Origin: Burkholderiales bacterium
GTDB lineage: Bacteria > Pseudomonadota > Gammaproteobacteria > Burkholderiales > JACQAP01
NCBI GenBank assembly: GCA_045810225.1
Contig: JBJMWI010000138.1
Span: forward strand, 23-64,022
Length of the DNA: 64,000 bases
Reading direction: 5' to 3'
Both the position numbers and the translations under genes were made by a program. The notes under the pieces are model-generated. The model had not been told where the DNA came from. It searched no databases and saw only the letters and a program-made list of their open reading frames with translations. Every line of letters begins with the position of its first letter. Position 1 is the stretch's first letter. Below, in pieces: positions 1 through 64,000 of this stretch.

Positions 1-59
1 TTCGCTGATGCGAGCGCGCTCAAAATTGCATCGTTAATAATCTTTCCGTATCGCCATCC

Positions 60-512
60 ATGCTGACCGCGCTGAAAAACATTTTTGCGGAGATTGCCGG
101 AGGAGATGCCGCAGCATCAGCCATCTCCGAGGAGCATCAACTGCGCATGGCGGTGGCGGCATTGCTGCACGAGATGATGCGCGTTGATGCTGAGGAAACG
201 CCGGAGGAAGCGCGGATTGCGCGCGCGGGACTGATGGGCATGTTCGGCATGCCGGAACCAGAGGCCAAGGCCTTGCTCGATGAAGCGGGCAGCAAACGCC
301 TGACGTCCTACTTCGACCCGGCCTCCACGATCAAGCGCGTACTTTCGTTAGGCCAGCGCACCGTGCTGGTGGAAAATCTTTGGCGCGTGGCGTTCGCGGA
401 TGACGAACTGGATGTTTACGAAGACCAGTTCGTCCGCAAGATCGCCGACCTGCTGTATGTCTCCAACACTGAATGCATGCTGGCGCGGCAGAGAGCGAAA
501 CAACAGGACTGA
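60..512 (+). CDS. TerB-like (tellurite-resistance TerB / DjlA N-terminal type) family protein
   Basis: 150-aa ORF. Helical protein with the segment ENLWRVAFADDELDVYEDQFVRKIADLL, typical of the TerB-like fold family. The family call is from memory and there is no catalytic motif. Confidence 0.6.
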   Translation: MLTALKNIFAEIAGGDAAASAISEEHQLRMAVAALLHEMMRVDAEETPEEARIARAGLMGMFGMPEPEAKALLDEAGSKRLTSYFDPASTIKRVLSLGQRTVLVENLWRVAFADDELDVYEDQFVRKIADLLYVSNTECMLARQRAKQQD

Positions 513-609
513 GGTGCGAGGACTGAGGACTGAGTGAAGTACCTAGAACAAATGGCCGCGATGCGGCCGGATTTTACTCAGTCCTCATCACTCAGTCCTC
601 AGTCCTTTT
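506..609. terminator. Nested hairpins between convergent genes (bidirectional terminator) built from GGACTGAG repeats
   Basis: A perfect 19-bp stem pairs 519-537 (aggactgaggactgagtga) with 588-606, followed by TTTT at 606-609. An inner hairpin GGCCGC-GAT-GCGGCC at 554-568 is followed by GGATTTT. The element lies between the TerB-like stop (510-512) and the metalloprotease stop (611-613). Confidence 0.6.
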
Positions 610-610
610 C

Positions 611-3139
611 TTACGGCACTTTCCCAAGTTCCGAGCGCAAATCACGCAGATGAGCCAGCGTTTCAGTGTCTTTTGCGCGCTTGATCGCAGCCTCGAGCTT
701 GTCATAAAGATGCACGACACCTGAGCGCAACGAGGAGCGGAATTCGCTGGGTCGGCCGCGCTCCCGGCGATATTCCTTCGCAATATCGGCAAGGGGCGAC
801 GTTGCGGTACGCGAATAACCCAATCTCCCACCATTGGCGTGAACCGATCCGTCACTGAGCAATTTCTGCATGTCGATCGAAGTGGAACCGCCTTGTGGAT
901 CGTTGGTAGCGCCGGTCGCCACCAGCAACAAGGTTACATAGTTGCGTTGCAGTTCGCGCCGGTACAAAGTCACCACGGGGGTTTTCGCGTCAAGCTCCTG
1001 GAACAGTCCGTCGTTAAGATCTTTCAGCAAATCCATGCCCACGTAACCTTTGCCCGCCGGATCAGCTTGTCGCGCCTCGGCCATGCGTTGAAATACCCCC
1101 GAGTCCAGCAGCTGTCGCAACAGTTGCACATTGGTTCCCTGCAAGGCATCGGCGCCCCCCGTGGGACCAATGCGGCTCAATACGTCGCGATCAAGCAGAG
1201 CGCGCGGGGTCAGCAATGCCTTGTCGAGCAGGAACCTCACTGCCGCGCGCTGACGCTGAGCTTCCACCGGTTTGAACGGTGCCACGCCGCGTCCGGCGTG
1301 ATAGCGCGTTTCCTCCACGCCGCCCACGATCTTGGCGACCGCGGATAGTTCGCGATAACGCTGGACCATCAGCGACTGGTACATCTCGCGCAGGCGAACA
1401 TAGTCCCCGCCCAGCTTCGTCGTGGCCGGGACGAGCAACGGCATGACTCTGTCGATATTGCGCAACCCAAGCTCTGCCGCTTCGATTGGATCGCCGCCCA
1501 CGACATTCGTGTTTACTTTCGGATCGATGGTGGCATAGTCATCTTCGCCGCCGAAACGCAACATCGGATCGTCTACTTGCTTCGCCGCCAATTCATCGAG
1601 ATGCGGCCATTCTTCATCGGAACCCATGTCATTGGCGAAGGATCGGTACCCCCACTCGATTGCAAAGTAATCGTAAGGACCAAACTTCGGCAACAGATAG
1701 GCGTTGTCACCGGGTTGCGCGACATAATTGAGTCGCGCGTAGTCCATGATGGATGCCGAGGTACCCCATTTACTGGTCCATTCGGGACTGCGCAGCTGCG
1801 CGACGCTATAGGCGGAGTGCGCCTTGAAATTGTGCCTCAACCCGAGGGCGTGGCCGATTTCATGTGCAACGACATAGCGCAGCATGTCGCCGATCACATC
1901 GTCCGGTAACGGCAATTTTTGTGCTTTCGGATTAAGTGGCCCAACCTGCGTGAAATACCAGGTCTCGACGAGGCGCAAAACATCGTGCCAGAAAATGGCG
2001 TGCGAGGAGATGACTTCACCGCTGCGCGGATCGACCACGGCCGGACCCATCGCGTTCTGGCGTCCGCTGGGCGTCCAGCGGATAACGTTATAGCGAACGT
2101 CCTCAGGATCCCAGTTCGGGTCTTCCTCGGCTGACGGCGCATCTCGCACTTTGATGGCGTTGCTGAATCCCGCCTTTTCGAACACGTGGCCCCAGTCTTC
2201 GATGCCATCCTTGATGTACGGCCGCCATACCTCAGGCACTTCATTGCTGATGTAAAACACGATCGGTTGCACCGGATCCGACACTTGCGCTCGCGGATCT
2301 TTCTTCTCCAGACGGTAGCGCTGGATGAAGCCGCGCCGTACTTTGCCGTGCTCGTTGGTGCCGTAATCGTCGAAAGCCACGGAGAAATAGCCAACGCGGT
2401 CGTCTGCGAATCTAGGCGTCATCGGCTTGTCGGGCAGCAACAGCCAGCTGGTGTGGAAAATAAAGCCCAGGTGAGGAGGTATGCGGTCGGACTCGTCTTC
2501 GACGTTTTTTCTGAGCTCGGCAGCGGAAGGCACCCAGGTCTGGTGGAACCGGATGTCTATGCTTTGCGGAAACGCCTTCACGGTTTCGATGAACGAACGC
2601 TTCGGATCGACTGCATTCATGTGGAAATACTGCATGAACTCGAGCGCGAACCCATCCGGGACTTCGCTCACGAATAATCCGGTTATGTCGATCACCGGCG
2701 CCTCACCAGGGCCTTCCATGATGATGTCAAACGCCTTGATAACTGTGCGCAGCGACGCCGATTCAACGCCGCGCTGCAGGCTCGTCATGTCCTGGGCCCA
2801 CATTTCATAACGCACGTTCTCGAGATAGACCTTGTTACCGCGTCGGACCCAGCGGATCACCCGGTTGTCTACCACCGAACCCGGCGCGACATAGTCACTA
2901 CCGGTCGACAGCGCGGCAAATTCTGTATTGACCAGCATGTCACGATTCAGCATGTTCACTGGGAGCTCGAACATCACGTGGTCGCAGATCACGTGAACCT
3001 TGAACATTCCGGCCACCGTTTCAACCTTCTGGTCCATGCCTGCCGGGCACGAAGCCACCATCGCAACCGTCATGGCAAGGGAACCACGGCAAACACCCGC
3101 CGCGAACAGCAAAATAATCAAAGCCAGGAGCTTTCTCAT
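611..3139 (-). CDS. Secreted zinc-dependent metalloprotease (zincin, HEXXH...H)
   Basis: 842-aa ORF. It has the signal peptide MRKLLALIILLFAAGVCRGSLA and the zinc motif VAHEIGHALGLRHNF. Its size and flanking domains resemble the DUF5117/DUF4953-type secreted metalloproteases. Confidence 0.85.
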   Translation of the reverse strand: MRKLLALIILLFAAGVCRGSLAMTVAMVASCPAGMDQKVETVAGMFKVHVICDHVMFELPVNMLNRDMLVNTEFAALSTGSDYVAPGSVVDNRVIRWVRRGNKVYLENVRYEMWAQDMTSLQRGVESASLRTVIKAFDIIMEGPGEAPVIDITGLFVSEVPDGFALEFMQYFHMNAVDPKRSFIETVKAFPQSIDIRFHQTWVPSAAELRKNVEDESDRIPPHLGFIFHTSWLLLPDKPMTPRFADDRVGYFSVAFDDYGTNEHGKVRRGFIQRYRLEKKDPRAQVSDPVQPIVFYISNEVPEVWRPYIKDGIEDWGHVFEKAGFSNAIKVRDAPSAEEDPNWDPEDVRYNVIRWTPSGRQNAMGPAVVDPRSGEVISSHAIFWHDVLRLVETWYFTQVGPLNPKAQKLPLPDDVIGDMLRYVVAHEIGHALGLRHNFKAHSAYSVAQLRSPEWTSKWGTSASIMDYARLNYVAQPGDNAYLLPKFGPYDYFAIEWGYRSFANDMGSDEEWPHLDELAAKQVDDPMLRFGGEDDYATIDPKVNTNVVGGDPIEAAELGLRNIDRVMPLLVPATTKLGGDYVRLREMYQSLMVQRYRELSAVAKIVGGVEETRYHAGRGVAPFKPVEAQRQRAAVRFLLDKALLTPRALLDRDVLSRIGPTGGADALQGTNVQLLRQLLDSGVFQRMAEARQADPAGKGYVGMDLLKDLNDGLFQELDAKTPVVTLYRRELQRNYVTLLLVATGATNDPQGGSTSIDMQKLLSDGSVHANGGRLGYSRTATSPLADIAKEYRRERGRPSEFRSSLRSGVVHLYDKLEAAIKRAKDTETLAHLRDLRSELGKVP

Positions 3140-3177
3140 TGTTACCTTCTCACCAAAAATCGGACACGCGCGCTGTC

Positions 3178-3211
3178 AATAAAAACGGGCCGACTGCATA
3201 TAGTCGGCCCG
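3178..3211 (-). terminator. Rho-independent terminator (minus strand)
   Basis: A 10-bp stem pairs cgggccgact (3186-3195) with agtcggcccg (3202-3211) around the loop gcatat. On the minus strand it is followed by TTTTTATT (3178-3185). It lies downstream of the HExxH gene pair and upstream of the metalloprotease start. Confidence 0.65.
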
Positions 3212-3472
3212 CCTTTGCATCCGCGCTATTTACTTTCCTGTTTTTTTATTCAGCGCGCTCTGATTGCAGCAACCGATCGGCAGTTATACGGCCGGTTGGC
3301 TGGAGCAGATGCAGGCACGTGCAATATGGACGATCAGCACCACCCATTATGCTCCGTAAACCGGGACAGTGCGGCGTCTGCTACTTGCGTATCAAATTCC
3401 CGTGCGAACTAACTGGATTGTTTTATCCGGCTTGGCCGGCGGCGGTCAAGCCGTGCCAAATCAGGGATGGCG

Positions 3473-3913
3473 CTACTTGGAGGAAGCTTTGTCGTCTGCG
3501 CACTTGCCGTTCCAGCCCAGTACCATTGCGCGACGGGCCGCATTCACCTGCGAGAGATAACGGTTCTGAATTTCGTACGCCTCGAATTCCTCGGAGACCC
3601 GCCTGGTGCAGAAGTCCCGGACGTCTTCGAACTTGCCAGTGGTTTTCTGCATGTGGTGCACCAGCTCATGCAACAGGATCGAGCGATCGAACGGGTCGTT
3701 GCGCAAGTCCAGCGAATCGTCGATCACCACTCCGGTGTCGGGATGGTAATAAGCCTTGATGTGGCAGGGCCGACCGTCGCACAACCTGCGCTGGATCTCA
3801 GTTTTCGGCAGAGCAATTACGTCCGGAAACGCTGCCGGCGCCGGATAGCCCGATAGTAGCTTGATAGCGGTGAATAGCTCTGCAAGCAGAGACACCAGTG
3901 CGGAATGATCCAA
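3473..3913 (-). CDS. Small HExxH protein, paralog A (putative minimal zinc metallopeptidase, uncharacterised family)
   Basis: 146-aa ORF. A TTG start is preceded by GGGAG at 6-nt spacing. It contains the motif LLHELVHHMQ and, downstream, EEFEAYEIQNRYL. It is clearly homologous to the adjacent ORF. Confidence 0.7.
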   Translation of the reverse strand: MDHSALVSLLAELFTAIKLLSGYPAPAAFPDVIALPKTEIQRRLCDGRPCHIKAYYHPDTGVVIDDSLDLRNDPFDRSILLHELVHHMQKTTGKFEDVRDFCTRRVSEEFEAYEIQNRYLSQVNAARRAMVLGWNGKCADDKASSK

Positions 3914-3930
3914 TGCTACTCCCTGGAACG

Positions 3931-4485
3931 TTACTTCACGCGCGCGATTTCATCATCACAATTGGCTCGCCATGCTTTGACATTGACGCGATGCGGGTCA
4001 TGCATTTCTTCCAGATAACGGTTTTGAATCTCGTAGGCCTGACGCTCGGCCGCATACCAGCGGTCGCAGGCGGAAGGCATTTTCTGGAAAGTTCCACTCA
4101 CGCGCTGCAAGTGGTGGACGAGTTCGTGCAGCAGGACAGACTGGGCAAAGCTGTCATTTTCGAGATCGAAAGTCTCATCGATATAAATTCCCTCGCCCGG
4201 CCTATAGAACGCTTGGGCGGTACAAGCTCCTTTGCAGAAGCGTTGCTGGATCTCAGCGATGGGAGCTTGATGGATTTCTGGAACTGCCTTGCTCAGAGGA
4301 TAGCCTGACAACGAATGGATCGAGGCAAGCAACTGAATTGCCAGAGAAGCGAGGGAAATCGAGTCCATAGGATCGTAGTCCTGGACCGGCGTTCCCCCCG
4401 ACCCGCCGGGCCGGTGAATAATCTTGTTGGCCGTTGCTGTCGCAAGTTCCAGGCCATGGGCTGATAAGCTCATCGTTTGCGGCAT
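3931..4485 (-). CDS. Small HExxH protein, paralog B
   Basis: 184-aa ORF with LLHELVHHLQ and ERQAYEIQNRYL. An alternative start at M40 (nt 4368) would align with the paralog A N-terminus (MDSISLASL... versus MDHSALVSL...). Its stop lies 17 nt before the paralog A start. Confidence 0.7.
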   Translation of the reverse strand: MPQTMSLSAHGLELATATANKIIHRPGGSGGTPVQDYDPMDSISLASLAIQLLASIHSLSGYPLSKAVPEIHQAPIAEIQQRFCKGACTAQAFYRPGEGIYIDETFDLENDSFAQSVLLHELVHHLQRVSGTFQKMPSACDRWYAAERQAYEIQNRYLEEMHDPHRVNVKAWRANCDDEIARVK

Positions 4486-4572
4486 TGCACCTCAGTAATT
4501 TCGCGGCTTGGCTGCCGCCAATGCTGTTTTTACCCAAACCGGACTGAGTCCATCGGTAAAAAGTACCGATTG

Positions 4573-5418
4573 TTAGCTTTCGCGCGCCAACCACCTGATA
4601 CGCCGGCTGCCTCCACCATCCCGGGACAACAGAGGCTCCAGCCACGCCAGCATGGCGCGCGCTTCTTCTTCGAAGCCGAACGGCGGATTCACCACCAGCA
4701 GACCGCATCCCCGCATGCCTTCTCCATGTCCGTCAGGCCTGACAGACAGTTCCAATTGCAGAATCTTGCGGATGCCGGTGGCTGTGATTTGCCGTTCGAA
4801 TGCGGTCATGGCCAACGGTTCCATGAGCGGATACCAAAGGCCATAAATACCGGTTGCAAACCGGCGATGCGCCTCGGCAAGCCCCTTGACCAAACGATCG
4901 AACTCGCGCGCGCGGTCGAAGGAAGAGTCGATAAAAATTAATCCACGCCGCTCCTTCGGTGGAAGAAAGGCCTTCAGCGCCTGGTAGCCGTCCATCAAAT
5001 GCACCGCCGTCTGCCGATCACCGGCAAACAAGGCGCCCAGGCTTTGGCAGTCCTTTTTGTTCAACTCGACCAGGGCCATGCGATCCGCCGAACGCAGCAG
5101 CCGGCGCGCAATGCGTGGCGAACCTGGATAAAAGCGCAATGAGCCCAAACTGTTCTCGCCTCTTATTGCCTCAAAGTAGGGAATAAACAAGTCGGGCACA
5201 TCGCTGCGGCCCCAAATCAGTGCGATGCCGTCTCTGAATTCGGCGTTCTTCAGCGCCCACTCATGCGTCAAGTCGTAGCGCCCGAGGCCGGCGTGAGTGT
5301 CCAGCACGAAGAACGGGTTGTCTTTTTTTTCCAGTCCCAAAACCAGACGGCACAGCAGCGAGTGCTTGAACACATCGGCAAAATTGCCGGCATGGAATAA
5401 ATGTCGGTAGGCGAGCAT
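4573..5418 (-). CDS. rlmJ: 23S rRNA (adenine2030-N6)-methyltransferase RlmJ
   Basis: 281 aa. The N-terminus MLAYRHLFHAGNFADVFKH and the catalytic motif VVNPPFGFE match the RlmJ family signature. Confidence 0.85.
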   Translation of the reverse strand: MLAYRHLFHAGNFADVFKHSLLCRLVLGLEKKDNPFFVLDTHAGLGRYDLTHEWALKNAEFRDGIALIWGRSDVPDLFIPYFEAIRGENSLGSLRFYPGSPRIARRLLRSADRMALVELNKKDCQSLGALFAGDRQTAVHLMDGYQALKAFLPPKERRGLIFIDSSFDRAREFDRLVKGLAEAHRRFATGIYGLWYPLMEPLAMTAFERQITATGIRKILQLELSVRPDGHGEGMRGCGLLVVNPPFGFEEEARAMLAWLEPLLSRDGGGSRRIRWLARES

Positions 5419-5553
5419 GAATCGTGAGCCGGGTCAGACGTGGAGCGTGCCTGCGCTATAGAGCAAAGGCCAGGATGTCATCCCAGGCCTTCGTTATGGA
5501 TCTCATGGGATAATCCGCGGTCTATCAACGGAATCCCACGCAGGAATATCGCT

Positions 5554-5928
5554 ATGGCCGCCGAGAATACACCCGAACTCAAGATGGACCCCGCGAACTT
5601 GTATCGCGAGGAAATATTCACCGATCGCAAAATAGGGACGATCCGGGTTATGAGCCCGGTCAAGAGTGATAGCTCGGCGGACTTGAGCCGCAAAGTGATT
5701 TACGTCGGCGAAACGCAACTGATGACACCGGTCGGTGCGCTTCCGCTAGCTTTCGAAATAGAGGCCGATTCCCTTGGCCAGGCTTCGGTGAAATTTGCCG
5801 AAGTAGCCGCTGGAGCCGTCGAGCGTGCCGTGAAGGAATTGCAGGATATGCGCCGCCAGCAAAGCTCGTCGATTGTCATCCCGGAAGGCATCCCGCCTGG
5901 TCTGAGTAGCAAGATTAAAATGCCGTGA
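5554..5928 (+). CDS. Conserved hypothetical cytoplasmic protein
   Basis: The ORF-track entry 5440-5928 is trimmed to the ATG at 5554 (MAAENTPELK...). The upstream part is low-complexity and overlaps the rlmJ promoter region. I recognise no motif. Confidence 0.55.
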   Translation: MAAENTPELKMDPANLYREEIFTDRKIGTIRVMSPVKSDSSADLSRKVIYVGETQLMTPVGALPLAFEIEADSLGQASVKFAEVAAGAVERAVKELQDMRRQQSSSIVIPEGIPPGLSSKIKMP

Positions 5929-5946
5929 CGACGTGAGAATCGTGAC
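5923..5946. repeat. CGTGAC-array module (half element)
   Basis: The sequence is ccgtgacgacgtgagaatcgtgac, with GTGAC/GTGAG/GTGAC at 5925, 5933 and 5942 (8/9-bp spacing). It matches the reverse complement of 54160-54183 at 22 of 24 positions. It overlaps the stop codon at 5926-5928. Confidence 0.6.
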
Positions 5947-5972
5947 CCTCGGTAAGGCGGGCGGCGCGGCTT

Positions 5973-6974
5973 TTATTCGCCGTAATCAAGCGCTCGTGCC
6001 TTTCCCCAAAACACCCGATACGAAAAGACCGTGTAGCCGATAATCATCGGCAGCACGACACAGGTCCCGACGAAGACGAACATCAGCGATTCTGGCGCCG
6101 CAGCTGCCTGCCAGATGTTCATGCGCTCGACGACCAGATCGGGAAACAGGCTGTAGGCCAGCCCTGCGAACGCAAACACAAAGACCCAGACCGACAATAC
6201 AAAAGGCAGCCACTCGCGGCGCGAGTGCCCATGCTGAAGTTGCCTCACGGAGATCAGAATCCCGGCAAGCGCCCCTGCCGTTAGCAGCGGCAAGGGTGAC
6301 AGCCAAACCCATCGGGGCCATGCAAACCATTTATCCATGATGACGGCGCTGGCCAACGGCGTCGCCACGCTGATGGCCGCAACGCCGATCGCGGCAAGCA
6401 CCACTGCTCCATAAGCCCAGCGCAGCGCCCGCTGGTGCAGGTCGCCCTCCATTTTGATGACCAGCCAGGTAGAGCCAAGCAGTGCATACGCCCCGGTAAG
6501 TCCGGCACCGACAAGCAACTCGAATGCAAGAAAGAATGGCCCTCGCCTGAAGCCGGTGATAAGCCCGGCCAGCATTGCACCTTGCGCAATGGATGCACCG
6601 AGCGAGCCAACGAAAAATAAGTGGTTCCACATCGTCTGGTGCCATCCCGAGGCCTTCAGACGAAACTCGAAAGACACGCCGCGCAGGATCAGGCAAACCA
6701 GCATCGCCGCCACTTCAAGATATAGCGCCGGCAGAATCACGCCGTGAGCGTGCGGAAAAGCTACCAGCAGGATTCCCACTCCGAGCACCAGCCAGGTTTC
6801 GTTGGCATCCCAGAACGGGCCAATGGAGGCGACCATAAGATCCTGTTCCGCGCGTGAAGCCAGGGGCAGCAAGATGCCCACGCCTAGATCGAAACCATCG
6901 AGAATCACGTAAGCCAGTATGGCCAATGCCATCAGCATGGCGAAGACGAGTGGCAGATCAAGTTGCATCGTCAT
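5973..6974 (-). CDS. cydB: Cytochrome bd-type ubiquinol oxidase subunit II
   Basis: The ORF is trimmed to MTMQLDLPLVFAMLMALAILAYVILDGFDLGVGILLPL, a typical CydB N-terminus. It is polytopic. Its ATG overlaps the cydA stop as ATGA (6971-6974). Confidence 0.85.
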   Translation of the reverse strand: MTMQLDLPLVFAMLMALAILAYVILDGFDLGVGILLPLASRAEQDLMVASIGPFWDANETWLVLGVGILLVAFPHAHGVILPALYLEVAAMLVCLILRGVSFEFRLKASGWHQTMWNHLFFVGSLGASIAQGAMLAGLITGFRRGPFFLAFELLVGAGLTGAYALLGSTWLVIKMEGDLHQRALRWAYGAVVLAAIGVAAISVATPLASAVIMDKWFAWPRWVWLSPLPLLTAGALAGILISVRQLQHGHSRREWLPFVLSVWVFVFAFAGLAYSLFPDLVVERMNIWQAAAAPESLMFVFVGTCVVLPMIIGYTVFSYRVFWGKARALDYGE

Positions 6975-8323
6975 AGCACCTGCGCAACGAAACTGCCGGG
7001 GAGCGGCTCTTCGCGGCCTTGGCACTCTGCTTCCTTGCGTGCCAGTTGCGTGATGACGACCATATACGAAACCAGCAGCAGGCCGTAAACCAGCGCGTAA
7101 CCAATGAGCGTGATGGCGATATTTCCGGCAGGGACTGCCGAGGCTGTCTCCGCGGTGAGGAGGACGCCATAGACCAGATAGGGCTGACGTCCAATTTCCG
7201 TGGTCATCCAACCAGCCAGCACGGCGAGCCAGCCCGAAAACGCCATGGCGGCATACACCCGCAACAGCCAGTTGGGAAAGCGGCGCCGGCGAACCAAATG
7301 AAGCACGCCAAGCCAGGAACTGGCCAGCATGAGCAGACCCACGCCGACCATTACACGAAAAGTCCAGAAAACCGTTGCAACGGGAGGGTGCTTGTCGCCG
7401 AATTCATCAAGGCCCTTTACCTCTCCCTGCAAGTCATGCGTCAGGATCAGGCTTGCGCCTTTCGGCAGTGCAAGAGCGTAGTCATTGCTTCGGGTTTGGT
7501 GGTTTGGCAGGGCAAACAGCAGCAGCGGCGCGCCCCGCTCGGTACGCCACAAACCTTCGATCGCAGCGATTTTGGCCGGCTGGTGTGCGAGCGTATTCAA
7601 ACCATGCAGATCTCCGACCAGTATTTGTATCGGCGTAAACAGCGCGGCAATTAATACGCCGAGCCGCAACATGCGCGCTGCCGGTTCGAACGCGCGGTTT
7701 CGCAACAGCTGGTAGGCGGAAAGCCCGGCCACCAGAAAAGCCGCCGTGAGCCCCGAAGCGATCATCATGTGCGCCAGGCGATATGGAAAACTCGGATTGA
7801 AAATAACCGCCATCCAACTTGTGGCATGCAACTGGCCGTTGATAATCTCGTATCCCTGCGGCGTCTGCATCCAGGAATTGAGCGCGAGAATCCAAAACGC
7901 TGAAGCCGACGTACCGATCGCAACTAGCAACGCCGACACGGTGTGCATCCACGCCGGCACGCGGTCGCGGCCGAACAGCATGACGCCCAAAAAAGTCGCT
8001 TCGAGAAAAAACGCGGTCAGCACCTCATAGCCCAACAATGGTCCGGCGATGTTGCCCGCGGTGTTCATGAAGCCGGGCCAGTTCGTACCAAACTGGAAAC
8101 TCATGGTGATGCCTGAAACAACGCCCAGCGCGAACGACAGCGCGAATACCTTTACCCAGAGCCGGTAGGCCACGTTGCACCAGGCGTCATTGAACAATTC
8201 AATGCGTACACGCAGATAAAACAGTATCCAGGCGAGCGCGATAGTGATGCTGGGAAAAAGGATGTGGAAGCCGATGTTGAGACCGAACTGGGCGCGCGCA
8301 AGTAGCAATGGATCCGGCGACAT
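6971..8323 (-). CDS. cydA: Cytochrome bd-type ubiquinol oxidase subunit I (short form, 450 aa)
   Basis: The N-terminus LLLARAQFGLNIGFHILFPSITIALAW and the polytopic profile are typical of CydA. The length implies a short Q-loop (CIO-like). Confidence 0.9.
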   Translation of the reverse strand: MSPDPLLLARAQFGLNIGFHILFPSITIALAWILFYLRVRIELFNDAWCNVAYRLWVKVFALSFALGVVSGITMSFQFGTNWPGFMNTAGNIAGPLLGYEVLTAFFLEATFLGVMLFGRDRVPAWMHTVSALLVAIGTSASAFWILALNSWMQTPQGYEIINGQLHATSWMAVIFNPSFPYRLAHMMIASGLTAAFLVAGLSAYQLLRNRAFEPAARMLRLGVLIAALFTPIQILVGDLHGLNTLAHQPAKIAAIEGLWRTERGAPLLLFALPNHQTRSNDYALALPKGASLILTHDLQGEVKGLDEFGDKHPPVATVFWTFRVMVGVGLLMLASSWLGVLHLVRRRRFPNWLLRVYAAMAFSGWLAVLAGWMTTEIGRQPYLVYGVLLTAETASAVPAGNIAITLIGYALVYGLLLVSYMVVITQLARKEAECQGREEPLPGSFVAQVL

Positions 8324-8430
8324 GATGATTCTCGAAAAAGACGCGATAAGTTTAGCGCGTATACCGGCTGCAAAGTCCTGTTCGGCCGCGCAACTTGACT
8401 ATATGTATAGTTGTATGCACACTGGATCGG

Positions 8431-8724
8431 ATGCGTAAGCAACCAGCCAAGCCCGTTGGGCGGCATTCCGCGCGCCGCACCCGCAATGGCGGCAATCAGA
8501 TCAACGAAGCAACAGCCTCCCCACGGGGAAAAATCCGGCTGACGATGTACCTTGACATGGCAGTCGTCGAATATTTTCGTTCTCGTGCCGGGGGCCGGGG
8601 TTACCAGACGCTGATCAATGAGGCGCTGAAGCAGGCAATTGAGCAGGAAAACCTCGAAGACGTACTGCGCCGCGTCATCCGGGAAGAAGCGCGTCCCTAC
8701 CAGGCGGGGAAGGGCAAGGCTTGA
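8431..8724 (+). CDS. BrnA-like antitoxin family protein (ribbon-helix-helix C-terminus), no adjacent toxin
   Basis: The ORF is trimmed to the ATG at 8431. The segment KIRLTMYLDMAVVEYFRSRAGGRGYQTLINEALKQAI matches the BrnA-type pattern (R-hTh-RLD...GYQT-IN-ALR). Confidence 0.6.
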   Translation: MRKQPAKPVGRHSARRTRNGGNQINEATASPRGKIRLTMYLDMAVVEYFRSRAGGRGYQTLINEALKQAIEQENLEDVLRRVIREEARPYQAGKGKA

Positions 8725-8770
8725 TCATCGGATCCGCGCTTGCGACATCCGTCCACCCGATACACGCCGC

Positions 8771-10045
8771 ATGATCGCTTATCGCGATGAACTCAAAGCA
8801 GTTGCCATCCCTGCACTGGTGCTGCTGGTGATGGGCATTGTGGCGATGACGAGTCATAGACTGCCTGCTTCGCTGGGCACCTTCGGCGTGTTCGGGCCTT
8901 ACACCGTACTCCCGATCGCCACTGCGATCGCCCTGTGGTTCAACCGCGGCCGGGCATTTATCGCACTCATTTCCCTGTTGGTGGCATTTGCGGCTTTCCG
9001 CATTTCACTGAACTTCGGAGAATTCCCGGTGCATGCGGTGCTGACTGCCGCGGCGATTTTTGTGCCCGCCAATATTCTGGCCGTGCTGATATTGCCGGAA
9101 CGCGGCATCGTCTACTTCCGCAATTATCGGTGGGCGCTGCTCGGAGCAATCGAAATATTGCTAACGACCTGGGTGGCTACCGCCGGACTCACGACGCTTT
9201 CAGGCACATCCTGGCATGAAGCGCTGAACCATTGGCTGCTGCGGGCAACGCCAACGCCCTTGCTAGGGCGGCTGTTCATGGCAGCCGCTTTGATCATGGC
9301 GCTCCACAGGGCGTGGACTAATTTTTCCCCTCTGGAAGTCGGCATGGTCGGGGCGGTGATCGCTTTCTTCATTGCGTGCGAGTGGCCGAACCATGCCGCG
9401 GTCTACGGCATCTTCATTTTTGCCGCTGGCACCATATTGCTGCTTGCGGTGCTGCAGGAATCGCATCGCCTGGCTTTCCGCGATGAACTTACCAGTCTGC
9501 CCAGCCGCCGCGCCCTGCAGGAAAAGCTGCCCGCGCTCGGCCCTGCGTACACCATAGCGATGGTCGACGTCGACCATTTCAAGCAGTTCAACGACACACA
9601 CGGTCATGACATTGGCGATCAGGTGCTGAAGCTGGTGGGCGCGCGTCTGGCTGCAATAGAGGGTGGCGGAAAGGCGTTTCGTTATGGCGGAGAGGAATTC
9701 GCGGTGCTGTTCTCCGACTGTAAGATAGACGAAGTAATTCCTTATCTGGAAGCCCTGCGGCGCAGTATCGAAGGCTACAAGATGGCGGTACGCAGCGACC
9801 AGCAGCGCCGCAGCGAACCGCGCAAGAACAGCGACCGCCGCAACCGAGCCCAATCCTCTTTCGCGTTAAGTCTGACCGAACCGCCAGCATTGCGCACGAA
9901 TCGCTCGGAACAGCTTTCGGTAACCGTCAGTATCGGCGCCGCGCAACGCAGCCAATTGCTGACGACGCCGGAAAGCGTTATCCGGGCGGCGGATGAAGCG
10001 CTCTACCGAGCGAAAGAAGCCGGACGCAACCGGGTCAGTACCTGA
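8771..10045 (+). CDS. Membrane-bound diguanylate cyclase (GGDEF domain)
   Basis: The ORF is trimmed to MIAYRDELKAV at 8771. The N-terminal part (about 270 aa) is multi-TM. The C-terminal GGDEF domain has an active-site RYGGEEFAVLF and MVDVDHFKQFNDTHGH. Confidence 0.85.
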   Translation: MIAYRDELKAVAIPALVLLVMGIVAMTSHRLPASLGTFGVFGPYTVLPIATAIALWFNRGRAFIALISLLVAFAAFRISLNFGEFPVHAVLTAAAIFVPANILAVLILPERGIVYFRNYRWALLGAIEILLTTWVATAGLTTLSGTSWHEALNHWLLRATPTPLLGRLFMAAALIMALHRAWTNFSPLEVGMVGAVIAFFIACEWPNHAAVYGIFIFAAGTILLLAVLQESHRLAFRDELTSLPSRRALQEKLPALGPAYTIAMVDVDHFKQFNDTHGHDIGDQVLKLVGARLAAIEGGGKAFRYGGEEFAVLFSDCKIDEVIPYLEALRRSIEGYKMAVRSDQQRRSEPRKNSDRRNRAQSSFALSLTEPPALRTNRSEQLSVTVSIGAAQRSQLLTTPESVIRAADEALYRAKEAGRNRVST

Positions 10046-10184
10046 ATACCCGGCGCCAGATTATTTCACACCGTACTTTGCGCGGTAATGCTGGCCCAGC
10101 ACCTTGCGATTTTGCCGGTTGACTTGATCATTTCGCCGGGCGGGTTTCCTGGTTCCAACAGCCCCCGCCACCGGCATGCCTGGT

Positions 10185-11738
10185 TTAGCGCGCTTGTCCT
10201 TCACCGATTTCGCCTTGCAACTGTGCCCGCAACTCGCTCTTCAGCACCTTGCCATAGTTGTTCTTGGGCAAGTCCTGCACGAAGCGATAACTTTTCGGCC
10301 GCTTGAAGCGTGCAATATGGTCAAGACACAACGCATCCAGTTCCTGCTCGAGAACAGTTGCGCCCTCATTGACCACCACGAAAGCAATGACCTCCTCACC
10401 CCATTCTGGATGCGGCCGGCCCACCACGGAAACTTCACTGACCGCCGTATGGCGCAGCAGCACTTCTTCGACTTCGCGCGGATAGATGTTGGATCCACCG
10501 GTAATGATCAGGTCCTTCGAGCGATCACGTAAAGTCAGAAAACCGTCCGCATCAAAAGAACCGACGTCGCCGGTATGCAGCCAGCCGTTGCGCAAGGTTT
10601 CGCTGCTCGCCTGCGGATTTTGCCAATACCCGCTCATGACGGTCTCCCCCCGCACGAGGATTTCGCCGATTTCTTCCTCGGGCAGCGACCGGTCCTCTGC
10701 ATCTGCAACACGGACTTCAACGGGCGGCTGAGCAATCCCGACCGACGCCAGCCGTTGTTCATAGCGCGGTTGATTGCGGTCGATGAGCTGCGCTTTCGAC
10801 ACTGCGGTAATGGTCATGGGCGATTCGCCCTGCCCGTAAATTTGCGCAAAGCGCGGCCCAAGCGTATCGAGCGCGCTAAGTATGCCCTGCAGGTACATCG
10901 GCCCCCCGCCGTAGACGATCGTCTTCAAACCGTGCAACACGGGCGCGTGCGCGCGGGCATGCGCAACCAGGCGATGCACCATGGTGGGCGCCGCGAACAT
11001 CGTCACGCCGCTCCAGCACCGGCACAGGTCAAAGATTTCTGCAGCATCAAAATGTCCGCTTTCCGGAATAACCTGATTCGCGCCGACCAGCGTATGCGGA
11101 AAATTGTATTGACCCGATCCATGCGACATCGGCGCGGCATGCAGCACGCAATCAACCACGCTGATGGTGTCGACGGCAGCGAAATAAGCCAGCGACATGG
11201 ACAAGATATTGCGATGCGTGAGCATCACGCCCTTCGGGCGTCCGGTAGTGCCGCTGGTGTAAAACAGCCAGGCGATTTCTTCAGGGCCCGTCTGGTGCAT
11301 GGCGATGGCGGGTTGCGCGCGGTACAGCGTCCGATAGTCAGCCGAACTGACATCGATTACGCGTTCGAGCGCTGGCAGTTCAGCGCGCAGGTCCTCTACT
11401 GCCGAAGCAAGCCCGGAAGACGCGAAGCAGACCCTCGCGCCCGAGTCGCGCAAGATGTACTCAAGCTCCTTTGGATGCAATTTTGAATTCATTGGCACGG
11501 TCGTCAGCCCCGCATGCCAAGCCGCGTACCAGATTTCGACGTACTCGGGACAATTGACCATCGCCAGCGCAACCCGGTCGCCGGGAAGCAGTGCGAGCAC
11601 GTGGCGGAATGCGCCCGCCATTGCGGCCACTCGCCGCATCAGCTCGCCATAGGACAGCCATACCGTGTCGCCGAGCGAAACCGCGGGGCGGGCGGGAAAC
11701 GTACGTGCCGAACGCGCCAGGAAATTCGCGATATTCAT
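10185..11738 (-). CDS. AMP-dependent acyl-CoA synthetase/ligase
   Basis: 517 aa with the AMP-binding signature LFYTSGTTGRPKGVMLTH and the downstream motifs GWLHTGD and GKVLK. Confidence 0.9.
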   Translation of the reverse strand: MNIANFLARSARTFPARPAVSLGDTVWLSYGELMRRVAAMAGAFRHVLALLPGDRVALAMVNCPEYVEIWYAAWHAGLTTVPMNSKLHPKELEYILRDSGARVCFASSGLASAVEDLRAELPALERVIDVSSADYRTLYRAQPAIAMHQTGPEEIAWLFYTSGTTGRPKGVMLTHRNILSMSLAYFAAVDTISVVDCVLHAAPMSHGSGQYNFPHTLVGANQVIPESGHFDAAEIFDLCRCWSGVTMFAAPTMVHRLVAHARAHAPVLHGLKTIVYGGGPMYLQGILSALDTLGPRFAQIYGQGESPMTITAVSKAQLIDRNQPRYEQRLASVGIAQPPVEVRVADAEDRSLPEEEIGEILVRGETVMSGYWQNPQASSETLRNGWLHTGDVGSFDADGFLTLRDRSKDLIITGGSNIYPREVEEVLLRHTAVSEVSVVGRPHPEWGEEVIAFVVVNEGATVLEQELDALCLDHIARFKRPKSYRFVQDLPKNNYGKVLKSELRAQLQGEIGEGQAR

Positions 11739-11793
11739 GATGGGGCGTGAATATCGTGCCCCGCGTCGCGCGGCACGATATTCGCGGCCGTTC

Positions 11794-12642
11794 TCATCCC
11801 GCGCTGCCGGAGCTTACGCCCAGTCCGCCGGCATAACGGCGTTTCCAGATATCGTGGCCGTGCAGCAGGTCATTCTTGCGTGATTTGTCTTCACCACGCA
11901 TGAGCCACAATGGCTGGTCGTAAATATTGAACGGCGATTTGTCGCGGCGCTGGTCGCGCAGTGACCTGTCGTAGTGCGAAGTTCCGGGCATGTAGCGCAT
12001 GATCAATGCTGCCCGGCGCTGCCCCGACGTATTGGCCAGAGAACCATGGATCATGCGCACGTCGTGCAGTGACATCTGGCCTGGCTCAAGCTCAACGTTG
12101 ACCGCCTTGCGTTCATCGAACTGGCTCGAATCCAGCTCAAGATTCAGCACCAGGTTTTCGCGATCGCTGACATGGTGCTTGTACAGTTCCTTGCGTTGAT
12201 GGGAGCCCGGGATGAAACGCATGCAGCCGTTCGCCACTGAAACGGGATCGATGGCAATCCACACCGAACATGTCGCCAGCGGGCGCATCGGCCAGTATTC
12301 CCCGTCCTGATGCCAGGGCACTTCCCTGCCTTTGACGGGCGGCTTGCATAGAATCCGGCTGATCCACAGCACGATGTCCGGCCCGATGATCTGCTCGATC
12401 ATGTCGAGTATGGCCGGGTGGCGCGCCGCGGCCATAAACGGATTCATATCCGGGCCGCTGACAGGCGGAAGCATGTGGGGGTTAGCCAGATCTTCCTGCG
12501 CCACATCGGTGTACGCGGCAAGCAGCTGGTCCAGACTCTTGCGCAGCTGTTGCAACAGTGGATCGGGCAGCCGGTAGCGGGGCAAAACGTAACCATGTTC
12601 CTTATAGTGCGCAAGTTCGTCGGCGCTCAGTACCGCATTCAT
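11794..12642 (-). CDS. Phytanoyl-CoA dioxygenase (PhyH) family Fe(II)/2OG oxygenase
   Basis: 282 aa. It shows a PhyH-like pattern: YKEHGYVL, WHQDGEYW (HxD) and a distal HGS. Confidence 0.8.
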   Translation of the reverse strand: MNAVLSADELAHYKEHGYVLPRYRLPDPLLQQLRKSLDQLLAAYTDVAQEDLANPHMLPPVSGPDMNPFMAAARHPAILDMIEQIIGPDIVLWISRILCKPPVKGREVPWHQDGEYWPMRPLATCSVWIAIDPVSVANGCMRFIPGSHQRKELYKHHVSDRENLVLNLELDSSQFDERKAVNVELEPGQMSLHDVRMIHGSLANTSGQRRAALIMRYMPGTSHYDRSLRDQRRDKSPFNIYDQPLWLMRGEDKSRKNDLLHGHDIWKRRYAGGLGVSSGSAG

Positions 12643-12875
12643 ATTGTTTCCAGCAAAAGAGGGAGAATGATGCTAGCACAAGCTCCGGGGGCGATAAGGT
12701 GAGCGCCGCGCGCATTGCAGCGGTTGGCGTTCCGAACGGGGTCGCGGTAAGCGGCCTAATGCGGTAGGCTTTCGTCCCCCGGCAGCGACACGGCTCATCG
12801 CCATGCCAGGCCAAGCGGATGCCGACCGGGACAAAAAAACATCCGCGCACATAGTCGAACAACAGGGAGACGGAC

Positions 12876-13415
12876 ATGAAACCATTAGAACTATTCAGCG
12901 CATTGATCATCGCCGCTGTGGCCGCGCCAGCGCTTGCCGCCGAAGCACCCGAAATGAGCGTCGAGCATTCCATTGTGATCAATGCACCGGCTGAAGCGGT
13001 GTGGGCCGTCGTCAGCGACTTCAATGGCTTGCCGCGCTGGCTGCCCGTCATCGTCGAGAGCCGGCTGATCCTGGGCAAGAACCGCGAAGTTGGCGCCATC
13101 CGGGAACTCACGCGCGCCAATGGCACGAAGGTTCAGGAAAAGCTGATTTCATATGAACCGTGGAATATGTCGCTCGGGTACACGTATATCGGCGGCCAGG
13201 TCGGCGCGACCGATTATTTCCCGACGATCGCGGTATCCGAGGACAGCAGCGGCAAAAGCAAAGTGGTCTGGAAAGCACGCTTCAAGCGCGTTGCATACTG
13301 GACTGATGAGCCGCCCGCCGGGCAGGACGATGCCACACCGCTCAACGGCCTCAACAAAGTCTATGCGATGGGTCTGGAAAATCTGAAAAAGGTTGTTGAG
13401 GAAGGCCAGCAGTAA
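12876..13415 (+). CDS. Secreted SRPBCC (START/polyketide-cyclase-like) family protein
   Basis: 179 aa. It has the signal peptide MKPLELFSALIIAAVAAPALAAEA and the SRPBCC-like segment INAPAEAVWAVVSDFNGLPRWLP. Confidence 0.7.
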   Translation: MKPLELFSALIIAAVAAPALAAEAPEMSVEHSIVINAPAEAVWAVVSDFNGLPRWLPVIVESRLILGKNREVGAIRELTRANGTKVQEKLISYEPWNMSLGYTYIGGQVGATDYFPTIAVSEDSSGKSKVVWKARFKRVAYWTDEPPAGQDDATPLNGLNKVYAMGLENLKKVVEEGQQ

Positions 13416-13438
13416 GCGCCGCCTCTGCACATATCGGC

Positions 13439-13470
13439 TGGCCAGCGCATTCGCCGCTGGCCACTTTTTT
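13439..13470 (+). terminator. Rho-independent terminator
   Basis: A 9-bp stem pairs tggccagcg (13439-13447) with cgctggcca (13455-13463) around a 7-nt loop, followed by a T6 run at 13465-13470. It lies 24 nt after the SRPBCC stop. Confidence 0.7.
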
Positions 13471-13486
13471 GCCTTGGGAGAAGACC

Positions 13487-14251
13487 ATGGATGCATTTGC
13501 ACTTGGAGGCAAAGTCGCGATTGTTACCGGCTCCACGCGCGGCATCGGCCGCTCCATCGCGGAGCATCTCGCCAGGGCGGGGGCCAAAGTCGTGATCTCC
13601 AGCCGCAAGGCAGCGGCGTGCCAAGAGGTGGCGCAAAGCATTCGCGCGACGGGAGGCGACGCAATCGCGATCCCTGCCAATATCGGCGACAAAACGCAGC
13701 TGGAAGCGCTGGTAAAAGAAACCCGAAACCAATGCGGAAAAATCGACGTTCTGGTTTGCAATGCGGCCAGCAATCCGTACTACGGATCCATGGCAAACAT
13801 GCCGGACGATGCGTTTAACAAAATCCTGCAGAACAACATCGTCTCCAATCACTGGCTCGCCAACCTGGTACTGCCGGAAATGGCGCAGAGAAAAGATGGC
13901 GTTGTCATCATTGTGTCTTCCATTGGCGGGCTCAAAGGCACGTCGGTGCTCGGCGCATACGCCATTTCCAAGGCTGCCGATATGCAGTTGGCACGCAATC
14001 TGGCGATGGAATGGGGCCCGCAAAATATTCGCATCAACTGCATCGCACCGGGTTTGGTGAAGACTGATTTTGCGCGCGCCTTATGGGAGAACCCCGAAAT
14101 TCTGCAGCGTTACGAATCGCAAACGCCGTTGCGCCGGATCGGCGAACCGGATGACATCGGCGGCATCGCGGTGTTCTTAGCTTCGCGCGCTGCGGCGTTC
14201 GTCACGGGTCAGACCATTGTGGCCGACGGGGGCGTTACCATCGCCGGTTAA
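13487..14251 (+). CDS. SDR family oxidoreductase
   Basis: The ORF is trimmed to MDAFALGGKVAIVTGSTRGIGRS (TGxxxGIG cofactor motif). The catalytic YAISKAA (YxxxK) is present. Confidence 0.9.
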   Translation: MDAFALGGKVAIVTGSTRGIGRSIAEHLARAGAKVVISSRKAAACQEVAQSIRATGGDAIAIPANIGDKTQLEALVKETRNQCGKIDVLVCNAASNPYYGSMANMPDDAFNKILQNNIVSNHWLANLVLPEMAQRKDGVVIIVSSIGGLKGTSVLGAYAISKAADMQLARNLAMEWGPQNIRINCIAPGLVKTDFARALWENPEILQRYESQTPLRRIGEPDDIGGIAVFLASRAAAFVTGQTIVADGGVTIAG

Positions 14252-15183
14252 CTATGCGGCTTCCCGGCCGTATGCAGCAGCGTGTCGACTTCGTCGCGAG
14301 TCGGCGCTCCGCTACGCCCGCCGGGCCGACTGCATTTGATTGCGGCCGCCGCTGCCGCAAACCGGATCGCTTCGCCGATGAGCCGGCCTTCCGCGAGTGC
14401 CAGCGTATAAGCGCCGTGAAACACGTCTCCCGCGCCCAACGTATCAACCGTGGCGACCGGGAAAGCCGGACAGTGCAGCTGTTTCCCAGGTGACATGGCT
14501 TCAATCCAGTCGACGCCTGCCGCGCCCCGCGTCACTGCCGCCATGAGCGCGCCGCGTTCCAGCACGCCGCTCAACGCGGCTGGCGTGTCGTGGCCGCACC
14601 AGGCTTCCAGCCCACGCTCAGAAAAAATCACGTGACTGGCTGCTGCGGCAAGCATATCGAGGGTTTGCACGGGTGCTATCTCGGCGTCGAGCACAGCCGG
14701 GATGCCGGCAGCGCGAGCGGCGCGCAAGGAGCGCAAGGCGCCGTCTGCCCAGCGCACATCCGCAAGTACTGCAGCAGCGCGCCCGATTTGCTCGAGCGGC
14801 AGCCAGTCTGCGGAAGCCTGGAGTGCGCTGCCGCGATATCCGACGACCAGCCGCTCGCCACGCTTATCGATCATGACTGCGGAATGCGAGGAGGTTCTGC
14901 CTTCGAAACGTCTTAGGCCCCGCACATCCACTCCTTCAGCAATGAGCGATGCAGCAATCGCATCCGCAAGCGGATCTTCGCCCGTAGGGCCCCAGAAAAC
15001 GGCTTCGCCACCCAGCCGCGCGATGGCCGCCGCCGCATTGGCGGCCATGCCGCCGCCGCTTTGTGTGAAACCGTGCGCCTCTATCTTGCCGCTATGGGCG
15101 GGCCAGGACTCAACAGCAAACACACCATCGAGTGCGGCGTGTCCAACGCAGATGATCCGCTTGCGCACGCCCCGAGCGCTCAT
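14248..15183 (-). CDS. PfkB-family carbohydrate/nucleoside kinase
   Basis: 311 aa with the ribokinase-like motifs GGGMAANAA and DTLGAGDVFHGAY. Confidence 0.85.
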   Translation of the reverse strand: MSARGVRKRIICVGHAALDGVFAVESWPAHSGKIEAHGFTQSGGGMAANAAAAIARLGGEAVFWGPTGEDPLADAIAASLIAEGVDVRGLRRFEGRTSSHSAVMIDKRGERLVVGYRGSALQASADWLPLEQIGRAAAVLADVRWADGALRSLRAARAAGIPAVLDAEIAPVQTLDMLAAAASHVIFSERGLEAWCGHDTPAALSGVLERGALMAAVTRGAAGVDWIEAMSPGKQLHCPAFPVATVDTLGAGDVFHGAYTLALAEGRLIGEAIRFAAAAAAIKCSRPGGRSGAPTRDEVDTLLHTAGKPHS

Positions 15184-15203
15184 CGTGCCAGGCAGCTAAA
15201 TAG

Positions 15204-16025
15204 TCAGGCTGCTGCCGCCGAACGCATCCCGGCCAGGTATTTGGTCAGCACTTCCTGCTCGGTGCGCGTGCGCTGACTCGCGGGACACGGGAATCGCAGC
15301 AAAAGCGTAATTTTGCCGCCCTCGCCGAGCCGGATGCTCACGCGAGGCTCGGCCGACGGCATTACGATAAATTGCTCGCCTTCCAGTTCGCGCAGCGCGG
15401 CATGCGCGGGCGCTACGAATTCGGAACAGACTGCGTTCGCAACCTCGGCCAGGATACGCCGGGCCGTTTCCACGTCCGCGCCGCCCACCAGCGGAATGCT
15501 GACCATGCCGAGCTGATAATCGCCCAGCCGGGAATAATTCTTCATCGCGTTGGAGACATAGAAGCTGTTCGGAAACTGCACCACCCGGCCGGTGAACAGG
15601 TGTTCCTCGCTCATCTCGAGCACCGTCGTAGACAGCAGTGTCTGGTCGATCACTTCGCCCTTGATGTTATTGATCTCGATGACATCGCCAAAACTGAAAC
15701 TGCCGGAGGTGGTGCGATGGACATAACCCAGCACGGACGTGAACAATTCCTTGCCCGCAATCACCAGCGCGACGCTCAGTGCGGCCAGCGACAGGGCGGC
15801 AGCGCGCAATTCCGTACGCCAGGTGAACACCAGCAAAATGAAGGCGACCAGAAGCGAAAAATTGCGCCAGAACACCGACGCGCGCAGCTTGGTTTCCCTC
15901 GAGAGCCAGCTGCGCCCTCGTAATACGGCGGATATCGCGATGTTGGCCAGGACCACCGCCGATATGATGACAATGGTCCACATCACTTCCGGGCCAATTT
16001 CGTACAGGAAAGAGTCGTTGTTCAT
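15204..16025 (-). CDS. Mechanosensitive ion channel (MscS) family protein
   Basis: 273 aa. Three N-terminal TM helices are followed by the beta-domain segment GDVIEINNIKGEVIDQTLLSTTV, typical of MscS. Confidence 0.85.
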   Translation of the reverse strand: MNNDSFLYEIGPEVMWTIVIISAVVLANIAISAVLRGRSWLSRETKLRASVFWRNFSLLVAFILLVFTWRTELRAAALSLAALSVALVIAGKELFTSVLGYVHRTTSGSFSFGDVIEINNIKGEVIDQTLLSTTVLEMSEEHLFTGRVVQFPNSFYVSNAMKNYSRLGDYQLGMVSIPLVGGADVETARRILAEVANAVCSEFVAPAHAALRELEGEQFIVMPSAEPRVSIRLGEGGKITLLLRFPCPASQRTRTEQEVLTKYLAGMRSAAAA

Positions 16026-16137
16026 GGTTTTTTCTGCAAGGTGACGCGAATGTATAGAAGGCCGGTGGTCAGAGCAACTGTCGAACCCGGCAGGCGCTGC
16101 GTGGTCATACGCGCCATATCCGCAAATAAATCACCAG

Positions 16138-16491
16138 ATGAGTACGGTACAAGTCGATCGATGGGTGGAAATCGCCCGGATGGTTTTTCCCAATGGCGCG
16201 CAGATTACGCATCCGCCGGCAGGTGAATCGGTCTGGTTCAAGGTGAGATGGAAAGTCGGCACCGATCCGAAGCGGCCACACAAGCCCGCCAAGGGCGTGA
16301 ATGTCTATTTCACCCGCGAATTCTGCAAGGCCTACGAACGGCTCGAGCCGGGCAAGCAGTCCGACTGGGATAACAAGGTGCGCGATATGCTGGCGAGCAA
16401 ATACAAGGATTTCGACCCCGACCATAACGCCGCGCACGGTGCTCCGGTACCAGTAGAGTCATGGTTCGTAACCTCCGGTACCGTACGCTGA
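16138..16491 (+). CDS. Hypothetical protein
   Basis: 117-aa ORF with a weak RBS and no recognised motif. It is retained because no competing gene occupies the interval. Confidence 0.4.
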   Translation: MSTVQVDRWVEIARMVFPNGAQITHPPAGESVWFKVRWKVGTDPKRPHKPAKGVNVYFTREFCKAYERLEPGKQSDWDNKVRDMLASKYKDFDPDHNAAHGAPVPVESWFVTSGTVR

Positions 16492-16544
16492 GCGTCGAAA
16501 GAGCGGTCACCAAGGCGGGGCGGTCCCCGCTGCACGACGGAGCG

Positions 16545-17342
16545 CTAGCTTCTGTAGTTCACGCCTTTGCGGTCGAGCATTCGTAATAGGGCCTGCCAGG
16601 CCTTGTTGACCTCAGCGCCGCCCGGTCCCTTGAACTGATCGAAGCCTTTTTTGGCGGTCTGTTCATCGATCAGCCCCGCTTCAACCCGCCCACCGGCCAG
16701 AGCATCGATCTGGATCTGGCACGCGGTATCCAGGTAGTACATCAGCTCGAAGGCTTCGCCAACAGTATCGCCCAACGTCAGCAAACCGTGGTTGCGCAGG
16801 ACCATGGCCTTGGAAGTGGGGCCAAGATCGGCAGCCATGCGCGCTCTCTCGTCAAGTTCCAGCGCGATGCCTTCATAGTCGTGATAAGTCAGCATGCCGT
16901 ACGTTCGCAGCGCATGCTGGCTCAGCGGCAGCAAGCCATGCTTTTGCACCGATACCGCAACGCCGGCACGGGTGTGGGTATGAATTACGCAATTGATCTC
17001 TGGGCGCGCCTCATGCACGCACCCATGGATTACGAAGCCGGCGTAATTGATTCCCAGCCCAGTCGTATCGTCGACGATATTGCCCTCGTGGTCGATTTTG
17101 ACAATGCTCGATGCAGTGATCTCGTCGAACATCAAGCCATAGGGATTGATCAGAATGTGCGGGGAACCGGGCACTCGCGCCGTGAAGTGCGTGAATATCA
17201 GGTCGGTCCAGCGAAACTGCGCAGCAAGTTGATAGGCTGCCGCAAGCTCGCACCGGACTTCCCATTCCTCCGGACTGACGCGGCCGCGTAAACTTCCGGC
17301 CTCGACGGATTTGAGTTTCCTCGCTTTATCGGTCATGTGCAT
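16545..17342 (-). CDS. Class II aldolase/adducin family protein
   Basis: 265 aa with the metal-binding His cluster HGCVHEARPEINCVIHTHT and the segment LRNHGLLTLG. Confidence 0.85.
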   Translation of the reverse strand: MHMTDKARKLKSVEAGSLRGRVSPEEWEVRCELAAAYQLAAQFRWTDLIFTHFTARVPGSPHILINPYGLMFDEITASSIVKIDHEGNIVDDTTGLGINYAGFVIHGCVHEARPEINCVIHTHTRAGVAVSVQKHGLLPLSQHALRTYGMLTYHDYEGIALELDERARMAADLGPTSKAMVLRNHGLLTLGDTVGEAFELMYYLDTACQIQIDALAGGRVEAGLIDEQTAKKGFDQFKGPGGAEVNKAWQALLRMLDRKGVNYRS

Positions 17343-17380
17343 ACTCCTCCTGTCGCAATCATACGCCTGGTCTTGGAACG

Positions 17381-18100
17381 TCAGCCGTCGAGTTCCGGGT
17401 AATGGCGGAAAATGCCATCTTCGTTGAACTCAATCCGTCGCGGCGACGCCAGATATGCCGCGATATTGGGGCGCTGCGCGATCCGGTCATGCAGTCCGAC
17501 CAATCCAGGACAGTCTGGTTCCAGCTTTTTCATGGCCCGGGGAAACGCATAGCGCAAGCCGGCTAGCAACTGGAACATGGACAGGTCGGCATAGCTTCGC
17601 GTATTGCCTGCAAGATAATGTTTACGCTTGCTGCCCGTAGATAGCACCCGTTCGAAGTAGCCCAGGAACTTCGGTATGCGCTCGGTGCGGAAATATTTGC
17701 TGCGACGTCGTGCTTCCTGCTTCTGCTGGCGATAGTAAAGCGATGCCGCAATCGGATGATGCACCTCGTGTACCTCGTCCACGAGATCCGCAATCGTCAA
17801 CTGCAGTTGGTTCACCCACACGCGACCGGCTTCACTACGGGGCGCAAGGTCGTGGCGCGGTCCGAGGTAAAGCAGGATATTGGCGGTCTGGGCAATGAGC
17901 AGCTTGCCGGCCCGCAAGAAAGGCGGCGCAAACGGCGCTCCCGCCAATTTCTCATCATCCAGGAACCGTTCCATCGCCGGCACGCCGCGTCCGGAGCGCC
18001 GCGCGACGTCGATATAGCTCGCACCGGCGTCTTCCAGCGCAAGCCTGATGAATTCTCCGCGTCCCGGAATGGAAGGCCAGTAATAAAGCTCATAGCGCAT
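17381..18100 (-). CDS. Glutathione S-transferase family protein
   Basis: 239 aa. The thioredoxin-like N-terminus YELYYWPSIPGRGEFIRLALEDAG is followed by a helical C-terminal domain. Confidence 0.75.
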   Translation of the reverse strand: MRYELYYWPSIPGRGEFIRLALEDAGASYIDVARRSGRGVPAMERFLDDEKLAGAPFAPPFLRAGKLLIAQTANILLYLGPRHDLAPRSEAGRVWVNQLQLTIADLVDEVHEVHHPIAASLYYRQQKQEARRRSKYFRTERIPKFLGYFERVLSTGSKRKHYLAGNTRSYADLSMFQLLAGLRYAFPRAMKKLEPDCPGLVGLHDRIAQRPNIAAYLASPRRIEFNEDGIFRHYPELDG

Positions 18101-18114
18101 CGATTTCTCCTAAA

Positions 18115-18250
18115 GGTCGTGACGACGTGAAAAACCGGGTTAAAAGCTTGCTTTTGCCGTAACGGTGTCACGGCATCTTCCTTTTTTACGCGTTGCCCGT
18201 GACGGCGTTCTTGTCCTTACCCGTTACGTCGTCACGACCGTCACGACCGT
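18115..18250. repeat. CGTGAC-array inverted-repeat element (about 125-135 bp)
   Basis: A perfect 14-bp inverted repeat pairs ggtcgtgacgacgt (18115-18128) with acgtcgtcacgacc (18226-18239). There is a perfect 9-bp tandem cgtcacgac x2 (18230-18247). Internal GTAAC/GTCAC/GTGAC pentamers sit at 18159, 18167 and 18199. The interior is homologous to 54094-54159. Confidence 0.65.
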
Positions 18251-18291
18251 TATGGGCGCAGCCCGGTATCCCCGAACGGGGGCACGGCCTT

Positions 18292-18819
18292 CTACACCCA
18301 GCCCATCGCCCCGACAAATGCCCCCGCACCGACCAACAGCAGCAAATGCATGCGCGTACGCCATACCAGCAATGCCGCCACGACGGTCGGGATGATGTGG
18401 TGCCAGCCTGGCGTCTGCGCACTCAGGATCCAGCCTGTCGAAAACAGCAATCCTATGACAATCGGCGCCATGCCGGCCTTGAACGCCTGCACCGCGCGCC
18501 ATTCGCGTCGCGCGTGGCCCCAGCGTGCTGCCGCCAATGCCAGCGTCGTGGAGGGCAACATGATCCCGAACAGCGTAGCCGCGACCCCGGCCAGACCAGC
18601 CGCCTGATAGCCCATTACCGCAACGAATAATACGTTTGGGCCCGGTGAGGCCTGGGCGATGGCAATCGACGCGTTGAATTGTGCATCGCTGAGCAAGCTC
18701 ATCTGGTCCACCATCACACGATGCATGTCGGGCGCCACCGTGATCGCGCCGCCGATCGATAGTAGCGACAACAATAGAAAATGCCCGAACAGCGTGAACA
18801 ATGCGCTGGAACTGATCAT
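18292..18819 (-). CDS. chrA: Chromate transporter (CHR family), short-chain C-terminal-type half
   Basis: The ORF is trimmed to MISSSALFTLFGHFLLLSLLSIGGAITVAPDM. It is a polytopic half-size CHR protein. Its ATG overlaps the upstream half's stop (ATGA at 18816-18819). Confidence 0.8.
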   Translation of the reverse strand: MISSSALFTLFGHFLLLSLLSIGGAITVAPDMHRVMVDQMSLLSDAQFNASIAIAQASPGPNVLFVAVMGYQAAGLAGVAATLFGIMLPSTTLALAAARWGHARREWRAVQAFKAGMAPIVIGLLFSTGWILSAQTPGWHHIIPTVVAALLVWRTRMHLLLLVGAGAFVGAMGWV

Positions 18820-19406
18820 GACCGCCCTTGCGCGGCGATGCGCGGCTTCAGCCGCTGCCATGCCAATGCAAATGCGCCCGCCCCGAGTGCGAGGATGACC
18901 CAGACCAACGGCCAGCGCAGCAACGCCACCGTCGCAAATGCGGCAACAAGGAGCGCTGCGCAAACCGGAGTCTGCATCGGATTGGTGCGCAGCGCGCCGA
19001 CCAGTTTAAAACCGGTGCCGATTATCAAGCCGGCGGCTACCGCGCCCATGCCGCGCAGCGCTCCAGCAACCGCAGTGTTCGAAGCGTATTGTGAATATAG
19101 CGCAGTGATCACTAGAACAATTACCAGGGGCACCGCCATCATGCCGGCCAGGGCGGCAAAGGCGCCGCGCCAGCCAAAAAAACGGTCGCCGATCATCAAG
19201 GCCACGTTGCATACGTTAGGACCCGGAAGAATTTGCGCAAGTGAAAGTATTTCGACGAACTGATCCCGGCTAAGCCACCGTTTTTGTTCACAGAGGACGC
19301 GCTGGGCTACGGCCAGCACACCGCCGAATCCTTGCAATGCAAGCAACGTAAAGGCGACGAACAACTCTTTTTTCGAAGCAGGTTGCGCAAGCGGATGGTC
19401 TGTCAT
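18816..19406 (-). CDS. chrA: Chromate transporter (CHR family), short-chain N-terminal-type half
   Basis: The ORF is trimmed to MTDHPLAQPASKKELFVAFTLLALQGFGGVLAVAQRVL, which carries the CHR-family GFGG motif. Confidence 0.8.
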   Translation of the reverse strand: MTDHPLAQPASKKELFVAFTLLALQGFGGVLAVAQRVLCEQKRWLSRDQFVEILSLAQILPGPNVCNVALMIGDRFFGWRGAFAALAGMMAVPLVIVLVITALYSQYASNTAVAGALRGMGAVAAGLIIGTGFKLVGALRTNPMQTPVCAALLVAAFATVALLRWPLVWVILALGAGAFALAWQRLKPRIAAQGRS

Positions 19407-19578
19407 TGCGGTCGTCGGCGTAAAGGATCTGGCAAGCAAAACTCGATGATACCGGGAACACGATTCCGGCCACTTCAGCGCAAAGCGCCATAGTTGGCGC
19501 AAGGTCTGGGCGGCGTCCAGGACAGGCTGCACCTGCCAAAACGGCTATACCGGCTCGATTCGCCGTTGTGGCAGAAGG

Positions 19579-21945
19579 TTATTTTCGAGCTGCGTTCGCT
19601 TTGCCGGCCGTCGCGATCTTGGTCGCCGCGGGCCTCGCGTCGAACGCGGGCGCGGGAACAGCGCCATCTCGAGTCATGGTCTTGTAGAGCAGCATGACGA
19701 CTTCATTGGCTGGAATCGGCTTGCTGAAGTAAAAACCCTGGATCTGGTCGCAACCGCGCGACTGCAAAAATTCATACTGCTCCCTGGTTTCGACGCCTTC
19801 GGCCACTACTTCCAGTTGCAGACTGTGCGCCATCGCAATGATGGCCTCCACGATGGCTTCATCATCCTTGCTTTCTGGAATGCCTCGCACAAAAGACTGG
19901 TCGATCTTCACGCTGTCGAATGGAAAGCGCTTCAGGTAGGCCAGTGAGGAGTAGCCGGTTCCGAAGTCGTCCATCGTCAGGTGAAGGCCCAACGATTTGA
20001 GTTCGTTCAAGACCTTCTCCGCATGCTCCTGGTTGCTCATGACTGCGCTTTCGGTAATCTCGAGTTCCAGGGACTGCACCGACAATCCGGTGTTGCCGAG
20101 CGTATCGGCAATGAATGCGACCAAACCTTTGTCGGACATCTGTCGCGCGGAAATATTGATTGCGATGCGCAGTTGCGGCAAACCCGCCTTTTGCCACGCG
20201 CCGTTTTGGACGCACGCCGTCTGCGCTACCCAGCGACCTAGCGGGACGATGAGTCCAGTCTCTTCCGCAATCGAAATGAAGTCATTCGGGGGTACGAATC
20301 CCAAGTGCGGACTGCTCCAGCGGATCAGCGCTTCCAGTCCGACGATGCTTCCCGTCGCAAGGTCAACCTTGGGCTGGTAGTGCAGGACGAATTCCCGGTT
20401 ACTCAACGCACTGGTCAAATTGGATTCGAATTCCAGGCGCTGCACAGAATGGGTGTTGAGCTGCTCGGAATAAAACTGGAAGGTGCCTCTGCCCTCTTCC
20501 TTGGCTCGATACATTGCAATGTCGGCGTTCTTCAGCAGCGCCGGGGCATCGCGTCCGTCGGTCGGATAGGTACTGATGCCGATACTGGCTGCTGGACGAT
20601 ATTGCCGTCCGGCAAGGATCATCGGTTTGGCGAGCACTTCCAGAATCTTGCGGGCCACTGTCCCTGCCTGGTCTTCAGCGGTCAGGCCTTCAGTGAGGAC
20701 GGCAAACTCGTCTCCGCCGAAACGCGCCACGATATCCACTTTGCGCACACAAGCGGTCAGCCGCTCTGCCACTGCGCGCAATACCTCGTCACCGGCATCA
20801 TGACCGAGGCTGTCGTTGATGTTCTTGAAACGGTCCAGGTCAAAAAACAGGATCGATAGCATCTTGCCGCTGCGCGCTGCGCGCTGCAGCGCATTGTTTA
20901 AAGAATGGCGAAACAAACTGCGGTTTGGCAATCCTGTCAATTCGTCGTGATCAGCAAGGAACCGTGTGCGCTCTTCCTGCTCTTTGCGCTCGGTGATGTC
21001 CTGCAGGACGGCGCTCAATCTTCGCGCGCTTCCATCAGCCCGGGTTATGTAGCCGCGCGCGAATGCATGCGTGATTTTTTCGTCGCCGCGCAAAAGCCGA
21101 AACTCGTCGCACCAATGGCTGGCATCGGACTTTATCGCTGCGAGCAATTTTTCCTGTACCCGGGCACGATCGTCCGCATGAATGTGCTCGAACCACGCTG
21201 CCATGGTGGGCGCGGGATGTTCCTGACCGAAGACCTTTACATAATTTTCGCTTTGCCATAACGCATCGTTGGCCAAATTCCAGTCGATTAGCGCGTCGTT
21301 GGTTGCCTTGGAAGCCAAGCCATAGCGCTCGAGATCTTGCCACATCACATCCTGCGCGCGGTTACGACGGGTAACATCCCGAGCCATGACTGCGCGCGCT
21401 GGGCGCCGACGGAACTGCATTCGGAACGTGACCAATTCGGCCTGGAGCTCCGCGCCGGTTTTCGTTCGGTGCGTCCACGTGCCGACTTCACCAGAATTCG
21501 ATCCCAGGCCGTTCAGTGCTTCCATTACCAAGTCTTCATCTTGCGGCATGCCCAACTCGAAAAGCGTCATTTTGAGTAATTCTTTTTTCGTATACCCGTA
21601 GTCGCGCATCGCAGCGTCATTAACCTCGAGCAAACGGTTGCGACGCGTGTCGCAGATAAACGTGGGAATGGGGCTGCTTTGAAACAGCGTCTGGTATTGC
21701 AGTTCCCCCTCCTGGCGCCTTTCGCCACGGGAGGGCGTTGGGCCGTCCGCGGCCTGGACCTGCCGAGCATGCGATTTGCGAAACATTACGGGCAACAAAA
21801 AACCGACCAGCAGAACAGCGACCACGCTGGCCAGCATCACGCCGAGTGGGTGTTCAGCCAGCAGAAACCGAAGGCGCTCCAGAAAGGTATGGATGTGTCC
21901 CGGTACGCTGTGCAGTATCGGTTCAATTTCCCGCGGCGAAGCCAC
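19579..21945 (-). CDS. Membrane-anchored PAS-PAS-GGDEF-EAL c-di-GMP turnover protein
   Basis: 788 aa with an N-terminal TM helix. The GGDEF domain has RFGGDEFAVL. The EAL domain has EALIRW, DDFGTGYSSL and QGFYFSKP. Confidence 0.9.
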   Translation of the reverse strand: MASPREIEPILHSVPGHIHTFLERLRFLLAEHPLGVMLASVVAVLLVGFLLPVMFRKSHARQVQAADGPTPSRGERRQEGELQYQTLFQSSPIPTFICDTRRNRLLEVNDAAMRDYGYTKKELLKMTLFELGMPQDEDLVMEALNGLGSNSGEVGTWTHRTKTGAELQAELVTFRMQFRRRPARAVMARDVTRRNRAQDVMWQDLERYGLASKATNDALIDWNLANDALWQSENYVKVFGQEHPAPTMAAWFEHIHADDRARVQEKLLAAIKSDASHWCDEFRLLRGDEKITHAFARGYITRADGSARRLSAVLQDITERKEQEERTRFLADHDELTGLPNRSLFRHSLNNALQRAARSGKMLSILFFDLDRFKNINDSLGHDAGDEVLRAVAERLTACVRKVDIVARFGGDEFAVLTEGLTAEDQAGTVARKILEVLAKPMILAGRQYRPAASIGISTYPTDGRDAPALLKNADIAMYRAKEEGRGTFQFYSEQLNTHSVQRLEFESNLTSALSNREFVLHYQPKVDLATGSIVGLEALIRWSSPHLGFVPPNDFISIAEETGLIVPLGRWVAQTACVQNGAWQKAGLPQLRIAINISARQMSDKGLVAFIADTLGNTGLSVQSLELEITESAVMSNQEHAEKVLNELKSLGLHLTMDDFGTGYSSLAYLKRFPFDSVKIDQSFVRGIPESKDDEAIVEAIIAMAHSLQLEVVAEGVETREQYEFLQSRGCDQIQGFYFSKPIPANEVVMLLYKTMTRDGAVPAPAFDARPAATKIATAGKANAARK

Positions 21946-22136
21946 TGATTCGCGCTCCCGAATGAGTCCGGCCCGGCTGCCTAATTTACTCTATAAACTT
22001 GGGCCTCGACGCAGAAAATTCGCGCCGATGGCTTGTCACTATGTGTTGCGCACTCGCCGGCACGTGACGCGCGGAAACTTTATGCTCGAAGTGCAAACTA
22101 ATATGCTCAGCGATTCATTCTCATCAGGGCCAAATC

Positions 22137-22451
22137 ATGTTCGTAAAATTCGATAGCGAAGCTGGGACTTTCACTATGAATATGGACATCGCCGTACAGC
22201 TTCTGAAGGCGATGGGCCATAGTGGCACCGTGCCCAGTGCAATCCTTCCTGCCGATATTCCGAGCGCGCTTGCCCGGTTGAAGTCAGCTGTCGAGGCGGA
22301 TACGAAAAAATCCCGTCCGGCAATGGACGACGAAGAAGAAGATCAACTGGAGGTGCCGGTGTCGCTACGGCAGCGGGCCTTCCCGTTGATCGATCTGCTG
22401 ACGCGCGCCGCGGACAAACGCGCGGAAGTGATGTGGACGCGGCAAACCTAG
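22137..22451 (+). CDS. DUF1840-like small protein
   Basis: 104 aa. The N-terminus MFVKFDSEAGTFTMNMDIAVQLLKAMGHSG resembles DUF1840 family members. The call is from memory. Confidence 0.55.
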   Translation: MFVKFDSEAGTFTMNMDIAVQLLKAMGHSGTVPSAILPADIPSALARLKSAVEADTKKSRPAMDDEEEDQLEVPVSLRQRAFPLIDLLTRAADKRAEVMWTRQT

Positions 22452-22464
22452 AAAGCGCAAACGA

Positions 22465-23040
22465 TCAACGAGCGGACCCGATGCCGAAAGTTTGCTCCTC
22501 TACCGGCGCGGGACGCAATGCTGCCTGATACAGCGTTGTCCATTGCGCTATTGGAACCTTTTCGCAGGCATTCACCAGATCGACCGCGGAAGCCATGAAG
22601 CAGACATCAAGGCGGCCGCCCAATCTTTGCGCTAATTCGTTTTTGAATGTTTCATCAAAGTCACCATAAAGCAGGCTGACATGCGGCTCGAAGGGACCCG
22701 ACGGCAGCCGCCCAAACGCCTCGTGCGCTGCCACGCGGGCCGCGATGAGTTCATCACTCGGTTCAACGCGGATAAACAGGGAACGATAATATTCATCGCG
22801 CCATTCGATCTTGCCCAGTCGGATTTCGAAACCCGTGATTCTGGAAGCGAGTCTCTGAAAAGTCGATGCAGTGTCTGGCGTCAGTTCAATGCCCCCCATC
22901 AGGGAAACATGCGGCTGTACGGGCGGGCCACCGGCGCTCTGGTGCGCAAGGCGGACCACACGTTCAATTGCATCCAGCGCAGTTCCGGTAGGACGTATCC
23001 AAACTGAACCGAGTATTCCGGCGTGATCAGGATTCATCAT
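22465..23040 (-). CDS. 2H phosphoesterase superfamily protein (cyclic phosphodiesterase / LigT-like)
   Basis: 191 aa with two HxS/T motifs: QPHVSLMGG and EPHVSLLYG. Confidence 0.7.
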   Translation of the reverse strand: MMNPDHAGILGSVWIRPTGTALDAIERVVRLAHQSAGGPPVQPHVSLMGGIELTPDTASTFQRLASRITGFEIRLGKIEWRDEYYRSLFIRVEPSDELIAARVAAHEAFGRLPSGPFEPHVSLLYGDFDETFKNELAQRLGGRLDVCFMASAVDLVNACEKVPIAQWTTLYQAALRPAPVEEQTFGIGSAR

Positions 23041-23160
23041 GTTCTGTCCTGTACAAGAAAAGAGGAACCGCTTGGACAGATCGGGACCGCTTTAAATCCG
23101 TAGTCACGCGCGGCGCGCACCCACGGTAGTCCAAGCGGACTGTCAAGCCATCCATTAGCG

Positions 23161-24147
23161 TCAGCTTTTACTGGCCTCTTTCTCCGCTTCCACCTCCAGT
23201 TTTTTGTAGTCGCGGGGCGGCTCATGCAAGGCCTGACGACGGCTTTTCTCCAGGCCTTTCACCACTGCAACCACAGCTTCGTTGTAAGGCACGGCAATGC
23301 CAAGCGACTTGGCTTCCCGTACGAGCGCGCCGTTCAAAGCATCTATCTCGGTACGGCGGCCCTGTTCGATGTGCTGCATCATCGATGGCTTGTTGTAGCG
23401 CACGCGGCAGTGATCCTTGATCTTCTGACGCGGATTTTTTTCCGGAAGCTTAAGCTGCTTGCGCTCGACCACGGCCATGATTTCGTCTATCACCCGGTCC
23501 TGCAGGGCACTGACTTCCGGCGTACGGTAGATTTCCCCACTGCGCAGGCCGGTAATCGCGGTCAGCGCGTTGATGCCGCAGTTCAGCACGAACTTTCCCC
23601 AGATCCAGTTCATTGGATCTGGAATGATCTCGGTGGGAATTTCCGCCTTGTTCAGCATGTCCGCGACCTGCTTTACGCGTTGCGTGCTGCTGCCATCGAG
23701 CTCGCCGATGGACGTCATGCCCACATTGGTATAAGCGGAGCGACCGCTTGCCGGGTTGGCGGCACTGTTCATGGAGACGCCTGCTATGACGCGTTGCTTG
23801 CCGAGCTCCGCAACCAGCGCTTCCACATTGCCAATGCCATTCTGCAGCGTAAGCGCGAATCCGTCCGGCTTGAGCAACTGTCTTGCGAGCCTTGCTGCCT
23901 CGCGAGTCGCGTTGGCATCGGTGAATATGATTGCAAGATCGGCCGGCGCAAGCCCGGCTCCGTCGCGCTGCGCCGCGACCCGGATGACGTGGGTTCCACG
24001 CATTCCTTCGAGGGTCAAGCCTTCAGTTTTTATTTTGCCGATGTGGTCTTCTCGCGGATCGATCAGCGTCACATCGTACCCGGCGCGCGCCAGCAGCCCT
24101 CCATAGAGCCCACCCATTGCTCCCGACCCGATCATGTAAATTCGCAT
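23161..24147 (-). CDS. 2-dehydropantoate 2-reductase family (ApbA/PanE) oxidoreductase
   Basis: The ORF is trimmed to MRIYMIGSGAMGGLYGGLLARAGYDVTLI (Rossmann GxGxxG). A strong SD (GGAGGA) lies 3 nt upstream of this ATG. Confidence 0.8.
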   Translation of the reverse strand: MRIYMIGSGAMGGLYGGLLARAGYDVTLIDPREDHIGKIKTEGLTLEGMRGTHVIRVAAQRDGAGLAPADLAIIFTDANATREAARLARQLLKPDGFALTLQNGIGNVEALVAELGKQRVIAGVSMNSAANPASGRSAYTNVGMTSIGELDGSSTQRVKQVADMLNKAEIPTEIIPDPMNWIWGKFVLNCGINALTAITGLRSGEIYRTPEVSALQDRVIDEIMAVVERKQLKLPEKNPRQKIKDHCRVRYNKPSMMQHIEQGRRTEIDALNGALVREAKSLGIAVPYNEAVVAVVKGLEKSRRQALHEPPRDYKKLEVEAEKEASKS

Positions 24148-24209
24148 GGCTCCTCCGATTTTTATCAGTCGTTCTATACTTTGCCTCAAGCTTATCGCAA
24201 TTCGATCTC

Positions 24210-25193
24210 ATGCCCACATTGCCCACGTTCCAGAACATTCGCACCAACGGCGTGAACTTGCGCTGTGTGGTTGACGGACATGGACCGTTGGTGCTCATGA
24301 TTCATGGCTGGCCAGAATCCTGGTATTCATGGCGACACCAGATCGGACCGGTACGCGATGCCGGTTACCGCGTGGTGGTGCCAGATGTTCGCGGGTATGG
24401 CGGAAGCGATGCACCCGTGGCGATCGAAACTTATGACATGGAAAACATGATTGCGGATGTCCTTGGACTCATCGATCATTTCTCCGAGCACCAGGCGATT
24501 CTGTTTGGTCACGACTGGGGTGCGCCGGTGGTCTGGAATACGACTGCCCTGCATGCGGATCGCGTTCGCGCCGTCGCCGCGCTCTCGGTCCCTTATGCGC
24601 CCCGCGGTAAAGTTTCATCAATCGATCTCTGGAAACAGATTTACGCCGGGCGATTCTTCTACCAATTGTATTTCCAGCAGCCCGGCGTCGCGGAGGCAGA
24701 ATTCGAAGCGGACGTGCGAGCTTCATTGCGTAAAATTTATTACGCCGGTTCTGGGGATTCGCCCAAGGGGATGTTCCGTGCCGACAAACGTCCTGATGCA
24801 AACATGCTGGGTGACCTCCCCGATCCGGCAGCGTTGCCCGACTGGCTCACCGAAAAGGACCTGGACTACTACGCCGCGGAATTTCGAAAAAACGGATTTC
24901 GCGGTCCGCTAAACCGCTATCGCAACCAGCAGCGCGATTGGGAGCGACTGACTGCACTCAACGCCGCGCGCATTACAAGGCCCGCATGCTTTATCGCGGG
25001 CCGGCGCGACGGCGTCCTGAAATTCGTTCCGAATTTCGATATGGTGGAAAACATGAAGCGCTGGACGGACGATCTTCGCATTTGCGAAATCCTCGAGGGC
25101 GCCGGGCATTGGATTCAGCAGGAACGGCCGGCCGAGGTCACGAGACTATTGCTCTCCTTTCTTGACGGGTTAAAAACGAGCACCGAGCAATGA
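24210..25193 (+). CDS. Alpha/beta hydrolase, epoxide-hydrolase-like
   Basis: The ORF is trimmed to MPTLPTFQNIRTNGV. It has the oxyanion motif HGWPESWYSWRHQ and the nucleophile elbow GHDWGA. Confidence 0.85.
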   Translation: MPTLPTFQNIRTNGVNLRCVVDGHGPLVLMIHGWPESWYSWRHQIGPVRDAGYRVVVPDVRGYGGSDAPVAIETYDMENMIADVLGLIDHFSEHQAILFGHDWGAPVVWNTTALHADRVRAVAALSVPYAPRGKVSSIDLWKQIYAGRFFYQLYFQQPGVAEAEFEADVRASLRKIYYAGSGDSPKGMFRADKRPDANMLGDLPDPAALPDWLTEKDLDYYAAEFRKNGFRGPLNRYRNQQRDWERLTALNAARITRPACFIAGRRDGVLKFVPNFDMVENMKRWTDDLRICEILEGAGHWIQQERPAEVTRLLLSFLDGLKTSTEQ

Positions 25194-25242
25194 GGGTGAG
25201 TAAAGGCGAAAATCGCTACAATGCGCACCTGCGAATTAATCG

Positions 25243-25596
25243 GTGGATTCCATGGCATCACACAAAACTGCAAGCGGGTTGGAGATTGAGGAATTGGTCA
25301 TCGGTGAGGGCAACGTTGCAGCCTCCGGCCAGAATGTCACCGTGCATTACACGGGCTGGCTTACTGACGGCAGCAAATTCGACTCCAGCAAGGACCGCAA
25401 CGATCCATTCAAATTCGGCCTCGGTCAAGGCCAGGTCATCCGCGGATGGGACGAGGGAGTGCAGGGTATGAAAGTCGGCGGTAAACGCAAACTGACCATT
25501 CCGCCCGAGCTTGGTTATGGTGCGCGCGGTGCCGGTGGTGTGATCCCGCCAAACGCTACTCTGGTGTTCGAGGTCGAATTGCTGGGCGTAAAGTAA
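25243..25596 (+). CDS. FKBP-type peptidyl-prolyl cis-trans isomerase
   Basis: 117 aa containing [16 protein letters not shown] and [31 protein letters not shown]. Confidence 0.9.
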
Positions 25597-25627
25597 CCGC
25601 GCGCGGCGAACCCCTGCCTAATTCCGT

Positions 25628-26938
25628 TCAAGCGGTCGCAAGCCGGTCTCGCACGCTTTGCCTAACCAGATTTACATTCTGCCGGAACGCATAAAGATTA
25701 TCCGTGTAAGCGAGCGGCGTATTAATACGGTTGACCGCTCGTTCAATCTCATTTAGCCGTACCAGCAGCGCCTTCAATCCTTCCGGAGTGGACTGGTCGT
25801 CCAGCTCCAATTCCAGCTCCTTGAGCTTTGCATACCAGCGGTAAATGCGAGAGCGTACGCGCCAGCGGTAGAGCGCAGGAATGATACGGCCAAGCGGGAT
25901 CAGTAACGCAAGCAACGGCAGCAATGTAAGCCACAGGCGGTCGACCATAACGGCAGCCCAATAGGGCAGATAGCGCTGCAGAAACGGAGGTCCCGACTTG
26001 TAGTAGCGCTGCGCTTCGGAGCTGAGTGGAAACTCGGAATTCAATGGAGCCGGAAATTCGCCCGCTTTTCGCAACAAACCCGCGCTTCCATGGACTTCGC
26101 TGGCGGCGCGCATCAGCAAATACGCCAAAGCCGGATGCAGGCTATCCACAGCGAGCAAGGTGGCGGTGGATGACAGAAGGGTGACGTCGTGAGCGGGCAC
26201 GTTGTTCACAAAATCAAAAACGCCTTGCGGCAGAATCAGTTTGGTCAGGGACGGAAAGCGGCGCGTGTACGCTTCAGCGCGATCCAGGTTCAGAAGCCTT
26301 ATCCCGGGTGCCAGAGATAGCTGCTCCACCAGCGGCGATTCCGGGGGACCCACGATGAAAACCGCATCGAGCTTCCCCCGCAGCAACAGTTCATTTGCCT
26401 GCTTGCCGTCATCCGACAAAAGCATCGTGGGCGGCATCACCGCTGCGTTCACCGCAAGCAACTGCAGCGCCAGCGCGCGAGTACCGCTGGCTTCGGGACC
26501 GATCGCGAGCTTCTTGCCGCGCAATCCACCGAAGTCATGTACTTCGGGGCCGCGATAAAAAACCCACAAAGGCTCGTAATAAACACTGCCAAGAGAAACC
26601 AGTTCCGGCGCATTTGCGGCGTAAGCCGAGCCGCCTTGCAAAAAACCGACTTCAACGTCGGATTGTTCATCGAGCAGCCGGCTGATGTTCTCCTGTGAAC
26701 CAGCCGAGGGACGCAATTCGACGTTCACCTCATCACGTGCCAGGATTTCACGATAGCGCAAGGCGAACATGTGATAACCGCTGTCCTCCGGGCCGGTCGA
26801 TAGCACGATTGAATCCGGCGGAGCCGGTTCCAGAAAATGCAACGCCAGCGCAAATACGGCCAGTGCCAGCACCAAAATGGGAATGACAGTCAGCCAGAGA
26901 TCACGGCGGCTTAGGTCGCGGAATTTCGCTTCAAGCAT
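25628..26938 (-). CDS. Membrane-anchored TAXI-like (TRAP solute-receptor-like) binding protein with a C-terminal TM helix and cytoplasmic helical tail
   Basis: 436 aa. An N-terminal TM helix is followed by a periplasmic segment with TAXI/NMT1-like blocks (IVLSTGPEDSGYH, LAIGPEASGTRALALQLL). A second TM helix (LWLTLLPLLALLIPL) is then followed by RIYRWYAKLKELELELD. It is a paralog of 56094-57434. Confidence 0.7.
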   Translation of the reverse strand: MLEAKFRDLSRRDLWLTVIPILVLALAVFALALHFLEPAPPDSIVLSTGPEDSGYHMFALRYREILARDEVNVELRPSAGSQENISRLLDEQSDVEVGFLQGGSAYAANAPELVSLGSVYYEPLWVFYRGPEVHDFGGLRGKKLAIGPEASGTRALALQLLAVNAAVMPPTMLLSDDGKQANELLLRGKLDAVFIVGPPESPLVEQLSLAPGIRLLNLDRAEAYTRRFPSLTKLILPQGVFDFVNNVPAHDVTLLSSTATLLAVDSLHPALAYLLMRAASEVHGSAGLLRKAGEFPAPLNSEFPLSSEAQRYYKSGPPFLQRYLPYWAAVMVDRLWLTLLPLLALLIPLGRIIPALYRWRVRSRIYRWYAKLKELELELDDQSTPEGLKALLVRLNEIERAVNRINTPLAYTDNLYAFRQNVNLVRQSVRDRLATA

Positions 26939-27181
26939 TATTGATCAGCAACAGCAGACGCAACGCCCATCAAAGCTCAATGGAGGGCAAGATTGTGTGC
27001 GGGAGGACATCGCAAAGTCTACACGCCGCACGAGCCCGCGTGCCGATCTTCCGATAGTCAGATCAAAAATGATGTCAGGCGCTGGGCGGCAGATGGGTGC
27101 GCAATGCCGGACTGCGGGCTATCGCGCTCAGGGGCAATATCCGGGAATCATGTTGGGCCGGTAAGCGCATCACGCCTGCCG

Positions 27182-27742
27182 CTAACCGGTCCCGCGCCGA
27201 TCATTCTCTTCATCGATCTCTTCAACCAGGCCCTGAAAGCGTTCGATGACCCGCTCGACAATCCATTCCGGTTCCTGCGCCCAGAAGTTCACGACTGAGG
27301 AATCGTCCCCGGAAGCCGTATCGGTGCCCGTCACGGTGACATCCTCTTCCTCCTGCAAGATGTAGCTCAGCGCTGCCATGACTTGTGGATAATGAATTGA
27401 GACCGCATCTCCGGCCGTGGCGCCATCATCCATTTCGCTGCGGATGAGCGTTGCCACCTGTTCCAGCACCGGCCCTGCGCCCGCAGCCTTGAGTGCATCG
27501 GGATCGCTGGCCACCAGGCGCTCTAGCAAGTCCAGGATAACCCGTTCGTGAGCAAAAACCGCTCCGGCCACAAATTCGGCATAGGTCAGGTCGATGGAAG
27601 CCACCAGATGGTCACATTCACCAGCCAGCATCTCGCAAATCGGACAGCGGCCGCCCGCGACGCCTTCCTCTTCCTCGTCCTCTTCATCGTCCTTGGCCGG
27701 ATCGTCCAGGAATTCATCTTCAGGATTACGTGGGATCGGCAT
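27182..27742 (-). CDS. Highly acidic hypothetical protein with a CPIC-x6-CDH motif
   Basis: 186 aa with a good SD (GGGAG). By my count it has 46 Asp/Glu versus about 11 Lys/Arg. The N-terminus has the acidic tract DDPAKDDEEDEEEEG. I recognise no family. Confidence 0.6.
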   Translation of the reverse strand: MPIPRNPEDEFLDDPAKDDEEDEEEEGVAGGRCPICEMLAGECDHLVASIDLTYAEFVAGAVFAHERVILDLLERLVASDPDALKAAGAGPVLEQVATLIRSEMDDGATAGDAVSIHYPQVMAALSYILQEEEDVTVTGTDTASGDDSSVVNFWAQEPEWIVERVIERFQGLVEEIDEENDRRGTG

Positions 27743-27964
27743 AGTCGTACTCCCTGTTAAAAAACCGGTTCAAGACCGATAAAACTTGCGGCATCTGCCA
27801 GCGGCGCCGGCAATGGCGGCGTTGTCTATCGGCAGCGGCTCGCGTACCGGTTCTGCATCGTCAGTCGTCAGCGGCCTGGCCGGCGCATTATCGTGCCGCG
27901 GATCCTTAGGCGGCAATTCGGGTCCCGGGATGGGCATAATAATCTGCAGACCAGCCGGTGGCGT

Positions 27965-28258
27965 TCAAGTTCTCACGGCAACCGATTGTATTGAACGCCG
28001 TATTAAATGCCGGTTTTTACGAACCAGGTCGTCCTTGGCCTGCCTGGTCAGTTGTTTGATTGCGTATTCGCGTCTGGCCGCTGCGGATCGCGACTGCGCC
28101 TCTTCGATATACACCAGCACCACAGGTCGGCGGCCGCGGGTGTAGTGCGCAGCGCGCATGCCACCCGAATTATGTTCTGCGAGTCGCCGCGCCACGTCCT
28201 TGGCAATGCCGGTGTACAAGCTTCGATCGGCACAGCGAATCATATAAACGAACCACAT
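27965..28258 (-). CDS. GIY-YIG nuclease superfamily protein (small UPF0213-type)
   Basis: The ORF is trimmed to MWFVYMIRCADRSLYTGIAKDVARRLAEHNSG, which carries the GIY...YIG-type motifs and a conserved Arg and Glu. Confidence 0.8.
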   Translation of the reverse strand: MWFVYMIRCADRSLYTGIAKDVARRLAEHNSGGMRAAHYTRGRRPVVLVYIEEAQSRSAAARREYAIKQLTRQAKDDLVRKNRHLIRRSIQSVAVRT

Positions 28259-28899
28259 GGAGTGACCGGGCGGCAATCAGGATCCCGGGGCGGTCAATGC
28301 AAGCCGCGCATAATCGCACGGCACAGTCTGAGCAGCAGTCATGGTTGCTGTTCTGCGTTCCCGCGCACTTCCCATTCGTGTTTGTTTGCCGTGCTACGCA
28401 ACGCCGCCACTTCGTCGCGCATGACAGCCGCTTCCGCCTGAAGTCCAGCAAGAAAAAATCGGCCTGCAGGTTCAAACATTCAGCGCACAGCGAGTGTTCA
28501 ACGCGCTTCTCTGCACCGGACAAATGCGTGAAGCGATAGCGGTAAAACCGTGTTGTTGCGCAAATTTGACTTCCAAATGGTCCATTCGGCTACGAAACCA
28601 ACTGTCGTCAGTTGGCGTCAACGTTAAAGAGATTCGCAAAGTAATGGTTCCGCTCCCATGCCATGCGCATCTTGCCCGTCTTGCTCTGCAAGCAGCATCA
28701 CACAGCAGTGGGCGTGGTACCCAGGCCCGTACCTGGCACTTGAGGACATTATGAGAATAGCGCACCGCCCGCCGGGAAGCACCCCCGCTGTACACGAGCA
28801 GCTTGCTTCCTTCAGGTTCTCCGAATGCCCCTTGCTATTGCGCCTTGCTGAACCTCTTCGGCTTCAGTGCCTACGCCCCAAGGGCAGCGGGAGCGCCCA

Positions 28900-29880
28900 A
28901 TGAAAACTCAGAATTCCCCTTCTTTGGGGACCGGTGAATTTGTCGCGCATCGCCGGCGCTTCATGCAAATGGCAGCCGCATTGGCCTGCACGCCGCTGGT
29001 TAATCGAGTCCAGGCCAGCGGACTCACACGTACTGCGGCGGTCCCCGGCGGCTTTGCCGTGGTTCAGTTGGGCCCAGCCCGCATGGCCCCGGTGGTGTAT
29101 TTCAGTGGCGACAGGGTATTCGTCTCCGGAACGCAAACCGGTTGGTTCGCGATTGTCGGCATTCCGCTCGACGCGCAGCCGGGTCGCGCCCCTCCTCTAT
29201 CGATTCATGATGCAGCGGGCAAATCGCGAGTGGCTCATTTCACGATCGGCGTAAAGCGTTACGAGGCGGAATACCTGACGATGAAATCTGATTATGTCGA
29301 TCTGGAACCCGATGACCTTGCCCGATGCGAAGGCGAGCGCGCGCACTTGCAACGGGTGCTGCGAACCTATTCGGATGTATCGCCCTCGTCGTTGCTGCTG
29401 GTGCCGCCCTGTCAGGGAATGCGTACCAGCACATTCGGTGTGGTGCGCTTTTTCAACGGACAGGCGCGCGGCACCCACAACGGCATGGATATCGCTGCGC
29501 CAACCGGCAAGCCGGTATTCGCAGCAGCATCAGGACAAGTCGTCGACGTTGGCGATTATTTCTTTTCTGGACGAACTGTTCTTGTGGATCATGGCCGCGG
29601 GTTCATGACCCTGTACGCGCATCTCAGTGAAGTGAAGACGAGACCGCGCAAGCGCGTCGCGGCAGGCCAGAAGATCGGCAAAATCGGCATCACTGGGCGA
29701 GCCACCGGTCCGCATTTGCATTTCGGTGTGTACCTCAATGCCGCCGCCGTCGACCCGGCCTTGTTCCTGCTCTCCGATCCGCGCATGCAGCGCCTGTATT
29801 CGATGAGTACGCGCCAGGTGCCCGCCGCAGATGCGTTCGGCGGCGCGCCTGTGCGAGAAACCATTATCAAACGGCTGTAG
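28900..29880 (+). CDS. M23 family metallopeptidase (paralog 1)
   Basis: The ORF is trimmed to the ATG at 28900, preceded by GGGAG. It has a Tat-like HRRRFMQMAAALA. The M23 motifs HNGMDIAAPTGKPV and GPHLHFGV are present. Confidence 0.85.
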   Translation: MKTQNSPSLGTGEFVAHRRRFMQMAAALACTPLVNRVQASGLTRTAAVPGGFAVVQLGPARMAPVVYFSGDRVFVSGTQTGWFAIVGIPLDAQPGRAPPLSIHDAAGKSRVAHFTIGVKRYEAEYLTMKSDYVDLEPDDLARCEGERAHLQRVLRTYSDVSPSSLLLVPPCQGMRTSTFGVVRFFNGQARGTHNGMDIAAPTGKPVFAAASGQVVDVGDYFFSGRTVLVDHGRGFMTLYAHLSEVKTRPRKRVAAGQKIGKIGITGRATGPHLHFGVYLNAAAVDPALFLLSDPRMQRLYSMSTRQVPAADAFGGAPVRETIIKRL

Positions 29881-29957
29881 CTGTTTCGGGACAGCGGTTT
29901 TAATTACGCATCCTCAAGGACTGCGCGCGGATTGCATCCCCGGTATGATTCGGCCAA

Positions 29958-30821
29958 TTGCATCCCAATCAAGCCGAATTCGTGCTTCGCCGCCATTTTC
30001 TGCTAGTCATTACAGCTGCCTCCTCGCTATCGCTCTGGGCCGCCCATGTTCGGGCAGACCCGCTGCAGAAGGCCGTAGCCGTGCCGGGCGGAGTAGCCGT
30101 AGTCAAGATCGGCCCCGCTCCCAAGCTACCAACCGCCTGGCTCAACGGCAACAGGGTGCTTGTCACGGGCAATGAAAAGGAATGGTCCGCAGTGGTGGGC
30201 ATTGCGCTCGAAGCCCGCGCCGGCGAAAAGCTGGGACTCGCGGTGCAGGCAGTGGACGGAACAATTGCGACCCTACGCGTGGCAATCGGAACGAAGCAAT
30301 ATGCGACGCAACGCCTGACCGTCAAGCCTGGTCAAGTCGAACTTTCCCCTGAGGATCTGGCGCGCTATGAAACCGAGCGCACGCATCTTGGCGAAATCCG
30401 TAAAACCTTTACCGAGACAGCGCCCGATTCACTGCAACTGATGCAACCCTGCGAAGGCGAACGGTCGAACACATTCGGCCAGCGCCGGATTTTCAACGGT
30501 CAGTCACGCAATCCGCACAACGGAATGGATATACCGGCGCCGGATGGCTCACCGGTGGTGGCCGCCGGGGATGCAACAGTGATCGATGTCGGCAATTATT
30601 TTTTTTCCGGCAACACCGTAATCCTGGACCACGGCAGCGGCCTGCTTACACTCTATGCCCACTTAAGTGCGGTGGAAGTTGCTCCAGGCGATCGCGTCGG
30701 AACCGGCGCCCGTATCGGCCGTGTCGGCGCCACCGGCCGTGTCACCGGCCCTCACTTGCACTTTAGTGTTTTTCTGAATTCAGTTGCCGTGGATCCGGGG
30801 ATTTTTCTGGCCGACAAGTAG
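29958..30821 (+). CDS. M23 family metallopeptidase (paralog 2)
   Basis: 287 aa. The start is uncertain (TTG at 29958). The M23 motifs HNGMDIPAPDGSPV and GPHLHFSV are present, and the protein is colinear with paralog 1. Confidence 0.8.
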   Translation: MHPNQAEFVLRRHFLLVITAASSLSLWAAHVRADPLQKAVAVPGGVAVVKIGPAPKLPTAWLNGNRVLVTGNEKEWSAVVGIALEARAGEKLGLAVQAVDGTIATLRVAIGTKQYATQRLTVKPGQVELSPEDLARYETERTHLGEIRKTFTETAPDSLQLMQPCEGERSNTFGQRRIFNGQSRNPHNGMDIPAPDGSPVVAAGDATVIDVGNYFFSGNTVILDHGSGLLTLYAHLSAVEVAPGDRVGTGARIGRVGATGRVTGPHLHFSVFLNSVAVDPGIFLADK

Positions 30822-30895
30822 CTGTTTTAAGCAGCTGCATGGTTCGCGCGGGCCTTGGTGATTTCATTGTGGGCTGGCTTACGCTGCGCGCGAAT

Positions 30896-33800
30896 TCATA
30901 CCGTGACCCCATCCGGCGCGCGCACACGCTTGGTTTCAGTAATGCGTCTGCGTCCCCAGCTGCCCTGCCCGGTAGGTTCAATACCATTGGCCGCGAGCGT
31001 GCGGCGCAAGTCATCCAGAATGGCCTGACGACGGCGCAGCAGCGCGCCGGCGAAGCAACGCCAGAACACCCACCCGACCCGCTGCAAAGTCCGCTGGCGG
31101 CGCATATCTTCCACCCACTGCTGCGGTCCCTGATATTTGTCCCCATCGCACTCGACTGCCAGGCGCGTGTCGTCGCGGCCCTCCACTACCATATCGATCC
31201 GATAGGCGCCGACGGCGACCTGGGGGGTCACGTGGTAGCCCTCGCCGTTCAGCCAGTCGAACAATTCCCGTTCAATGCGCGACTCACAAAGCGTGCGCAG
31301 ATCGGTAATGCGCACCGGTTCTTCAGCAAACGGGCGCGCGAAGTGTGCAATCAGTCCTCGGCGCAGCCGGTCCGATTCGGAAAGATGGCTGAGTTCCACC
31401 GAGCGCACCAGAATCATGCGATCGCGCGCACGCGAGGCCGCGACATTGAAGCGCTGTGCGAACGTATCGCGGGACAATGCCGCGCCGATGTCGTTGGGCG
31501 CGCACACCATCGACAAGTACATGATGTCGCGCTCGCGTCCCTGGAATTGGCGCGCATCGCCGCACGTGACGGCGTGCCTGCGCAGCGTTTCGGGCGTCAG
31601 CACTTCGGTCAGACGCTGCCATATCTGCATTGCCTGTTCTTCGCCCAGCAGTGAAACGATGCCGATCGAGCGCGACTGCAACTTTGGGTCGGCCACCAGT
31701 GCCCTGACATCCTTGACGATGAATTCGACTTCGGCCCGATTGATGGCGCCATCGCGACTCGCGTCGCCGACCAGATAATCGAGCAGGGGCGGGTCCAGGC
31801 GTTCGGAAGCGTTGGCCAGGCGCAAGGGATAGAGTTCATGCTCGTAGAACTCGCGCTTGGAATATTCGATGATCGGCGCGACACAGCGAAAATGCTCCTT
31901 CAACATCACGCCGCTGTGCGCGAACACCACTTTGGCAAGATCGTAGATAGAACGCTCCGGCGACATCTGAGCGGCATACAGCGGAACCTGTTCCGCCAGG
32001 TAGCGGGCCATTAAGGTGTTTATGCGTTCCTCTTCAATGCCGACGGGCTGGGGCGCCACTTGCTTGTCGTCCCCCACGACAAGTATTTTTCGCGCCCGCA
32101 GCAGGACTGGTAATGCAGACAAATCGGATTGCGATGCTTCATCGATGATCACGAGATCGAAGCACCCGAGTTGGGCGGGCAAGGATTCCGAAACGCGGTG
32201 ATGCGGCATGATCCAGCAAGGCACCGCGTGCTGTGCCTGTGCAGATGCGGCTCGCGCGTCTCGCCGATAGCGAAAGGCGCGTTTGCCGGTGCCCTTGCCG
32301 ATGTGCTGAACGGCATTTAAATAGGCCTGCAGTGCGGCGCGCACGCCAGGGGTGGCGGTTTCGGTGAGCTTCAGCCAGCTGCGCTTGACGACCAGGTCTT
32401 CATAGGCACGCGCCAGATCGCGCTCTACTTCCACCCGCGCGGCGGAAAGCTTTTTCAGCTCGTCATGTGCATCGATGGCCTGCAGATGCGTGGCCAGGCG
32501 GCGCAAACGCCAGTCCCTCAGCATGGTGGCGGAAGATAGTTTTTCGTCGAAACCCGTGCCCATCTGGCGCAGTTTCTGCGCGAGCTTCGGCGCGCCCGAC
32601 GCTGCGATATTGGCGGTAACGACACTTACCACGGCGAGCGGCGCCGCCAGCGACCGCAATCGCGACAGTTCGGCGCCCAGCATATTCCAGGCTTCCAGCA
32701 GCGCTGATTCGTCGACCGCCGGATTGCCCAAGGTGCTGGCCAGGAATTCGCGCATGCGATCGACGATCTTTCCCTGTTTGCCCTCCAGCGCGCGATGCAG
32801 TCCATTGACCACCGTGGACACCTGGCTGAGCTGGGATTTGGTCAGGTGGTAGGCAAGCGTGAGTTCCACTTCCGACAGCACCGCGCTGTTCTGATGCACA
32901 GTCGCCGCGCGCGCCCATGCCGGAAACAATTCCATTGCCATACGCGACAATTCCGCTTCCTCGCGCGCCAGCAGCTTCAGTTTTTCATAATGCGCGAGTT
33001 GTGACTCCGCGGACAGCCTGCCCCGTGCATCTGCTGAAAGCACCGTCTGAAAGCCGATGTCCGGCGCGAGGGCATTCCAGCGCGCGGTCAGCGCACGTCT
33101 CGTCTTCTGCAACTCGATATGGGCAAGGACCGCCTTCCAATCCCCCATGTCTGCAGGCCGCGCGCCGTTGACGCGGACCAGCTCGAGCAGCTTTTTGGCT
33201 TCCGGGCGCCCCAACCCGATCAGCCCGAACGGCCGCCGTCCTTCCGCAAGATTACCGACTGCCTGGTGAAATTGCGGGTCCGTCTCCGCTGCTTCGGGCA
33301 CGATGACCGGCCGGGCGAGCAGCTGGGCGCGCTGCGCGGCCGCGCGGTCCATGTCGGCTGCTAGCAGGTCCAGCAGATCGAACACGCGCTTCGGCTCGCC
33401 GCTGCGCATCCGCGCGATGGCTTCTTCGCTCCATGGCAGTCGCAATGCCGTTAGTTCGTCGCGCAAGGATTTCACGCGCGCAATCTGTTCCGCCAATGCG
33501 CGCGCGCCCAGCAGGGATTCCGTGCCCGAGCCCGCCGGTACCGCCAATTCGCTGGAGCGCGCCTCGCGCGTCACTTTGGCATAGCGCTGCAGATCATCAT
33601 GCGCGCGTACCAATGCCAGTGCGTCCGGAAAATCAGCCGGCGCCGGCAAGGCATTGCCCGCATACTGGATATCTTCGCCCAGCTGGCGGCGCGCTTCGCG
33701 CAACCGCACGATGTCATCCGCGGAAAATCGCGCAATGTACTGCGGTCCCACGCCAAGGCCATCAGGAAGCCATTCGTACTGCCCTGCGCCCTGCATGACT

Positions 33801-35557
33801 TCACGAGCGGCATCCTGCGGGTCGATGGTTTCGCCACCAAGCTCGATACGCGAAACATTCAGCTTGGCCCATCGGCCCAAATCGGTATCGATGCGCTTCA
33901 GCTTGCCATGGAAACCATCGATCATTTCCACCAGACCATCCACCTGGCGCGTCGCCACCACCGTATCGAGGCTCTGCACTTCGCCCGCTATTTTTCGAAT
34001 CGATTGTTCGAGCTGGTCGACTCCGTCCTGATCGGCCGACAACAGCGGAAGCGCCAAGGGGCGCATTTCCGTCGGCAAGTGATCGCGTAACACGGCCAAA
34101 GCCGGGTCGCGCATGGACGTCACCAGCACGCGCCGCCCGTTGGCAAGCCAGTGACAAATGATGTTGGCGATCGTGTGCGTCTTGCCCGTGCCGGGTGGCC
34201 CCTGCACTACCACACCGTCAGAAATTTCCAGCATCTGCACAATGCGCGCCTGCTCATCGTTGAACGGCTTGGGAAAAAACAGGTCGTGCGCATCCAAGCT
34301 CTGTGCCACCCCGGCATGGTAGGCCGCTGTGACCCCGCGATACGAAGGCAGCGTGACAGGCGAGAGCCGAGTCGACGGTTCGGTCACCAAGGCTGCAACC
34401 GCTTCCGGCAGCGCGCTATCAGCGTCCAGCAGCGAGATTTGGTCGCGAAAGCGTTCCAGGTCCTGTATTGCGGCGACACTACTGCGTGGCCGTGCAAACA
34501 ATACCCACGTGTTGCTGATCTCCAAGCCGTTCGGCTCACCGGTTTGCTGTTGCGCCGACGCGAATGCGCGGCGCGCAATGTCAAGCAGCGGTTCAATGCT
34601 GCCATGTGCCAAAGGCGACAGGGTGTCACGCGTCGCCAGCAGAAATTGCTCTGTTTCTTTTTCCAGAGTCGCCCAGGCAGGCGCATCGGATTGAACAAAT
34701 CTGTCCAGTTCCACTCTTGGCGCGATATCGCGCGGCCGCAACTCCGCTGCCTGCGTCTCGGGATTGAAGCTGAGTTCCACCGTTTGCGTAACCAGCGGAT
34801 AACTGATTGCGGATCCGCCTATGCGGCCAGTGCATAACGCCATGCCCCACACCAGTTCGAGTTGGCCTTCCACCAGCGCACCGGCGAGTTCCTGATGCAC
34901 CGTGAACAGGCCGACGTAAAGATTTGCAAGGCGCCGGCGCTGCGACTCCGCGTCAGCCCAGGCACGCCATGATGATTGCAGATAGCGAGCGTACTGAGTT
35001 TCGACCTCGGAGCGGAGGGCATAGTCGTGCAGGCTCACGCGTGCGCGCCCATCTACCGACGGACCGGCCGCGTCCGGCGCAGCCGCTTCGCGATGGGTTC
35101 CTGCGCCAATCAACGCCGCTCCGTCGATTTCTGTGGCCAGTTGTGGGGCCGCGTTGACGCCGGCGCCGACATTCAACCATGGGGATAACCAAGGACTTTC
35201 TGCCTGCGGCGGGACTTGCGGCCCCGGCGGATGCGGCACGCACAACCAAATCTCATCGTCTGCATCCGCGCGACGACTATCGAGCAAGCCGGGAATTTCA
35301 TGGGCTTGATGCTCGTACAGCAGGAAGCTGTCGTGGCTCGCGATGTCGAACGCGACGCGAGCACGCGTGCGCAACGATTGCTGTGCGAAGTCTACGAGCG
35401 CGATGAGGCGCCGTTGCTGAATGGTCACGGCCGTTACTACGGTTCTTGTATTGTGGTTCTGGATTTCTGCGTGTGCGCTATCGTACTGCATCTGGAGTTG
35501 CAATCGATAGCGCCACGCGCACCGGCGTCGTGCACGCAGTCGCATTGAACAACTCAT
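30896..35557 (-). CDS. Giant SF1 (Upf1/DNA2-like) helicase fused to a C-terminal Vsr/DUF559-like PD-(D/E)xK nuclease, with a DUF4011-like N-terminus
   Basis: 1,553-aa ORF. The start is uncertain (35557, 35545 or 35491). The helicase motifs are Walker A GPPGTGKT (aa 453-460, nt 34178-34201), DEAS (aa 1139-1142, nt 32132-32143), VGDDKQ, HFRC, QGRERD and NVAASRARDRMILV. The C-terminal nuclease-like block is YRIDMVVEG...LAVECDGDKY...WVFWRC. Confidence 0.85.
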   Translation of the reverse strand: MSCSMRLRARRRCAWRYRLQLQMQYDSAHAEIQNHNTRTVVTAVTIQQRRLIALVDFAQQSLRTRARVAFDIASHDSFLLYEHQAHEIPGLLDSRRADADDEIWLCVPHPPGPQVPPQAESPWLSPWLNVGAGVNAAPQLATEIDGAALIGAGTHREAAAPDAAGPSVDGRARVSLHDYALRSEVETQYARYLQSSWRAWADAESQRRRLANLYVGLFTVHQELAGALVEGQLELVWGMALCTGRIGGSAISYPLVTQTVELSFNPETQAAELRPRDIAPRVELDRFVQSDAPAWATLEKETEQFLLATRDTLSPLAHGSIEPLLDIARRAFASAQQQTGEPNGLEISNTWVLFARPRSSVAAIQDLERFRDQISLLDADSALPEAVAALVTEPSTRLSPVTLPSYRGVTAAYHAGVAQSLDAHDLFFPKPFNDEQARIVQMLEISDGVVVQGPPGTGKTHTIANIICHWLANGRRVLVTSMRDPALAVLRDHLPTEMRPLALPLLSADQDGVDQLEQSIRKIAGEVQSLDTVVATRQVDGLVEMIDGFHGKLKRIDTDLGRWAKLNVSRIELGGETIDPQDAAREVMQGAGQYEWLPDGLGVGPQYIARFSADDIVRLREARRQLGEDIQYAGNALPAPADFPDALALVRAHDDLQRYAKVTREARSSELAVPAGSGTESLLGARALAEQIARVKSLRDELTALRLPWSEEAIARMRSGEPKRVFDLLDLLAADMDRAAAQRAQLLARPVIVPEAAETDPQFHQAVGNLAEGRRPFGLIGLGRPEAKKLLELVRVNGARPADMGDWKAVLAHIELQKTRRALTARWNALAPDIGFQTVLSADARGRLSAESQLAHYEKLKLLAREEAELSRMAMELFPAWARAATVHQNSAVLSEVELTLAYHLTKSQLSQVSTVVNGLHRALEGKQGKIVDRMREFLASTLGNPAVDESALLEAWNMLGAELSRLRSLAAPLAVVSVVTANIAASGAPKLAQKLRQMGTGFDEKLSSATMLRDWRLRRLATHLQAIDAHDELKKLSAARVEVERDLARAYEDLVVKRSWLKLTETATPGVRAALQAYLNAVQHIGKGTGKRAFRYRRDARAASAQAQHAVPCWIMPHHRVSESLPAQLGCFDLVIIDEASQSDLSALPVLLRARKILVVGDDKQVAPQPVGIEEERINTLMARYLAEQVPLYAAQMSPERSIYDLAKVVFAHSGVMLKEHFRCVAPIIEYSKREFYEHELYPLRLANASERLDPPLLDYLVGDASRDGAINRAEVEFIVKDVRALVADPKLQSRSIGIVSLLGEEQAMQIWQRLTEVLTPETLRRHAVTCGDARQFQGRERDIMYLSMVCAPNDIGAALSRDTFAQRFNVAASRARDRMILVRSVELSHLSESDRLRRGLIAHFARPFAEEPVRITDLRTLCESRIERELFDWLNGEGYHVTPQVAVGAYRIDMVVEGRDDTRLAVECDGDKYQGPQQWVEDMRRQRTLQRVGWVFWRCFAGALLRRRQAILDDLRRTLAANGIEPTGQGSWGRRRITETKRVRAPDGVTV

Positions 35558-35631
35558 GAAGACGCTATGCGGCGTGAAGGACTTAGCCGGTGCGCCGCAA
35601 GTGAAAGGTTAGAAAACAGGACTCTGGCGTG

Positions 35632-35676
35632 AAAAAAAAATGGATGTGATCAAGCAAGGAGCTCAAAGCTCATCCA
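35632..35676 (-). terminator. Probable terminator downstream of lon
   Basis: On the minus strand, a weak hairpin (tggatg at 35641-35646 pairing with catcca at 35671-35676, with an inner GAGC/GCTC stem) is followed by a T9 run (35632-35640). It lies about 100 nt after the lon stop. Confidence 0.45.
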
Positions 35677-35776
35677 CTTCACTCAGTCCCCATCGCTTGG
35701 TCGAATACCGGTTATGGCCTACAGGCCGGTATCCGAGCGATAGCCGGAATCCCTTGTGGGACAGTCCTGCTTTGTT

Positions 35777-38203
35777 CTACGCCGCCTTTTCCTGCTGCGT
35801 AAATAATTGTTTCACTTCAACGCCCATGGCACAACGTACGGCGTCCTCGACATTCTCCAGCCATACGAACTGAAGTTTTTCCCGTGCGCTGGCCGGAACA
35901 TCTTCGAGATCTTTTTCGTTACGCTTCGGCAGCATCACGGTTTTGATGCCGGCACGCAGCGCGGCCAGTACTTTTTCCTTGACCCCACCGATGGGCAATA
36001 CCAACCCGCGCAACGAAATTTCGCCAGTCATGGCGACATCGGAGCGCACCGGCTTACCCGCAAGCAGCGACACCAGTGCCAGAAACATGGCTACGCCGGC
36101 ACTTGGACCATCTTTCGGCGTGGCACCCGCGGGAACGTGCACATGCAGATCCGACTTGTCCAGCGACTCTCCCAGGAACATCTTGGCCAGAGTCAGCGCG
36201 GCTTGGGCCGATTCTTTCATTACATCGCCGAGCTGCCCGGTCAAAATCAACTTGCCGGAACCCGGCACGCGGGTCGCCTCGATGAACAAAATGTCTCCAC
36301 CGACCGGTGTCCATGCCAGCCCGGTTGCCACGCCCGGCGTGGAAGTACGTTGCGCCACTTCGTTTTCGAAGCGGGGTGCCCCCAGGATGGCGTGCAAATC
36401 CGCTGCCTCAAGCGTTACGCTTTGCGCTTTACCCTCCGCGATTCTCATCGCTGCGGACCGCAACACCGAGCCGATTTCCCGCTCGAGATTGCGCACGCCC
36501 GCTTCACGCGTGTAATCGCGGATGATCGCGCGGATGGTGTCGTCGGTCAGCGTAACCTGTTCTGCTTTCAAGCCATTGGCCTCAAGCTGGCGCTTAACTA
36601 AATAGCGCCGCGCGATTTCCAGCTTTTCTTCGGCCGTATAGCCGGGCAGCTGGATAATCTCCATGCGATCGCGCAGCGGGCCGGGAATAGTATCCAGCAC
36701 ATTGGCGGTAGCGATGAACATGATCTTCGATAAATCGAAGTCCACGCCCAGATAGTTGTCGCGGAAGCGTGCGTTCTGCTCCGGATCGAGCACTTCCAGC
36801 AAGGCGCTGGCCGGATCGCCATGAAAGCCGCCTGCACCGAGCTTGTCGATTTCGTCCAGCATCAGCACGCCGCTACGCGATTCCGCGCGCCGCACCGCCT
36901 GGATGATGTTGCCAGGCAATGCACCGATATACGTGCGCCGATGGCCGCGAATCTCCGCTTCGTCATGCGTCCCACCCAAGGCCACGCGCTGAAATTTACG
37001 CCCTGTAGCACGCGCGATCGACTGCCCGAGCGAGGTCTTGCCCACGCCGGGGGGTCCGACAAAGCACAGAATCGGGCTTTTGCCTTCCGGATTGAGTTTT
37101 CTCACCGCGAGATATTCGAGTATGCGGCGCTTGATTTTCTCCAGTCCGTAGTGGTCCTCATCCAGGACTGCCCGGGCTTGCGCGATGTCGATTGGCGGCG
37201 TCTGCGTTATTTTCCACGGCAGTTCGCTTAGCCATTCCAGGTAAGTGCGCAGCATGGAATTTTCGCCACTGCCCTCGCCCATGCGCTCCAGGCGCTTGAG
37301 TTCTTTTTTGGCGTGCTTGAGCGTGTCTTCCGGCATACCGGCTTCATCGATCGCCTTCTTCAGGTCTTCGATTTCCGTGGCGCTCGCCTCATCTTCGCCC
37401 AGCTCTTTCTGGATCTGGCGCATTTGCTCGCGCAGCACGTGCTCGCGCTGGCGCTGATCGAATTCCTTTTTGGTCTTGTCGCCGATTTCCCGCGAAAGCT
37501 TCAGCACTTCAACGCGTTCGCTTAGCAGCGCAAGGATCTTGTCGAGGCGGCTTCTGAGGTTGAAATTCTCCAGCACGGACTGCTTTTCTTCGTTGCTGAT
37601 GTCCAGCAGGTTCGCCACCATGTCGGCAAGCAAACCGGGGGACGACATCCCCTGCACCACGGCAGACAAATCGTCCGGTACGTTCGGCAGCAGCTGGATG
37701 GCTTCAACCGCACGCGACTTCAGCTGAAGGAAACGCGCCTCTACTTCTGGCGTGCTATCCGCCGCCGTTTCGACAATCGCCACACGTGCGACCAGAAAAG
37801 GCCAACCTTCGAGGAACTCCAGCACGCGAAAGCGCGACTGTCCCTGTACCACCAGATGATGAGCGCCTTCATTCGTGAGATAGCGGACGACCTGGCCCAC
37901 GGTGCCAACCCAATGCAGATCGTCAGGCCCCAGTTCGTTCTTCTGCGGATCACGCTGCAACAGAAAGCCGATTGGTTGTTCGTTGCGTACGGCTTCCTGC
38001 GCCGCTGCGATGGAAGGCGCCCGCCCGACGGTCACCGGAGACATGATGCCCGGGAACAGCACGGCATTGCGCAACGGAACGATGACCAGCGCGTCTTCCG
38101 GTAGCGGTTTCAGCGTCGGATTGCTTTTGCTTGGGGCAGAGGCCCTGCCAGCCCGACCCTCCTCAGGCGAAAGCAATTCCTGCATCGCAGACGAAAAGTT
38201 CAT
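35777..38203 (-). CDS. lon: ATP-dependent protease Lon (LonA)
   Basis: The ORF is trimmed to MNFSSAMQELL; its ATG overlaps the hsp20 stop (ATGA at 38200-38203). It has the N-domain segment LVIVPLRNAVLFPGIMSPVTVGR, Walker A GPPGVGKTS and the protease Ser site PKDGPSAGVAM. Confidence 0.95.
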   Translation of the reverse strand: MNFSSAMQELLSPEEGRAGRASAPSKSNPTLKPLPEDALVIVPLRNAVLFPGIMSPVTVGRAPSIAAAQEAVRNEQPIGFLLQRDPQKNELGPDDLHWVGTVGQVVRYLTNEGAHHLVVQGQSRFRVLEFLEGWPFLVARVAIVETAADSTPEVEARFLQLKSRAVEAIQLLPNVPDDLSAVVQGMSSPGLLADMVANLLDISNEEKQSVLENFNLRSRLDKILALLSERVEVLKLSREIGDKTKKEFDQRQREHVLREQMRQIQKELGEDEASATEIEDLKKAIDEAGMPEDTLKHAKKELKRLERMGEGSGENSMLRTYLEWLSELPWKITQTPPIDIAQARAVLDEDHYGLEKIKRRILEYLAVRKLNPEGKSPILCFVGPPGVGKTSLGQSIARATGRKFQRVALGGTHDEAEIRGHRRTYIGALPGNIIQAVRRAESRSGVLMLDEIDKLGAGGFHGDPASALLEVLDPEQNARFRDNYLGVDFDLSKIMFIATANVLDTIPGPLRDRMEIIQLPGYTAEEKLEIARRYLVKRQLEANGLKAEQVTLTDDTIRAIIRDYTREAGVRNLEREIGSVLRSAAMRIAEGKAQSVTLEAADLHAILGAPRFENEVAQRTSTPGVATGLAWTPVGGDILFIEATRVPGSGKLILTGQLGDVMKESAQAALTLAKMFLGESLDKSDLHVHVPAGATPKDGPSAGVAMFLALVSLLAGKPVRSDVAMTGEISLRGLVLPIGGVKEKVLAALRAGIKTVMLPKRNEKDLEDVPASAREKLQFVWLENVEDAVRCAMGVEVKQLFTQQEKAA

Positions 38204-38616
38204 GTTGACTCCTTCTTGCTGAAAGTTAGCGTGAGACACCCGTCCTGCAGATTTCTTCCGGTCAGGGTGAGTGCTTGCGTGGGCAAGCCGATCCGGCGCG
38301 CAAAGCGCCCGTACGGAATTTCCAGTGCATGGACCCGCGCGGGCAGCGCAGCGGATGATTCAAGCGGAAACGAGCGCCGTGCTGAAATCGTGATGGCACC
38401 CGGCTCCATTTCGATGAGCACGGAGTCCGCAGTGGCGCCCGGCAAAGCCACATGCACCAGAACGGTCTCCGACATTTCGATAATGTCCACCGGCGGCTCC
38501 CAAGCGGGGGCCCGCGCCATGTCAGGACGGCAGAATTGGCGGTGCAGCCGGTCGGCCTGCTCCAGAAGCGAAAGCGCTTCGCTCCACATAAGGTTTGATA
38601 GATCGCGCGATGTCAT
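38200..38616 (-). CDS. Hsp20/alpha-crystallin family small heat-shock protein
   Basis: 138 aa from the ATG at 38616, with GGAG 6 nt upstream. The alpha-crystallin core is PPVDIIEMSETVLVHVALPGATADSVLIEMEPGAITISARR. Confidence 0.8.
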   Translation of the reverse strand: MTSRDLSNLMWSEALSLLEQADRLHRQFCRPDMARAPAWEPPVDIIEMSETVLVHVALPGATADSVLIEMEPGAITISARRSFPLESSAALPARVHALEIPYGRFARRIGLPTQALTLTGRNLQDGCLTLTFSKKEST

Positions 38617-38637
38617 CAAGGGCTCCGTAGTTGCCCG

Positions 38638-38666
38638 TAGATGGCGACGCCGATCCGGTATTCAAG
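38638..38666 (-). promoter_or_regulatory. Sigma-32 (RpoH)-type heat-shock promoter for hsp20-lon
   Basis: The minus strand reads CTTGAA (38666-38661), 14 nt, then CGCCATCTA (38646-38638). The E. coli RpoH consensus is CTTGAA-N13-15-CCCCATnTA. The -10 element ends 22 nt before the hsp20 ATG. Confidence 0.5.
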
Positions 38667-38849
38667 TCAAAGTTGAGATTGACCGTAGTGTGGAGCGAAA
38701 CAACCTTGTATTGGATGTGGGCTTTGTCAATGACTCGTTTGAATTCGACGTCGACCGGTACCTGCAGAGATCGGGCAGGATGCGTGGCCGAACTGGATTG
38801 CATCGGGCGGTCTAACGGAGCTTGACGCTGCTTAACGGGATTCAATGCG

Positions 38850-39101
38850 ATGGAATATGTCGGCCTGATCCAATGGCCTGCCATGGTTGCGACAGTCATT
38901 GCCGCATGGCTAGTCGCCTCCCAGCACAAACGTAAACGCGAGTTTGGTTTCTGGGTCTTTCTGCTCAGCAACGTGTTGTGGGTGATCTGGGGACTCTATG
39001 ACAAAGCTTTCGCACTGATCGCGCTGCAGATCGCTCTGGCGGCATTGAATATCCGCGGCGCCAGAAAAAACGATCCCGCATCGGCGGCGCAGCAAACCTG
39101 A
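38850..39101 (+). CDS. Small three-TM membrane protein (possibly a PnuC/SemiSWEET-like half unit)
   Basis: 83 aa with three hydrophobic segments. The motif FWVFLLSNVLWVIWG is reminiscent of PnuC-type W/N motifs. The functional call is weak. Confidence 0.5.
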   Translation: MEYVGLIQWPAMVATVIAAWLVASQHKRKREFGFWVFLLSNVLWVIWGLYDKAFALIALQIALAALNIRGARKNDPASAAQQT

Positions 39102-39122
39102 AGTGTCGAATATTTTTCGACG

Positions 39123-39695
39123 CTAAGGGCCCCGGTGGCCCACCAGCGCCAGAAACTCTTCCCGGGTCGCGACGGAATCCCGGAACGTACCGACGACGGA
39201 CGAAGTAATCATCTCCGAATTCTGCTTTTCCACCCCACGCATCATCATGCAAAGATGCCTGGCTTCAATCATGACACCCACGCCCTGCGCTTTGATGGAA
39301 TCCATGACCACCTGGGAGATCTGTTCCGTCAAACGCTCTTGGATCTGCAAGCGCCGGGCATACAGGTCCACCAAGCGTGCCAGCTTGCTCAGTCCGAACA
39401 CCTTGCCGCTGGGGATGTAGCCGATATGGCAGCGACCGAAGAAGGGCAGCATGTGATGCTCGCACAAGCTGTACACCTCGATGTTCTTTACGATGACCAT
39501 ACTATTGGTCTTCTGCGTGAAGATCGCATCATTTATGACGCTAACGGGATCGGTTCGCTCGCCGGAAGTCAAAAACTCAAGCGCGGCCGCTACCCGGTGG
39601 GGGGTCTTGAGCAAGCCTTCCCGCTCTGGATCCTCACCGAGTTCGATCAACAATTCGCGGACCAGTTTTTCTATTTTTTTCTTGTTCAATGCCAT
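39123..39695 (-). CDS. folE: GTP cyclohydrolase I (FolE)
   Basis: The ORF is trimmed to [16 protein letters not shown]; an alternative ATG is at 39713. The signature motifs [13 protein letters not shown] and HLCMMMRGV are present. Confidence 0.9.
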
Positions 39696-39899
39696 GGCGG
39701 GCATCCTTTGCATCGTGGAAGAGAAAAGCGTGGCAACTGAAGGCGGCAGGCGACGGCGGCGGTGGGTTACTTGTAATGCCGCTGCCGTCGTGCCGGATTA
39801 TTATCTTACTTTTGGGCTAGGGCGCATTTCGTGTCGGTCTGCTAGTGGGCACGACATGTGCCAGTTTCGGGCCTATAGCTCGTATAACGGGAGAATTGC

Positions 39900-40295
39900 A
39901 TGGCAAGATTGACTTTAATCGCGCTGATGCTGGTCGCTCTGTCCACCGCGCATGCCCAGTCCGATACGCCGCTGCAGCGCACGCAGGCCTTGCTGCAAGC
40001 CGTGCGGGATGAGCAGCATGCCGTTTATCAGCAGTTCCAGATGATCCAGTCACTACAACAGGCGGAAATGCAGAGTCCGGACCCTGCAGCTGCTGCATAC
40101 GTCGCCCCCGGTCAGATACCGAACTATGACGACACGTCGAGGGCGCGCCAGGAGCAGCAGACGCGGCTTAAGAATTATTCCTACGAATTGCAGCAGCTGC
40201 ACGCGCGTTATCGAGATCTGGGAGCGGAAGCCGCGCAGCTCGTCGAGCGGATTCGCACGCTGTCGCAAGACACGGCCGGAAGACAATCGCACTAG
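39900..40295 (+). CDS. Secreted coiled-coil hypothetical protein
   Basis: 131 aa. It has the signal peptide MARLTLIALMLVALSTAHA and a Q/A/L-rich helical remainder. A GGGAG lies upstream. Confidence 0.55.
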   Translation: MARLTLIALMLVALSTAHAQSDTPLQRTQALLQAVRDEQHAVYQQFQMIQSLQQAEMQSPDPAAAAYVAPGQIPNYDDTSRARQEQQTRLKNYSYELQQLHARYRDLGAEAAQLVERIRTLSQDTAGRQSH

Positions 40296-40317
40296 AACTG
40301 GCGATCAGCCGAGTTGG

Positions 40318-41085
40318 TTAGTTGGTGTCGCTGCTTCCGTGGCAACTCTTGTAGGCTTTGCCGCTGCCGCATGGACACGGGTCATTACGCCCCACATTGC
40401 GGCCATTTCGCCCAGTCGGCGCATGAAAGATGCGCTTGTCCAACCAGTAGCTGTACACCGTCATGACTGAATTGCCCATGGACCCGGCTGCGCTGCTGCG
40501 CAGCCGGCGCTCTTCGTCCGGTGTAATGGCCTCGCCGGCTTCCTCAGCGGCTTCGCGCATGCGCCCGGACAAGAGCATGAACGGCAGCAACATTTCTTCC
40601 ACTTGCTCGGGCTCACCGTGCTCATACCAGTCAGCTTCGGACAGGAGCACGCCTTCGAGGTAGCCCTCGCACCAGGTCGCCAGATCGTTTTCGCCTTCCT
40701 GGTCGGGAAATACGTACAGCGTCACGCCGCCGCTATCTAGTTCCTGCACGATTTGCCCATAAAACCGCATCACCAGGCCGAGAACTTCCTCGGCCTGTTC
40801 TTTGGTCTCATAGTCCGGAGCGTCTCCCAGCGCCACGGGCAGCCAGCGGCTGGGCGGAATGAGGTCGGGGGCGCTCGCCACGGCGCAGAGCATGCCCTGC
40901 AACATGTCGAGCGGCATAGCTTCTTCATGAAAAGTCTGGGAAATGAGCAGCCGCTCCAGTCGATCGAGCTCCGTCGTAGTGAGCGGGCGTTCGGAATGCA
41001 GAAATGGCGTTATGGGACGAGACACGGTCAAGCTGCTTTTGGCTGGTTTCGAAAGCAAGGATCGGAGTGTTCGCGCTCCTATCAT
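40318..41085 (-). CDS. yecA: YecA/UPF0149 family protein with a C-terminal SEC-C metal-binding motif
   Basis: 255 aa. The C-terminus [18 protein letters not shown] is a SEC-C motif, preceded by a UPF0149-like helical domain. Confidence 0.75.
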
Positions 41086-41147
41086 CCTCCAATATTGGGT
41101 CGAAGGCGCGGGGGTTTCGCCCGGCCGACAACCAGGAGAGCATTATC

Positions 41148-42239
41148 ATGGGAAACATGATCACGAGCGAAGCAATGGGCGGGACGGCATATGCCACTGA
41201 TGCGCAGCGCTGGGCAGCTGTAGTAAGCCGCGACCGCCAAGCCGATGGGGTGTTCTATTACTCCGTCAGAACGACTGGCGTGTATTGCCGTCCGTCCTGC
41301 GCATCCCGGCCGGCACTGCGCCGGAATGTGGATTTCCATGCCAGCCGCGAAGACGCCGAGCGTGCCGGTTTCCGGGCCTGCAAGCGCTGCAAACCCAATG
41401 AAGCCCCCGCCGCCCAGCAATACGCCAAAGGCGTGACCAGCGCATGCCGTCTGATCGAATCCGCTGCGGAGTTGCCTGACCTCGCCACATTGGCCGCAGC
41501 GGCAGGCATGAGCAGGTTTCATTTCCATCGTATTTTCAAACAGATTACCGGCATGACGCCGAAGGCCTACGCGCTGGCGCGGCGTGGCCAGCGCATACGC
41601 GAGGAATTGCCCAAGCGCGCTTCGGTTACCCAGGCCATCTACGATGCTGGCTTCAATTCCAATGGCCGCTTCTACGCAAAGTCCAGCGCAACGCTGGGTA
41701 TGCCGGCGGCGCGGTTCCGTAAGGGCGGAGCCGGCGAATCGATTCGTTTCGCACTGGGCGAATGTTTTCTCGGGTCCATTCTGGTCGCGGCAACGGACAA
41801 AGGCATCTGTACCATTTCGCTCGGGCAGGATCCGGAACTATTATTGCGCGAATTGCAGGACCGCTTTGCAAAAGCGCATTTGATCGGCGGCGACCATGAG
41901 TTTGAGCAGTTGATTGCAAAAGTGGTCGCTTTCGTGGAAGCACCCGGACTAGGTCTGGATCTGCCGCTCGACGTGCGCGGCACGGTGTTCCAGCAGCGCG
42001 TGTGGCAAGCATTATGCGAGATCCCTGCTGGCGCGACTGCCAGTTATGCGCAAGTCGCAGAGCGTATCGGCATGCCGCGGTCTATTCGTGCCGTGGCGCA
42101 AGCGTGCGCATCCAACACCATCGCTGTCGCCATCCCTTGCCACCGCGTGATCCGCAATGACGGCAACTTGTCCGGCTACCGCTGGGGAGTAGAGCGAAAA
42201 CGCAAGCTGCTGAATCGCGAAACTCAAGTGCAGACATGA
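41148..42239 (+). CDS. ada: Bifunctional Ada: methylphosphotriester methyltransferase/AraC-type regulator plus O6-methylguanine-DNA methyltransferase
   Basis: The ORF is trimmed to the ATG at 41148, with AGGAGA 8 nt upstream. It has the N-Ada zinc site YCRPSCASR, the AraC HTH SRFHFHRIFKQITGMTPKAY and the MGMT active site IPCHRVI. Confidence 0.9.
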   Translation: MGNMITSEAMGGTAYATDAQRWAAVVSRDRQADGVFYYSVRTTGVYCRPSCASRPALRRNVDFHASREDAERAGFRACKRCKPNEAPAAQQYAKGVTSACRLIESAAELPDLATLAAAAGMSRFHFHRIFKQITGMTPKAYALARRGQRIREELPKRASVTQAIYDAGFNSNGRFYAKSSATLGMPAARFRKGGAGESIRFALGECFLGSILVAATDKGICTISLGQDPELLLRELQDRFAKAHLIGGDHEFEQLIAKVVAFVEAPGLGLDLPLDVRGTVFQQRVWQALCEIPAGATASYAQVAERIGMPRSIRAVAQACASNTIAVAIPCHRVIRNDGNLSGYRWGVERKRKLLNRETQVQT

Positions 42240-42997
42240 ATACTGCAACTCGACCCAAAATCGCCCTGGAACAAGCAGCGCAGTCGGTCGCGCGGGTGGT
42301 AAAGCGGCTGGCTGACTTCGATTGGGATCGCATACTCGACAACATCGACCAAAGCGGGTACGCGGTGCTGGAATCATTACTGACGCCACAAGAATGCGGG
42401 CTGCTCGCGGCACTTTACGACGAGGACTTGGCGTTTCGGAGCAAGATTGTCATGGCCCGCCACGGTTTTGGCCGGGGCCAGTACAAGTACTTTGCATATC
42501 CTTTGCCCGGCGTAGTGGCGGATTTGCGCCGTGCGCTCTATCCGCGGCTTTACGGTCTCGCCAATCGCTGGAATGAGCGCATGGGCGTAGCGGTTCGTTA
42601 TCCAGAAAAACATGAAGCCTTTCTCGACCGTTGTCACCGCGCCGGTCAAGTCCGTCCGACACCCCTGTTGCTGCAATACCGCGAGGGGGATTTCAATTGC
42701 CTGCATCAGGATCTCTACGGCGAGCATGTCTTTCCGTTGCAAACAGCCATCCTGTTATCCCGGCCGCAGCAGGATTTCACGGGTGGTGAATTTATCCTCA
42801 GTGAACAGCGGCCGCGCATGCAATCACGGGTTACCGTCGTACCGCTTGAGCAGGGCAGTGGCGTAATTTTCGCGGTGAACAACCGCCCGGTACAGGGGCA
42901 ACGCGGCAGCTATCGGGTCAAGTTGCGTCACGGCGTCAGCCCGGTCCGCTCCGGATTACGGCATACGCTCGGCATCATCTTTCATGATTCCGGGTAA
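42236..42997 (+). CDS. 2OG-Fe(II) oxygenase, ada-linked (probable nucleic-acid alkylation-repair dioxygenase family)
   Basis: 253 aa. Its ATG overlaps the ada stop (ATGA at 42236-42239). It has an HxD in CLHQDLYGEH and a distal His in LRHGVSPV. It resembles the ada-associated oxygenase family (Pfam Oxygenase-NA type, from memory). Confidence 0.75.
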   Translation: MNTATRPKIALEQAAQSVARVVKRLADFDWDRILDNIDQSGYAVLESLLTPQECGLLAALYDEDLAFRSKIVMARHGFGRGQYKYFAYPLPGVVADLRRALYPRLYGLANRWNERMGVAVRYPEKHEAFLDRCHRAGQVRPTPLLLQYREGDFNCLHQDLYGEHVFPLQTAILLSRPQQDFTGGEFILSEQRPRMQSRVTVVPLEQGSGVIFAVNNRPVQGQRGSYRVKLRHGVSPVRSGLRHTLGIIFHDSG

Positions 42998-43012
42998 TTG
43001 AAGGCGATAGAT

Positions 43013-44329
43013 TTATTCACCGGGCCCGAGCAGATAGCTTGGCACCGGTTGCACGAAGCCTTTCAGTTTGCGTGGCGCTGATGGAATCAGGTGCAGGCCC
43101 GCCTCGGCGCCCTTGGCAAGGTCGACAGTACGCTGATCAACCAGTATTTCCGTGTCGACCGCCTCGGCACACAAGCGTGACGCCAGATTGACCGCTGAGC
43201 CGACGGCCGCGTATTCGAGGCGCGAAGCCGTGCCGATCACGCCTACCGAAACCAATCCAGTCGCCACACCGAAGCCGACCCCCAATTGCAAGTCCCCATT
43301 CGACCAGCGCGCAGTCAACCCGGCGCCAGTGGCGCGGATGTCGCGCGCGAGGGTCAGCGCGCGCCGGGCGTGGTCGTCAAACGCGATCGGCGCACCAACC
43401 AGTATCAGCACCCCATCGCCAGCCTGATCCTTGATTGTTCCGCCCGCCCTGCCGGCCGCAGCGCCGACGGCATCGTAGTACTCGCGCAGAATCTGGATCA
43501 CCTTGCCCGGTTCAGCGGCGGCCGCAAAAGCAGTGAAGCCGCGCAGGTCGCAACACACCACCGAAAGTTCGAGCGTCTGTTCGCGCGTGGCACTCGCCAA
43601 CCCTTGTTCGCGCACGAGATCCGCCACCTGGGGTGCCAGAAAGCGGGACATGAATTGAGCCCGGCGACCCTGGATGACGTAATACTGCATGCCACCCACC
43701 AGAAACACCAGCATGCCAAATGAGACCATGATCGGGCTCAAGTTCGTGGGCAGCACCATGCTGCTCGCCAGGAACGGGGTTGCCGCCAGAAAAGACAGCA
43801 GGCGCTGGCGTTCAGCGACATCAGGCCGCCGGTTCAACGTCAGGATACCGGATGCAATGCCAAGCCCGAGCGAAATGGCGAGCGGAACAGCGAACAAATA
43901 AAATCCGGGCCCAAGGTCGCTGCCAGAAAGACCGCCACTGAATTCGTACGCGCGCACATGCGGGAAGACGAGGGCCAGCGCGCCATAGACTATGGCCAGC
44001 AACTGGGCCACGCGCAACTGAATATCACCGACCCGGGTTTTCAGGTTACGCGTCGGTATGGTTTTGCGTATGCGAAGCAGCCATTCATAACCAAAATAAA
44101 AGGCGCATACGTCCGGAATCGCGAACACTCCGCCCCAATACGGATAACGGTTGTCTCTGACCAAAGGCAATTCGAATTGTGAAAAACAGGCGATGGAAAT
44201 GCCAATGGAGGCGAGAAACAGGGACAGCGCCCGGCTTGTTGGCGCCTGACGGTCCCCCACGATGAACGCCAGCGCAATGCCCAAGGCCAGGAGCGATGCA
44301 ATAACCTGCGGCGTGGTCGAACTATCCAT
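43013..44329 (-). CDS. Membrane-bound class III adenylate/guanylate cyclase
   Basis: 438 aa. About 6 N-terminal TM helices precede a cyclase domain with LSVVCCDLRGFTAFAA, IKDQAGDGVLILVGAP and GSAVNLASRL. Confidence 0.85.
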   Translation of the reverse strand: MDSSTTPQVIASLLALGIALAFIVGDRQAPTSRALSLFLASIGISIACFSQFELPLVRDNRYPYWGGVFAIPDVCAFYFGYEWLLRIRKTIPTRNLKTRVGDIQLRVAQLLAIVYGALALVFPHVRAYEFSGGLSGSDLGPGFYLFAVPLAISLGLGIASGILTLNRRPDVAERQRLLSFLAATPFLASSMVLPTNLSPIMVSFGMLVFLVGGMQYYVIQGRRAQFMSRFLAPQVADLVREQGLASATREQTLELSVVCCDLRGFTAFAAAAEPGKVIQILREYYDAVGAAAGRAGGTIKDQAGDGVLILVGAPIAFDDHARRALTLARDIRATGAGLTARWSNGDLQLGVGFGVATGLVSVGVIGTASRLEYAAVGSAVNLASRLCAEAVDTEILVDQRTVDLAKGAEAGLHLIPSAPRKLKGFVQPVPSYLLGPGE

Positions 44330-44342
44330 GCGGTTAAATTCG

Positions 44343-44372
44343 GCTAAGCACGCAGCGACATGCGTGCTTAGC
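44343..44372 (-). terminator. Perfect 12-bp hairpin between the rbgA stop and the cyclase start (terminator or intercistronic stabiliser)
   Basis: The stem pairs gctaagcacgca (44343-44354) with tgcgtgcttagc (44361-44372) around a 6-nt loop. It begins 2 nt after the stop at 44375-44377. Only a short TTT follows on the minus strand. Confidence 0.5.
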
Positions 44373-44374
44373 GT

Positions 44375-45244
44375 TCAAGTTTCCTGCGCACGCTGCATCA
44401 TCGCTCCGCGGGTGTCGGGCGTTTCCAGACTGATGCGACCCAGTTTACTGCTGCGATAGTCATCAAGCAGGATGAGCGCCGCTTTTTCCAGATCGAGGCT
44501 CCCAGCTTTGCTAAGGCAGCCCCGGCGCCTGGCGACGGCTTCCAGCAGGCCCGGACCGTCAAGCCCCTCCGGCACGAACCCGTAGCGCGCGGCCAACAGC
44601 CCAGGGTAACGCGCGATCAGCAGCTCGCCCAGGAATGCGGCCACGTCCTCTTCCATGACCGCATTGGCACCAATGGCATGGCTGGCGGCGAGCATGTAGC
44701 CGTCGCTGTCATATTGGATGTTCGGCCACATCAATCCGGGCGTGTCAATCAGCGTCATGCCCGGACCCAAATCAAGGCTTTGCTGGGTTTTGGTAACGGC
44801 CGGTTCATCGCCCACCGCAGCGACGCGCCGCTTGACCAACGCATTCATGAGCGTGGATTTCCCTACATTGGGAATACCCAGGATCATCATGCGCAGGGGC
44901 TTGGTATTGTCACTGCGGTGCGGCGCAATGGCCTTGCAGTAACCCGTCACGCGAGCAACGTCGGCTGGCTTCTTGCAAGACAGGGCGACGGCCTTGACGC
45001 CCTGCTGGCGTTGATAGAAATGCAGCCATGCCGCCGTCGCAGCCGGATCAGCCAAGTCTGCTTTGTTCAACAGTTTCAATGCCGGACGTTGACGCTGATC
45101 GCGCAATGTCCGGATCATCGGATTGCTGCTCGCCTCCGGTAAACGTGCATCCACCATCTCGATAACGACATCGACCCGTGCCATCGCCTCCGCGGCCTTC
45201 TTGCGCGCAAGGCTCATGTGGCCGGGGAACCATTGTATTGTCAT
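44375..45244 (-). CDS. rbgA: Ribosome biogenesis GTPase YlqF/RbgA
   Basis: The ORF is trimmed to MTIQWFPGHMSLARKK. It shows the circularly permuted GTPase order: NKADL (G4), then GIPNVGKST (G1), then DTPG (G3). Confidence 0.85.
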   Translation of the reverse strand: MTIQWFPGHMSLARKKAAEAMARVDVVIEMVDARLPEASSNPMIRTLRDQRQRPALKLLNKADLADPAATAAWLHFYQRQQGVKAVALSCKKPADVARVTGYCKAIAPHRSDNTKPLRMMILGIPNVGKSTLMNALVKRRVAAVGDEPAVTKTQQSLDLGPGMTLIDTPGLMWPNIQYDSDGYMLAASHAIGANAVMEEDVAAFLGELLIARYPGLLAARYGFVPEGLDGPGLLEAVARRRGCLSKAGSLDLEKAALILLDDYRSSKLGRISLETPDTRGAMMQRAQET

Positions 45245-45488
45245 GGATACGACTACCGGCCTAACCAGCCCAATGTCATTATCGGAATCGCCAAGCGGCT
45301 GGCTGCAACCCAATAGTGTTTCGCTTCTTTTCTGCTCTGCACTCTTTTTTTTATGCCAGCGTCAAGCCGCGTGTCGTCGTTCGCGGGCGACGCGTCGTCA
45401 AAGTCCGACACTTTTGCCTCTTGCACGAATGGGGGCTCAGGGCTAAAAAGGCAATGAGGGAGTTGTATCGGTACGGAGGAGTGGACGA

Positions 45489-45803
45489 ATGCAGGAACAG
45501 ACAGATTATCGGAGGAAGGTTGACGATGCAGTTCGAAGAGCAACCAATATCCTCGCCAAGCATCATTTGCAACCACAGAAGTATCGTGTCCATATTAATC
45601 CAAAGGGAGAGCTGGGCCCAGGCGAACCGCACACGTTGTCCCTTTCCACGGCAGATGGCGCAGTCTGGGTTACTGAAACCGTTATTCCGTTTCGCTGCAT
45701 TGAAGAAGTGGATCCCTTCGGATCCGACGCATTCTGCAGCATCGTCTCAGCGCAAATGATGGCGTTGATCCGAAAGGTAAGGCAAGCCGGCAGAATGGTC
45801 TAG
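45489..45803 (+). CDS. Hypothetical protein
   Basis: 104 aa. A strong SD (GGAGGAG) lies 9 nt upstream, and a terminator hairpin follows directly. I recognise no motif. Confidence 0.5.
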   Translation: MQEQTDYRRKVDDAVRRATNILAKHHLQPQKYRVHINPKGELGPGEPHTLSLSTADGAVWVTETVIPFRCIEEVDPFGSDAFCSIVSAQMMALIRKVRQAGRMV

Positions 45804-45810
45804 TTTTTCC

Positions 45811-45874
45811 AAATGCCCCGCCTTGGGGGTTCAGCTTCCTCCCTTGCTGAACCTTCTGGTGCGGGGCATTTTTC
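45811..45874. terminator. Bidirectional terminator between convergent genes
   Basis: An 11-bp outer stem pairs aaatgccccgc (45811-45821) with gcggggcattt (45861-45871). An inner stem pairs ggttcagc (45828-45835) with gctgaacc (45846-45853). T-runs lie on both sides. Confidence 0.65.
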
Positions 45875-45898
45875 CGTCGCCGGATTCTCCAGATTTGT

Positions 45899-46768
45899 TC
45901 ATTTGCCTTCCAGTCGCGCGAATCGCTTTTTCAGCTGATCGACGCGCACCACATAAGCCTGCACGTCATGCTCACCGCAGCGTTGTCCGGAGTCCAGGCG
46001 GAATCGGCGCCGCGCGAATATTTCCCCCGTCCCCGCACCGCACACGTGGATCACGGCGGCAAGGTCCTGCTTTTGCTCCAGGGATGCTTGTCCCATACTC
46101 AATCGCATTAGCGTGTTGGCGACCGTACGATCAAGGTAGGCCGCAGCAAGTTCTATGGCGTTCGACGGTAGCGTCCGCGTATAGAAACGATTGAACCAGC
46201 ACGACGCAATCGCGTTCCAGGGTCCGTCTTCGACAACAACATGGTCGTGGATGCAGTAGTGCCTAGCCGTGGCAAAAGTACCGTCGGTCATCTGATACAT
46301 CCCGACTGCGCTCGATGCCGGCCGGTAGACTTCAAACGGCCTGCGTTGCAATGACCAGCGCCAGTACGTGCGGGCAACCGGATTGCCCGATGCTTCTACC
46401 TGCGCTAATGCGCCTAGCAAAGCGGGCGTAACAACTGCGGTCGCATGTTGCTGAAACAGCGACCCATAGGCATTCCAGGTTTCCGGCGGCGTCTTATACA
46501 GTGCGTCGCTTACCGGGAAGAACAACTCTGAGGGCTTGCGCGCGACCTGGTAAGACCAGTTGAGCAGGAACATTGCGATGCCGGCAATCAATACAACGAG
46601 CAGGTATCTGACTCCGGGAGGTGCATCGCGAAATTTGCGCCACCATCGCCGGCGCAATTGTGCGCGCGGCCAGAATCGCATCGCGGCGGAACGGCGCTTG
46701 CGTTTTTGGCGTGGCCGTTGAGTTACGGCGGACCGTGCAGACATGCTTTGCCCGCGTGCATGGGTCAT
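45899..46768 (-). CDS. Lytic transglycosylase (SLT domain) protein, membrane-anchored
   Basis: 289 aa. A basic N-terminus is followed by the TM helix YLLVVLIAGIAMFLL. The catalytic-Glu motif LAQVEASGNP and the segment GMYQMT are present. Confidence 0.75.
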   Translation of the reverse strand: MTHARGQSMSARSAVTQRPRQKRKRRSAAMRFWPRAQLRRRWWRKFRDAPPGVRYLLVVLIAGIAMFLLNWSYQVARKPSELFFPVSDALYKTPPETWNAYGSLFQQHATAVVTPALLGALAQVEASGNPVARTYWRWSLQRRPFEVYRPASSAVGMYQMTDGTFATARHYCIHDHVVVEDGPWNAIASCWFNRFYTRTLPSNAIELAAAYLDRTVANTLMRLSMGQASLEQKQDLAAVIHVCGAGTGEIFARRRFRLDSGQRCGEHDVQAYVVRVDQLKKRFARLEGK

Positions 46769-46928
46769 GCTGTTTTAGCCCCTGCAGGGTCGCAAGATAA
46801 TGGTTTGTGAATGGTCAAAGAAAGAAATCGCTCGCGTTGTAGTTGAAGGAAGACCAACAGTTCATCATCCCGCATTATGCGTTAAGCAATTTCGTGCGAT
46901 GAGGGTTCGCATGTTCTTTTGCTGGAGA

Positions 46929-46954
46929 CGTTACCCGATTGTTACGTGACGTGG
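46929..46954. repeat. Degenerate CGTNAC array
   Basis: The sequence is cgttacccgattgttacgtgacgtgg, with GTTAC at 46930, GTTAC at 46941 and GTGAC at 46946. It lies in the divergent SLT/DUF3750 intergenic region. Confidence 0.35.
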
Positions 46955-47006
46955 GATGCCGTCCCTAGGCCGAAGGAGCCACCCATGTTGGCGCTTCTGA
47001 GCGTGG

Positions 47007-47888
47007 TTGATGCTTATGCATGCTCATATCATCAAACCAATGCAACGCAGAAAGGGATCGTCGATGCGCCATGCTGCCTGGCTGAAATCCTTCAAGCCCG
47101 TCGCACAGGACACAAAACGGGACGTTATGCAAACGCATGGCGAAAAGCGCCCAGTCATAAAAACGGCGCCCAGTATGCGGGAGCGTCGGCAAAATTTACT
47201 AAACCGGGTAAATCTTGCACCGAGTCCTGCAATAACTGCCGAACCGGTGCTGCAGGTGTACGGGGCCCGTTGCCGGGGGTGGCGGGGCTTCTTCAGCCTT
47301 CATACCTGGATCGCCGTCAAGCCGGCGGGTGCAAAGGCGTACACGGTGTACGAGGTCACGCCTGAAGCACTGATGCGGCGCGGTTGCTGTGTCAGCATAC
47401 GCAAGCGCGTGCCCGATGCTTACTGGTATGGCGCCGCCCCCGAATTGCTGGCAGACAAGCGCGGCGATAACATCGGGCCACTGATCGAACGCATCCGCAA
47501 TGCCGCCCAGGAATACCGCTATGCCGGGAAATATCTGATGTGGCCCGGACCGAATTCCAACACCTTCATCGCGCACCTGGCGCGCGTCGTACCCGAACTG
47601 GAGCTGGAACTGCCTTGCCATGCCATCGGCAAGGATTATCTGGGTTTGAAAGCGATTGGTCGGCCGGCGAGCGGTGCCGGCTTTCAGTTCTCGTTTTTCG
47701 GTTTGTTGGGCATCCTCGTCAGTCGCGTGGAAGGAATCGAGCTGAATATTCTGGGACTGAGTTGCGGTTTCAATCCGTTTGCCGCATGCGTAAAACTGCC
47801 TTTTGTCGGGCACATCCGCGCTGCACGCTTGTCAGCCAGCGAAGCTCCGGCTGCGGTACCCGCTGGCGCAACCGAGGTAGCAGAATAA
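47007..47888 (+). CDS. DUF3750-like protein
   Basis: 293 aa. The start is uncertain. The blocks VYGARCRGWRGFFSLHTWIAVKPAGAKAYTVYEV and WPGPNSNTFIAHLAR resemble DUF3750 (from memory). It lacks the N-terminal TM helix I would expect. Confidence 0.6.
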   Translation: MMLMHAHIIKPMQRRKGSSMRHAAWLKSFKPVAQDTKRDVMQTHGEKRPVIKTAPSMRERRQNLLNRVNLAPSPAITAEPVLQVYGARCRGWRGFFSLHTWIAVKPAGAKAYTVYEVTPEALMRRGCCVSIRKRVPDAYWYGAAPELLADKRGDNIGPLIERIRNAAQEYRYAGKYLMWPGPNSNTFIAHLARVVPELELELPCHAIGKDYLGLKAIGRPASGAGFQFSFFGLLGILVSRVEGIELNILGLSCGFNPFAACVKLPFVGHIRAARLSASEAPAAVPAGATEVAE

Positions 47889-47925
47889 GCGCTTGATACG
47901 GCACCTGGCGCCCGTTTATTGTGTT

Positions 47926-48267
47926 TTACTCCAGCCATTCCCGGGCCAGCGCTTCATTGTCGAAGACCTGGATTTCGGCCCGGACAAAAATCCGGGACAG
48001 CATTGCGGTCCACACCACTGCGTCGTCTTCACTGAGGATTGCGATACGGCCAACTTCCAACGCATGCTCGCGACTGAATCTGATGTCCTCCAGAGCAGCA
48101 TCCAGCGTGTAGTCGAGCATCGCCCGCAGATCCACCAGAAGATCGATCTGTCCCAGGTCACGCAGCTGCTTTTCGACCTCGGTCTCAAGCCGCCGGAAAT
48201 CCTCGATCTCGAAAGTCGCGAATATCCCGATGACGGTCAAATTGCCTTCGTGCTGAATGGTGATCAT
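47926..48267 (-). CDS. STAS/SpoIIAA-like small protein
   Basis: 113 aa. The layout matches SpoIIAA-like/DUF3478-type proteins (ITIQHEGNLTVIGI...IDLLVDL...IAILSED). The call is from fold-family memory. Confidence 0.55.
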   Translation of the reverse strand: MITIQHEGNLTVIGIFATFEIEDFRRLETEVEKQLRDLGQIDLLVDLRAMLDYTLDAALEDIRFSREHALEVGRIAILSEDDAVVWTAMLSRIFVRAEIQVFDNEALAREWLE

Positions 48268-48327
48268 TGCTTTGGCTTGATCGATTGGTATGCAGGTCGC
48301 CGGTACGCCGGCTTACGCGCTCCGTTG

Positions 48328-49644
48328 CTAATGCAGTAACCTCGGCAACAGCATTGCCACATCCGGGAAGAACAGCACCACCATCAGACCAACGGTCTGA
48401 AGCGCTATGAAAGGCAGCATCGAAACGAAAATATGGTTCAGGCTGATTTCAGGCGGTGCCACCGACTTCAGGTAAAACGCCGCCTGCCCGAAGGGCGGAG
48501 ACAGGTACCCCACTTGCATGGTGATATTGAACAACACGCCGAACCAGATCAGGTCATAGCCGAGTGCGGTGACAGTCGGGGCGAATATCGGCATCGTGAG
48601 CAACATGATCGAGAACCAGTCCATGAACATGCCGAGGACCAGAAAGATCAGCATCATGATCAAGATAACGCCAATCGGATCCAGCGGCAGGCCGGTCATG
48701 ATGCCCTTCAAATAGCTGATGCCTCCCAGCAAATTATAGACACCCACCATGGCATTTGCGCCGATGGACAGCCAGATCAGCAGGCCGCAAGTCGACATGG
48801 TGGTATACAGGGAGTCGCGCAGCATTTTCCAGTTCAAAGTGCGCCGGATCGCCGCCGCGATAATCACGCCCGCGACTCCCATCGCGGCCGCCTCACTAAC
48901 GGAAGTGACTCCGGTATAAATGCTGCCCAGCACGGAGAAGATGATCGCCAGCGGCAGCAGTACTTTTTTCAGCGCGGCAAACTTGGCTTGCAGCGGGATA
49001 TTGCGGATTTCCGGTGGCGCAGGCGGCCCGAGGCTGGGATTGAAGCCGCAGCGGATTAATACATAAGCGATATAGATAAGCGCCAGCATGATTCCCGGAA
49101 TCGTCGACGCAATGAACAGGTCGCCAATGGAAGTCGACGTCGTGAGTCCGTAAAACACCAGCACGAGGCTGGGCGGAATCATAGTCCCAAGCGAGCCGCC
49201 GGCGCACACGATGCCGACCGCAAGCTTGGAGTCATAACGCAGACGTAACATTTGCGGCAGCGCGACCAGCCCCAGCAAGATTACTTCGCCACCGATGATT
49301 CCGGTCATCGCAGCCATCACGGAGGCGGCAATCAATGTCATGACACCGACTCCACCTGGTACCCGGCCCGCCCAAATTTTCAACGCATCGTAAAGATCAT
49401 GTGCGACTTGCGACTTGTCGAGGATGGACGCCATCATGAGAAACATCGGCACGGACAGCAAAACATAGGAATTGACGAAGCCATAGGTTCGGAAGGTCAC
49501 AATAGCCAGGCTGTCGAGGTCGGCAAAGGCAGCACAAAACACCACCGCAATCAGCCCGGTGGCGAACGCGATTGGCATGCCCAGCACGATAATGAGCAGC
49601 ACGAAGGCTGCAAGCATCAGCAACGAAATGGCGGCGATGCTCAT
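48328..49644 (-). CDS. dctM: TRAP transporter large permease subunit
   Basis: 438 aa, about 12 TM helices, DctM-like. Its ATG overlaps the dctQ stop (ATGA at 49641-49644). Confidence 0.9.
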   Translation of the reverse strand: MSIAAISLLMLAAFVLLIIVLGMPIAFATGLIAVVFCAAFADLDSLAIVTFRTYGFVNSYVLLSVPMFLMMASILDKSQVAHDLYDALKIWAGRVPGGVGVMTLIAASVMAAMTGIIGGEVILLGLVALPQMLRLRYDSKLAVGIVCAGGSLGTMIPPSLVLVFYGLTTSTSIGDLFIASTIPGIMLALIYIAYVLIRCGFNPSLGPPAPPEIRNIPLQAKFAALKKVLLPLAIIFSVLGSIYTGVTSVSEAAAMGVAGVIIAAAIRRTLNWKMLRDSLYTTMSTCGLLIWLSIGANAMVGVYNLLGGISYLKGIMTGLPLDPIGVILIMMLIFLVLGMFMDWFSIMLLTMPIFAPTVTALGYDLIWFGVLFNITMQVGYLSPPFGQAAFYLKSVAPPEISLNHIFVSMLPFIALQTVGLMVVLFFPDVAMLLPRLLH

Positions 49645-50165
49645 GACCGGCGTTCGCTGCGCAGAGACTGCACATCCCCGCGAATATTCGAGGTCATTTG
49701 CACGACCATCAACAGCGCGCCGAGCACCATCGAGACTTTGACGATTACCGGGGTGGGTTGCGCCCAGGCCGATCCGCCCACTTCCCAGTCGGCGACTGAC
49801 AACGAGGCCATGTTATAAGCGAACCAGCCGAAGGCTGCTAGATAGATTAAGGCCAGCACCGACGTAACGATGTCGCATCGCAGCCGCGTGCGCCGGGAGT
49901 AACGGTCATAAAGGGCAGTGATGCGGATGTGTTCGCGGCGCATCAGGGCATAAGAACCGCCGATCAGAAATGACACCGCAATGGCAGTGGTGACGACGTC
50001 GTAGACCCAGATCGTTGGCGAATGGAACAGGACGTCACAGATGACGTCATAGATGGTGACGACGATCGATAGCGCGAAGCTGTAGCTCAGCAGTCTCGCA
50101 ATAGCTTCGATCGCGCGATCGACCCCGTTCCGCGGCGAGGACGCTTGTGGTGCGGGTTCCTCCAT
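49641..50165 (-). CDS. dctQ: TRAP transporter small permease subunit
   Basis: 174 aa with 4 TM helices. It sits between the DctP and DctM genes. Confidence 0.8.
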   Translation of the reverse strand: MEEPAPQASSPRNGVDRAIEAIARLLSYSFALSIVVTIYDVICDVLFHSPTIWVYDVVTTAIAVSFLIGGSYALMRREHIRITALYDRYSRRTRLRCDIVTSVLALIYLAAFGWFAYNMASLSVADWEVGGSAWAQPTPVIVKVSMVLGALLMVVQMTSNIRGDVQSLRSERRS

Positions 50166-50244
50166 GGTGCCTTACCGTCCAGTACGCGAGCGCAACATCG
50201 ACTTCAGTCCAGCGCCGTTGCGCGGGCGCGGGTCGGAGACGGGC

Positions 50245-51264
50245 TCAAAGCTTACCGATCGACTTCAGAAACTTGACCTGGCTTTCGTAGATTTCCTTGG
50301 CGAGCGGGCTTTTCTTCGCCCATTTTTCCCATACGGACTGCGACACCTTGCGAAATTCCGCCTTTTCCTTCTCGCCCCATGGGACCAATGTCTTCGGATC
50401 CCGCTTGGCTACAGCCCTGCGGTCTTCGAGTTCCTGGTCCATCCAGGTCCGCATGCACCATTCATCCACGGCCGCCGTTACAATCGCTTTCTGTTCGGCA
50501 GACAGTGCATTCCATTTGCGCTTGCTGATTACGAAATCAACCGAATTCATGGAATGGATGCCCGGATAGATTGCATACGGCGCAATGCGGTTGTAGCCCG
50601 CCTCGTCGTTGACCGACAAGGTGCCCCAGTCAGTCGCTTCTATTTTGCCGGTATCAAGTGCCGTGTAGACTTCCGTGCCAGGCATAACAGAGACTGAGGC
50701 GCCGAGCTTGGCAAAAATTTCGGCCGGAATGCCGTCCGGCGCGCGCATTTTCACGCCTTTGAACTCCGCAATGGAGTGGATCGGTTTTTTCGAAGGAATC
50801 GATTCGAGTCCGAGAATGATCGGGCCGAGAAACACGGCATCCCATTTGGCGGAAATCTTGTTCATGATTTCCATGCCGCCGCCCTGCCGATACCACATGA
50901 GCAAGTGCAGTGGATTATCGTAGGCCGCGGTCATATCCCAGAATGCAGCAGCAGGTTCCTTGCCGCCCTGGTAAGCCATGGTGCCGACCGCCCCGTCCAG
51001 CAGGCCGGCCTTGATCGCATCGAGCGCTTCGGCTTGCGGCACGATGGTGGCCACTGGAAAAGCCTGGATATCGACTTCTCCTTTGGTGGCCTCTTTCACT
51101 CGTGCAGCGAAGGCCTGAAAATCCTTGTAGACGGTGGTATTCGGACCATACAGGTTCTGCACCTTCCACTTGTGCTCTGTAGCGATGGCCGCGCCGGACT
51201 GAATCAAACCAGCCAACAAAGCAAACGCTGCACAGACATTCACCAGCTTGAGCGTACGAAGCAT
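50245..51264 (-). CDS. dctP: TRAP transporter substrate-binding subunit (DctP family)
   Basis: 339 aa. It has the signal peptide MLRTLKLVNVCAAFALLAGLIQSGAAIA and a DctP-type layout. The substrate is unknown. Confidence 0.9.
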   Translation of the reverse strand: MLRTLKLVNVCAAFALLAGLIQSGAAIATEHKWKVQNLYGPNTTVYKDFQAFAARVKEATKGEVDIQAFPVATIVPQAEALDAIKAGLLDGAVGTMAYQGGKEPAAAFWDMTAAYDNPLHLLMWYRQGGGMEIMNKISAKWDAVFLGPIILGLESIPSKKPIHSIAEFKGVKMRAPDGIPAEIFAKLGASVSVMPGTEVYTALDTGKIEATDWGTLSVNDEAGYNRIAPYAIYPGIHSMNSVDFVISKRKWNALSAEQKAIVTAAVDEWCMRTWMDQELEDRRAVAKRDPKTLVPWGEKEKAEFRKVSQSVWEKWAKKSPLAKEIYESQVKFLKSIGKL

Positions 51265-51924
51265 CTCGTTCCTCCTCAGTTTTTTTATGGTGCAACGGGC
51301 TTGGCGATGGGAACCTTACCATACTGTTTACGAAGGCCGTTAGAAGGGCTTAGCAAACAATCGCGGCCGGGTGATGTGCGAGGCACCCAAGCCAGGAACT
51401 TCAGAAGCCGGCCCGCCAATGCGGGGGGCCGGGCAGTCGAGCATTTAGCGTTCAGTGCTTGCGTGGCGGCGGCTCGTGCACCGGTCCGGGATCATCATCC
51501 GGCGGCAGGATGGGCGGCTCTTCTTCCGGCGGGATCTCGACCGGCGGTGGCTCGTCGATGGAAGGCGGAACGATGGGAGGAGGCACGATGCTGGGATCGT
51601 GGACTGGCGGTTCTGGTCTCTGCAGTTGCAAGGAAAGGTCCTCCGCGAGAGGGGCGCCCTACTGCTGACACCGTCTCCCCGGGAAGATTCATCAACCACT
51701 GTGCAACACCTGCCGTCCACCTTCCGCATCTTTGCCGGCAACTCGGGCAAAGATGATTGCTCCATCATTGAGAAAATTCTGTGCTGGCGTTAGAGGATAG
51801 CGCCATGCAGCGCAAATTCAGCAAGGGAATTTCCAGTATTTGGGGAATTTTTTGCATGCCGGCAAACGAAATCGAATGCTTGTACAAGCCAGCGATTTTA
51901 GTAAATGCCTTCGTGGAGCCTTGC

Positions 51925-54051
51925 TTACCACATGCCCCGAAGCATCCCCGCCACATCTACGGCAGAGGCATGCGTTGAAATCACGGCGGACGCGTCGGCG
52001 TCCGCGGGCGGCCAGGTGATCTGCTCACACTGGGCGAGCACGGCGCGGGTCATAAAGCGGCTGCGCGCCCCGTAGACATGGGCATCGCCGTTTCGCGATT
52101 GTTGCGTGATGTAATAGCGCAACGGCGCGATCAGGTGCAAGTCCGTCTTTGCGCGCGTCATTGCAACATAGAGCAAGCGGCGTTCTTCCTCGATCTGCTC
52201 GCTTTTGCCGGTTGCAAACTCCAGCGGAAAATTGCCGTCTGCGATATTTAGTACATGCACCGCATCCCACTCCTGCCCCTTGGCCGAATGGATGGTAGAG
52301 AGAACCAGGTAGTCCTCGTCCAATAACGGCGTGCCGGCAAGGTCACCGGTGGCCTTCGGCGGATCGAGCGCAAGTTCGCTCAGGAAGCTCTGGCGGGTGG
52401 GAAACTGGTGCGCGATGCGTTCCAGCTGCTGCAGATCACCGGCACGTACCTGCGCCGCTGCGTAGATGCGCTCCAGATGCGGCTCGTACCAGTCGCGTAC
52501 CCGGCCCATCTGGCCTTCCCACGGTCCCTCCAGACCCAATCCTCGCATGAGTTCAGCAAACTGCGGCCATGCTTCACTGGCGAGCGTTGGCGCGACAAAG
52601 CCGGCAAGCGTGTGCCAGTCGTAGCCTGAAGCTTCGAAGCGGGTGAAGCAGCGGCCTGCATTGGCCGGCCCCATTCCCGGCAGCAACTGTAGTGCCCTGA
52701 ACGCACTGATGCGGTTTTTCGGGTTGTCGGCCCAACGCAGCACCGCGAGGATATCCTTGACGTGCGCTGCCTCGAGAAATTTCAGGCCGCCATATTTTAC
52801 GTACGGAATATTGCGCCGAACCAATTCAAGCTCCAGCAGATCACTATGGTGTGAACTGCGAAACAGCACGGCTTGTCGCTTGAGCGCGATACCGCGCTCG
52901 CGCGCTTCCAGCACATGCGCGACCACGTAATCCGCCTGACCCTGGTCGTCCGCCACCGTTACATAACGCGGGCGTTCGCCGACTCCGCGCGTGGACTGCA
53001 GGTTTTTTTTGTACTGGCGCGCGCCCTCGCCCATGAGCGCATTCGCGGCATCCAGCACTCCTTGTGTGGAACGATAGTTTTGCTCGAGTGTGACGACGTG
53101 TGCAGCCGGCTGGTAGTGGCTGGTAAAACCAAGAATGTTCTCCACCGTGGCGGCTCGAAATGAATAGATGGATTGTGCGTCATCGCCGACCACGGTGATG
53201 CCCTCGCCGGTCGGCCGAAGCGAGGTCAGGATGTCCGCTTGCAACACATTGGTATCCTGATATTCGTCCACCAGGATCTGGTCGAACCGCGCGCCCATGT
53301 CTGCTGCGAGCCGTGCGTCGGCTGCCATGGCATGCCAGTACAGTAGCAAGTCGTCATAGTCCAGCGCCTGATTGGCAAGCTTTCGCTCCACATAGGCCCG
53401 GAACAGCCGAGTCAGTTCGTCTTCCCAGTCTGCGCACCACGGGAAGACGCCTGCCAGGGTATCGGCCAGCGTTCCGCGAGTATTGACCCGGTGCGAATAG
53501 ATGGCGAGGCAAGTGTCCTTGCGTGGAAACCGTTTTTCGGACTTGGACAGACTGAGGTCATGGCGCACCATATCCATGAGATCGGCCGCATCGCCGCGGT
53601 CTAGCACGCTGAAATTCACGTCGAGGCCAACGCTTTGCGCATGGTGGCGGATCAGCCGGTTCGCAATCGAATGAAACGTCCCGGACCATGGCAGCTTGAC
53701 CGTCAATTCTGCAGGGGCGTTGCGATCATTCGCGTTGGCGCGTTCGCCGAGCACAGTGGCAACGATGCGTTGCGCGCGTCGCGTCATTTCCTGCGCGGCA
53801 CGGCGGGTAAACGTCAGCAGCAGGATGCGTGTCGGGCTGATTCCCTCGAGCACCAGGTGCGCGACCCGGTGCGCCAGCGTGTTGGTTTTGCCAGTTCCTG
53901 CCCCAGCTATGATCAACAATGGCCCAGCGTAAAATTTGCCGCTTTCATCGCGTGCGCCGAAACGCGCCGCTTCCCGTTGCGCGCTGTTGAGTCGTTCAAA
54001 TGCGGTTAAGATCGCCACGCCCGGCACTATAGGCGAAAGCTGGTCATGCAT
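51925..54051 (-). CDS. UvrD/Rep/PcrA-family ATP-dependent DNA helicase
   Basis: The ORF is trimmed to MHDQLSPIV, because the 19 upstream codons are encoded by the CGTGAC repeat. It has Walker A GAGTGKTNTL, motif II ILVDEYQDTN and the segment QNYRST. Confidence 0.9.
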   Translation of the reverse strand: MHDQLSPIVPGVAILTAFERLNSAQREAARFGARDESGKFYAGPLLIIAGAGTGKTNTLAHRVAHLVLEGISPTRILLLTFTRRAAQEMTRRAQRIVATVLGERANANDRNAPAELTVKLPWSGTFHSIANRLIRHHAQSVGLDVNFSVLDRGDAADLMDMVRHDLSLSKSEKRFPRKDTCLAIYSHRVNTRGTLADTLAGVFPWCADWEDELTRLFRAYVERKLANQALDYDDLLLYWHAMAADARLAADMGARFDQILVDEYQDTNVLQADILTSLRPTGEGITVVGDDAQSIYSFRAATVENILGFTSHYQPAAHVVTLEQNYRSTQGVLDAANALMGEGARQYKKNLQSTRGVGERPRYVTVADDQGQADYVVAHVLEARERGIALKRQAVLFRSSHHSDLLELELVRRNIPYVKYGGLKFLEAAHVKDILAVLRWADNPKNRISAFRALQLLPGMGPANAGRCFTRFEASGYDWHTLAGFVAPTLASEAWPQFAELMRGLGLEGPWEGQMGRVRDWYEPHLERIYAAAQVRAGDLQQLERIAHQFPTRQSFLSELALDPPKATGDLAGTPLLDEDYLVLSTIHSAKGQEWDAVHVLNIADGNFPLEFATGKSEQIEEERRLLYVAMTRAKTDLHLIAPLRYYITQQSRNGDAHVYGARSRFMTRAVLAQCEQITWPPADADASAVISTHASAVDVAGMLRGMW

Positions 54052-54060
54052 CCAGTACTT

Positions 54061-54185
54061 CCGTGACAGTCGTGACGGCGTGACGGTCGTGTCTCTTAAA
54101 GAAACCATGCTTGGCCTTTAGAATACGTATCGGTGTCTTGTACTTCCGCATTTACGGCAGTCACGATCGTCACGTCGTCACGGCC
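54061..54185. repeat. CGTGAC-array inverted-repeat element (125 bp)
   Basis: The left array has GTGAC at 54063, 54072 and 54080, with GTGTC at 54089. The right array has GTCAC at 54160, 54169 and 54177, giving mirror 9/8-bp spacing. The interior is similar to that of the 18115-18250 element (cggtgtc...cttcc...tttacg). Confidence 0.65.
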
Positions 54186-54190
54186 TTTTT

Positions 54191-54610
54191 ATGATCGAAC
54201 AGAAAACGCTTGAGTTTCGCACCAAAGGCCGTGGCACGACCGAGATCACCGCGGAGATTGCGCAGGCCGTCGCAAGCGGCAGCATCGGCACAGGCGTCTG
54301 CACGCTTTTCCTCCAGCATACGAGCGCGTCGCTGATCCTCTGCGAGAATGCCGATGCGGACGTACGCCGTGATTTAGAGACTGTTTTCGCGCGTTTGGCG
54401 CCAGACGGTGATGCGGCTTATGTGCATGACACTGAAGGTCCGGACGACATGGCGGCACATGTCCGCTCTGTGCTGACCTCGAACAGCTTGACCATTCCTG
54501 TGGCGCAGAAGCGTCTGCTGCTGGGGACCTGGCAGGGAATCTACCTTTGGGAACACCGCACCGCGCCCCATACACGAAGCCTGGTCTTGACCATAAGCGG
54601 CGAGGCCTGA
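54191..54610 (+). CDS. yjbQ: YjbQ/UPF0047 family (secondary thiamine-phosphate synthase) protein
   Basis: 139 aa with the family motif CTLFLQHTSASLILCENADADVRRDL and the segment GTWQGIYLWEHR. Confidence 0.85.
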   Translation: MIEQKTLEFRTKGRGTTEITAEIAQAVASGSIGTGVCTLFLQHTSASLILCENADADVRRDLETVFARLAPDGDAAYVHDTEGPDDMAAHVRSVLTSNSLTIPVAQKRLLLGTWQGIYLWEHRTAPHTRSLVLTISGEA

Positions 54611-54780
54611 AAGCCCCGCTCTAGTGGCACACGCGGCCGGCCGCTAGGTCGCATCCTTGCAACTGCGCGCACAAACGAGCAGCATAGTTTGCGCCGAGGA
54701 CGCGGGCGCAAAGGAGTTCTGCTTGTCCTCGTGTGGGCGTCAGGGCCAACAAATCAATAAAGCTTTAGGAGGAGGCGAAA

Positions 54781-56022
54781 ATGAAGCTGCAGAAAATTAT
54801 AATTGCTGCCGTTGCCACGGCGACAGTATTCGGGGCCGCTAAGTCGTTCGCCGCGGATAGCATCAAGGTCGCTGTCATCGATCCGCTTTCCGGACCTTTC
54901 GCCAATGTTGGCGAGGCAATGGTGCGCTACACCCAGCTGGCCGCCGATGCCATCAATGCGCGCGGTGGCACTGCCAAATTTGAAATCATTGCGCTCGACA
55001 GCAAGAGCAGTCCACAGGAAGCGCAACTGGCGCTGAAGTCCGCGATCGATCAGGGTGTGCGCTACATCAACCAGAGCAATGGTTCCAATGTGGCTGCAGC
55101 GCTGATCGATGCCGTCAACAAGCACAACGAACGCAATCCCGACAAAACGGTGATGTACCTCAATACCGGGGCCGTCGACCCGGCGCTGACCAACGACAAA
55201 TGCAGCTTCTGGCATTTTCGTTTTGATGCCGACGCGGAAATGAAAATGGCGGCGCTGACCGACGCAATTGCGTCGAACCCGCGATCAAAAAAAGTTTATC
55301 TGCTCAACCAGGACTATGCATTCGGCCAGGCGGTTGCAAGGGCGGCCCGGGAGATGCTGCCGAAAAAACGCGCGGACATTGAAATCGTCGGTGATGAGCT
55401 ACACCCGCTGGGGAAAATCAAAGATTTCTCACCGTATGTCGCAAAAATAAAGGCAACCGGAGCCGACACCATCATTACCGGCAATTGGGGTAACGACATG
55501 TCACTTCTGGTGAAAGCAAGCCGCGAAGCCGGGTTCTCTCCCGATTTCTATACGTACTACGCCGGCGGGTTAGGCTCGCCGCCCGCGCTCGGCGATGCCG
55601 GCATCGGACATTTGAAGCAAGTCACGCAGTGGCACGCGAATATCGGCAACGAAAAAGTGGAAAAGCACTATCGCGCCTATCGCGACAGATACAAGGACGT
55701 AAAAGACGATTATTACTGGACCACGCAATACCTGGCGCTTGAAATGCTTGCCAGGGCGATCGAGCAGTCCAAGTCGGCCGATCCAGTAAAAGTTGGCAAG
55801 GCGCTGGAAGGCATGAAGTTCGACGGCGATACCGGTGAAGTCATGATGCGTGCCGACAACCACCAGCTTATCCAGCCGCTTTATGTTTCAACTTACGTCA
55901 AGGTGGACGGCAAGGAAGTCAGGAATGATGTGGAGCGCACCGGCAATGGATTCAAGACCGACCGCCGGATCGAAGCCAAAGATACGGTAATGCAGACCAC
56001 CTGCAAAATGGACCGGCCTTGA
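54781..56022 (+). CDS. ABC transporter substrate-binding protein (LivK/branched-chain amino acid type)
   Basis: 413 aa. It has the signal peptide MKLQKIIIAAVATATVFGAAKSFA and the type-I PBP layout IKVAVIDPLSGPFANVG. A strong SD (AGGAGGAGG) lies upstream. Confidence 0.85.
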   Translation: MKLQKIIIAAVATATVFGAAKSFAADSIKVAVIDPLSGPFANVGEAMVRYTQLAADAINARGGTAKFEIIALDSKSSPQEAQLALKSAIDQGVRYINQSNGSNVAAALIDAVNKHNERNPDKTVMYLNTGAVDPALTNDKCSFWHFRFDADAEMKMAALTDAIASNPRSKKVYLLNQDYAFGQAVARAAREMLPKKRADIEIVGDELHPLGKIKDFSPYVAKIKATGADTIITGNWGNDMSLLVKASREAGFSPDFYTYYAGGLGSPPALGDAGIGHLKQVTQWHANIGNEKVEKHYRAYRDRYKDVKDDYYWTTQYLALEMLARAIEQSKSADPVKVGKALEGMKFDGDTGEVMMRADNHQLIQPLYVSTYVKVDGKEVRNDVERTGNGFKTDRRIEAKDTVMQTTCKMDRP

Positions 56023-56093
56023 GGTTCTGCCGAAGCAAGCGCATGCGGGTACGCATGCGCTTTTTGTCGACCGCGCGGGTGGAGAGCTGAGTA

Positions 56094-57434
56094 ATGCCTG
56101 ACCAAGCCAGACGCTCGCTCCCCCTGCGACTGCCGGACAAATTGGTGAGACTGTCCGGGCGAGACCTGTTAGTAACGTTTCTTCCAGTGCTGCTGGTGGC
56201 CGTGCTGGCGGCATGGCTTGCCGTGAAATTTATTCGGCCGGCGCCACCCAAAACACTGGTCATGCTGGCCGGCCCCAAGGAGAGCAGCTACTACACGACT
56301 GCAGATCGTTACGCGAAAATCATTGCGCGGAGCGGTGTGAAAGTGGAAGTGGTTGAGACCGATGGTGCGAAAGACAACCTTCGGCGCCTGACTGATCCCA
56401 AAGCGCACGCCGATGTGGGGTTCGTACTCGGCGGGCTGACCGACGGCGTCGATATCGCCGGACTGACATCGCTCGGCACTATGTTCGTTCAGCCGGTACT
56501 GGTGATCTACCGGGGCAGGAAACCGGTTGAATTGTTGACCGACCTCTCGGGTGCGCGCATCGCAATCGGGCCGGAAGGCAGTGGTACTCATGCCGTGGCC
56601 ATGAAATTCTTGACGGCCAACGGCATGGACAAAGGTCCTACTCGCCTGGTGGATCTGGATGGCGATGATGCAGTCGAAGCGCTCAAGAAGGGCAAGATCG
56701 ACGCTGCTTTCCTGATGGGAGAACTGGTCCGCGGCCAAGTCACCCGCGATCTGCTCAAGCTGCCCGGCATGAGGCTGATGAATTTCAGGCAGGCAGACGG
56801 TTACGTGCGGCGCCTAAAATTCCTGTCGCGGCTTATTTTGCCGGAAGGCGCTTTCGATCTGGGCTTGAATTTGCCGCCACGCGACGTAGAACTGGTCGGT
56901 CCGGCGGTCGAACTGATTGCGCACGATGACCTGCATCCCGCGTTGTCGGATCTGCTGATCTCGGCCGCGCAGGAAATCCATCGTCCCGCTGGCATGTACC
57001 GAAAGGCCGGCGAGTTCCCGGCGCCGTTGGAGCGCGATTTTCCAATCAGCCCGGATGCGCAACGTTTCTACCGGTCCGGAACGCCTTTTCTCTATAAGCA
57101 GTTGCCGTTCTGGCTCGCCAGCCTGCTGGATCGATTCCTTGTCGTGCTGGTGCCGCTGGTGGTCATATTGATTCCCGCATTCCGCCTGGTGCCAACGATC
57201 TACCGCTGGCGCATGCGCTCGCGCATCTACAAATGGTATGGCGGCTTGATGGCGATAGAGCGTGATATGTTCACCGATCCTACCCCCGAGAGCAAAGAAA
57301 ACATTCGCAAGCGGCTGAACAGCATTCAGTCTTCGGTCAACAATTTGCATCCGCCGCTCGCGTTTGCGGATCAACTCTACGTTCTGCGCGAACACATCAG
57401 TTGGGTGGAGGATCGGCTGGTGGGCAAATCTTGA
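56094..57434 (+). CDS. Membrane-anchored TAXI-like binding protein, paralog 2
   Basis: 446 aa, colinear with 25628-26938. It has an N-terminal TM helix and the blocks LVMLAGPKESSYY, IAIGPEGSGTHAVAMKFL, AGEFPAPLERDFPIS and RIYKWYGGL. A second TM helix is LVVLVPLVVILIP. Confidence 0.7.
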   Translation: MPDQARRSLPLRLPDKLVRLSGRDLLVTFLPVLLVAVLAAWLAVKFIRPAPPKTLVMLAGPKESSYYTTADRYAKIIARSGVKVEVVETDGAKDNLRRLTDPKAHADVGFVLGGLTDGVDIAGLTSLGTMFVQPVLVIYRGRKPVELLTDLSGARIAIGPEGSGTHAVAMKFLTANGMDKGPTRLVDLDGDDAVEALKKGKIDAAFLMGELVRGQVTRDLLKLPGMRLMNFRQADGYVRRLKFLSRLILPEGAFDLGLNLPPRDVELVGPAVELIAHDDLHPALSDLLISAAQEIHRPAGMYRKAGEFPAPLERDFPISPDAQRFYRSGTPFLYKQLPFWLASLLDRFLVVLVPLVVILIPAFRLVPTIYRWRMRSRIYKWYGGLMAIERDMFTDPTPESKENIRKRLNSIQSSVNNLHPPLAFADQLYVLREHISWVEDRLVGKS

Positions 57435-57539
57435 AACATCAGTCAGTTCCAGACCAGGCGATAAACGCGAGCGCTCCGCACGCAAACGCCTGGGTTAATA
57501 TGCGCGTGCCACTTTCAGGCCTTTAATGTCGGACCTTGC

Positions 57540-58613
57540 ATGCTGATCTTCAGGCAATTATTCGACCAGCAGTCTTGCACCTACACTTACCTGCTTGGGG
57601 ACAGCGTTAGCTGCCAGGCGGTCTTGATCGACCCGGTGTTCGAGCAGGCGCGACGCGACGCGGCGCTGCTGAACGAACTTGGATTACGGCTGTGCGTAAC
57701 TGTGGAAACCCATGTCCACGCGGACCACGTTACCGGCGCGTGGCTGCTAAAGCAGCAATTCGACAGCCAGATTGCATTGGCGCAGGTAACCGGTGCAGTG
57801 GGAGCAGATCGCTACCTCACGCATGGCGACGAAATGGAATTCGGCAAAAGATCGCTCCAGGTACGCGCCACTCCAGGCCATACCAATGGGTGCCTGACCT
57901 ATGTGCTCGATGACGAAAGCATGGCCTTCACCGGCGATTGCTTGCTGGTTCGCGGCAGCGGGCGCACTGATTTCCAGCATGGTGACCCGCACATGCTGTA
58001 CCGCTCGGTGCACTCGCAGATCCTCACACTGCCGCAAAATTGCCTGCTCTATCCTGCACACGACTATCGCGGTCTGTCAGTGACCAGCGTCGCGGAAGAG
58101 CAGCGGTTCAATCCGCGTCTGGGCGGCCAAATCGCTGAAGCTGACTTCGTTGGTTACATGGAGAACATGCGCTTGCCGCATCCAAAGCAGATTGATGTCG
58201 CCATACCGGCCAATTTATTATGTGGCAAGCCTGACGACGACACCGTGTCGCTCACTGCGCCGACTTGGGCCGCATTGACGTACACATTCGCCGGTATCTG
58301 GGAAATCCAGCCGCATGCGCTCGAGGAAAGCGCAGAGGCCGTGCAAATCATCGACGTACGAGAGCCGGCCGAGTACAACGGCCCGCTGGGACATATTGCC
58401 GGCGCAAAACTTATTCCGCTGGGCGATCTGACCCGCCGACTAGGAGAACTGGATGCCGGTCGCCCGATCGTCGCCGTATGCCGTTCCGGCGCGCGCTCCG
58501 CGCAAGCGATCGTCCTGCTGGAACAGGCTGGCATCAAACAAGTCGCCAATCTGGCCGGCGGCATGCTGCGCTGGCGCGCCGATGGCCGCCCGGTGCAAGG
58601 CGGTATAAGGTGA
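57540..58613 (+). CDS. Persulfide dioxygenase (ETHE1-like MBL fold) fused to a rhodanese domain
   Basis: 357 aa. It has the MBL motif ETHVHADHVTG and an ETHE1-like N-terminus (IFRQLFDQQSCTYTYLLGD). The C-terminal rhodanese domain has the active-site loop CRSGARS. Confidence 0.85.
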   Translation: MLIFRQLFDQQSCTYTYLLGDSVSCQAVLIDPVFEQARRDAALLNELGLRLCVTVETHVHADHVTGAWLLKQQFDSQIALAQVTGAVGADRYLTHGDEMEFGKRSLQVRATPGHTNGCLTYVLDDESMAFTGDCLLVRGSGRTDFQHGDPHMLYRSVHSQILTLPQNCLLYPAHDYRGLSVTSVAEEQRFNPRLGGQIAEADFVGYMENMRLPHPKQIDVAIPANLLCGKPDDDTVSLTAPTWAALTYTFAGIWEIQPHALEESAEAVQIIDVREPAEYNGPLGHIAGAKLIPLGDLTRRLGELDAGRPIVAVCRSGARSAQAIVLLEQAGIKQVANLAGGMLRWRADGRPVQGGIR

Positions 58614-58670
58614 AGAGCGTAAACAGATAATGGCTCGGTAATTGCCATACGCAGCAACTGGAATGTCATT

Positions 58671-58721
58671 GTCGTAACGTAATGCTCCCGGCTTTTTAAC
58701 CCGTTACGCCTGCAACGTTAC
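58671..58721. repeat. Degenerate short copy of the CGTNAC inverted array
   Basis: GTAAC at 58674 and GTAAT at 58679 face GTTAC at 58703 and 58717. The copy lies between convergent genes and overlaps the ABC gene stop at 58718-58720. Confidence 0.3.
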
Positions 58722-61240
58722 ATCCACAACACCCGCCGCCGCAGTTCGATATCTTCGCGTAACGCTGCTGCTGGCCCTTCGTGCACGACGCTGCCACGCT
58801 CCAGCACATAAGCCCGATCCGCAAGGGCAAGCACCAGATCAAGATTGTGCTCGACAATGATCATCGCAATCTCGCCGCGCAGCCGGTCGAACACTTCGAA
58901 CAGCTCTTCGACGACCGCGGGCGCAAGACCCTCAAACGGCTCATCGAGCAGCAGCACGCGCACATGGCCGGACAGCGCGCGCGCCACGGCGACCATTTGC
59001 TGTTCCCCGCCGGACAGAAAGTCGGCTGGCGTGTCGAGACGATTTTTCAGGCGCGGAAAAAATTCCATAATTTTTGCATCGGTCCACACGGCGCCTGTAC
59101 CGGTGCCGCGCTTGAGCCGCCCCAATTCCAGGTTGGCCCGCACGCTCATGCCAGCGAACAGGCCGCGTCCTTGCGGCACATAACCGATTCCGGCGCGGGC
59201 ATTTTGCGCAGCCGGCGATGCGCTGAGACTTGCGTCGCCAAGCGAAATGCTGCCACCGCCGCTACGCGCGATACCGATGATCGTTTTGAGCAACGTCGAC
59301 TTGCCGGCACCGTTCCGACCCAGCAGCGCAATAATTTCGCCTTCGCGCACTTCGAGCGAAGCGTCGCGCACGATATGGCTTTTTCCGTAGAAGGTATCGA
59401 CATGCCGCAGTGAAAGCAGTACCGCGCTGGTGATCGTGGCATGGGTACGCGGGCGCGCCGCCAGCACAGAGACTCCCGAGCCGATATAAACCTGCTGCAC
59501 GGCCTCGCTTCGCCTTACTTGCTCAGCGTCGCCCTCGATCAGCACCTGCCCCTCGTTCATGACCGTGATCCGGTCTGCCAGCGCCAGCACTCGATCGATA
59601 TCGTGCTCGACCAGCAGGACTGGAATTTCCCGCGAGATGCGCTTGATCAGCAGCCCGACGCGCTCGCGCTCCGCCGCGGCCAGTCCGGCAAGCGGTTCGT
59701 CGAGCAGCACAAGCTGCGGACGCGCTGCCAGTGCAAGTCCCATGTCGAGCAGTCGCTGGCCTCCGTACGACAACAGGCCCGCCTCCGCCCGCTCGATGCC
59801 GGACAAACCGAGGAAACGGATCAGCTCGCGCGTCGTCTGATTGACCGATGTAATCGACGCGATGTCAGACCAGCCGTCGAAGCGGCTGTCATCACGGGCC
59901 TGCACGGCAAGGCGCAGGTTTTCTTCAATACTGAGCGCCGGAAACAGGTTGGTAATCTGAAACGATCGCGCCAGCCCTGCGGCCACATTGCGATGCGGCG
60001 CCTGTCCGGTGATGTCGCGACCGCACAAACGCACCGAACCGCGATCGGGAAGGTACAGCCCCGAAACCAGATTGAACAGCGTGGTCTTGCCGGCGCCGTT
60101 CGGACCGATCAACGCATGCAGCGTGCGATCCTTCACCGCGAGACCGACGTCCTGCACGGCGTGGATGCCGCCGAACGCTTTCGCCATTCCGTCGACTGCG
60201 AGCACGGCGCCGACGCGCGGCGTGGCAGACGTCAGAAACTGCGGTATGGGCGCATCGGCTTCGATGTTGCGCGTCGCCATCGCCGCCGCTTCGATGGCAT
60301 GAGCGCGCATCGGCGCAGTCAGCTTGCGCCATACGCCGACCAGCCCGGTCGGGGAAAAGATGACGAAGCCGACGAACAACAAGCCGAAGAACAGCAGCCA
60401 ATTCGGCGTCCAGATCGACAGATATTCGCGGAACAGTACGTAAAACAGCGCACCGAGCGCCGGGCCCAAAAGACTGCGCATGCCACCGATGATCACCATC
60501 GCCAGCAGTTCTCCGGAGAACGCCACGGCCATGGGATCCGCGGAGGCAAACCGGTGATGGAAAGCGAACAGCACGCCCGCGATACCGGTCAGCGCGGCCG
60601 ACACAATGTATGCGATGAGCTTGTAGCGCGTGGTGGCATAGCCCACGAACTGCGCACGTTGTTCGTTCTCGCGGATGCCGAGCAGCACGCTGCCGATCGG
60701 CGAGCGGTGGAATCGACCAAGCAGGTGCACCACCGCTAGTCCGATGATGGCCACCAGCCCGTAGTAAATCCAGCGGTCTTCGAGATTCAGGCCGAACCAG
60801 GTCGCCCGCGTCACGCCGCCCAGTCCGTTCTCGCCGCCGGTAAACGCGGTCCAGCGGAATGCAATCGCATACGTCAACGCGGAGAAGGCCAAGGTCAGCA
60901 AAGAAAAATAAACACCGCGCCGGCGCAACACCAGAAAGCCCACCACAGCAGCAGCGGCCAGCAGAAACACCAGCGCGAACAGCGACGGCCATAACACGGA
61001 TGCCGTGAACCAGTATTTCTGCGATAGCGCCGCGGCATACGCGCCCAGGCCGAACCAGGCACCGTGACCGAATGAGACCAGGCCGGTGTGGCCCACCAGC
61101 ACATTGAGCGCCATGCAGGCAATAGCAAAAATCACGACGTCGGTTGCGCTGGTGAGCGTGAGTCCGCCGGCAAGCAGCGCAAAAGGCAGCACCGCAACGA
61201 TCAGCGCGGAGACCACCAGCGGCGAGCGCAATAACTTCAT
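58718..61240 (-). CDS. Fused LivM-like permease / LivG-like ATPase / LivF-like ATPase (single reading frame, 840 aa)
   Basis: The 975-aa ORF is trimmed to MKLLRSPLVV; its ATG overlaps the livH stop (ATGA at 61237-61240). The permease spans about aa 1-343. ABC domain 1 has GPNGAGKTTL, LSYGGQ and LLDEP. After the linker SGVSVLAARPRTHATITS, ABC domain 2 has GRNGAGKSTL, LSGGEQQ and LLDEP. There is no stop codon between the parts. Confidence 0.8.
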   Translation of the reverse strand: MKLLRSPLVVSALIVAVLPFALLAGGLTLTSATDVVIFAIACMALNVLVGHTGLVSFGHGAWFGLGAYAAALSQKYWFTASVLWPSLFALVFLLAAAAVVGFLVLRRRGVYFSLLTLAFSALTYAIAFRWTAFTGGENGLGGVTRATWFGLNLEDRWIYYGLVAIIGLAVVHLLGRFHRSPIGSVLLGIRENEQRAQFVGYATTRYKLIAYIVSAALTGIAGVLFAFHHRFASADPMAVAFSGELLAMVIIGGMRSLLGPALGALFYVLFREYLSIWTPNWLLFFGLLFVGFVIFSPTGLVGVWRKLTAPMRAHAIEAAAMATRNIEADAPIPQFLTSATPRVGAVLAVDGMAKAFGGIHAVQDVGLAVKDRTLHALIGPNGAGKTTLFNLVSGLYLPDRGSVRLCGRDITGQAPHRNVAAGLARSFQITNLFPALSIEENLRLAVQARDDSRFDGWSDIASITSVNQTTRELIRFLGLSGIERAEAGLLSYGGQRLLDMGLALAARPQLVLLDEPLAGLAAAERERVGLLIKRISREIPVLLVEHDIDRVLALADRITVMNEGQVLIEGDAEQVRRSEAVQQVYIGSGVSVLAARPRTHATITSAVLLSLRHVDTFYGKSHIVRDASLEVREGEIIALLGRNGAGKSTLLKTIIGIARSGGGSISLGDASLSASPAAQNARAGIGYVPQGRGLFAGMSVRANLELGRLKRGTGTGAVWTDAKIMEFFPRLKNRLDTPADFLSGGEQQMVAVARALSGHVRVLLLDEPFEGLAPAVVEELFEVFDRLRGEIAMIIVEHNLDLVLALADRAYVLERGSVVHEGPAAALREDIELRRRVLWM

Positions 61241-62112
61241 TCGAAGCGCACGATGCGTTCGCCGAATAGTCCGCGCGGCCGGAACAGCAGCACCAGCAGC
61301 ATCAGCAGGTACATGGAAGATTCCGCAGCCGGCGGAAAGAAATACGCCGTCAGTCCGCGCACCACGCTGACAATCAGCGCGGCATAAACAACGCCCCAGA
61401 ACGAACCCAAGCCACCAATGACCACGACGACAAACGAAGCCGTGAGGATTTCCGCTCCCATGGCCGGATGTACTCCGGTGATCGGCGCGAGCAGCACACC
61501 GGCCAGCGCCGCCAATGCCACGCTGATCGCCACGACGCCCGACATGTAGGGCGCGAGCGAAATGCCGAGTGCGGCCACCATATCCGGATTTTGTACGCCG
61601 GCCCGCACCACGCGGCCGAACGGCGTGCGCTGCAGCAGATACCATAGCGCCGCAACAGCCGCGACCGCAGCGCCGAGCATCGCGAGCCGATATCGCGAGT
61701 AAATAAAATCACCGGCAAGAACCTGGCCTTTCAGCGCATCCGGAATGGAAAACGGCAGCGGCGCGGCCCCGAACACCAGGCGCAATGTCTGTTCGGCCAC
61801 CATCGCGAGTCCGAACGTCAGCAGCAGGCCAAGCGCCGGATCTTCTCGGTAGAAACGGCGGAACAGGAAGCGCTCCACCAGCAATCCAAGCACAGCCACC
61901 AGGACCGGCGACACCAAGAATGCACCGGCGAATCCGATGTGATCCGCGAGCTTGACGGCAAAATAAGCACCCAGCGCATAAAAGGCGCCATGCGCGAGGT
62001 TGACCAAGCCCCCCAGAGAAAAGATGAGCGATAGCCCGAGCGCAATCAGCAAATAGTACGCACCGGCAAGCAACCCGTTCAGGATCTGCTCGAAAATCGG
62101 AATCAGCATCAT
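61237..62112 (-). CDS. livH: Branched-chain amino acid ABC transporter permease (LivH type)
   Basis: 291 aa. The N-terminus IFEQILNGLLAGAYYLLIALGLSLIFSLGGLVNLAHGAFYALGAY is typical of LivH. Confidence 0.9.
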   Translation of the reverse strand: MMLIPIFEQILNGLLAGAYYLLIALGLSLIFSLGGLVNLAHGAFYALGAYFAVKLADHIGFAGAFLVSPVLVAVLGLLVERFLFRRFYREDPALGLLLTFGLAMVAEQTLRLVFGAAPLPFSIPDALKGQVLAGDFIYSRYRLAMLGAAVAAVAALWYLLQRTPFGRVVRAGVQNPDMVAALGISLAPYMSGVVAISVALAALAGVLLAPITGVHPAMGAEILTASFVVVVIGGLGSFWGVVYAALIVSVVRGLTAYFFPPAAESSMYLLMLLVLLFRPRGLFGERIVRFE

Positions 62113-62161
62113 GCGAAGCGCTGCGCTTGGGTTGGATCAGCCGCGCGGCGCGCAGATCACA

Positions 62162-63418
62162 TCACGCCGGCATCGTGCAGTTGTTTTCCTCGCGCGTCGG
62201 TGCGATGACTTCCAGACTTTGCTTGGCCTCCGGCACTGGGGCAGACACCGTGAAAAGATCCCAGCGTTCCTTGACTTCGGCCGCCGGCTTGAAGCGGATG
62301 GTATACATCTCCTGCATCAACTGGTGGTCCCAGTTGCGGTAGTAGCCCTCGCGGGTTTTCAGCACGTCGAACTTCGCACCCTTCTCCAGGTATTCCGCAA
62401 TTTTGGTTGAATCCGTCGACTTCAATTCGTTCATGGCCTGGACCAGATGCTTGGCTGATAAATAATCTCCCCAAGCCTGGTTCTCTGGAGGACGGCCATA
62501 TTTCTTAATGAACGCCTCGGTGAATTTCTTTGCCGCAGGCGTTTTCACTTCGTGGCTCCAGACCAGCGGCCACGTGCCCAGGACATTGCCTTTGCCGGCG
62601 CCCCAGGCCAGCGCAGTGTCGAATGCAAATCCCACAACCGGATACTGCAGGCCAAATTCAATGTATTGCTTCATGAACACGGTGATCTGATTGCCGGCCA
62701 GATTGGATACCACGATGTCTGGCTTGGCGTTGCGAATCTTCAGCATGTAAGGCGAAAAATCAGTGATGTCGGTCGCCACCAGTTCATCCGCGGCGAATTG
62801 GCCGCCGTTGGCAGTCATGAAGCGTTTGGCGACTTTGAGCAAGTCGTGGCCGAACGCGTAGTCGGCCGTGAGGCTGTACCACTTCTTCCCCTGCACCATG
62901 CCTTCGCGCAGCAGCGCTTGTCCGCATGCATTGACATACATGGTGTTGGGTGCTTCGGTGTGGAACATGTAGCGGTTGCAGGATTTTCCGCGCAGGTCAT
63001 CGGAGTTGCATCCGGTGTTGAAGAACAATGTGCGGTTGCGCTGCGCAACCTGCGCAATGGCAAGGCCCGACGCCGAGCTGATCTCGCCAATAATCGCCGA
63101 TACCTTGTCGCGCTCGATCAAGCGTTCCGCTTTGGTGGAGGCAGTTTGCGGATTTACGCTGTCCTCGGCGATGAGCTCGATTTTACGACCCATGACCCCG
63201 TCTGCGGCATTGATTTCCTCCACCGCGAGATTGATGCCCATCACCGCATACTCGCCGACCGGCCCCAGGAATCCCGTGCGCGGCGTCAGATGTCCGATGC
63301 GTAGTACATCGGACTGGCCGCGTACGATTGCCGGGAAACCCAACGTACCAAGCGCCGTGGCAGCACTGACTCCCTGCAGCAGACTACGACGGCGGCGGCT
63401 GATAGGCGGCTGTTCCAT
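62162..63418 (-). CDS. ABC transporter substrate-binding protein (LivK type) with a Tat-like signal
   Basis: 418 aa. It has the twin-arginine signal ISRRRRSLLQGVSAATALGTLGFPAIVRG and a type-I PBP layout. It is the first gene of the liv-like operon. Confidence 0.85.
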   Translation of the reverse strand: MEQPPISRRRRSLLQGVSAATALGTLGFPAIVRGQSDVLRIGHLTPRTGFLGPVGEYAVMGINLAVEEINAADGVMGRKIELIAEDSVNPQTASTKAERLIERDKVSAIIGEISSASGLAIAQVAQRNRTLFFNTGCNSDDLRGKSCNRYMFHTEAPNTMYVNACGQALLREGMVQGKKWYSLTADYAFGHDLLKVAKRFMTANGGQFAADELVATDITDFSPYMLKIRNAKPDIVVSNLAGNQITVFMKQYIEFGLQYPVVGFAFDTALAWGAGKGNVLGTWPLVWSHEVKTPAAKKFTEAFIKKYGRPPENQAWGDYLSAKHLVQAMNELKSTDSTKIAEYLEKGAKFDVLKTREGYYRNWDHQLMQEMYTIRFKPAAEVKERWDLFTVSAPVPEAKQSLEVIAPTREENNCTMPA

Positions 63419-63566
63419 GGCTTCTCCTAAAGATAGATGTGCGGGACACTCTAGGCTCGACCGTGGATGAGCCGATACCTGTCAATTCGAGGGTACTTAT
63501 AATTCAAAGGCCGCTTCCGTGTCCAGCCGTAACAACCGGTCCGGGCGGCTCATGGCTCTCGAAGCA

Positions 63567-64000
63567 TCACCCCTTCGATGCCAGCACCCCATCGCCGTGC
63601 AACTTCGCGACGAACCCCGCCCGACGCAAGCGTTTCGCTACTTCGTTCGGCACATCGCGACGGCTGGTGAGTTTGTTCGGCGTACCCGTGTAGTGGAACA
63701 GTTTGCCGTTGCGCCTGATTACGCGCGCAAGGTGGTCGTAAAACGTTTGCGAGTAAAGCTCGCCGGCGATGCCGAAGCGCGGCGGATCGTGAAGGATGGC
63801 GTCGACCGACCCATCGGCCAGGCTGGCGATCTGCTCCACAATATCGCCGGGCGTCAATGTCGATCTCTCGCTGTCCTGCGGCGGGGACCAGGGATTGAGG
63901 GTACGCAGCCAGAGGACGTCCGGATTTTTTTCGTAGGAGAGCACCTGCCTGGCTTGACCTTGCAGGCACCAGTGAGCGAAGTAGCCCAGTCCGCCGCAGG
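63567..64000 (-). CDS. Class I SAM-dependent methyltransferase (5' end outside the window)
   Basis: The frame stays open to the window edge. Upstream of the track's GTG, the frame reads CGGLGYFAHWCL (SAM-binding motif I-like). The motif IV-like segment ILHDPPRF is present. Confidence 0.65.
   Translation of the reverse strand, partial: CGGLGYFAHWCLQGQARQVLSYEKNPDVLWLRTLNPWSPPQDSERSTLTPGDIVEQIASLADGSVDAILHDPPRFGIAGELYSQTFYDHLARVIRRNGKLFHYTGTPNKLTSRRDVPNEVAKRLRRAGFVAKLHGDGVLASKG

Follow-up and report, generated by a model that had tools for sequence, protein, structure and literature searches.

A stand-alone helicase-nuclease of a Burkholderiales lineage as a candidate domesticated nucleic-acid surveillance enzyme

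Our analysis of a 64-kb stretch of Burkholderiales DNA (the window, 64,000 nucleotides) shows that the minus-strand gene at its center encodes a single polypeptide in which a Upf1-like helicase motor is joined to a C-terminal Vsr-type nuclease. The reading that we favor, to which we give an even chance, is that this protein is a stand-alone nucleic-acid surveillance enzyme, most likely domesticated from a defense role and now a fixed chromosomal gene. According to this model, the N-terminal domain and a helical arm would recognize an aberrant or foreign nucleic-acid structure, for example a phage or plasmid replication or recombination intermediate, or would control access to it. ATP-driven translocation would carry the C-terminal nuclease to duplex DNA, which would then be nicked or cut, restricting the invader in the manner proposed for Hhe. 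The protein would work alone, and no partner gene was conserved across the 14 annotated contexts of its family.

The longest open reading frame runs over 30896..35557 on the minus strand (1553 codons plus stop), in agreement with the sequence-only reading, an earlier examination of this DNA, which had given a product of 1553 aa. By sequence comparison this is a real, strongly conserved gene and not a chance ORF, given that more than 4,400 homologues were found and that the whole gene has a dN/dS of 0.076 against a 90%-identical orthologue. The coding sequence itself probably begins at a conserved GTG at 35428 (V44 of the ORF), which would place the most likely real CDS at 30896..35428 on the minus strand and give a protein of 1510 aa; residues are numbered here by the longest ORF. 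Homologues lack residues 1-43 (aa 1-25 have a gap fraction of 0.96, aa 26-50 one of 0.68), the N-terminal consensus of the homologues begins with MxxQxRRL, and the homologue P0001, at 90% identity, is likewise 1510 aa long. Relatives carry 1-nt frame-breaking indels in the stretch upstream of the GTG, which argues that this stretch is non-coding, and the start site itself, ...AACGGCC-GTG-AC, is invariant in them. Directly upstream of the start lies a conserved non-coding leader or promoter block (35429..35511, minus strand) with the sequence TCGATTGC...GTACGATAGCG.CACACGCA...ACAAGAACCGT-N3-AACGGCC, which keeps long invariant runs in nine relatives whose proteins are only 66-90% identical. Neither compensatory changes at paired positions nor an Rfam match turned up in the block, which therefore resembles a promoter element or protein-binding site more than a structured RNA.

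The protein is a member of the Upf1-like SF1B helicase superfamily, with both the SF1 motifs and the fold present. The first part of RecA1 (34043..34282, minus strand, ORF aa 426-505) contains a Q-like segment (FFPKPFNDEQ), the Walker A motif GPPGTGKT (aa 453-460, nt 34178-34201, minus strand) and motif Ia; it matches Pfam AAA_11, AAA_30 and AAA_19 and, among PDB sequences, Upf1, IGHMBP2, Sen1 and Dna2. The remainder of RecA1 and RecA2 (31358..32242, minus strand, ORF aa 1106-1400, Pfam AAA_12) carry motifs II (DEAS, 1139-1142), III (VGDDKQ, 1161-1166), IV (HFRC, 1222-1225), V (QGRERD, 1339-1344) and VI (NVAASRARDR, 1371-1380, within NVAASRARDRMILV at 1371-1384). All the helicase motifs quoted in the sequence-only reading, including the last of these, sit at exactly the residues it had assigned to them. 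The motifs are invariant or nearly so across the family, and the Walker A lysine, K459, is invariant in 134 sequences. The top Foldseek matches of the motor were Senataxin/Sen1, IGHMBP2, Upf1, Dna2, nsp13, Aquarius and ZNFX1 (E 2e-9 to 3e-5), with Senataxin as the top structural neighbor and a Foldseek probability of 1.00 to Senataxin, IGHMBP2, Upf1 and Dna2. With these four the window protein has the fold and motifs of both RecA domains in common (Foldseek 2e-9 to 7e-7; phmmer 1e-7 to 2e-4); with Upf1-like helicases in general it shares accessory domains inserted in RecA1, and with Dna2 the presence of nuclease and SF1B helicase in a single chain. It differs from the eukaryotic proteins in sequence (about 20% identity over about 360 columns), in having a helical domain of some 600 aa in place of the 1B barrel and 1C stalk, and in having no CH or RNA-binding accessory domains. 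Its nuclease is C-terminal and Vsr-type, whereas that of Dna2 is an N-terminal Fe-S PD-(D/E)xK domain. Upf1-like SF1B enzymes use ATP hydrolysis to drive 5'->3' movement on single-stranded DNA or RNA; as a member of this class, the window protein would likewise translocate or unwind 5'->3' in an ATP-dependent manner.

The helical domain is an all-alpha insertion in RecA1 (32243..34042, minus strand, ORF aa about 506-1105, about 600 aa) that stands where Upf1-like helicases have their 1B/1C accessory domains. In the predicted model it consists of some 15 helices of 15-37 residues (DSSP; pLDDT mostly 80-95), and conserved residues occur along its whole length. We found no Pfam domain in the insertion, and Foldseek returned weak coiled-coil-type matches to Rad50 and MukB.

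The C-terminal domain (30995..31273, minus strand, ORF aa 1429-1521) is a predicted Vsr-type PD-(D/E)xK endonuclease of the MTES_1575/DUF559 kind. Pfam MTES_1575 matches over profile positions 2-96 of 96 at E 4.5e-25 (88 bits against a cut-off of 38.2), and DUF559 matches weakly (E 1.5e-4, 22 bits against a cut-off of 20.6), as does the DUF559 structure 3hrl in the PDB. The domain has the D...ExDG...Q..R...GW layout common to the Vsr, DUF559 and MTES_1575 endonucleases (Anantharaman et al. 2013, PMC3710099), from which it differs in being fused to a helicase and not free-standing. Domains and genomic contexts thus agree with the earlier description of a stand-alone fusion of an SF1 (Upf1-like) helicase with a Vsr/DUF559-type nuclease, and the nuclease block proposed there is present as YRIDMVVEG (1452-1460), AVECDGDKY (1467-1475) and WVFWRC (1496-1501). 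The predicted catalytic residues are D1455, E1459, E1469 and D1471, accompanied by the conserved Q1488 and R1493. E1469 and D1471, which had been singled out for mutation, are each kept in 134 of 134 sequences, D1455 is kept in 133 of 134, and none of the 31 diverse representatives lacks any of the three, so that the catalytic acidic residues are conserved across the family.

A departure from the expected nuclease pattern lies at position 1476, five residues after the ExD aspartate, which we take, from our own alignment with the Vsr sequence, to be the equivalent of Vsr His69. The window protein has Gln here, a second difference from the Vsr/DUF559/MTES_1575 endonucleases, and so do all 18 listed homologues at 73% identity or more; His is found in 26 of the 31 diverse family representatives, close relatives have Q, H or E, and across the Burkholderiales clade H, Q, E, A and G all occur at this position. 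This pattern could indicate a decaying or nuclease-attenuated relic, that is, a former defense gene that lost cleavage with the His-to-Gln change and was kept as an ATPase or translocase with another role. We consider such a relic improbable, given that no other part of the protein is as constrained as the nuclease domain (dN/dS 0.015), that its acidic residues are all invariant and that the ORF is intact in all relatives; moreover, Gln or Glu might still position a water or metal.

The family-specific N-terminal domain (34283..35428, minus strand, ORF aa 44-425) comprises about 380 aa and is predicted to be an alpha/beta domain with long beta-hairpins and a 43-residue helix (AlphaFold2 model, pLDDT 86, pTM 0.75). 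No PDB fold matched it (best E 0.09, TM about 0.1), and the search against BFVD gave only a marginal match, to the N terminus of a phage-contig "AAA domain protein" (E 2e-3). A DUF4011-like segment had been recognized by eye in this region, which did not hold up statistically. No Pfam family, DUF4011 included, matched the N-terminal 448 aa at E<=10, 0 of 29 diverse family members matched DUF4011 at E<=0.001, and hhalign of the family N-terminal profile against the N terminus of a genuine, PGAP-annotated Hhe gave a probability below 1%. The top local alignment from hhalign, itself insignificant, pairs LVWG...YPLVTQTVE with LYLALGFLEW...APLFTIPV of Hhe; at the sequence level, the likeness of this segment to DUF4011 and the Hhe N terminus is one of motifs only. 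The N-terminal domain is also the fastest-evolving part of the protein (dN/dS 0.14 versus 0.04 in the helicase core). A search with its profile retrieved 1,388 cluster representatives (E<=1e-3), of which 255 reached E<=1e-30, and among the listed proteins of at least 1,400 aa the match lies at or near the N terminus. We defined the family by a match to this profile at the N terminus of a protein of about 1,500-1,900 aa with AAA_11, AAA_12 and MTES_1575. The window protein qualifies, and 29 of 29 sampled representatives carry all three Pfam domains.

On these sequence comparisons, the protein belongs to a distinct, unnamed sister family of Hhe, ProA and PDC-S37, given that its ProA and Hhe scores lie about ten-fold under the curated cut-offs and that the N-termini are not shared. 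The family is sizeable (about 1,400 clusters at 50% identity) and is not captured by the NCBIfam ProA and Hhe models or by Pfam DUF4011. Hhe-type single-protein helicase-nucleases are confirmed anti-phage factors. Hhe, a single-gene "helicase + Vsr endonuclease," is reported to be active against lambda, T3, T7 and PhiV-1, and its E1731A nuclease mutation abolishes anti-phage activity (bioRxiv 10.1101/2022.06.16.496414); a phage gene for counter-defense to hhe has been described as well (10.1101/2024.04.14.589459). The view taken in the sequence-only reading, that no function had been demonstrated for this architecture, is therefore wrong, since Hhe is the same kind of fusion (10.1101/2022.06.16.496414); for the sister family itself, no demonstrated function was found in the literature searched. 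Hhe (NCBIfam NF042953, PADLOC PDLC02194) and the window protein are both built as one giant polypeptide acting alone, with roughly 400-440 aa before Walker A, a Upf1-like SF1 motor whose motifs I and II are separated by a very long insertion and a C-terminal Vsr/DUF559-type nuclease with ExDG, in which the essential Glu of Hhe is the equivalent of E1469, invariant in the family. However, identity to Hhe is 26% and confined to the last ~410 aa and the P-loop, and NF042953 covers aa 1102-1519 only (E 4e-38, 130.5 bits against a cut-off of 2000). The insertion of the window protein falls about 230 aa short of that of Hhe, a DUF3320 tail is missing, and neither Pfam nor hhalign identifies the N-terminal domain as DUF4011. 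The settings differ as well: Hhe is found on plasmids and in defense islands, the window copy in a syntenic, core-like position.

Of the named families, ProA (NCBIfam NF058533, "anti-phage protein ProA") scores best (3e-54, 184 bits against a cut-off of 1500); no paper describing it was found in the literature searched. Residues 417-1522 align to ProA profile positions 635-1704, through helicase, helical insertion and nuclease, but positions 1-634 and 1705-1903 are unmatched, so the N- and C-terminal modules differ. The best PADLOC match is PDC-S37 (1.5e-49, 166.8 bits, a score without a curated cut-off), itself only a single-gene defense candidate. This match pairs aa 885-1523 with model positions 696-1340 of 1550, spanning the late insertion, motifs II-VI and the nuclease; it covers only the C-terminal 40% of the window protein and leaves the N-terminal 45% of the model unmatched. 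Mokosh MkoA and MkoC match the RecA2/motif II-VI region at 7e-34 to 9e-23 (aa ~1127-1398, the helicase half only) and have other N-terminal and effector domains, with a partner gene in type I that the window gene does not have. The nearest named relatives are thus defense proteins or candidates (PDC-S37, MkoA/MkoC and Hhe in PADLOC; ProA in NCBIfam), in line with the defense role suggested by the sequence-only reading. Could the window protein be a true orthologue of Hhe or ProA that the curated models missed? The order of parts is that of Hhe (N-terminal region, Walker A, giant insertion, motifs II-VI, Vsr-type nuclease), and the ProA alignment extends through helicase, insertion and nuclease. 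We regard this as highly improbable, since both scores fall far below the cut-offs, the Hhe match is limited to the last part of the protein, the N-terminal domains are not detectably related, and 634 N-terminal and ~200 C-terminal ProA profile positions find no counterpart. Plasmid members of the family, at 216-278 bits to ProA, also fall below both the ProA and the Hhe cut-offs.

The defense reading is favored because the named relatives are defense proteins or candidates and because some family members lie in defense contexts. The scattered distribution, the presence on plasmids, the swappable C-terminal modules within the family and the faster N-terminal domain, typical of immune proteins, argue in the same direction. 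Members occur patchily, at comparable levels of identity, in Nitrospira (47-48% identity), Novosphingobium (38-39%), Thioalkalivibrio (35%), Pseudomonas (45%) and on a Streptomyces plasmid (36%), and others are found on plasmids and chromids. The members in defense contexts, which are individual, anecdotal examples taken with no background control, are 35-52% identical and align from the N-terminal domain onward. One on an Acinetobacter pittii plasmid lies 64 nt downstream of brxL in a BREX operon; one on a Sphingobium conjugative plasmid adjoins a methyltransferase, a BPTD_3080 restriction endonuclease and an SbcCD-like pair; and a metagenomic member (52% identity) sits between MmeI-like, GmrSD, MjaI restriction-modification, SLFN_AlbA_2 and SMC-like ATPase genes. 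A Variovorax plasmid member adjoins a GIY-YIG nuclease with AbiE nearby, and another member adjoins a terminase gene. Among the 130 nearest neighbors at 35 chromosomal loci there were single-protein matches to Type IIG RM/DrmMI, LmuA, a DRT reverse transcriptase, Avs1a and PbeA, again with no background control. Chromosomal neighbors in other lineages are mostly metabolic or regulatory genes, which, like the Gln at the His69 equivalent and the ProA and Hhe scores, speaks against a defense role; the distant members beside BREX or restriction-modification genes or in a defense island keep it alive.

The window copy itself has a core-like setting. Its gene converges with two plus-strand M23 peptidase genes (28867-29880 and 29958-30821) and has lon upstream (35777-38239, minus strand), as the gene map of the sequence-only reading had it. 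The T9 run that it had called a terminator downstream of lon is present (35632-35640, minus strand), but the terminator scan made no call there, and the only hairpin before it, about 18 nt upstream, is a weak one of 5 bp. The whole 64-kb window is given over to housekeeping genes, namely lon, GTP cyclohydrolase I, ada, M23 peptidase, transporter, cytochrome bd and uvrD/rep genes; no defense or tRNA genes were found in it, and mobile-element genes were absent among the ORFs scanned. The lon-gene-M23 order is kept in every informative close relative. At loci anchored on the M23 gene (at least 66% identity) the gene is present in five of five informative cases, with no presence/absence polymorphism among them. 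With a dS of 0.72 against 0.72-0.90 in its flanks and native GC3, the gene is, on this sequence evidence, vertically inherited and fixed in this Burkholderiales lineage. A conserved core neighborhood, which had been named beforehand as evidence against defense, is largely what we see within this lineage, whereas distant members adjoin defense genes. For the window copy, the defense reading is weakened by this core synteny, by vertical inheritance and by the absence of defense genes from the 64 kb.

These same features could instead reflect a housekeeping enzyme of genome maintenance or transcription, a bacterial functional analogue of Senataxin/Sen1 or Dna2, which we hold to be a serious rival, though less probable than domesticated defense; the repair factor named as an alternative in the sequence-only reading thus stays in contention. 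Wherever transcription complexes stall, R-loops form or transcription collides with replication, such an enzyme would move 5'->3' along nascent RNA or displaced single-stranded DNA, and its Vsr-type nuclease would incise DNA to start repair or resolution. Consistent with this are the strict synteny, vertical inheritance and strong purifying selection at a pace equal to that of lon, GCH1 and other neighbors, the core, non-mobile genomic context, the conserved upstream block, which implies dedicated regulation, the rank of Senataxin as top structural neighbor of the motor, and the fact that Vsr itself is a repair nuclease. An ada/oxygenase (Oxygenase-NA) DNA-repair pair also lies 5 kb from the gene in the conserved block, although no conserved link to repair genes was seen across the lineages examined. 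Gre factors dock on RNA polymerase through their C-terminal domain, and 23 of 60 full-length family representatives end in a GreA/GreB C-terminal-type domain (PF01272, best E 4e-12), a tail that by analogy points to RNA polymerase as a partner. However, neither the window protein nor any of its 119 close homologues that reach 1,400 aa has this tail. A large DUF4011 helicase gene with a comparable build belongs to the Pseudomonas aeruginosa core genome and occurs in every isolate (PMC10250203), which also fits a housekeeping role. Against it, the family is patchy and occurs on plasmids beside BREX and restriction-modification genes, an unusual pattern for a housekeeping repair factor; the named relatives are without exception defense proteins, and defense genes may become fixed too.

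We also considered that the whole family may be primarily non-immune, a bacterial Senataxin/Dna2-like "transcription-coupled helicase-nuclease," which seems unlikely to us. Many members would then dock on RNA polymerase via the GreA/GreB-type domain, and the tail-less window form would clear R-loops or stalled complexes, or resolve transcription-replication conflicts, by 5'->3' movement and DNA incision. The N-terminal domain would be a new substrate-recognition fold, and members on plasmids or in defense islands would be secondary recruitments. The family is found both in defense contexts (BREX, restriction-modification, plasmids) and, under strictly vertical inheritance, in a core-like one. 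It could thus serve as a useful case of the domestication of immune nucleases, or of the recruitment of housekeeping helicase-nucleases to immunity. Cultivable carriers include Ralstonia pseudosolanacearum, Variovorax, Acinetobacter pittii, Azohydromonas aeria and Pseudomonas sp. NW5.

The studied gene encodes an intact and strongly constrained SF1B motor fused to an intact Vsr-type nuclease. The protein also has a large helical arm and an N-terminal domain of its own, and the gene has no conserved partner and is vertically inherited in the lineage of the window. The ORF proposed in the sequence-only reading (30896..35557, minus strand, 1553 codons) was borne out, as were its helicase motifs, all at the exact residue numbers given for them: GPPGTGKT (Walker A, aa 453-460), DEAS (aa 1139-1142), VGDDKQ (aa 1161-1166), HFRC (aa 1222-1225), QGRERD (aa 1339-1344), and NVAASRARDRMILV (aa 1371-1384). 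The proposed nuclease block was likewise present (YRIDMVVEG 1452-1460, AVECDGDKY 1467-1475, and WVFWRC 1496-1501). The ORF is a real gene, given that its product has more than 4,400 database matches at E<=1e-10 and that its whole-gene dN/dS is 0.076 relative to an orthologue of 90% identity. With the exception of one fragment, the best 120 homologues are 50-90% identical over 87-98% of the length; the exact sequence of the window protein had no entry in the protein collection looked up. The start of the coding sequence most likely lies downstream of the ORF start. Amino acids 1-43 are nearly all gap in the family alignment of 134 sequences, and the consensus start of the homologues, MxxQxRRL, aligns with V44-T-I-Q-Q-R-R-L. 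Single-base indels occur upstream of the GTG codon of V44 in the DNA of nine relatives, which excludes coding in this stretch, and AACGGCC-GTG-AC is invariant there. The coding sequence is therefore most likely 30896..35428, starting at GTG (V44) and predicted to encode 1510 aa, which is also the length of the 90%-identical homologue P0001. Residue numbers used here follow the 1553-codon ORF, and the probable protein numbering is obtained by subtracting 43.

The protein begins with an alpha/beta N-terminal domain (aa 44-425) with long beta-hairpins and a 43-residue helix, modeled with AlphaFold2 from an 82-sequence alignment (pLDDT 86, pTM 0.75). The first part of RecA1 (aa 426-505) holds a Q-like motif, Walker A, and motif Ia and is followed by an all-alpha insertion (aa ~506-1105) of ~15 helices of 15-37 residues, for which a second model had a pLDDT of 80.5 overall and mostly 80-95 within the insertion. 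The remainder of RecA1 and RecA2 (aa 1106-1400) carry motifs II-VI, the endonuclease occupies aa 1429-1521, and a tail (aa 1522-1553) has a conserved TE.R.V motif at its end. Pfam recognized the nuclease as Vsr-like MTES_1575 (REase; 4.5e-25, aa 1429-1521), with a weak DUF559 match over the same stretch, along with AAA_12 at aa 1213-1384 and AAA_11, AAA_30, and AAA_19 near the P-loop. In Foldseek, the model of aa 420-1553 matched Senataxin/Sen1, IGHMBP2, Upf1, Dna2, nsp13, Aquarius, and ZNFX1 (E 2e-9 to 3e-5, probability 1.00), with Senataxin as the top structural neighbor of the motor. A PDB sequence search agreed with this placement, and the motor is a Upf1-like SF1B helicase. For the ~600-aa insertion, Pfam gave only a chance Myb match, and Foldseek only weak coiled-coil-type matches to Rad50 and MukB. 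An enzyme of this build would be expected to translocate 5'->3' on single-stranded nucleic acid, and its nuclease would incise DNA.

The predicted active-site residues of both motor and nuclease are intact. K459, D1139, E1140, and S1142 of the motor and E1469, D1471, R1493, W1496, W1499, and R1500 of the nuclease are invariant across 134 sequences of 35-90% identity, and D1455 is shared by 133 of these, E1459 by 130, and Q1488 by 132. The same pattern was seen in 31 representatives at 34-50% identity. A lack of conserved catalytic acidic residues would have counted against the sequence-only reading, and the family alignment shows that they are conserved (E1469 and D1471 in 134/134, D1455 in 133/134). 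Against the 90% orthologue, the nuclease has the lowest dN/dS within the protein (0.015), followed by the helicase core (0.04), the insertion (0.063), and the N-terminal domain (0.143). One position deserves comment: Q1476, five residues after D1471 (codon at 31130-31132), presumably corresponds to Vsr His69 in our own alignment to the Vsr sequence. This position is His in 26 of the 31 diverse representatives, Gln in the window protein and in each of the 18 listed homologues that are >=73% identical to it, and H, Q, E, A, or G within the Burkholderiales clade. We read Q1476 as probable tolerated variation rather than inactivation, given that the rest of the nuclease domain is extremely constrained. 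That the protein is a relic with a dead nuclease is unlikely, since a dN/dS of only 0.015 is at odds with it.

Helicases fused to a Vsr-type nuclease in a single chain are already known and validated as a kind. Hhe, an experimentally validated case described as carrying a Vsr endonuclease domain, is reported to be active against lambda, T3, T7, and PhiV-1, with this activity lost in an E1731A mutant (bioRxiv 10.1101/2022.06.16.496414); a phage gene that counteracts Hhe has also been reported (10.1101/2024.04.14.589459). The earlier statement that such proteins have no demonstrated function is therefore wrong for the architecture, but it holds for the specific family studied here. Although Hhe and ProA have the same build, the studied protein does not belong to either. 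Its match to the NCBIfam model for ProA ("anti-phage protein ProA") scored 184 bits (3e-54, aa 417-1522) and that to the Hhe model 130 bits (aa 1102-1519), below the curated cut-offs of 1500 and 2000, respectively. Direct BLASTP against Hhe aligned the last ~410 aa at 26% identity plus the P-loop and nothing else, and the plasmid-borne members of the studied family also fall below both cut-offs. In PADLOC, the best match was the candidate family PDC-S37 (1.5e-49, aa 885-1523), followed by the Mokosh helicases MkoC and MkoA and then Hhe. A full-text literature search for a paper describing ProA returned only proA proline genes and "proactive," and PDC-S37 was not mentioned in the literature searched. 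A preprint on a "helicase-nuclease immune system" concerns Druantia DruE/DruH and is unrelated.

What sets the family apart is its N-terminal domain, for which the sequence-only reading had suggested a DUF4011-like segment. Statistical support for that assignment was lacking in both Pfam and profile comparison, and we reject it on these grounds. Even with the threshold relaxed to E<=10, Pfam gave no DUF4011 match in the first 448 aa, and it gave none among the diverse family members (0/29 at E<=0.001), where it gave no DUF3320 either. In hhalign, two N-terminal profiles compared with the N terminus of a genuine K. pneumoniae Hhe (PGAP annotated, from a Klebsiella plasmid) reached probabilities of 0.2% and 0.08%, both below 1%. 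The best, insignificant local alignment pairs the segment originally singled out, LVWGxGxxxW...YPLxTxxVE, with LYLALGFLEW...APLFTIPV of Hhe, so the likeness to DUF4011 is real at the level of motifs, but homology is not demonstrated. The model of the domain had no PDB match at E<=0.001 (best E 0.09, TM ~0.1) and one marginal match in BFVD, to the N terminus of an "AAA domain protein" from a phage contig (E 2e-3, TM 0.2). A profile of the domain searched against 1.84 billion cluster representatives found 1,388 proteins at E<=1e-3, 255 of them at E<=1e-30. Among listed proteins at least 1,400 aa long, the match sits at or near the N terminus, and on this sequence evidence the domain is the hallmark of a distinct family. 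What is new is thus an unnamed family variant with its own N-terminal domain that lacks a structural relative, distinguished further by the frequent RNA-polymerase-type tail of other members and by a core-like chromosomal habit here.

Among members at <=63% identity, neighborhoods differ between lineages and usually consist of metabolic or regulatory genes; the gene is always alone across those loci, with no conserved partner. An upstream neighbor recurring at several 55%-identity loci, which matches window ORF 19579-21945, was considered as a partner and proved to be merely a paralogous PAS-GGDEF-EAL protein. From 35 chromosomal loci, we took the two called ORFs closest to the gene in either direction as one pool (130 proteins), in which the commonest Pfam families were PAS, response regulator, aldo-keto reductase, aminotransferase, and MFS. 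PADLOC matches in this pool at E<=1e-10 were few: one each of Type IIG RM/DrmMI-like, LmuA, DRT-type reverse transcriptase, Avs1a, and PbeA, and a few others. Several members that align with the family from the N-terminal domain onward nevertheless lie in clear defense or mobile contexts. Acinetobacter pittii plasmid members (35.5% identity) lie 64 nt downstream of brxL in a BREX operon, and a match was present on 38 Acinetobacter plasmids. A member on a Sphingobium conjugative plasmid (40%) adjoins a DNA methyltransferase, a BPTD_3080 restriction endonuclease, and an SbcCD-like pair, and Variovorax plasmid members (38%) adjoin a GIY-YIG nuclease and have AbiE in the vicinity. One metagenomic member (52% identity, 1767 aa) lies in an island with MjaI restriction-modification, GmrSD, SLFN_AlbA_2, an MmeI-like enzyme, SMC-like ATPases, and REase-ARP, and one further member adjoins a terminase large subunit gene. 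The defense association of the family, drawn from individual loci, is suggestive rather than established. The family occurs at similar identity in Nitrospira, in Alpha-, Beta-, and Gammaproteobacteria, and on a Streptomyces plasmid, and such similarity across unrelated phyla and classes points to horizontal transfer. Phage genomes held four weak helicase-domain matches and no full-length relative.

Given that all named relatives are defense proteins, that members adjoin BREX and restriction-modification genes and sit on plasmids, and that the distribution is patchy with swappable terminal modules, we consider the chances about even that the studied protein is a domesticated Hhe-like anti-phage or anti-plasmid enzyme. 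The terminal modules also bear on a housekeeping role in transcription or repair. A GreA_GreB C-terminal domain (PF01272, best E 4e-12) was found by Pfam in 12 of 29 diverse representatives, and an iterated local search found a GreA/GreB-type tail in 23 of 60 full-length representatives (P0168, P0169, P0173-P0176, P0185, P0188, P0193, P0199, P0200, P0203, P0205, P0208, and others) and in 0 of 119 close homologues of >=1,400 aa. Other members end in a DUF3320-like winged helix or a small "...GWW(I/K)K" module; the window protein, which ends right after TE.R.V (tail region 30896-30994), has none of these. In Gre factors, the GreA/GreB C-terminal domain anchors the protein on RNA polymerase. Taken with Senataxin as the top structural neighbor, the GreA-type tails suggest that the family may act on transcription complexes or R-loops, though for the tail-less window protein this evidence is indirect. 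A housekeeping role, which these tails elsewhere in the family and the strict core-like behavior in the window lineage favor, seems to us the less probable account of the studied gene.

That core-like behavior is evident throughout the neighborhood. The whole 64 kb is ordinary chromosome, encoding a met-zincin, GGDEF and EAL proteins, an acyl-CoA synthetase, cytochrome bd, a glutathione transferase, a chromate transporter, an NMT1-like binding protein, two M23 peptidases, lon, GTP cyclohydrolase I, a UPF0149/SEC-C protein, ada with Oxygenase-NA, a GTPase, TRAP and ABC transporters, and a UvrD/Rep helicase. There were no tRNA genes and no Rfam matches in the window and no mobile-element genes among its scanned ORFs. 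The GC3 of the studied gene (0.71) lies within the range of its neighbors (0.63-0.74), a native composition. The flanks had been described correctly: two plus-strand M23 peptidase genes converge on the gene from its 3' side, and lon precedes it in the same orientation. The order ...ada-UPF0149-GCH1-lon-HEL-M23-M23-...-NMT1, where HEL is the studied gene, is kept in all 65-90%-identity relatives with flanks (loci L001, L002, L005, L006, L007, L021, L028, and L040/L067). Gene and flanks have equal synonymous divergence (dS 0.72 versus 0.72-0.90 in the closest relative and 1.36 versus 1.27-3.5 in a 75% relative) and were thus inherited together. A metagenome search anchored on the adjacent M23 gene (M23b, >=66% identity) placed the helicase beside M23b in 5/5 informative contigs (L079, L081, L083, L084, and L087), with no empty site among them. 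The gene is thus core-like, a long-term resident, and vertically inherited within the lineage, and such conserved synteny, as the sequence-only reading had anticipated, counts against a defense role. A domesticated defense enzyme is still our preferred reading. We regard the gene as a sound candidate for experiments.

The lon-HEL spacer is 348 nt long, and directly upstream of the GTG lies a block (35429-35511, minus strand) with the invariant runs TCGATTGC, GTACGAT.GCG, CACACGCA, and ACAAGAACCGT-N3-AACGGCC. These runs are kept in nine relatives (L002, L003, L006, L007, L021, L028, L079, L081, and L084) whose proteins are only 66-90% identical, and a small hairpin (CCGT-N4-ACGG) lies immediately next to the start codon. 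The block has no obvious Shine-Dalgarno sequence, and a riboswitch or structured leader is unsupported, given that there was no Rfam match and that RNAalifold showed no compensatory base-pair changes. The block probably serves as a promoter or operator, or else as an element that controls translation. Scans for sigma-70 promoters and terminators near the gene gave nothing above shuffled expectation, and by eye the leader had neither a LexA-type box (CTGT-N8-ACAG) nor a sigma-54 element with the correct spacing. The T9 run of the terminator proposed after lon does exist (35632-35640), but it is preceded by only a weak hairpin ~18 nt upstream, and the scan called no terminator there. The conserved upstream block and the convergent downstream gene support the proposal that the gene is its own transcription unit, although read-through from lon may occur. 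The lon-HEL spacers of L081, L006, and L021 contain short G-rich tandem or REP-like repeats (e.g., GCGAGGTGCGAGGTGCGAGGTACGAGG...) and their complements, which are absent from the window spacer.

The two M23 genes are tandem paralogs on the plus strand (28867-29880 and 29958-30821), each with a Peptidase_M23_N domain; the pair is kept in L002, L028, L040/L067, and L078, and several other relatives show only a single copy there. Some relatives have insertions between the helicase stop codon and the M23 gene: a 69-aa SAM-domain gene and a 1020-aa adenylate/guanylate cyclase-AAA_16-TPR (STAND-like) gene in the 75% relative (L067, 14740-18082) and ~1.7 kb of extra DNA in L081 (6438-8129). In relatives, the ada gene (Ada_Zn_binding, AraC HTH, and methyltransferase) and Oxygenase-NA travel as a pair (41004-42997, plus, in the window) alongside the lon-helicase block. 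As mechanically called, the ada ORF runs ~80 nt into the divergent UPF0149/SEC-C gene (40318-41085, minus), and the true ada start is therefore probably further downstream. The UvrD/Rep-family SF1A helicase 16 kb away (727 aa, 51925-54108, minus) is an ordinary repair/replication helicase and unrelated. In a 57% relative (L068, a 467-kb contig), the helicase adjoins an NMT1-like gene with an M23 peptidase ~10 kb off, suggesting that part of the window neighborhood persists, rearranged, at greater evolutionary distance.
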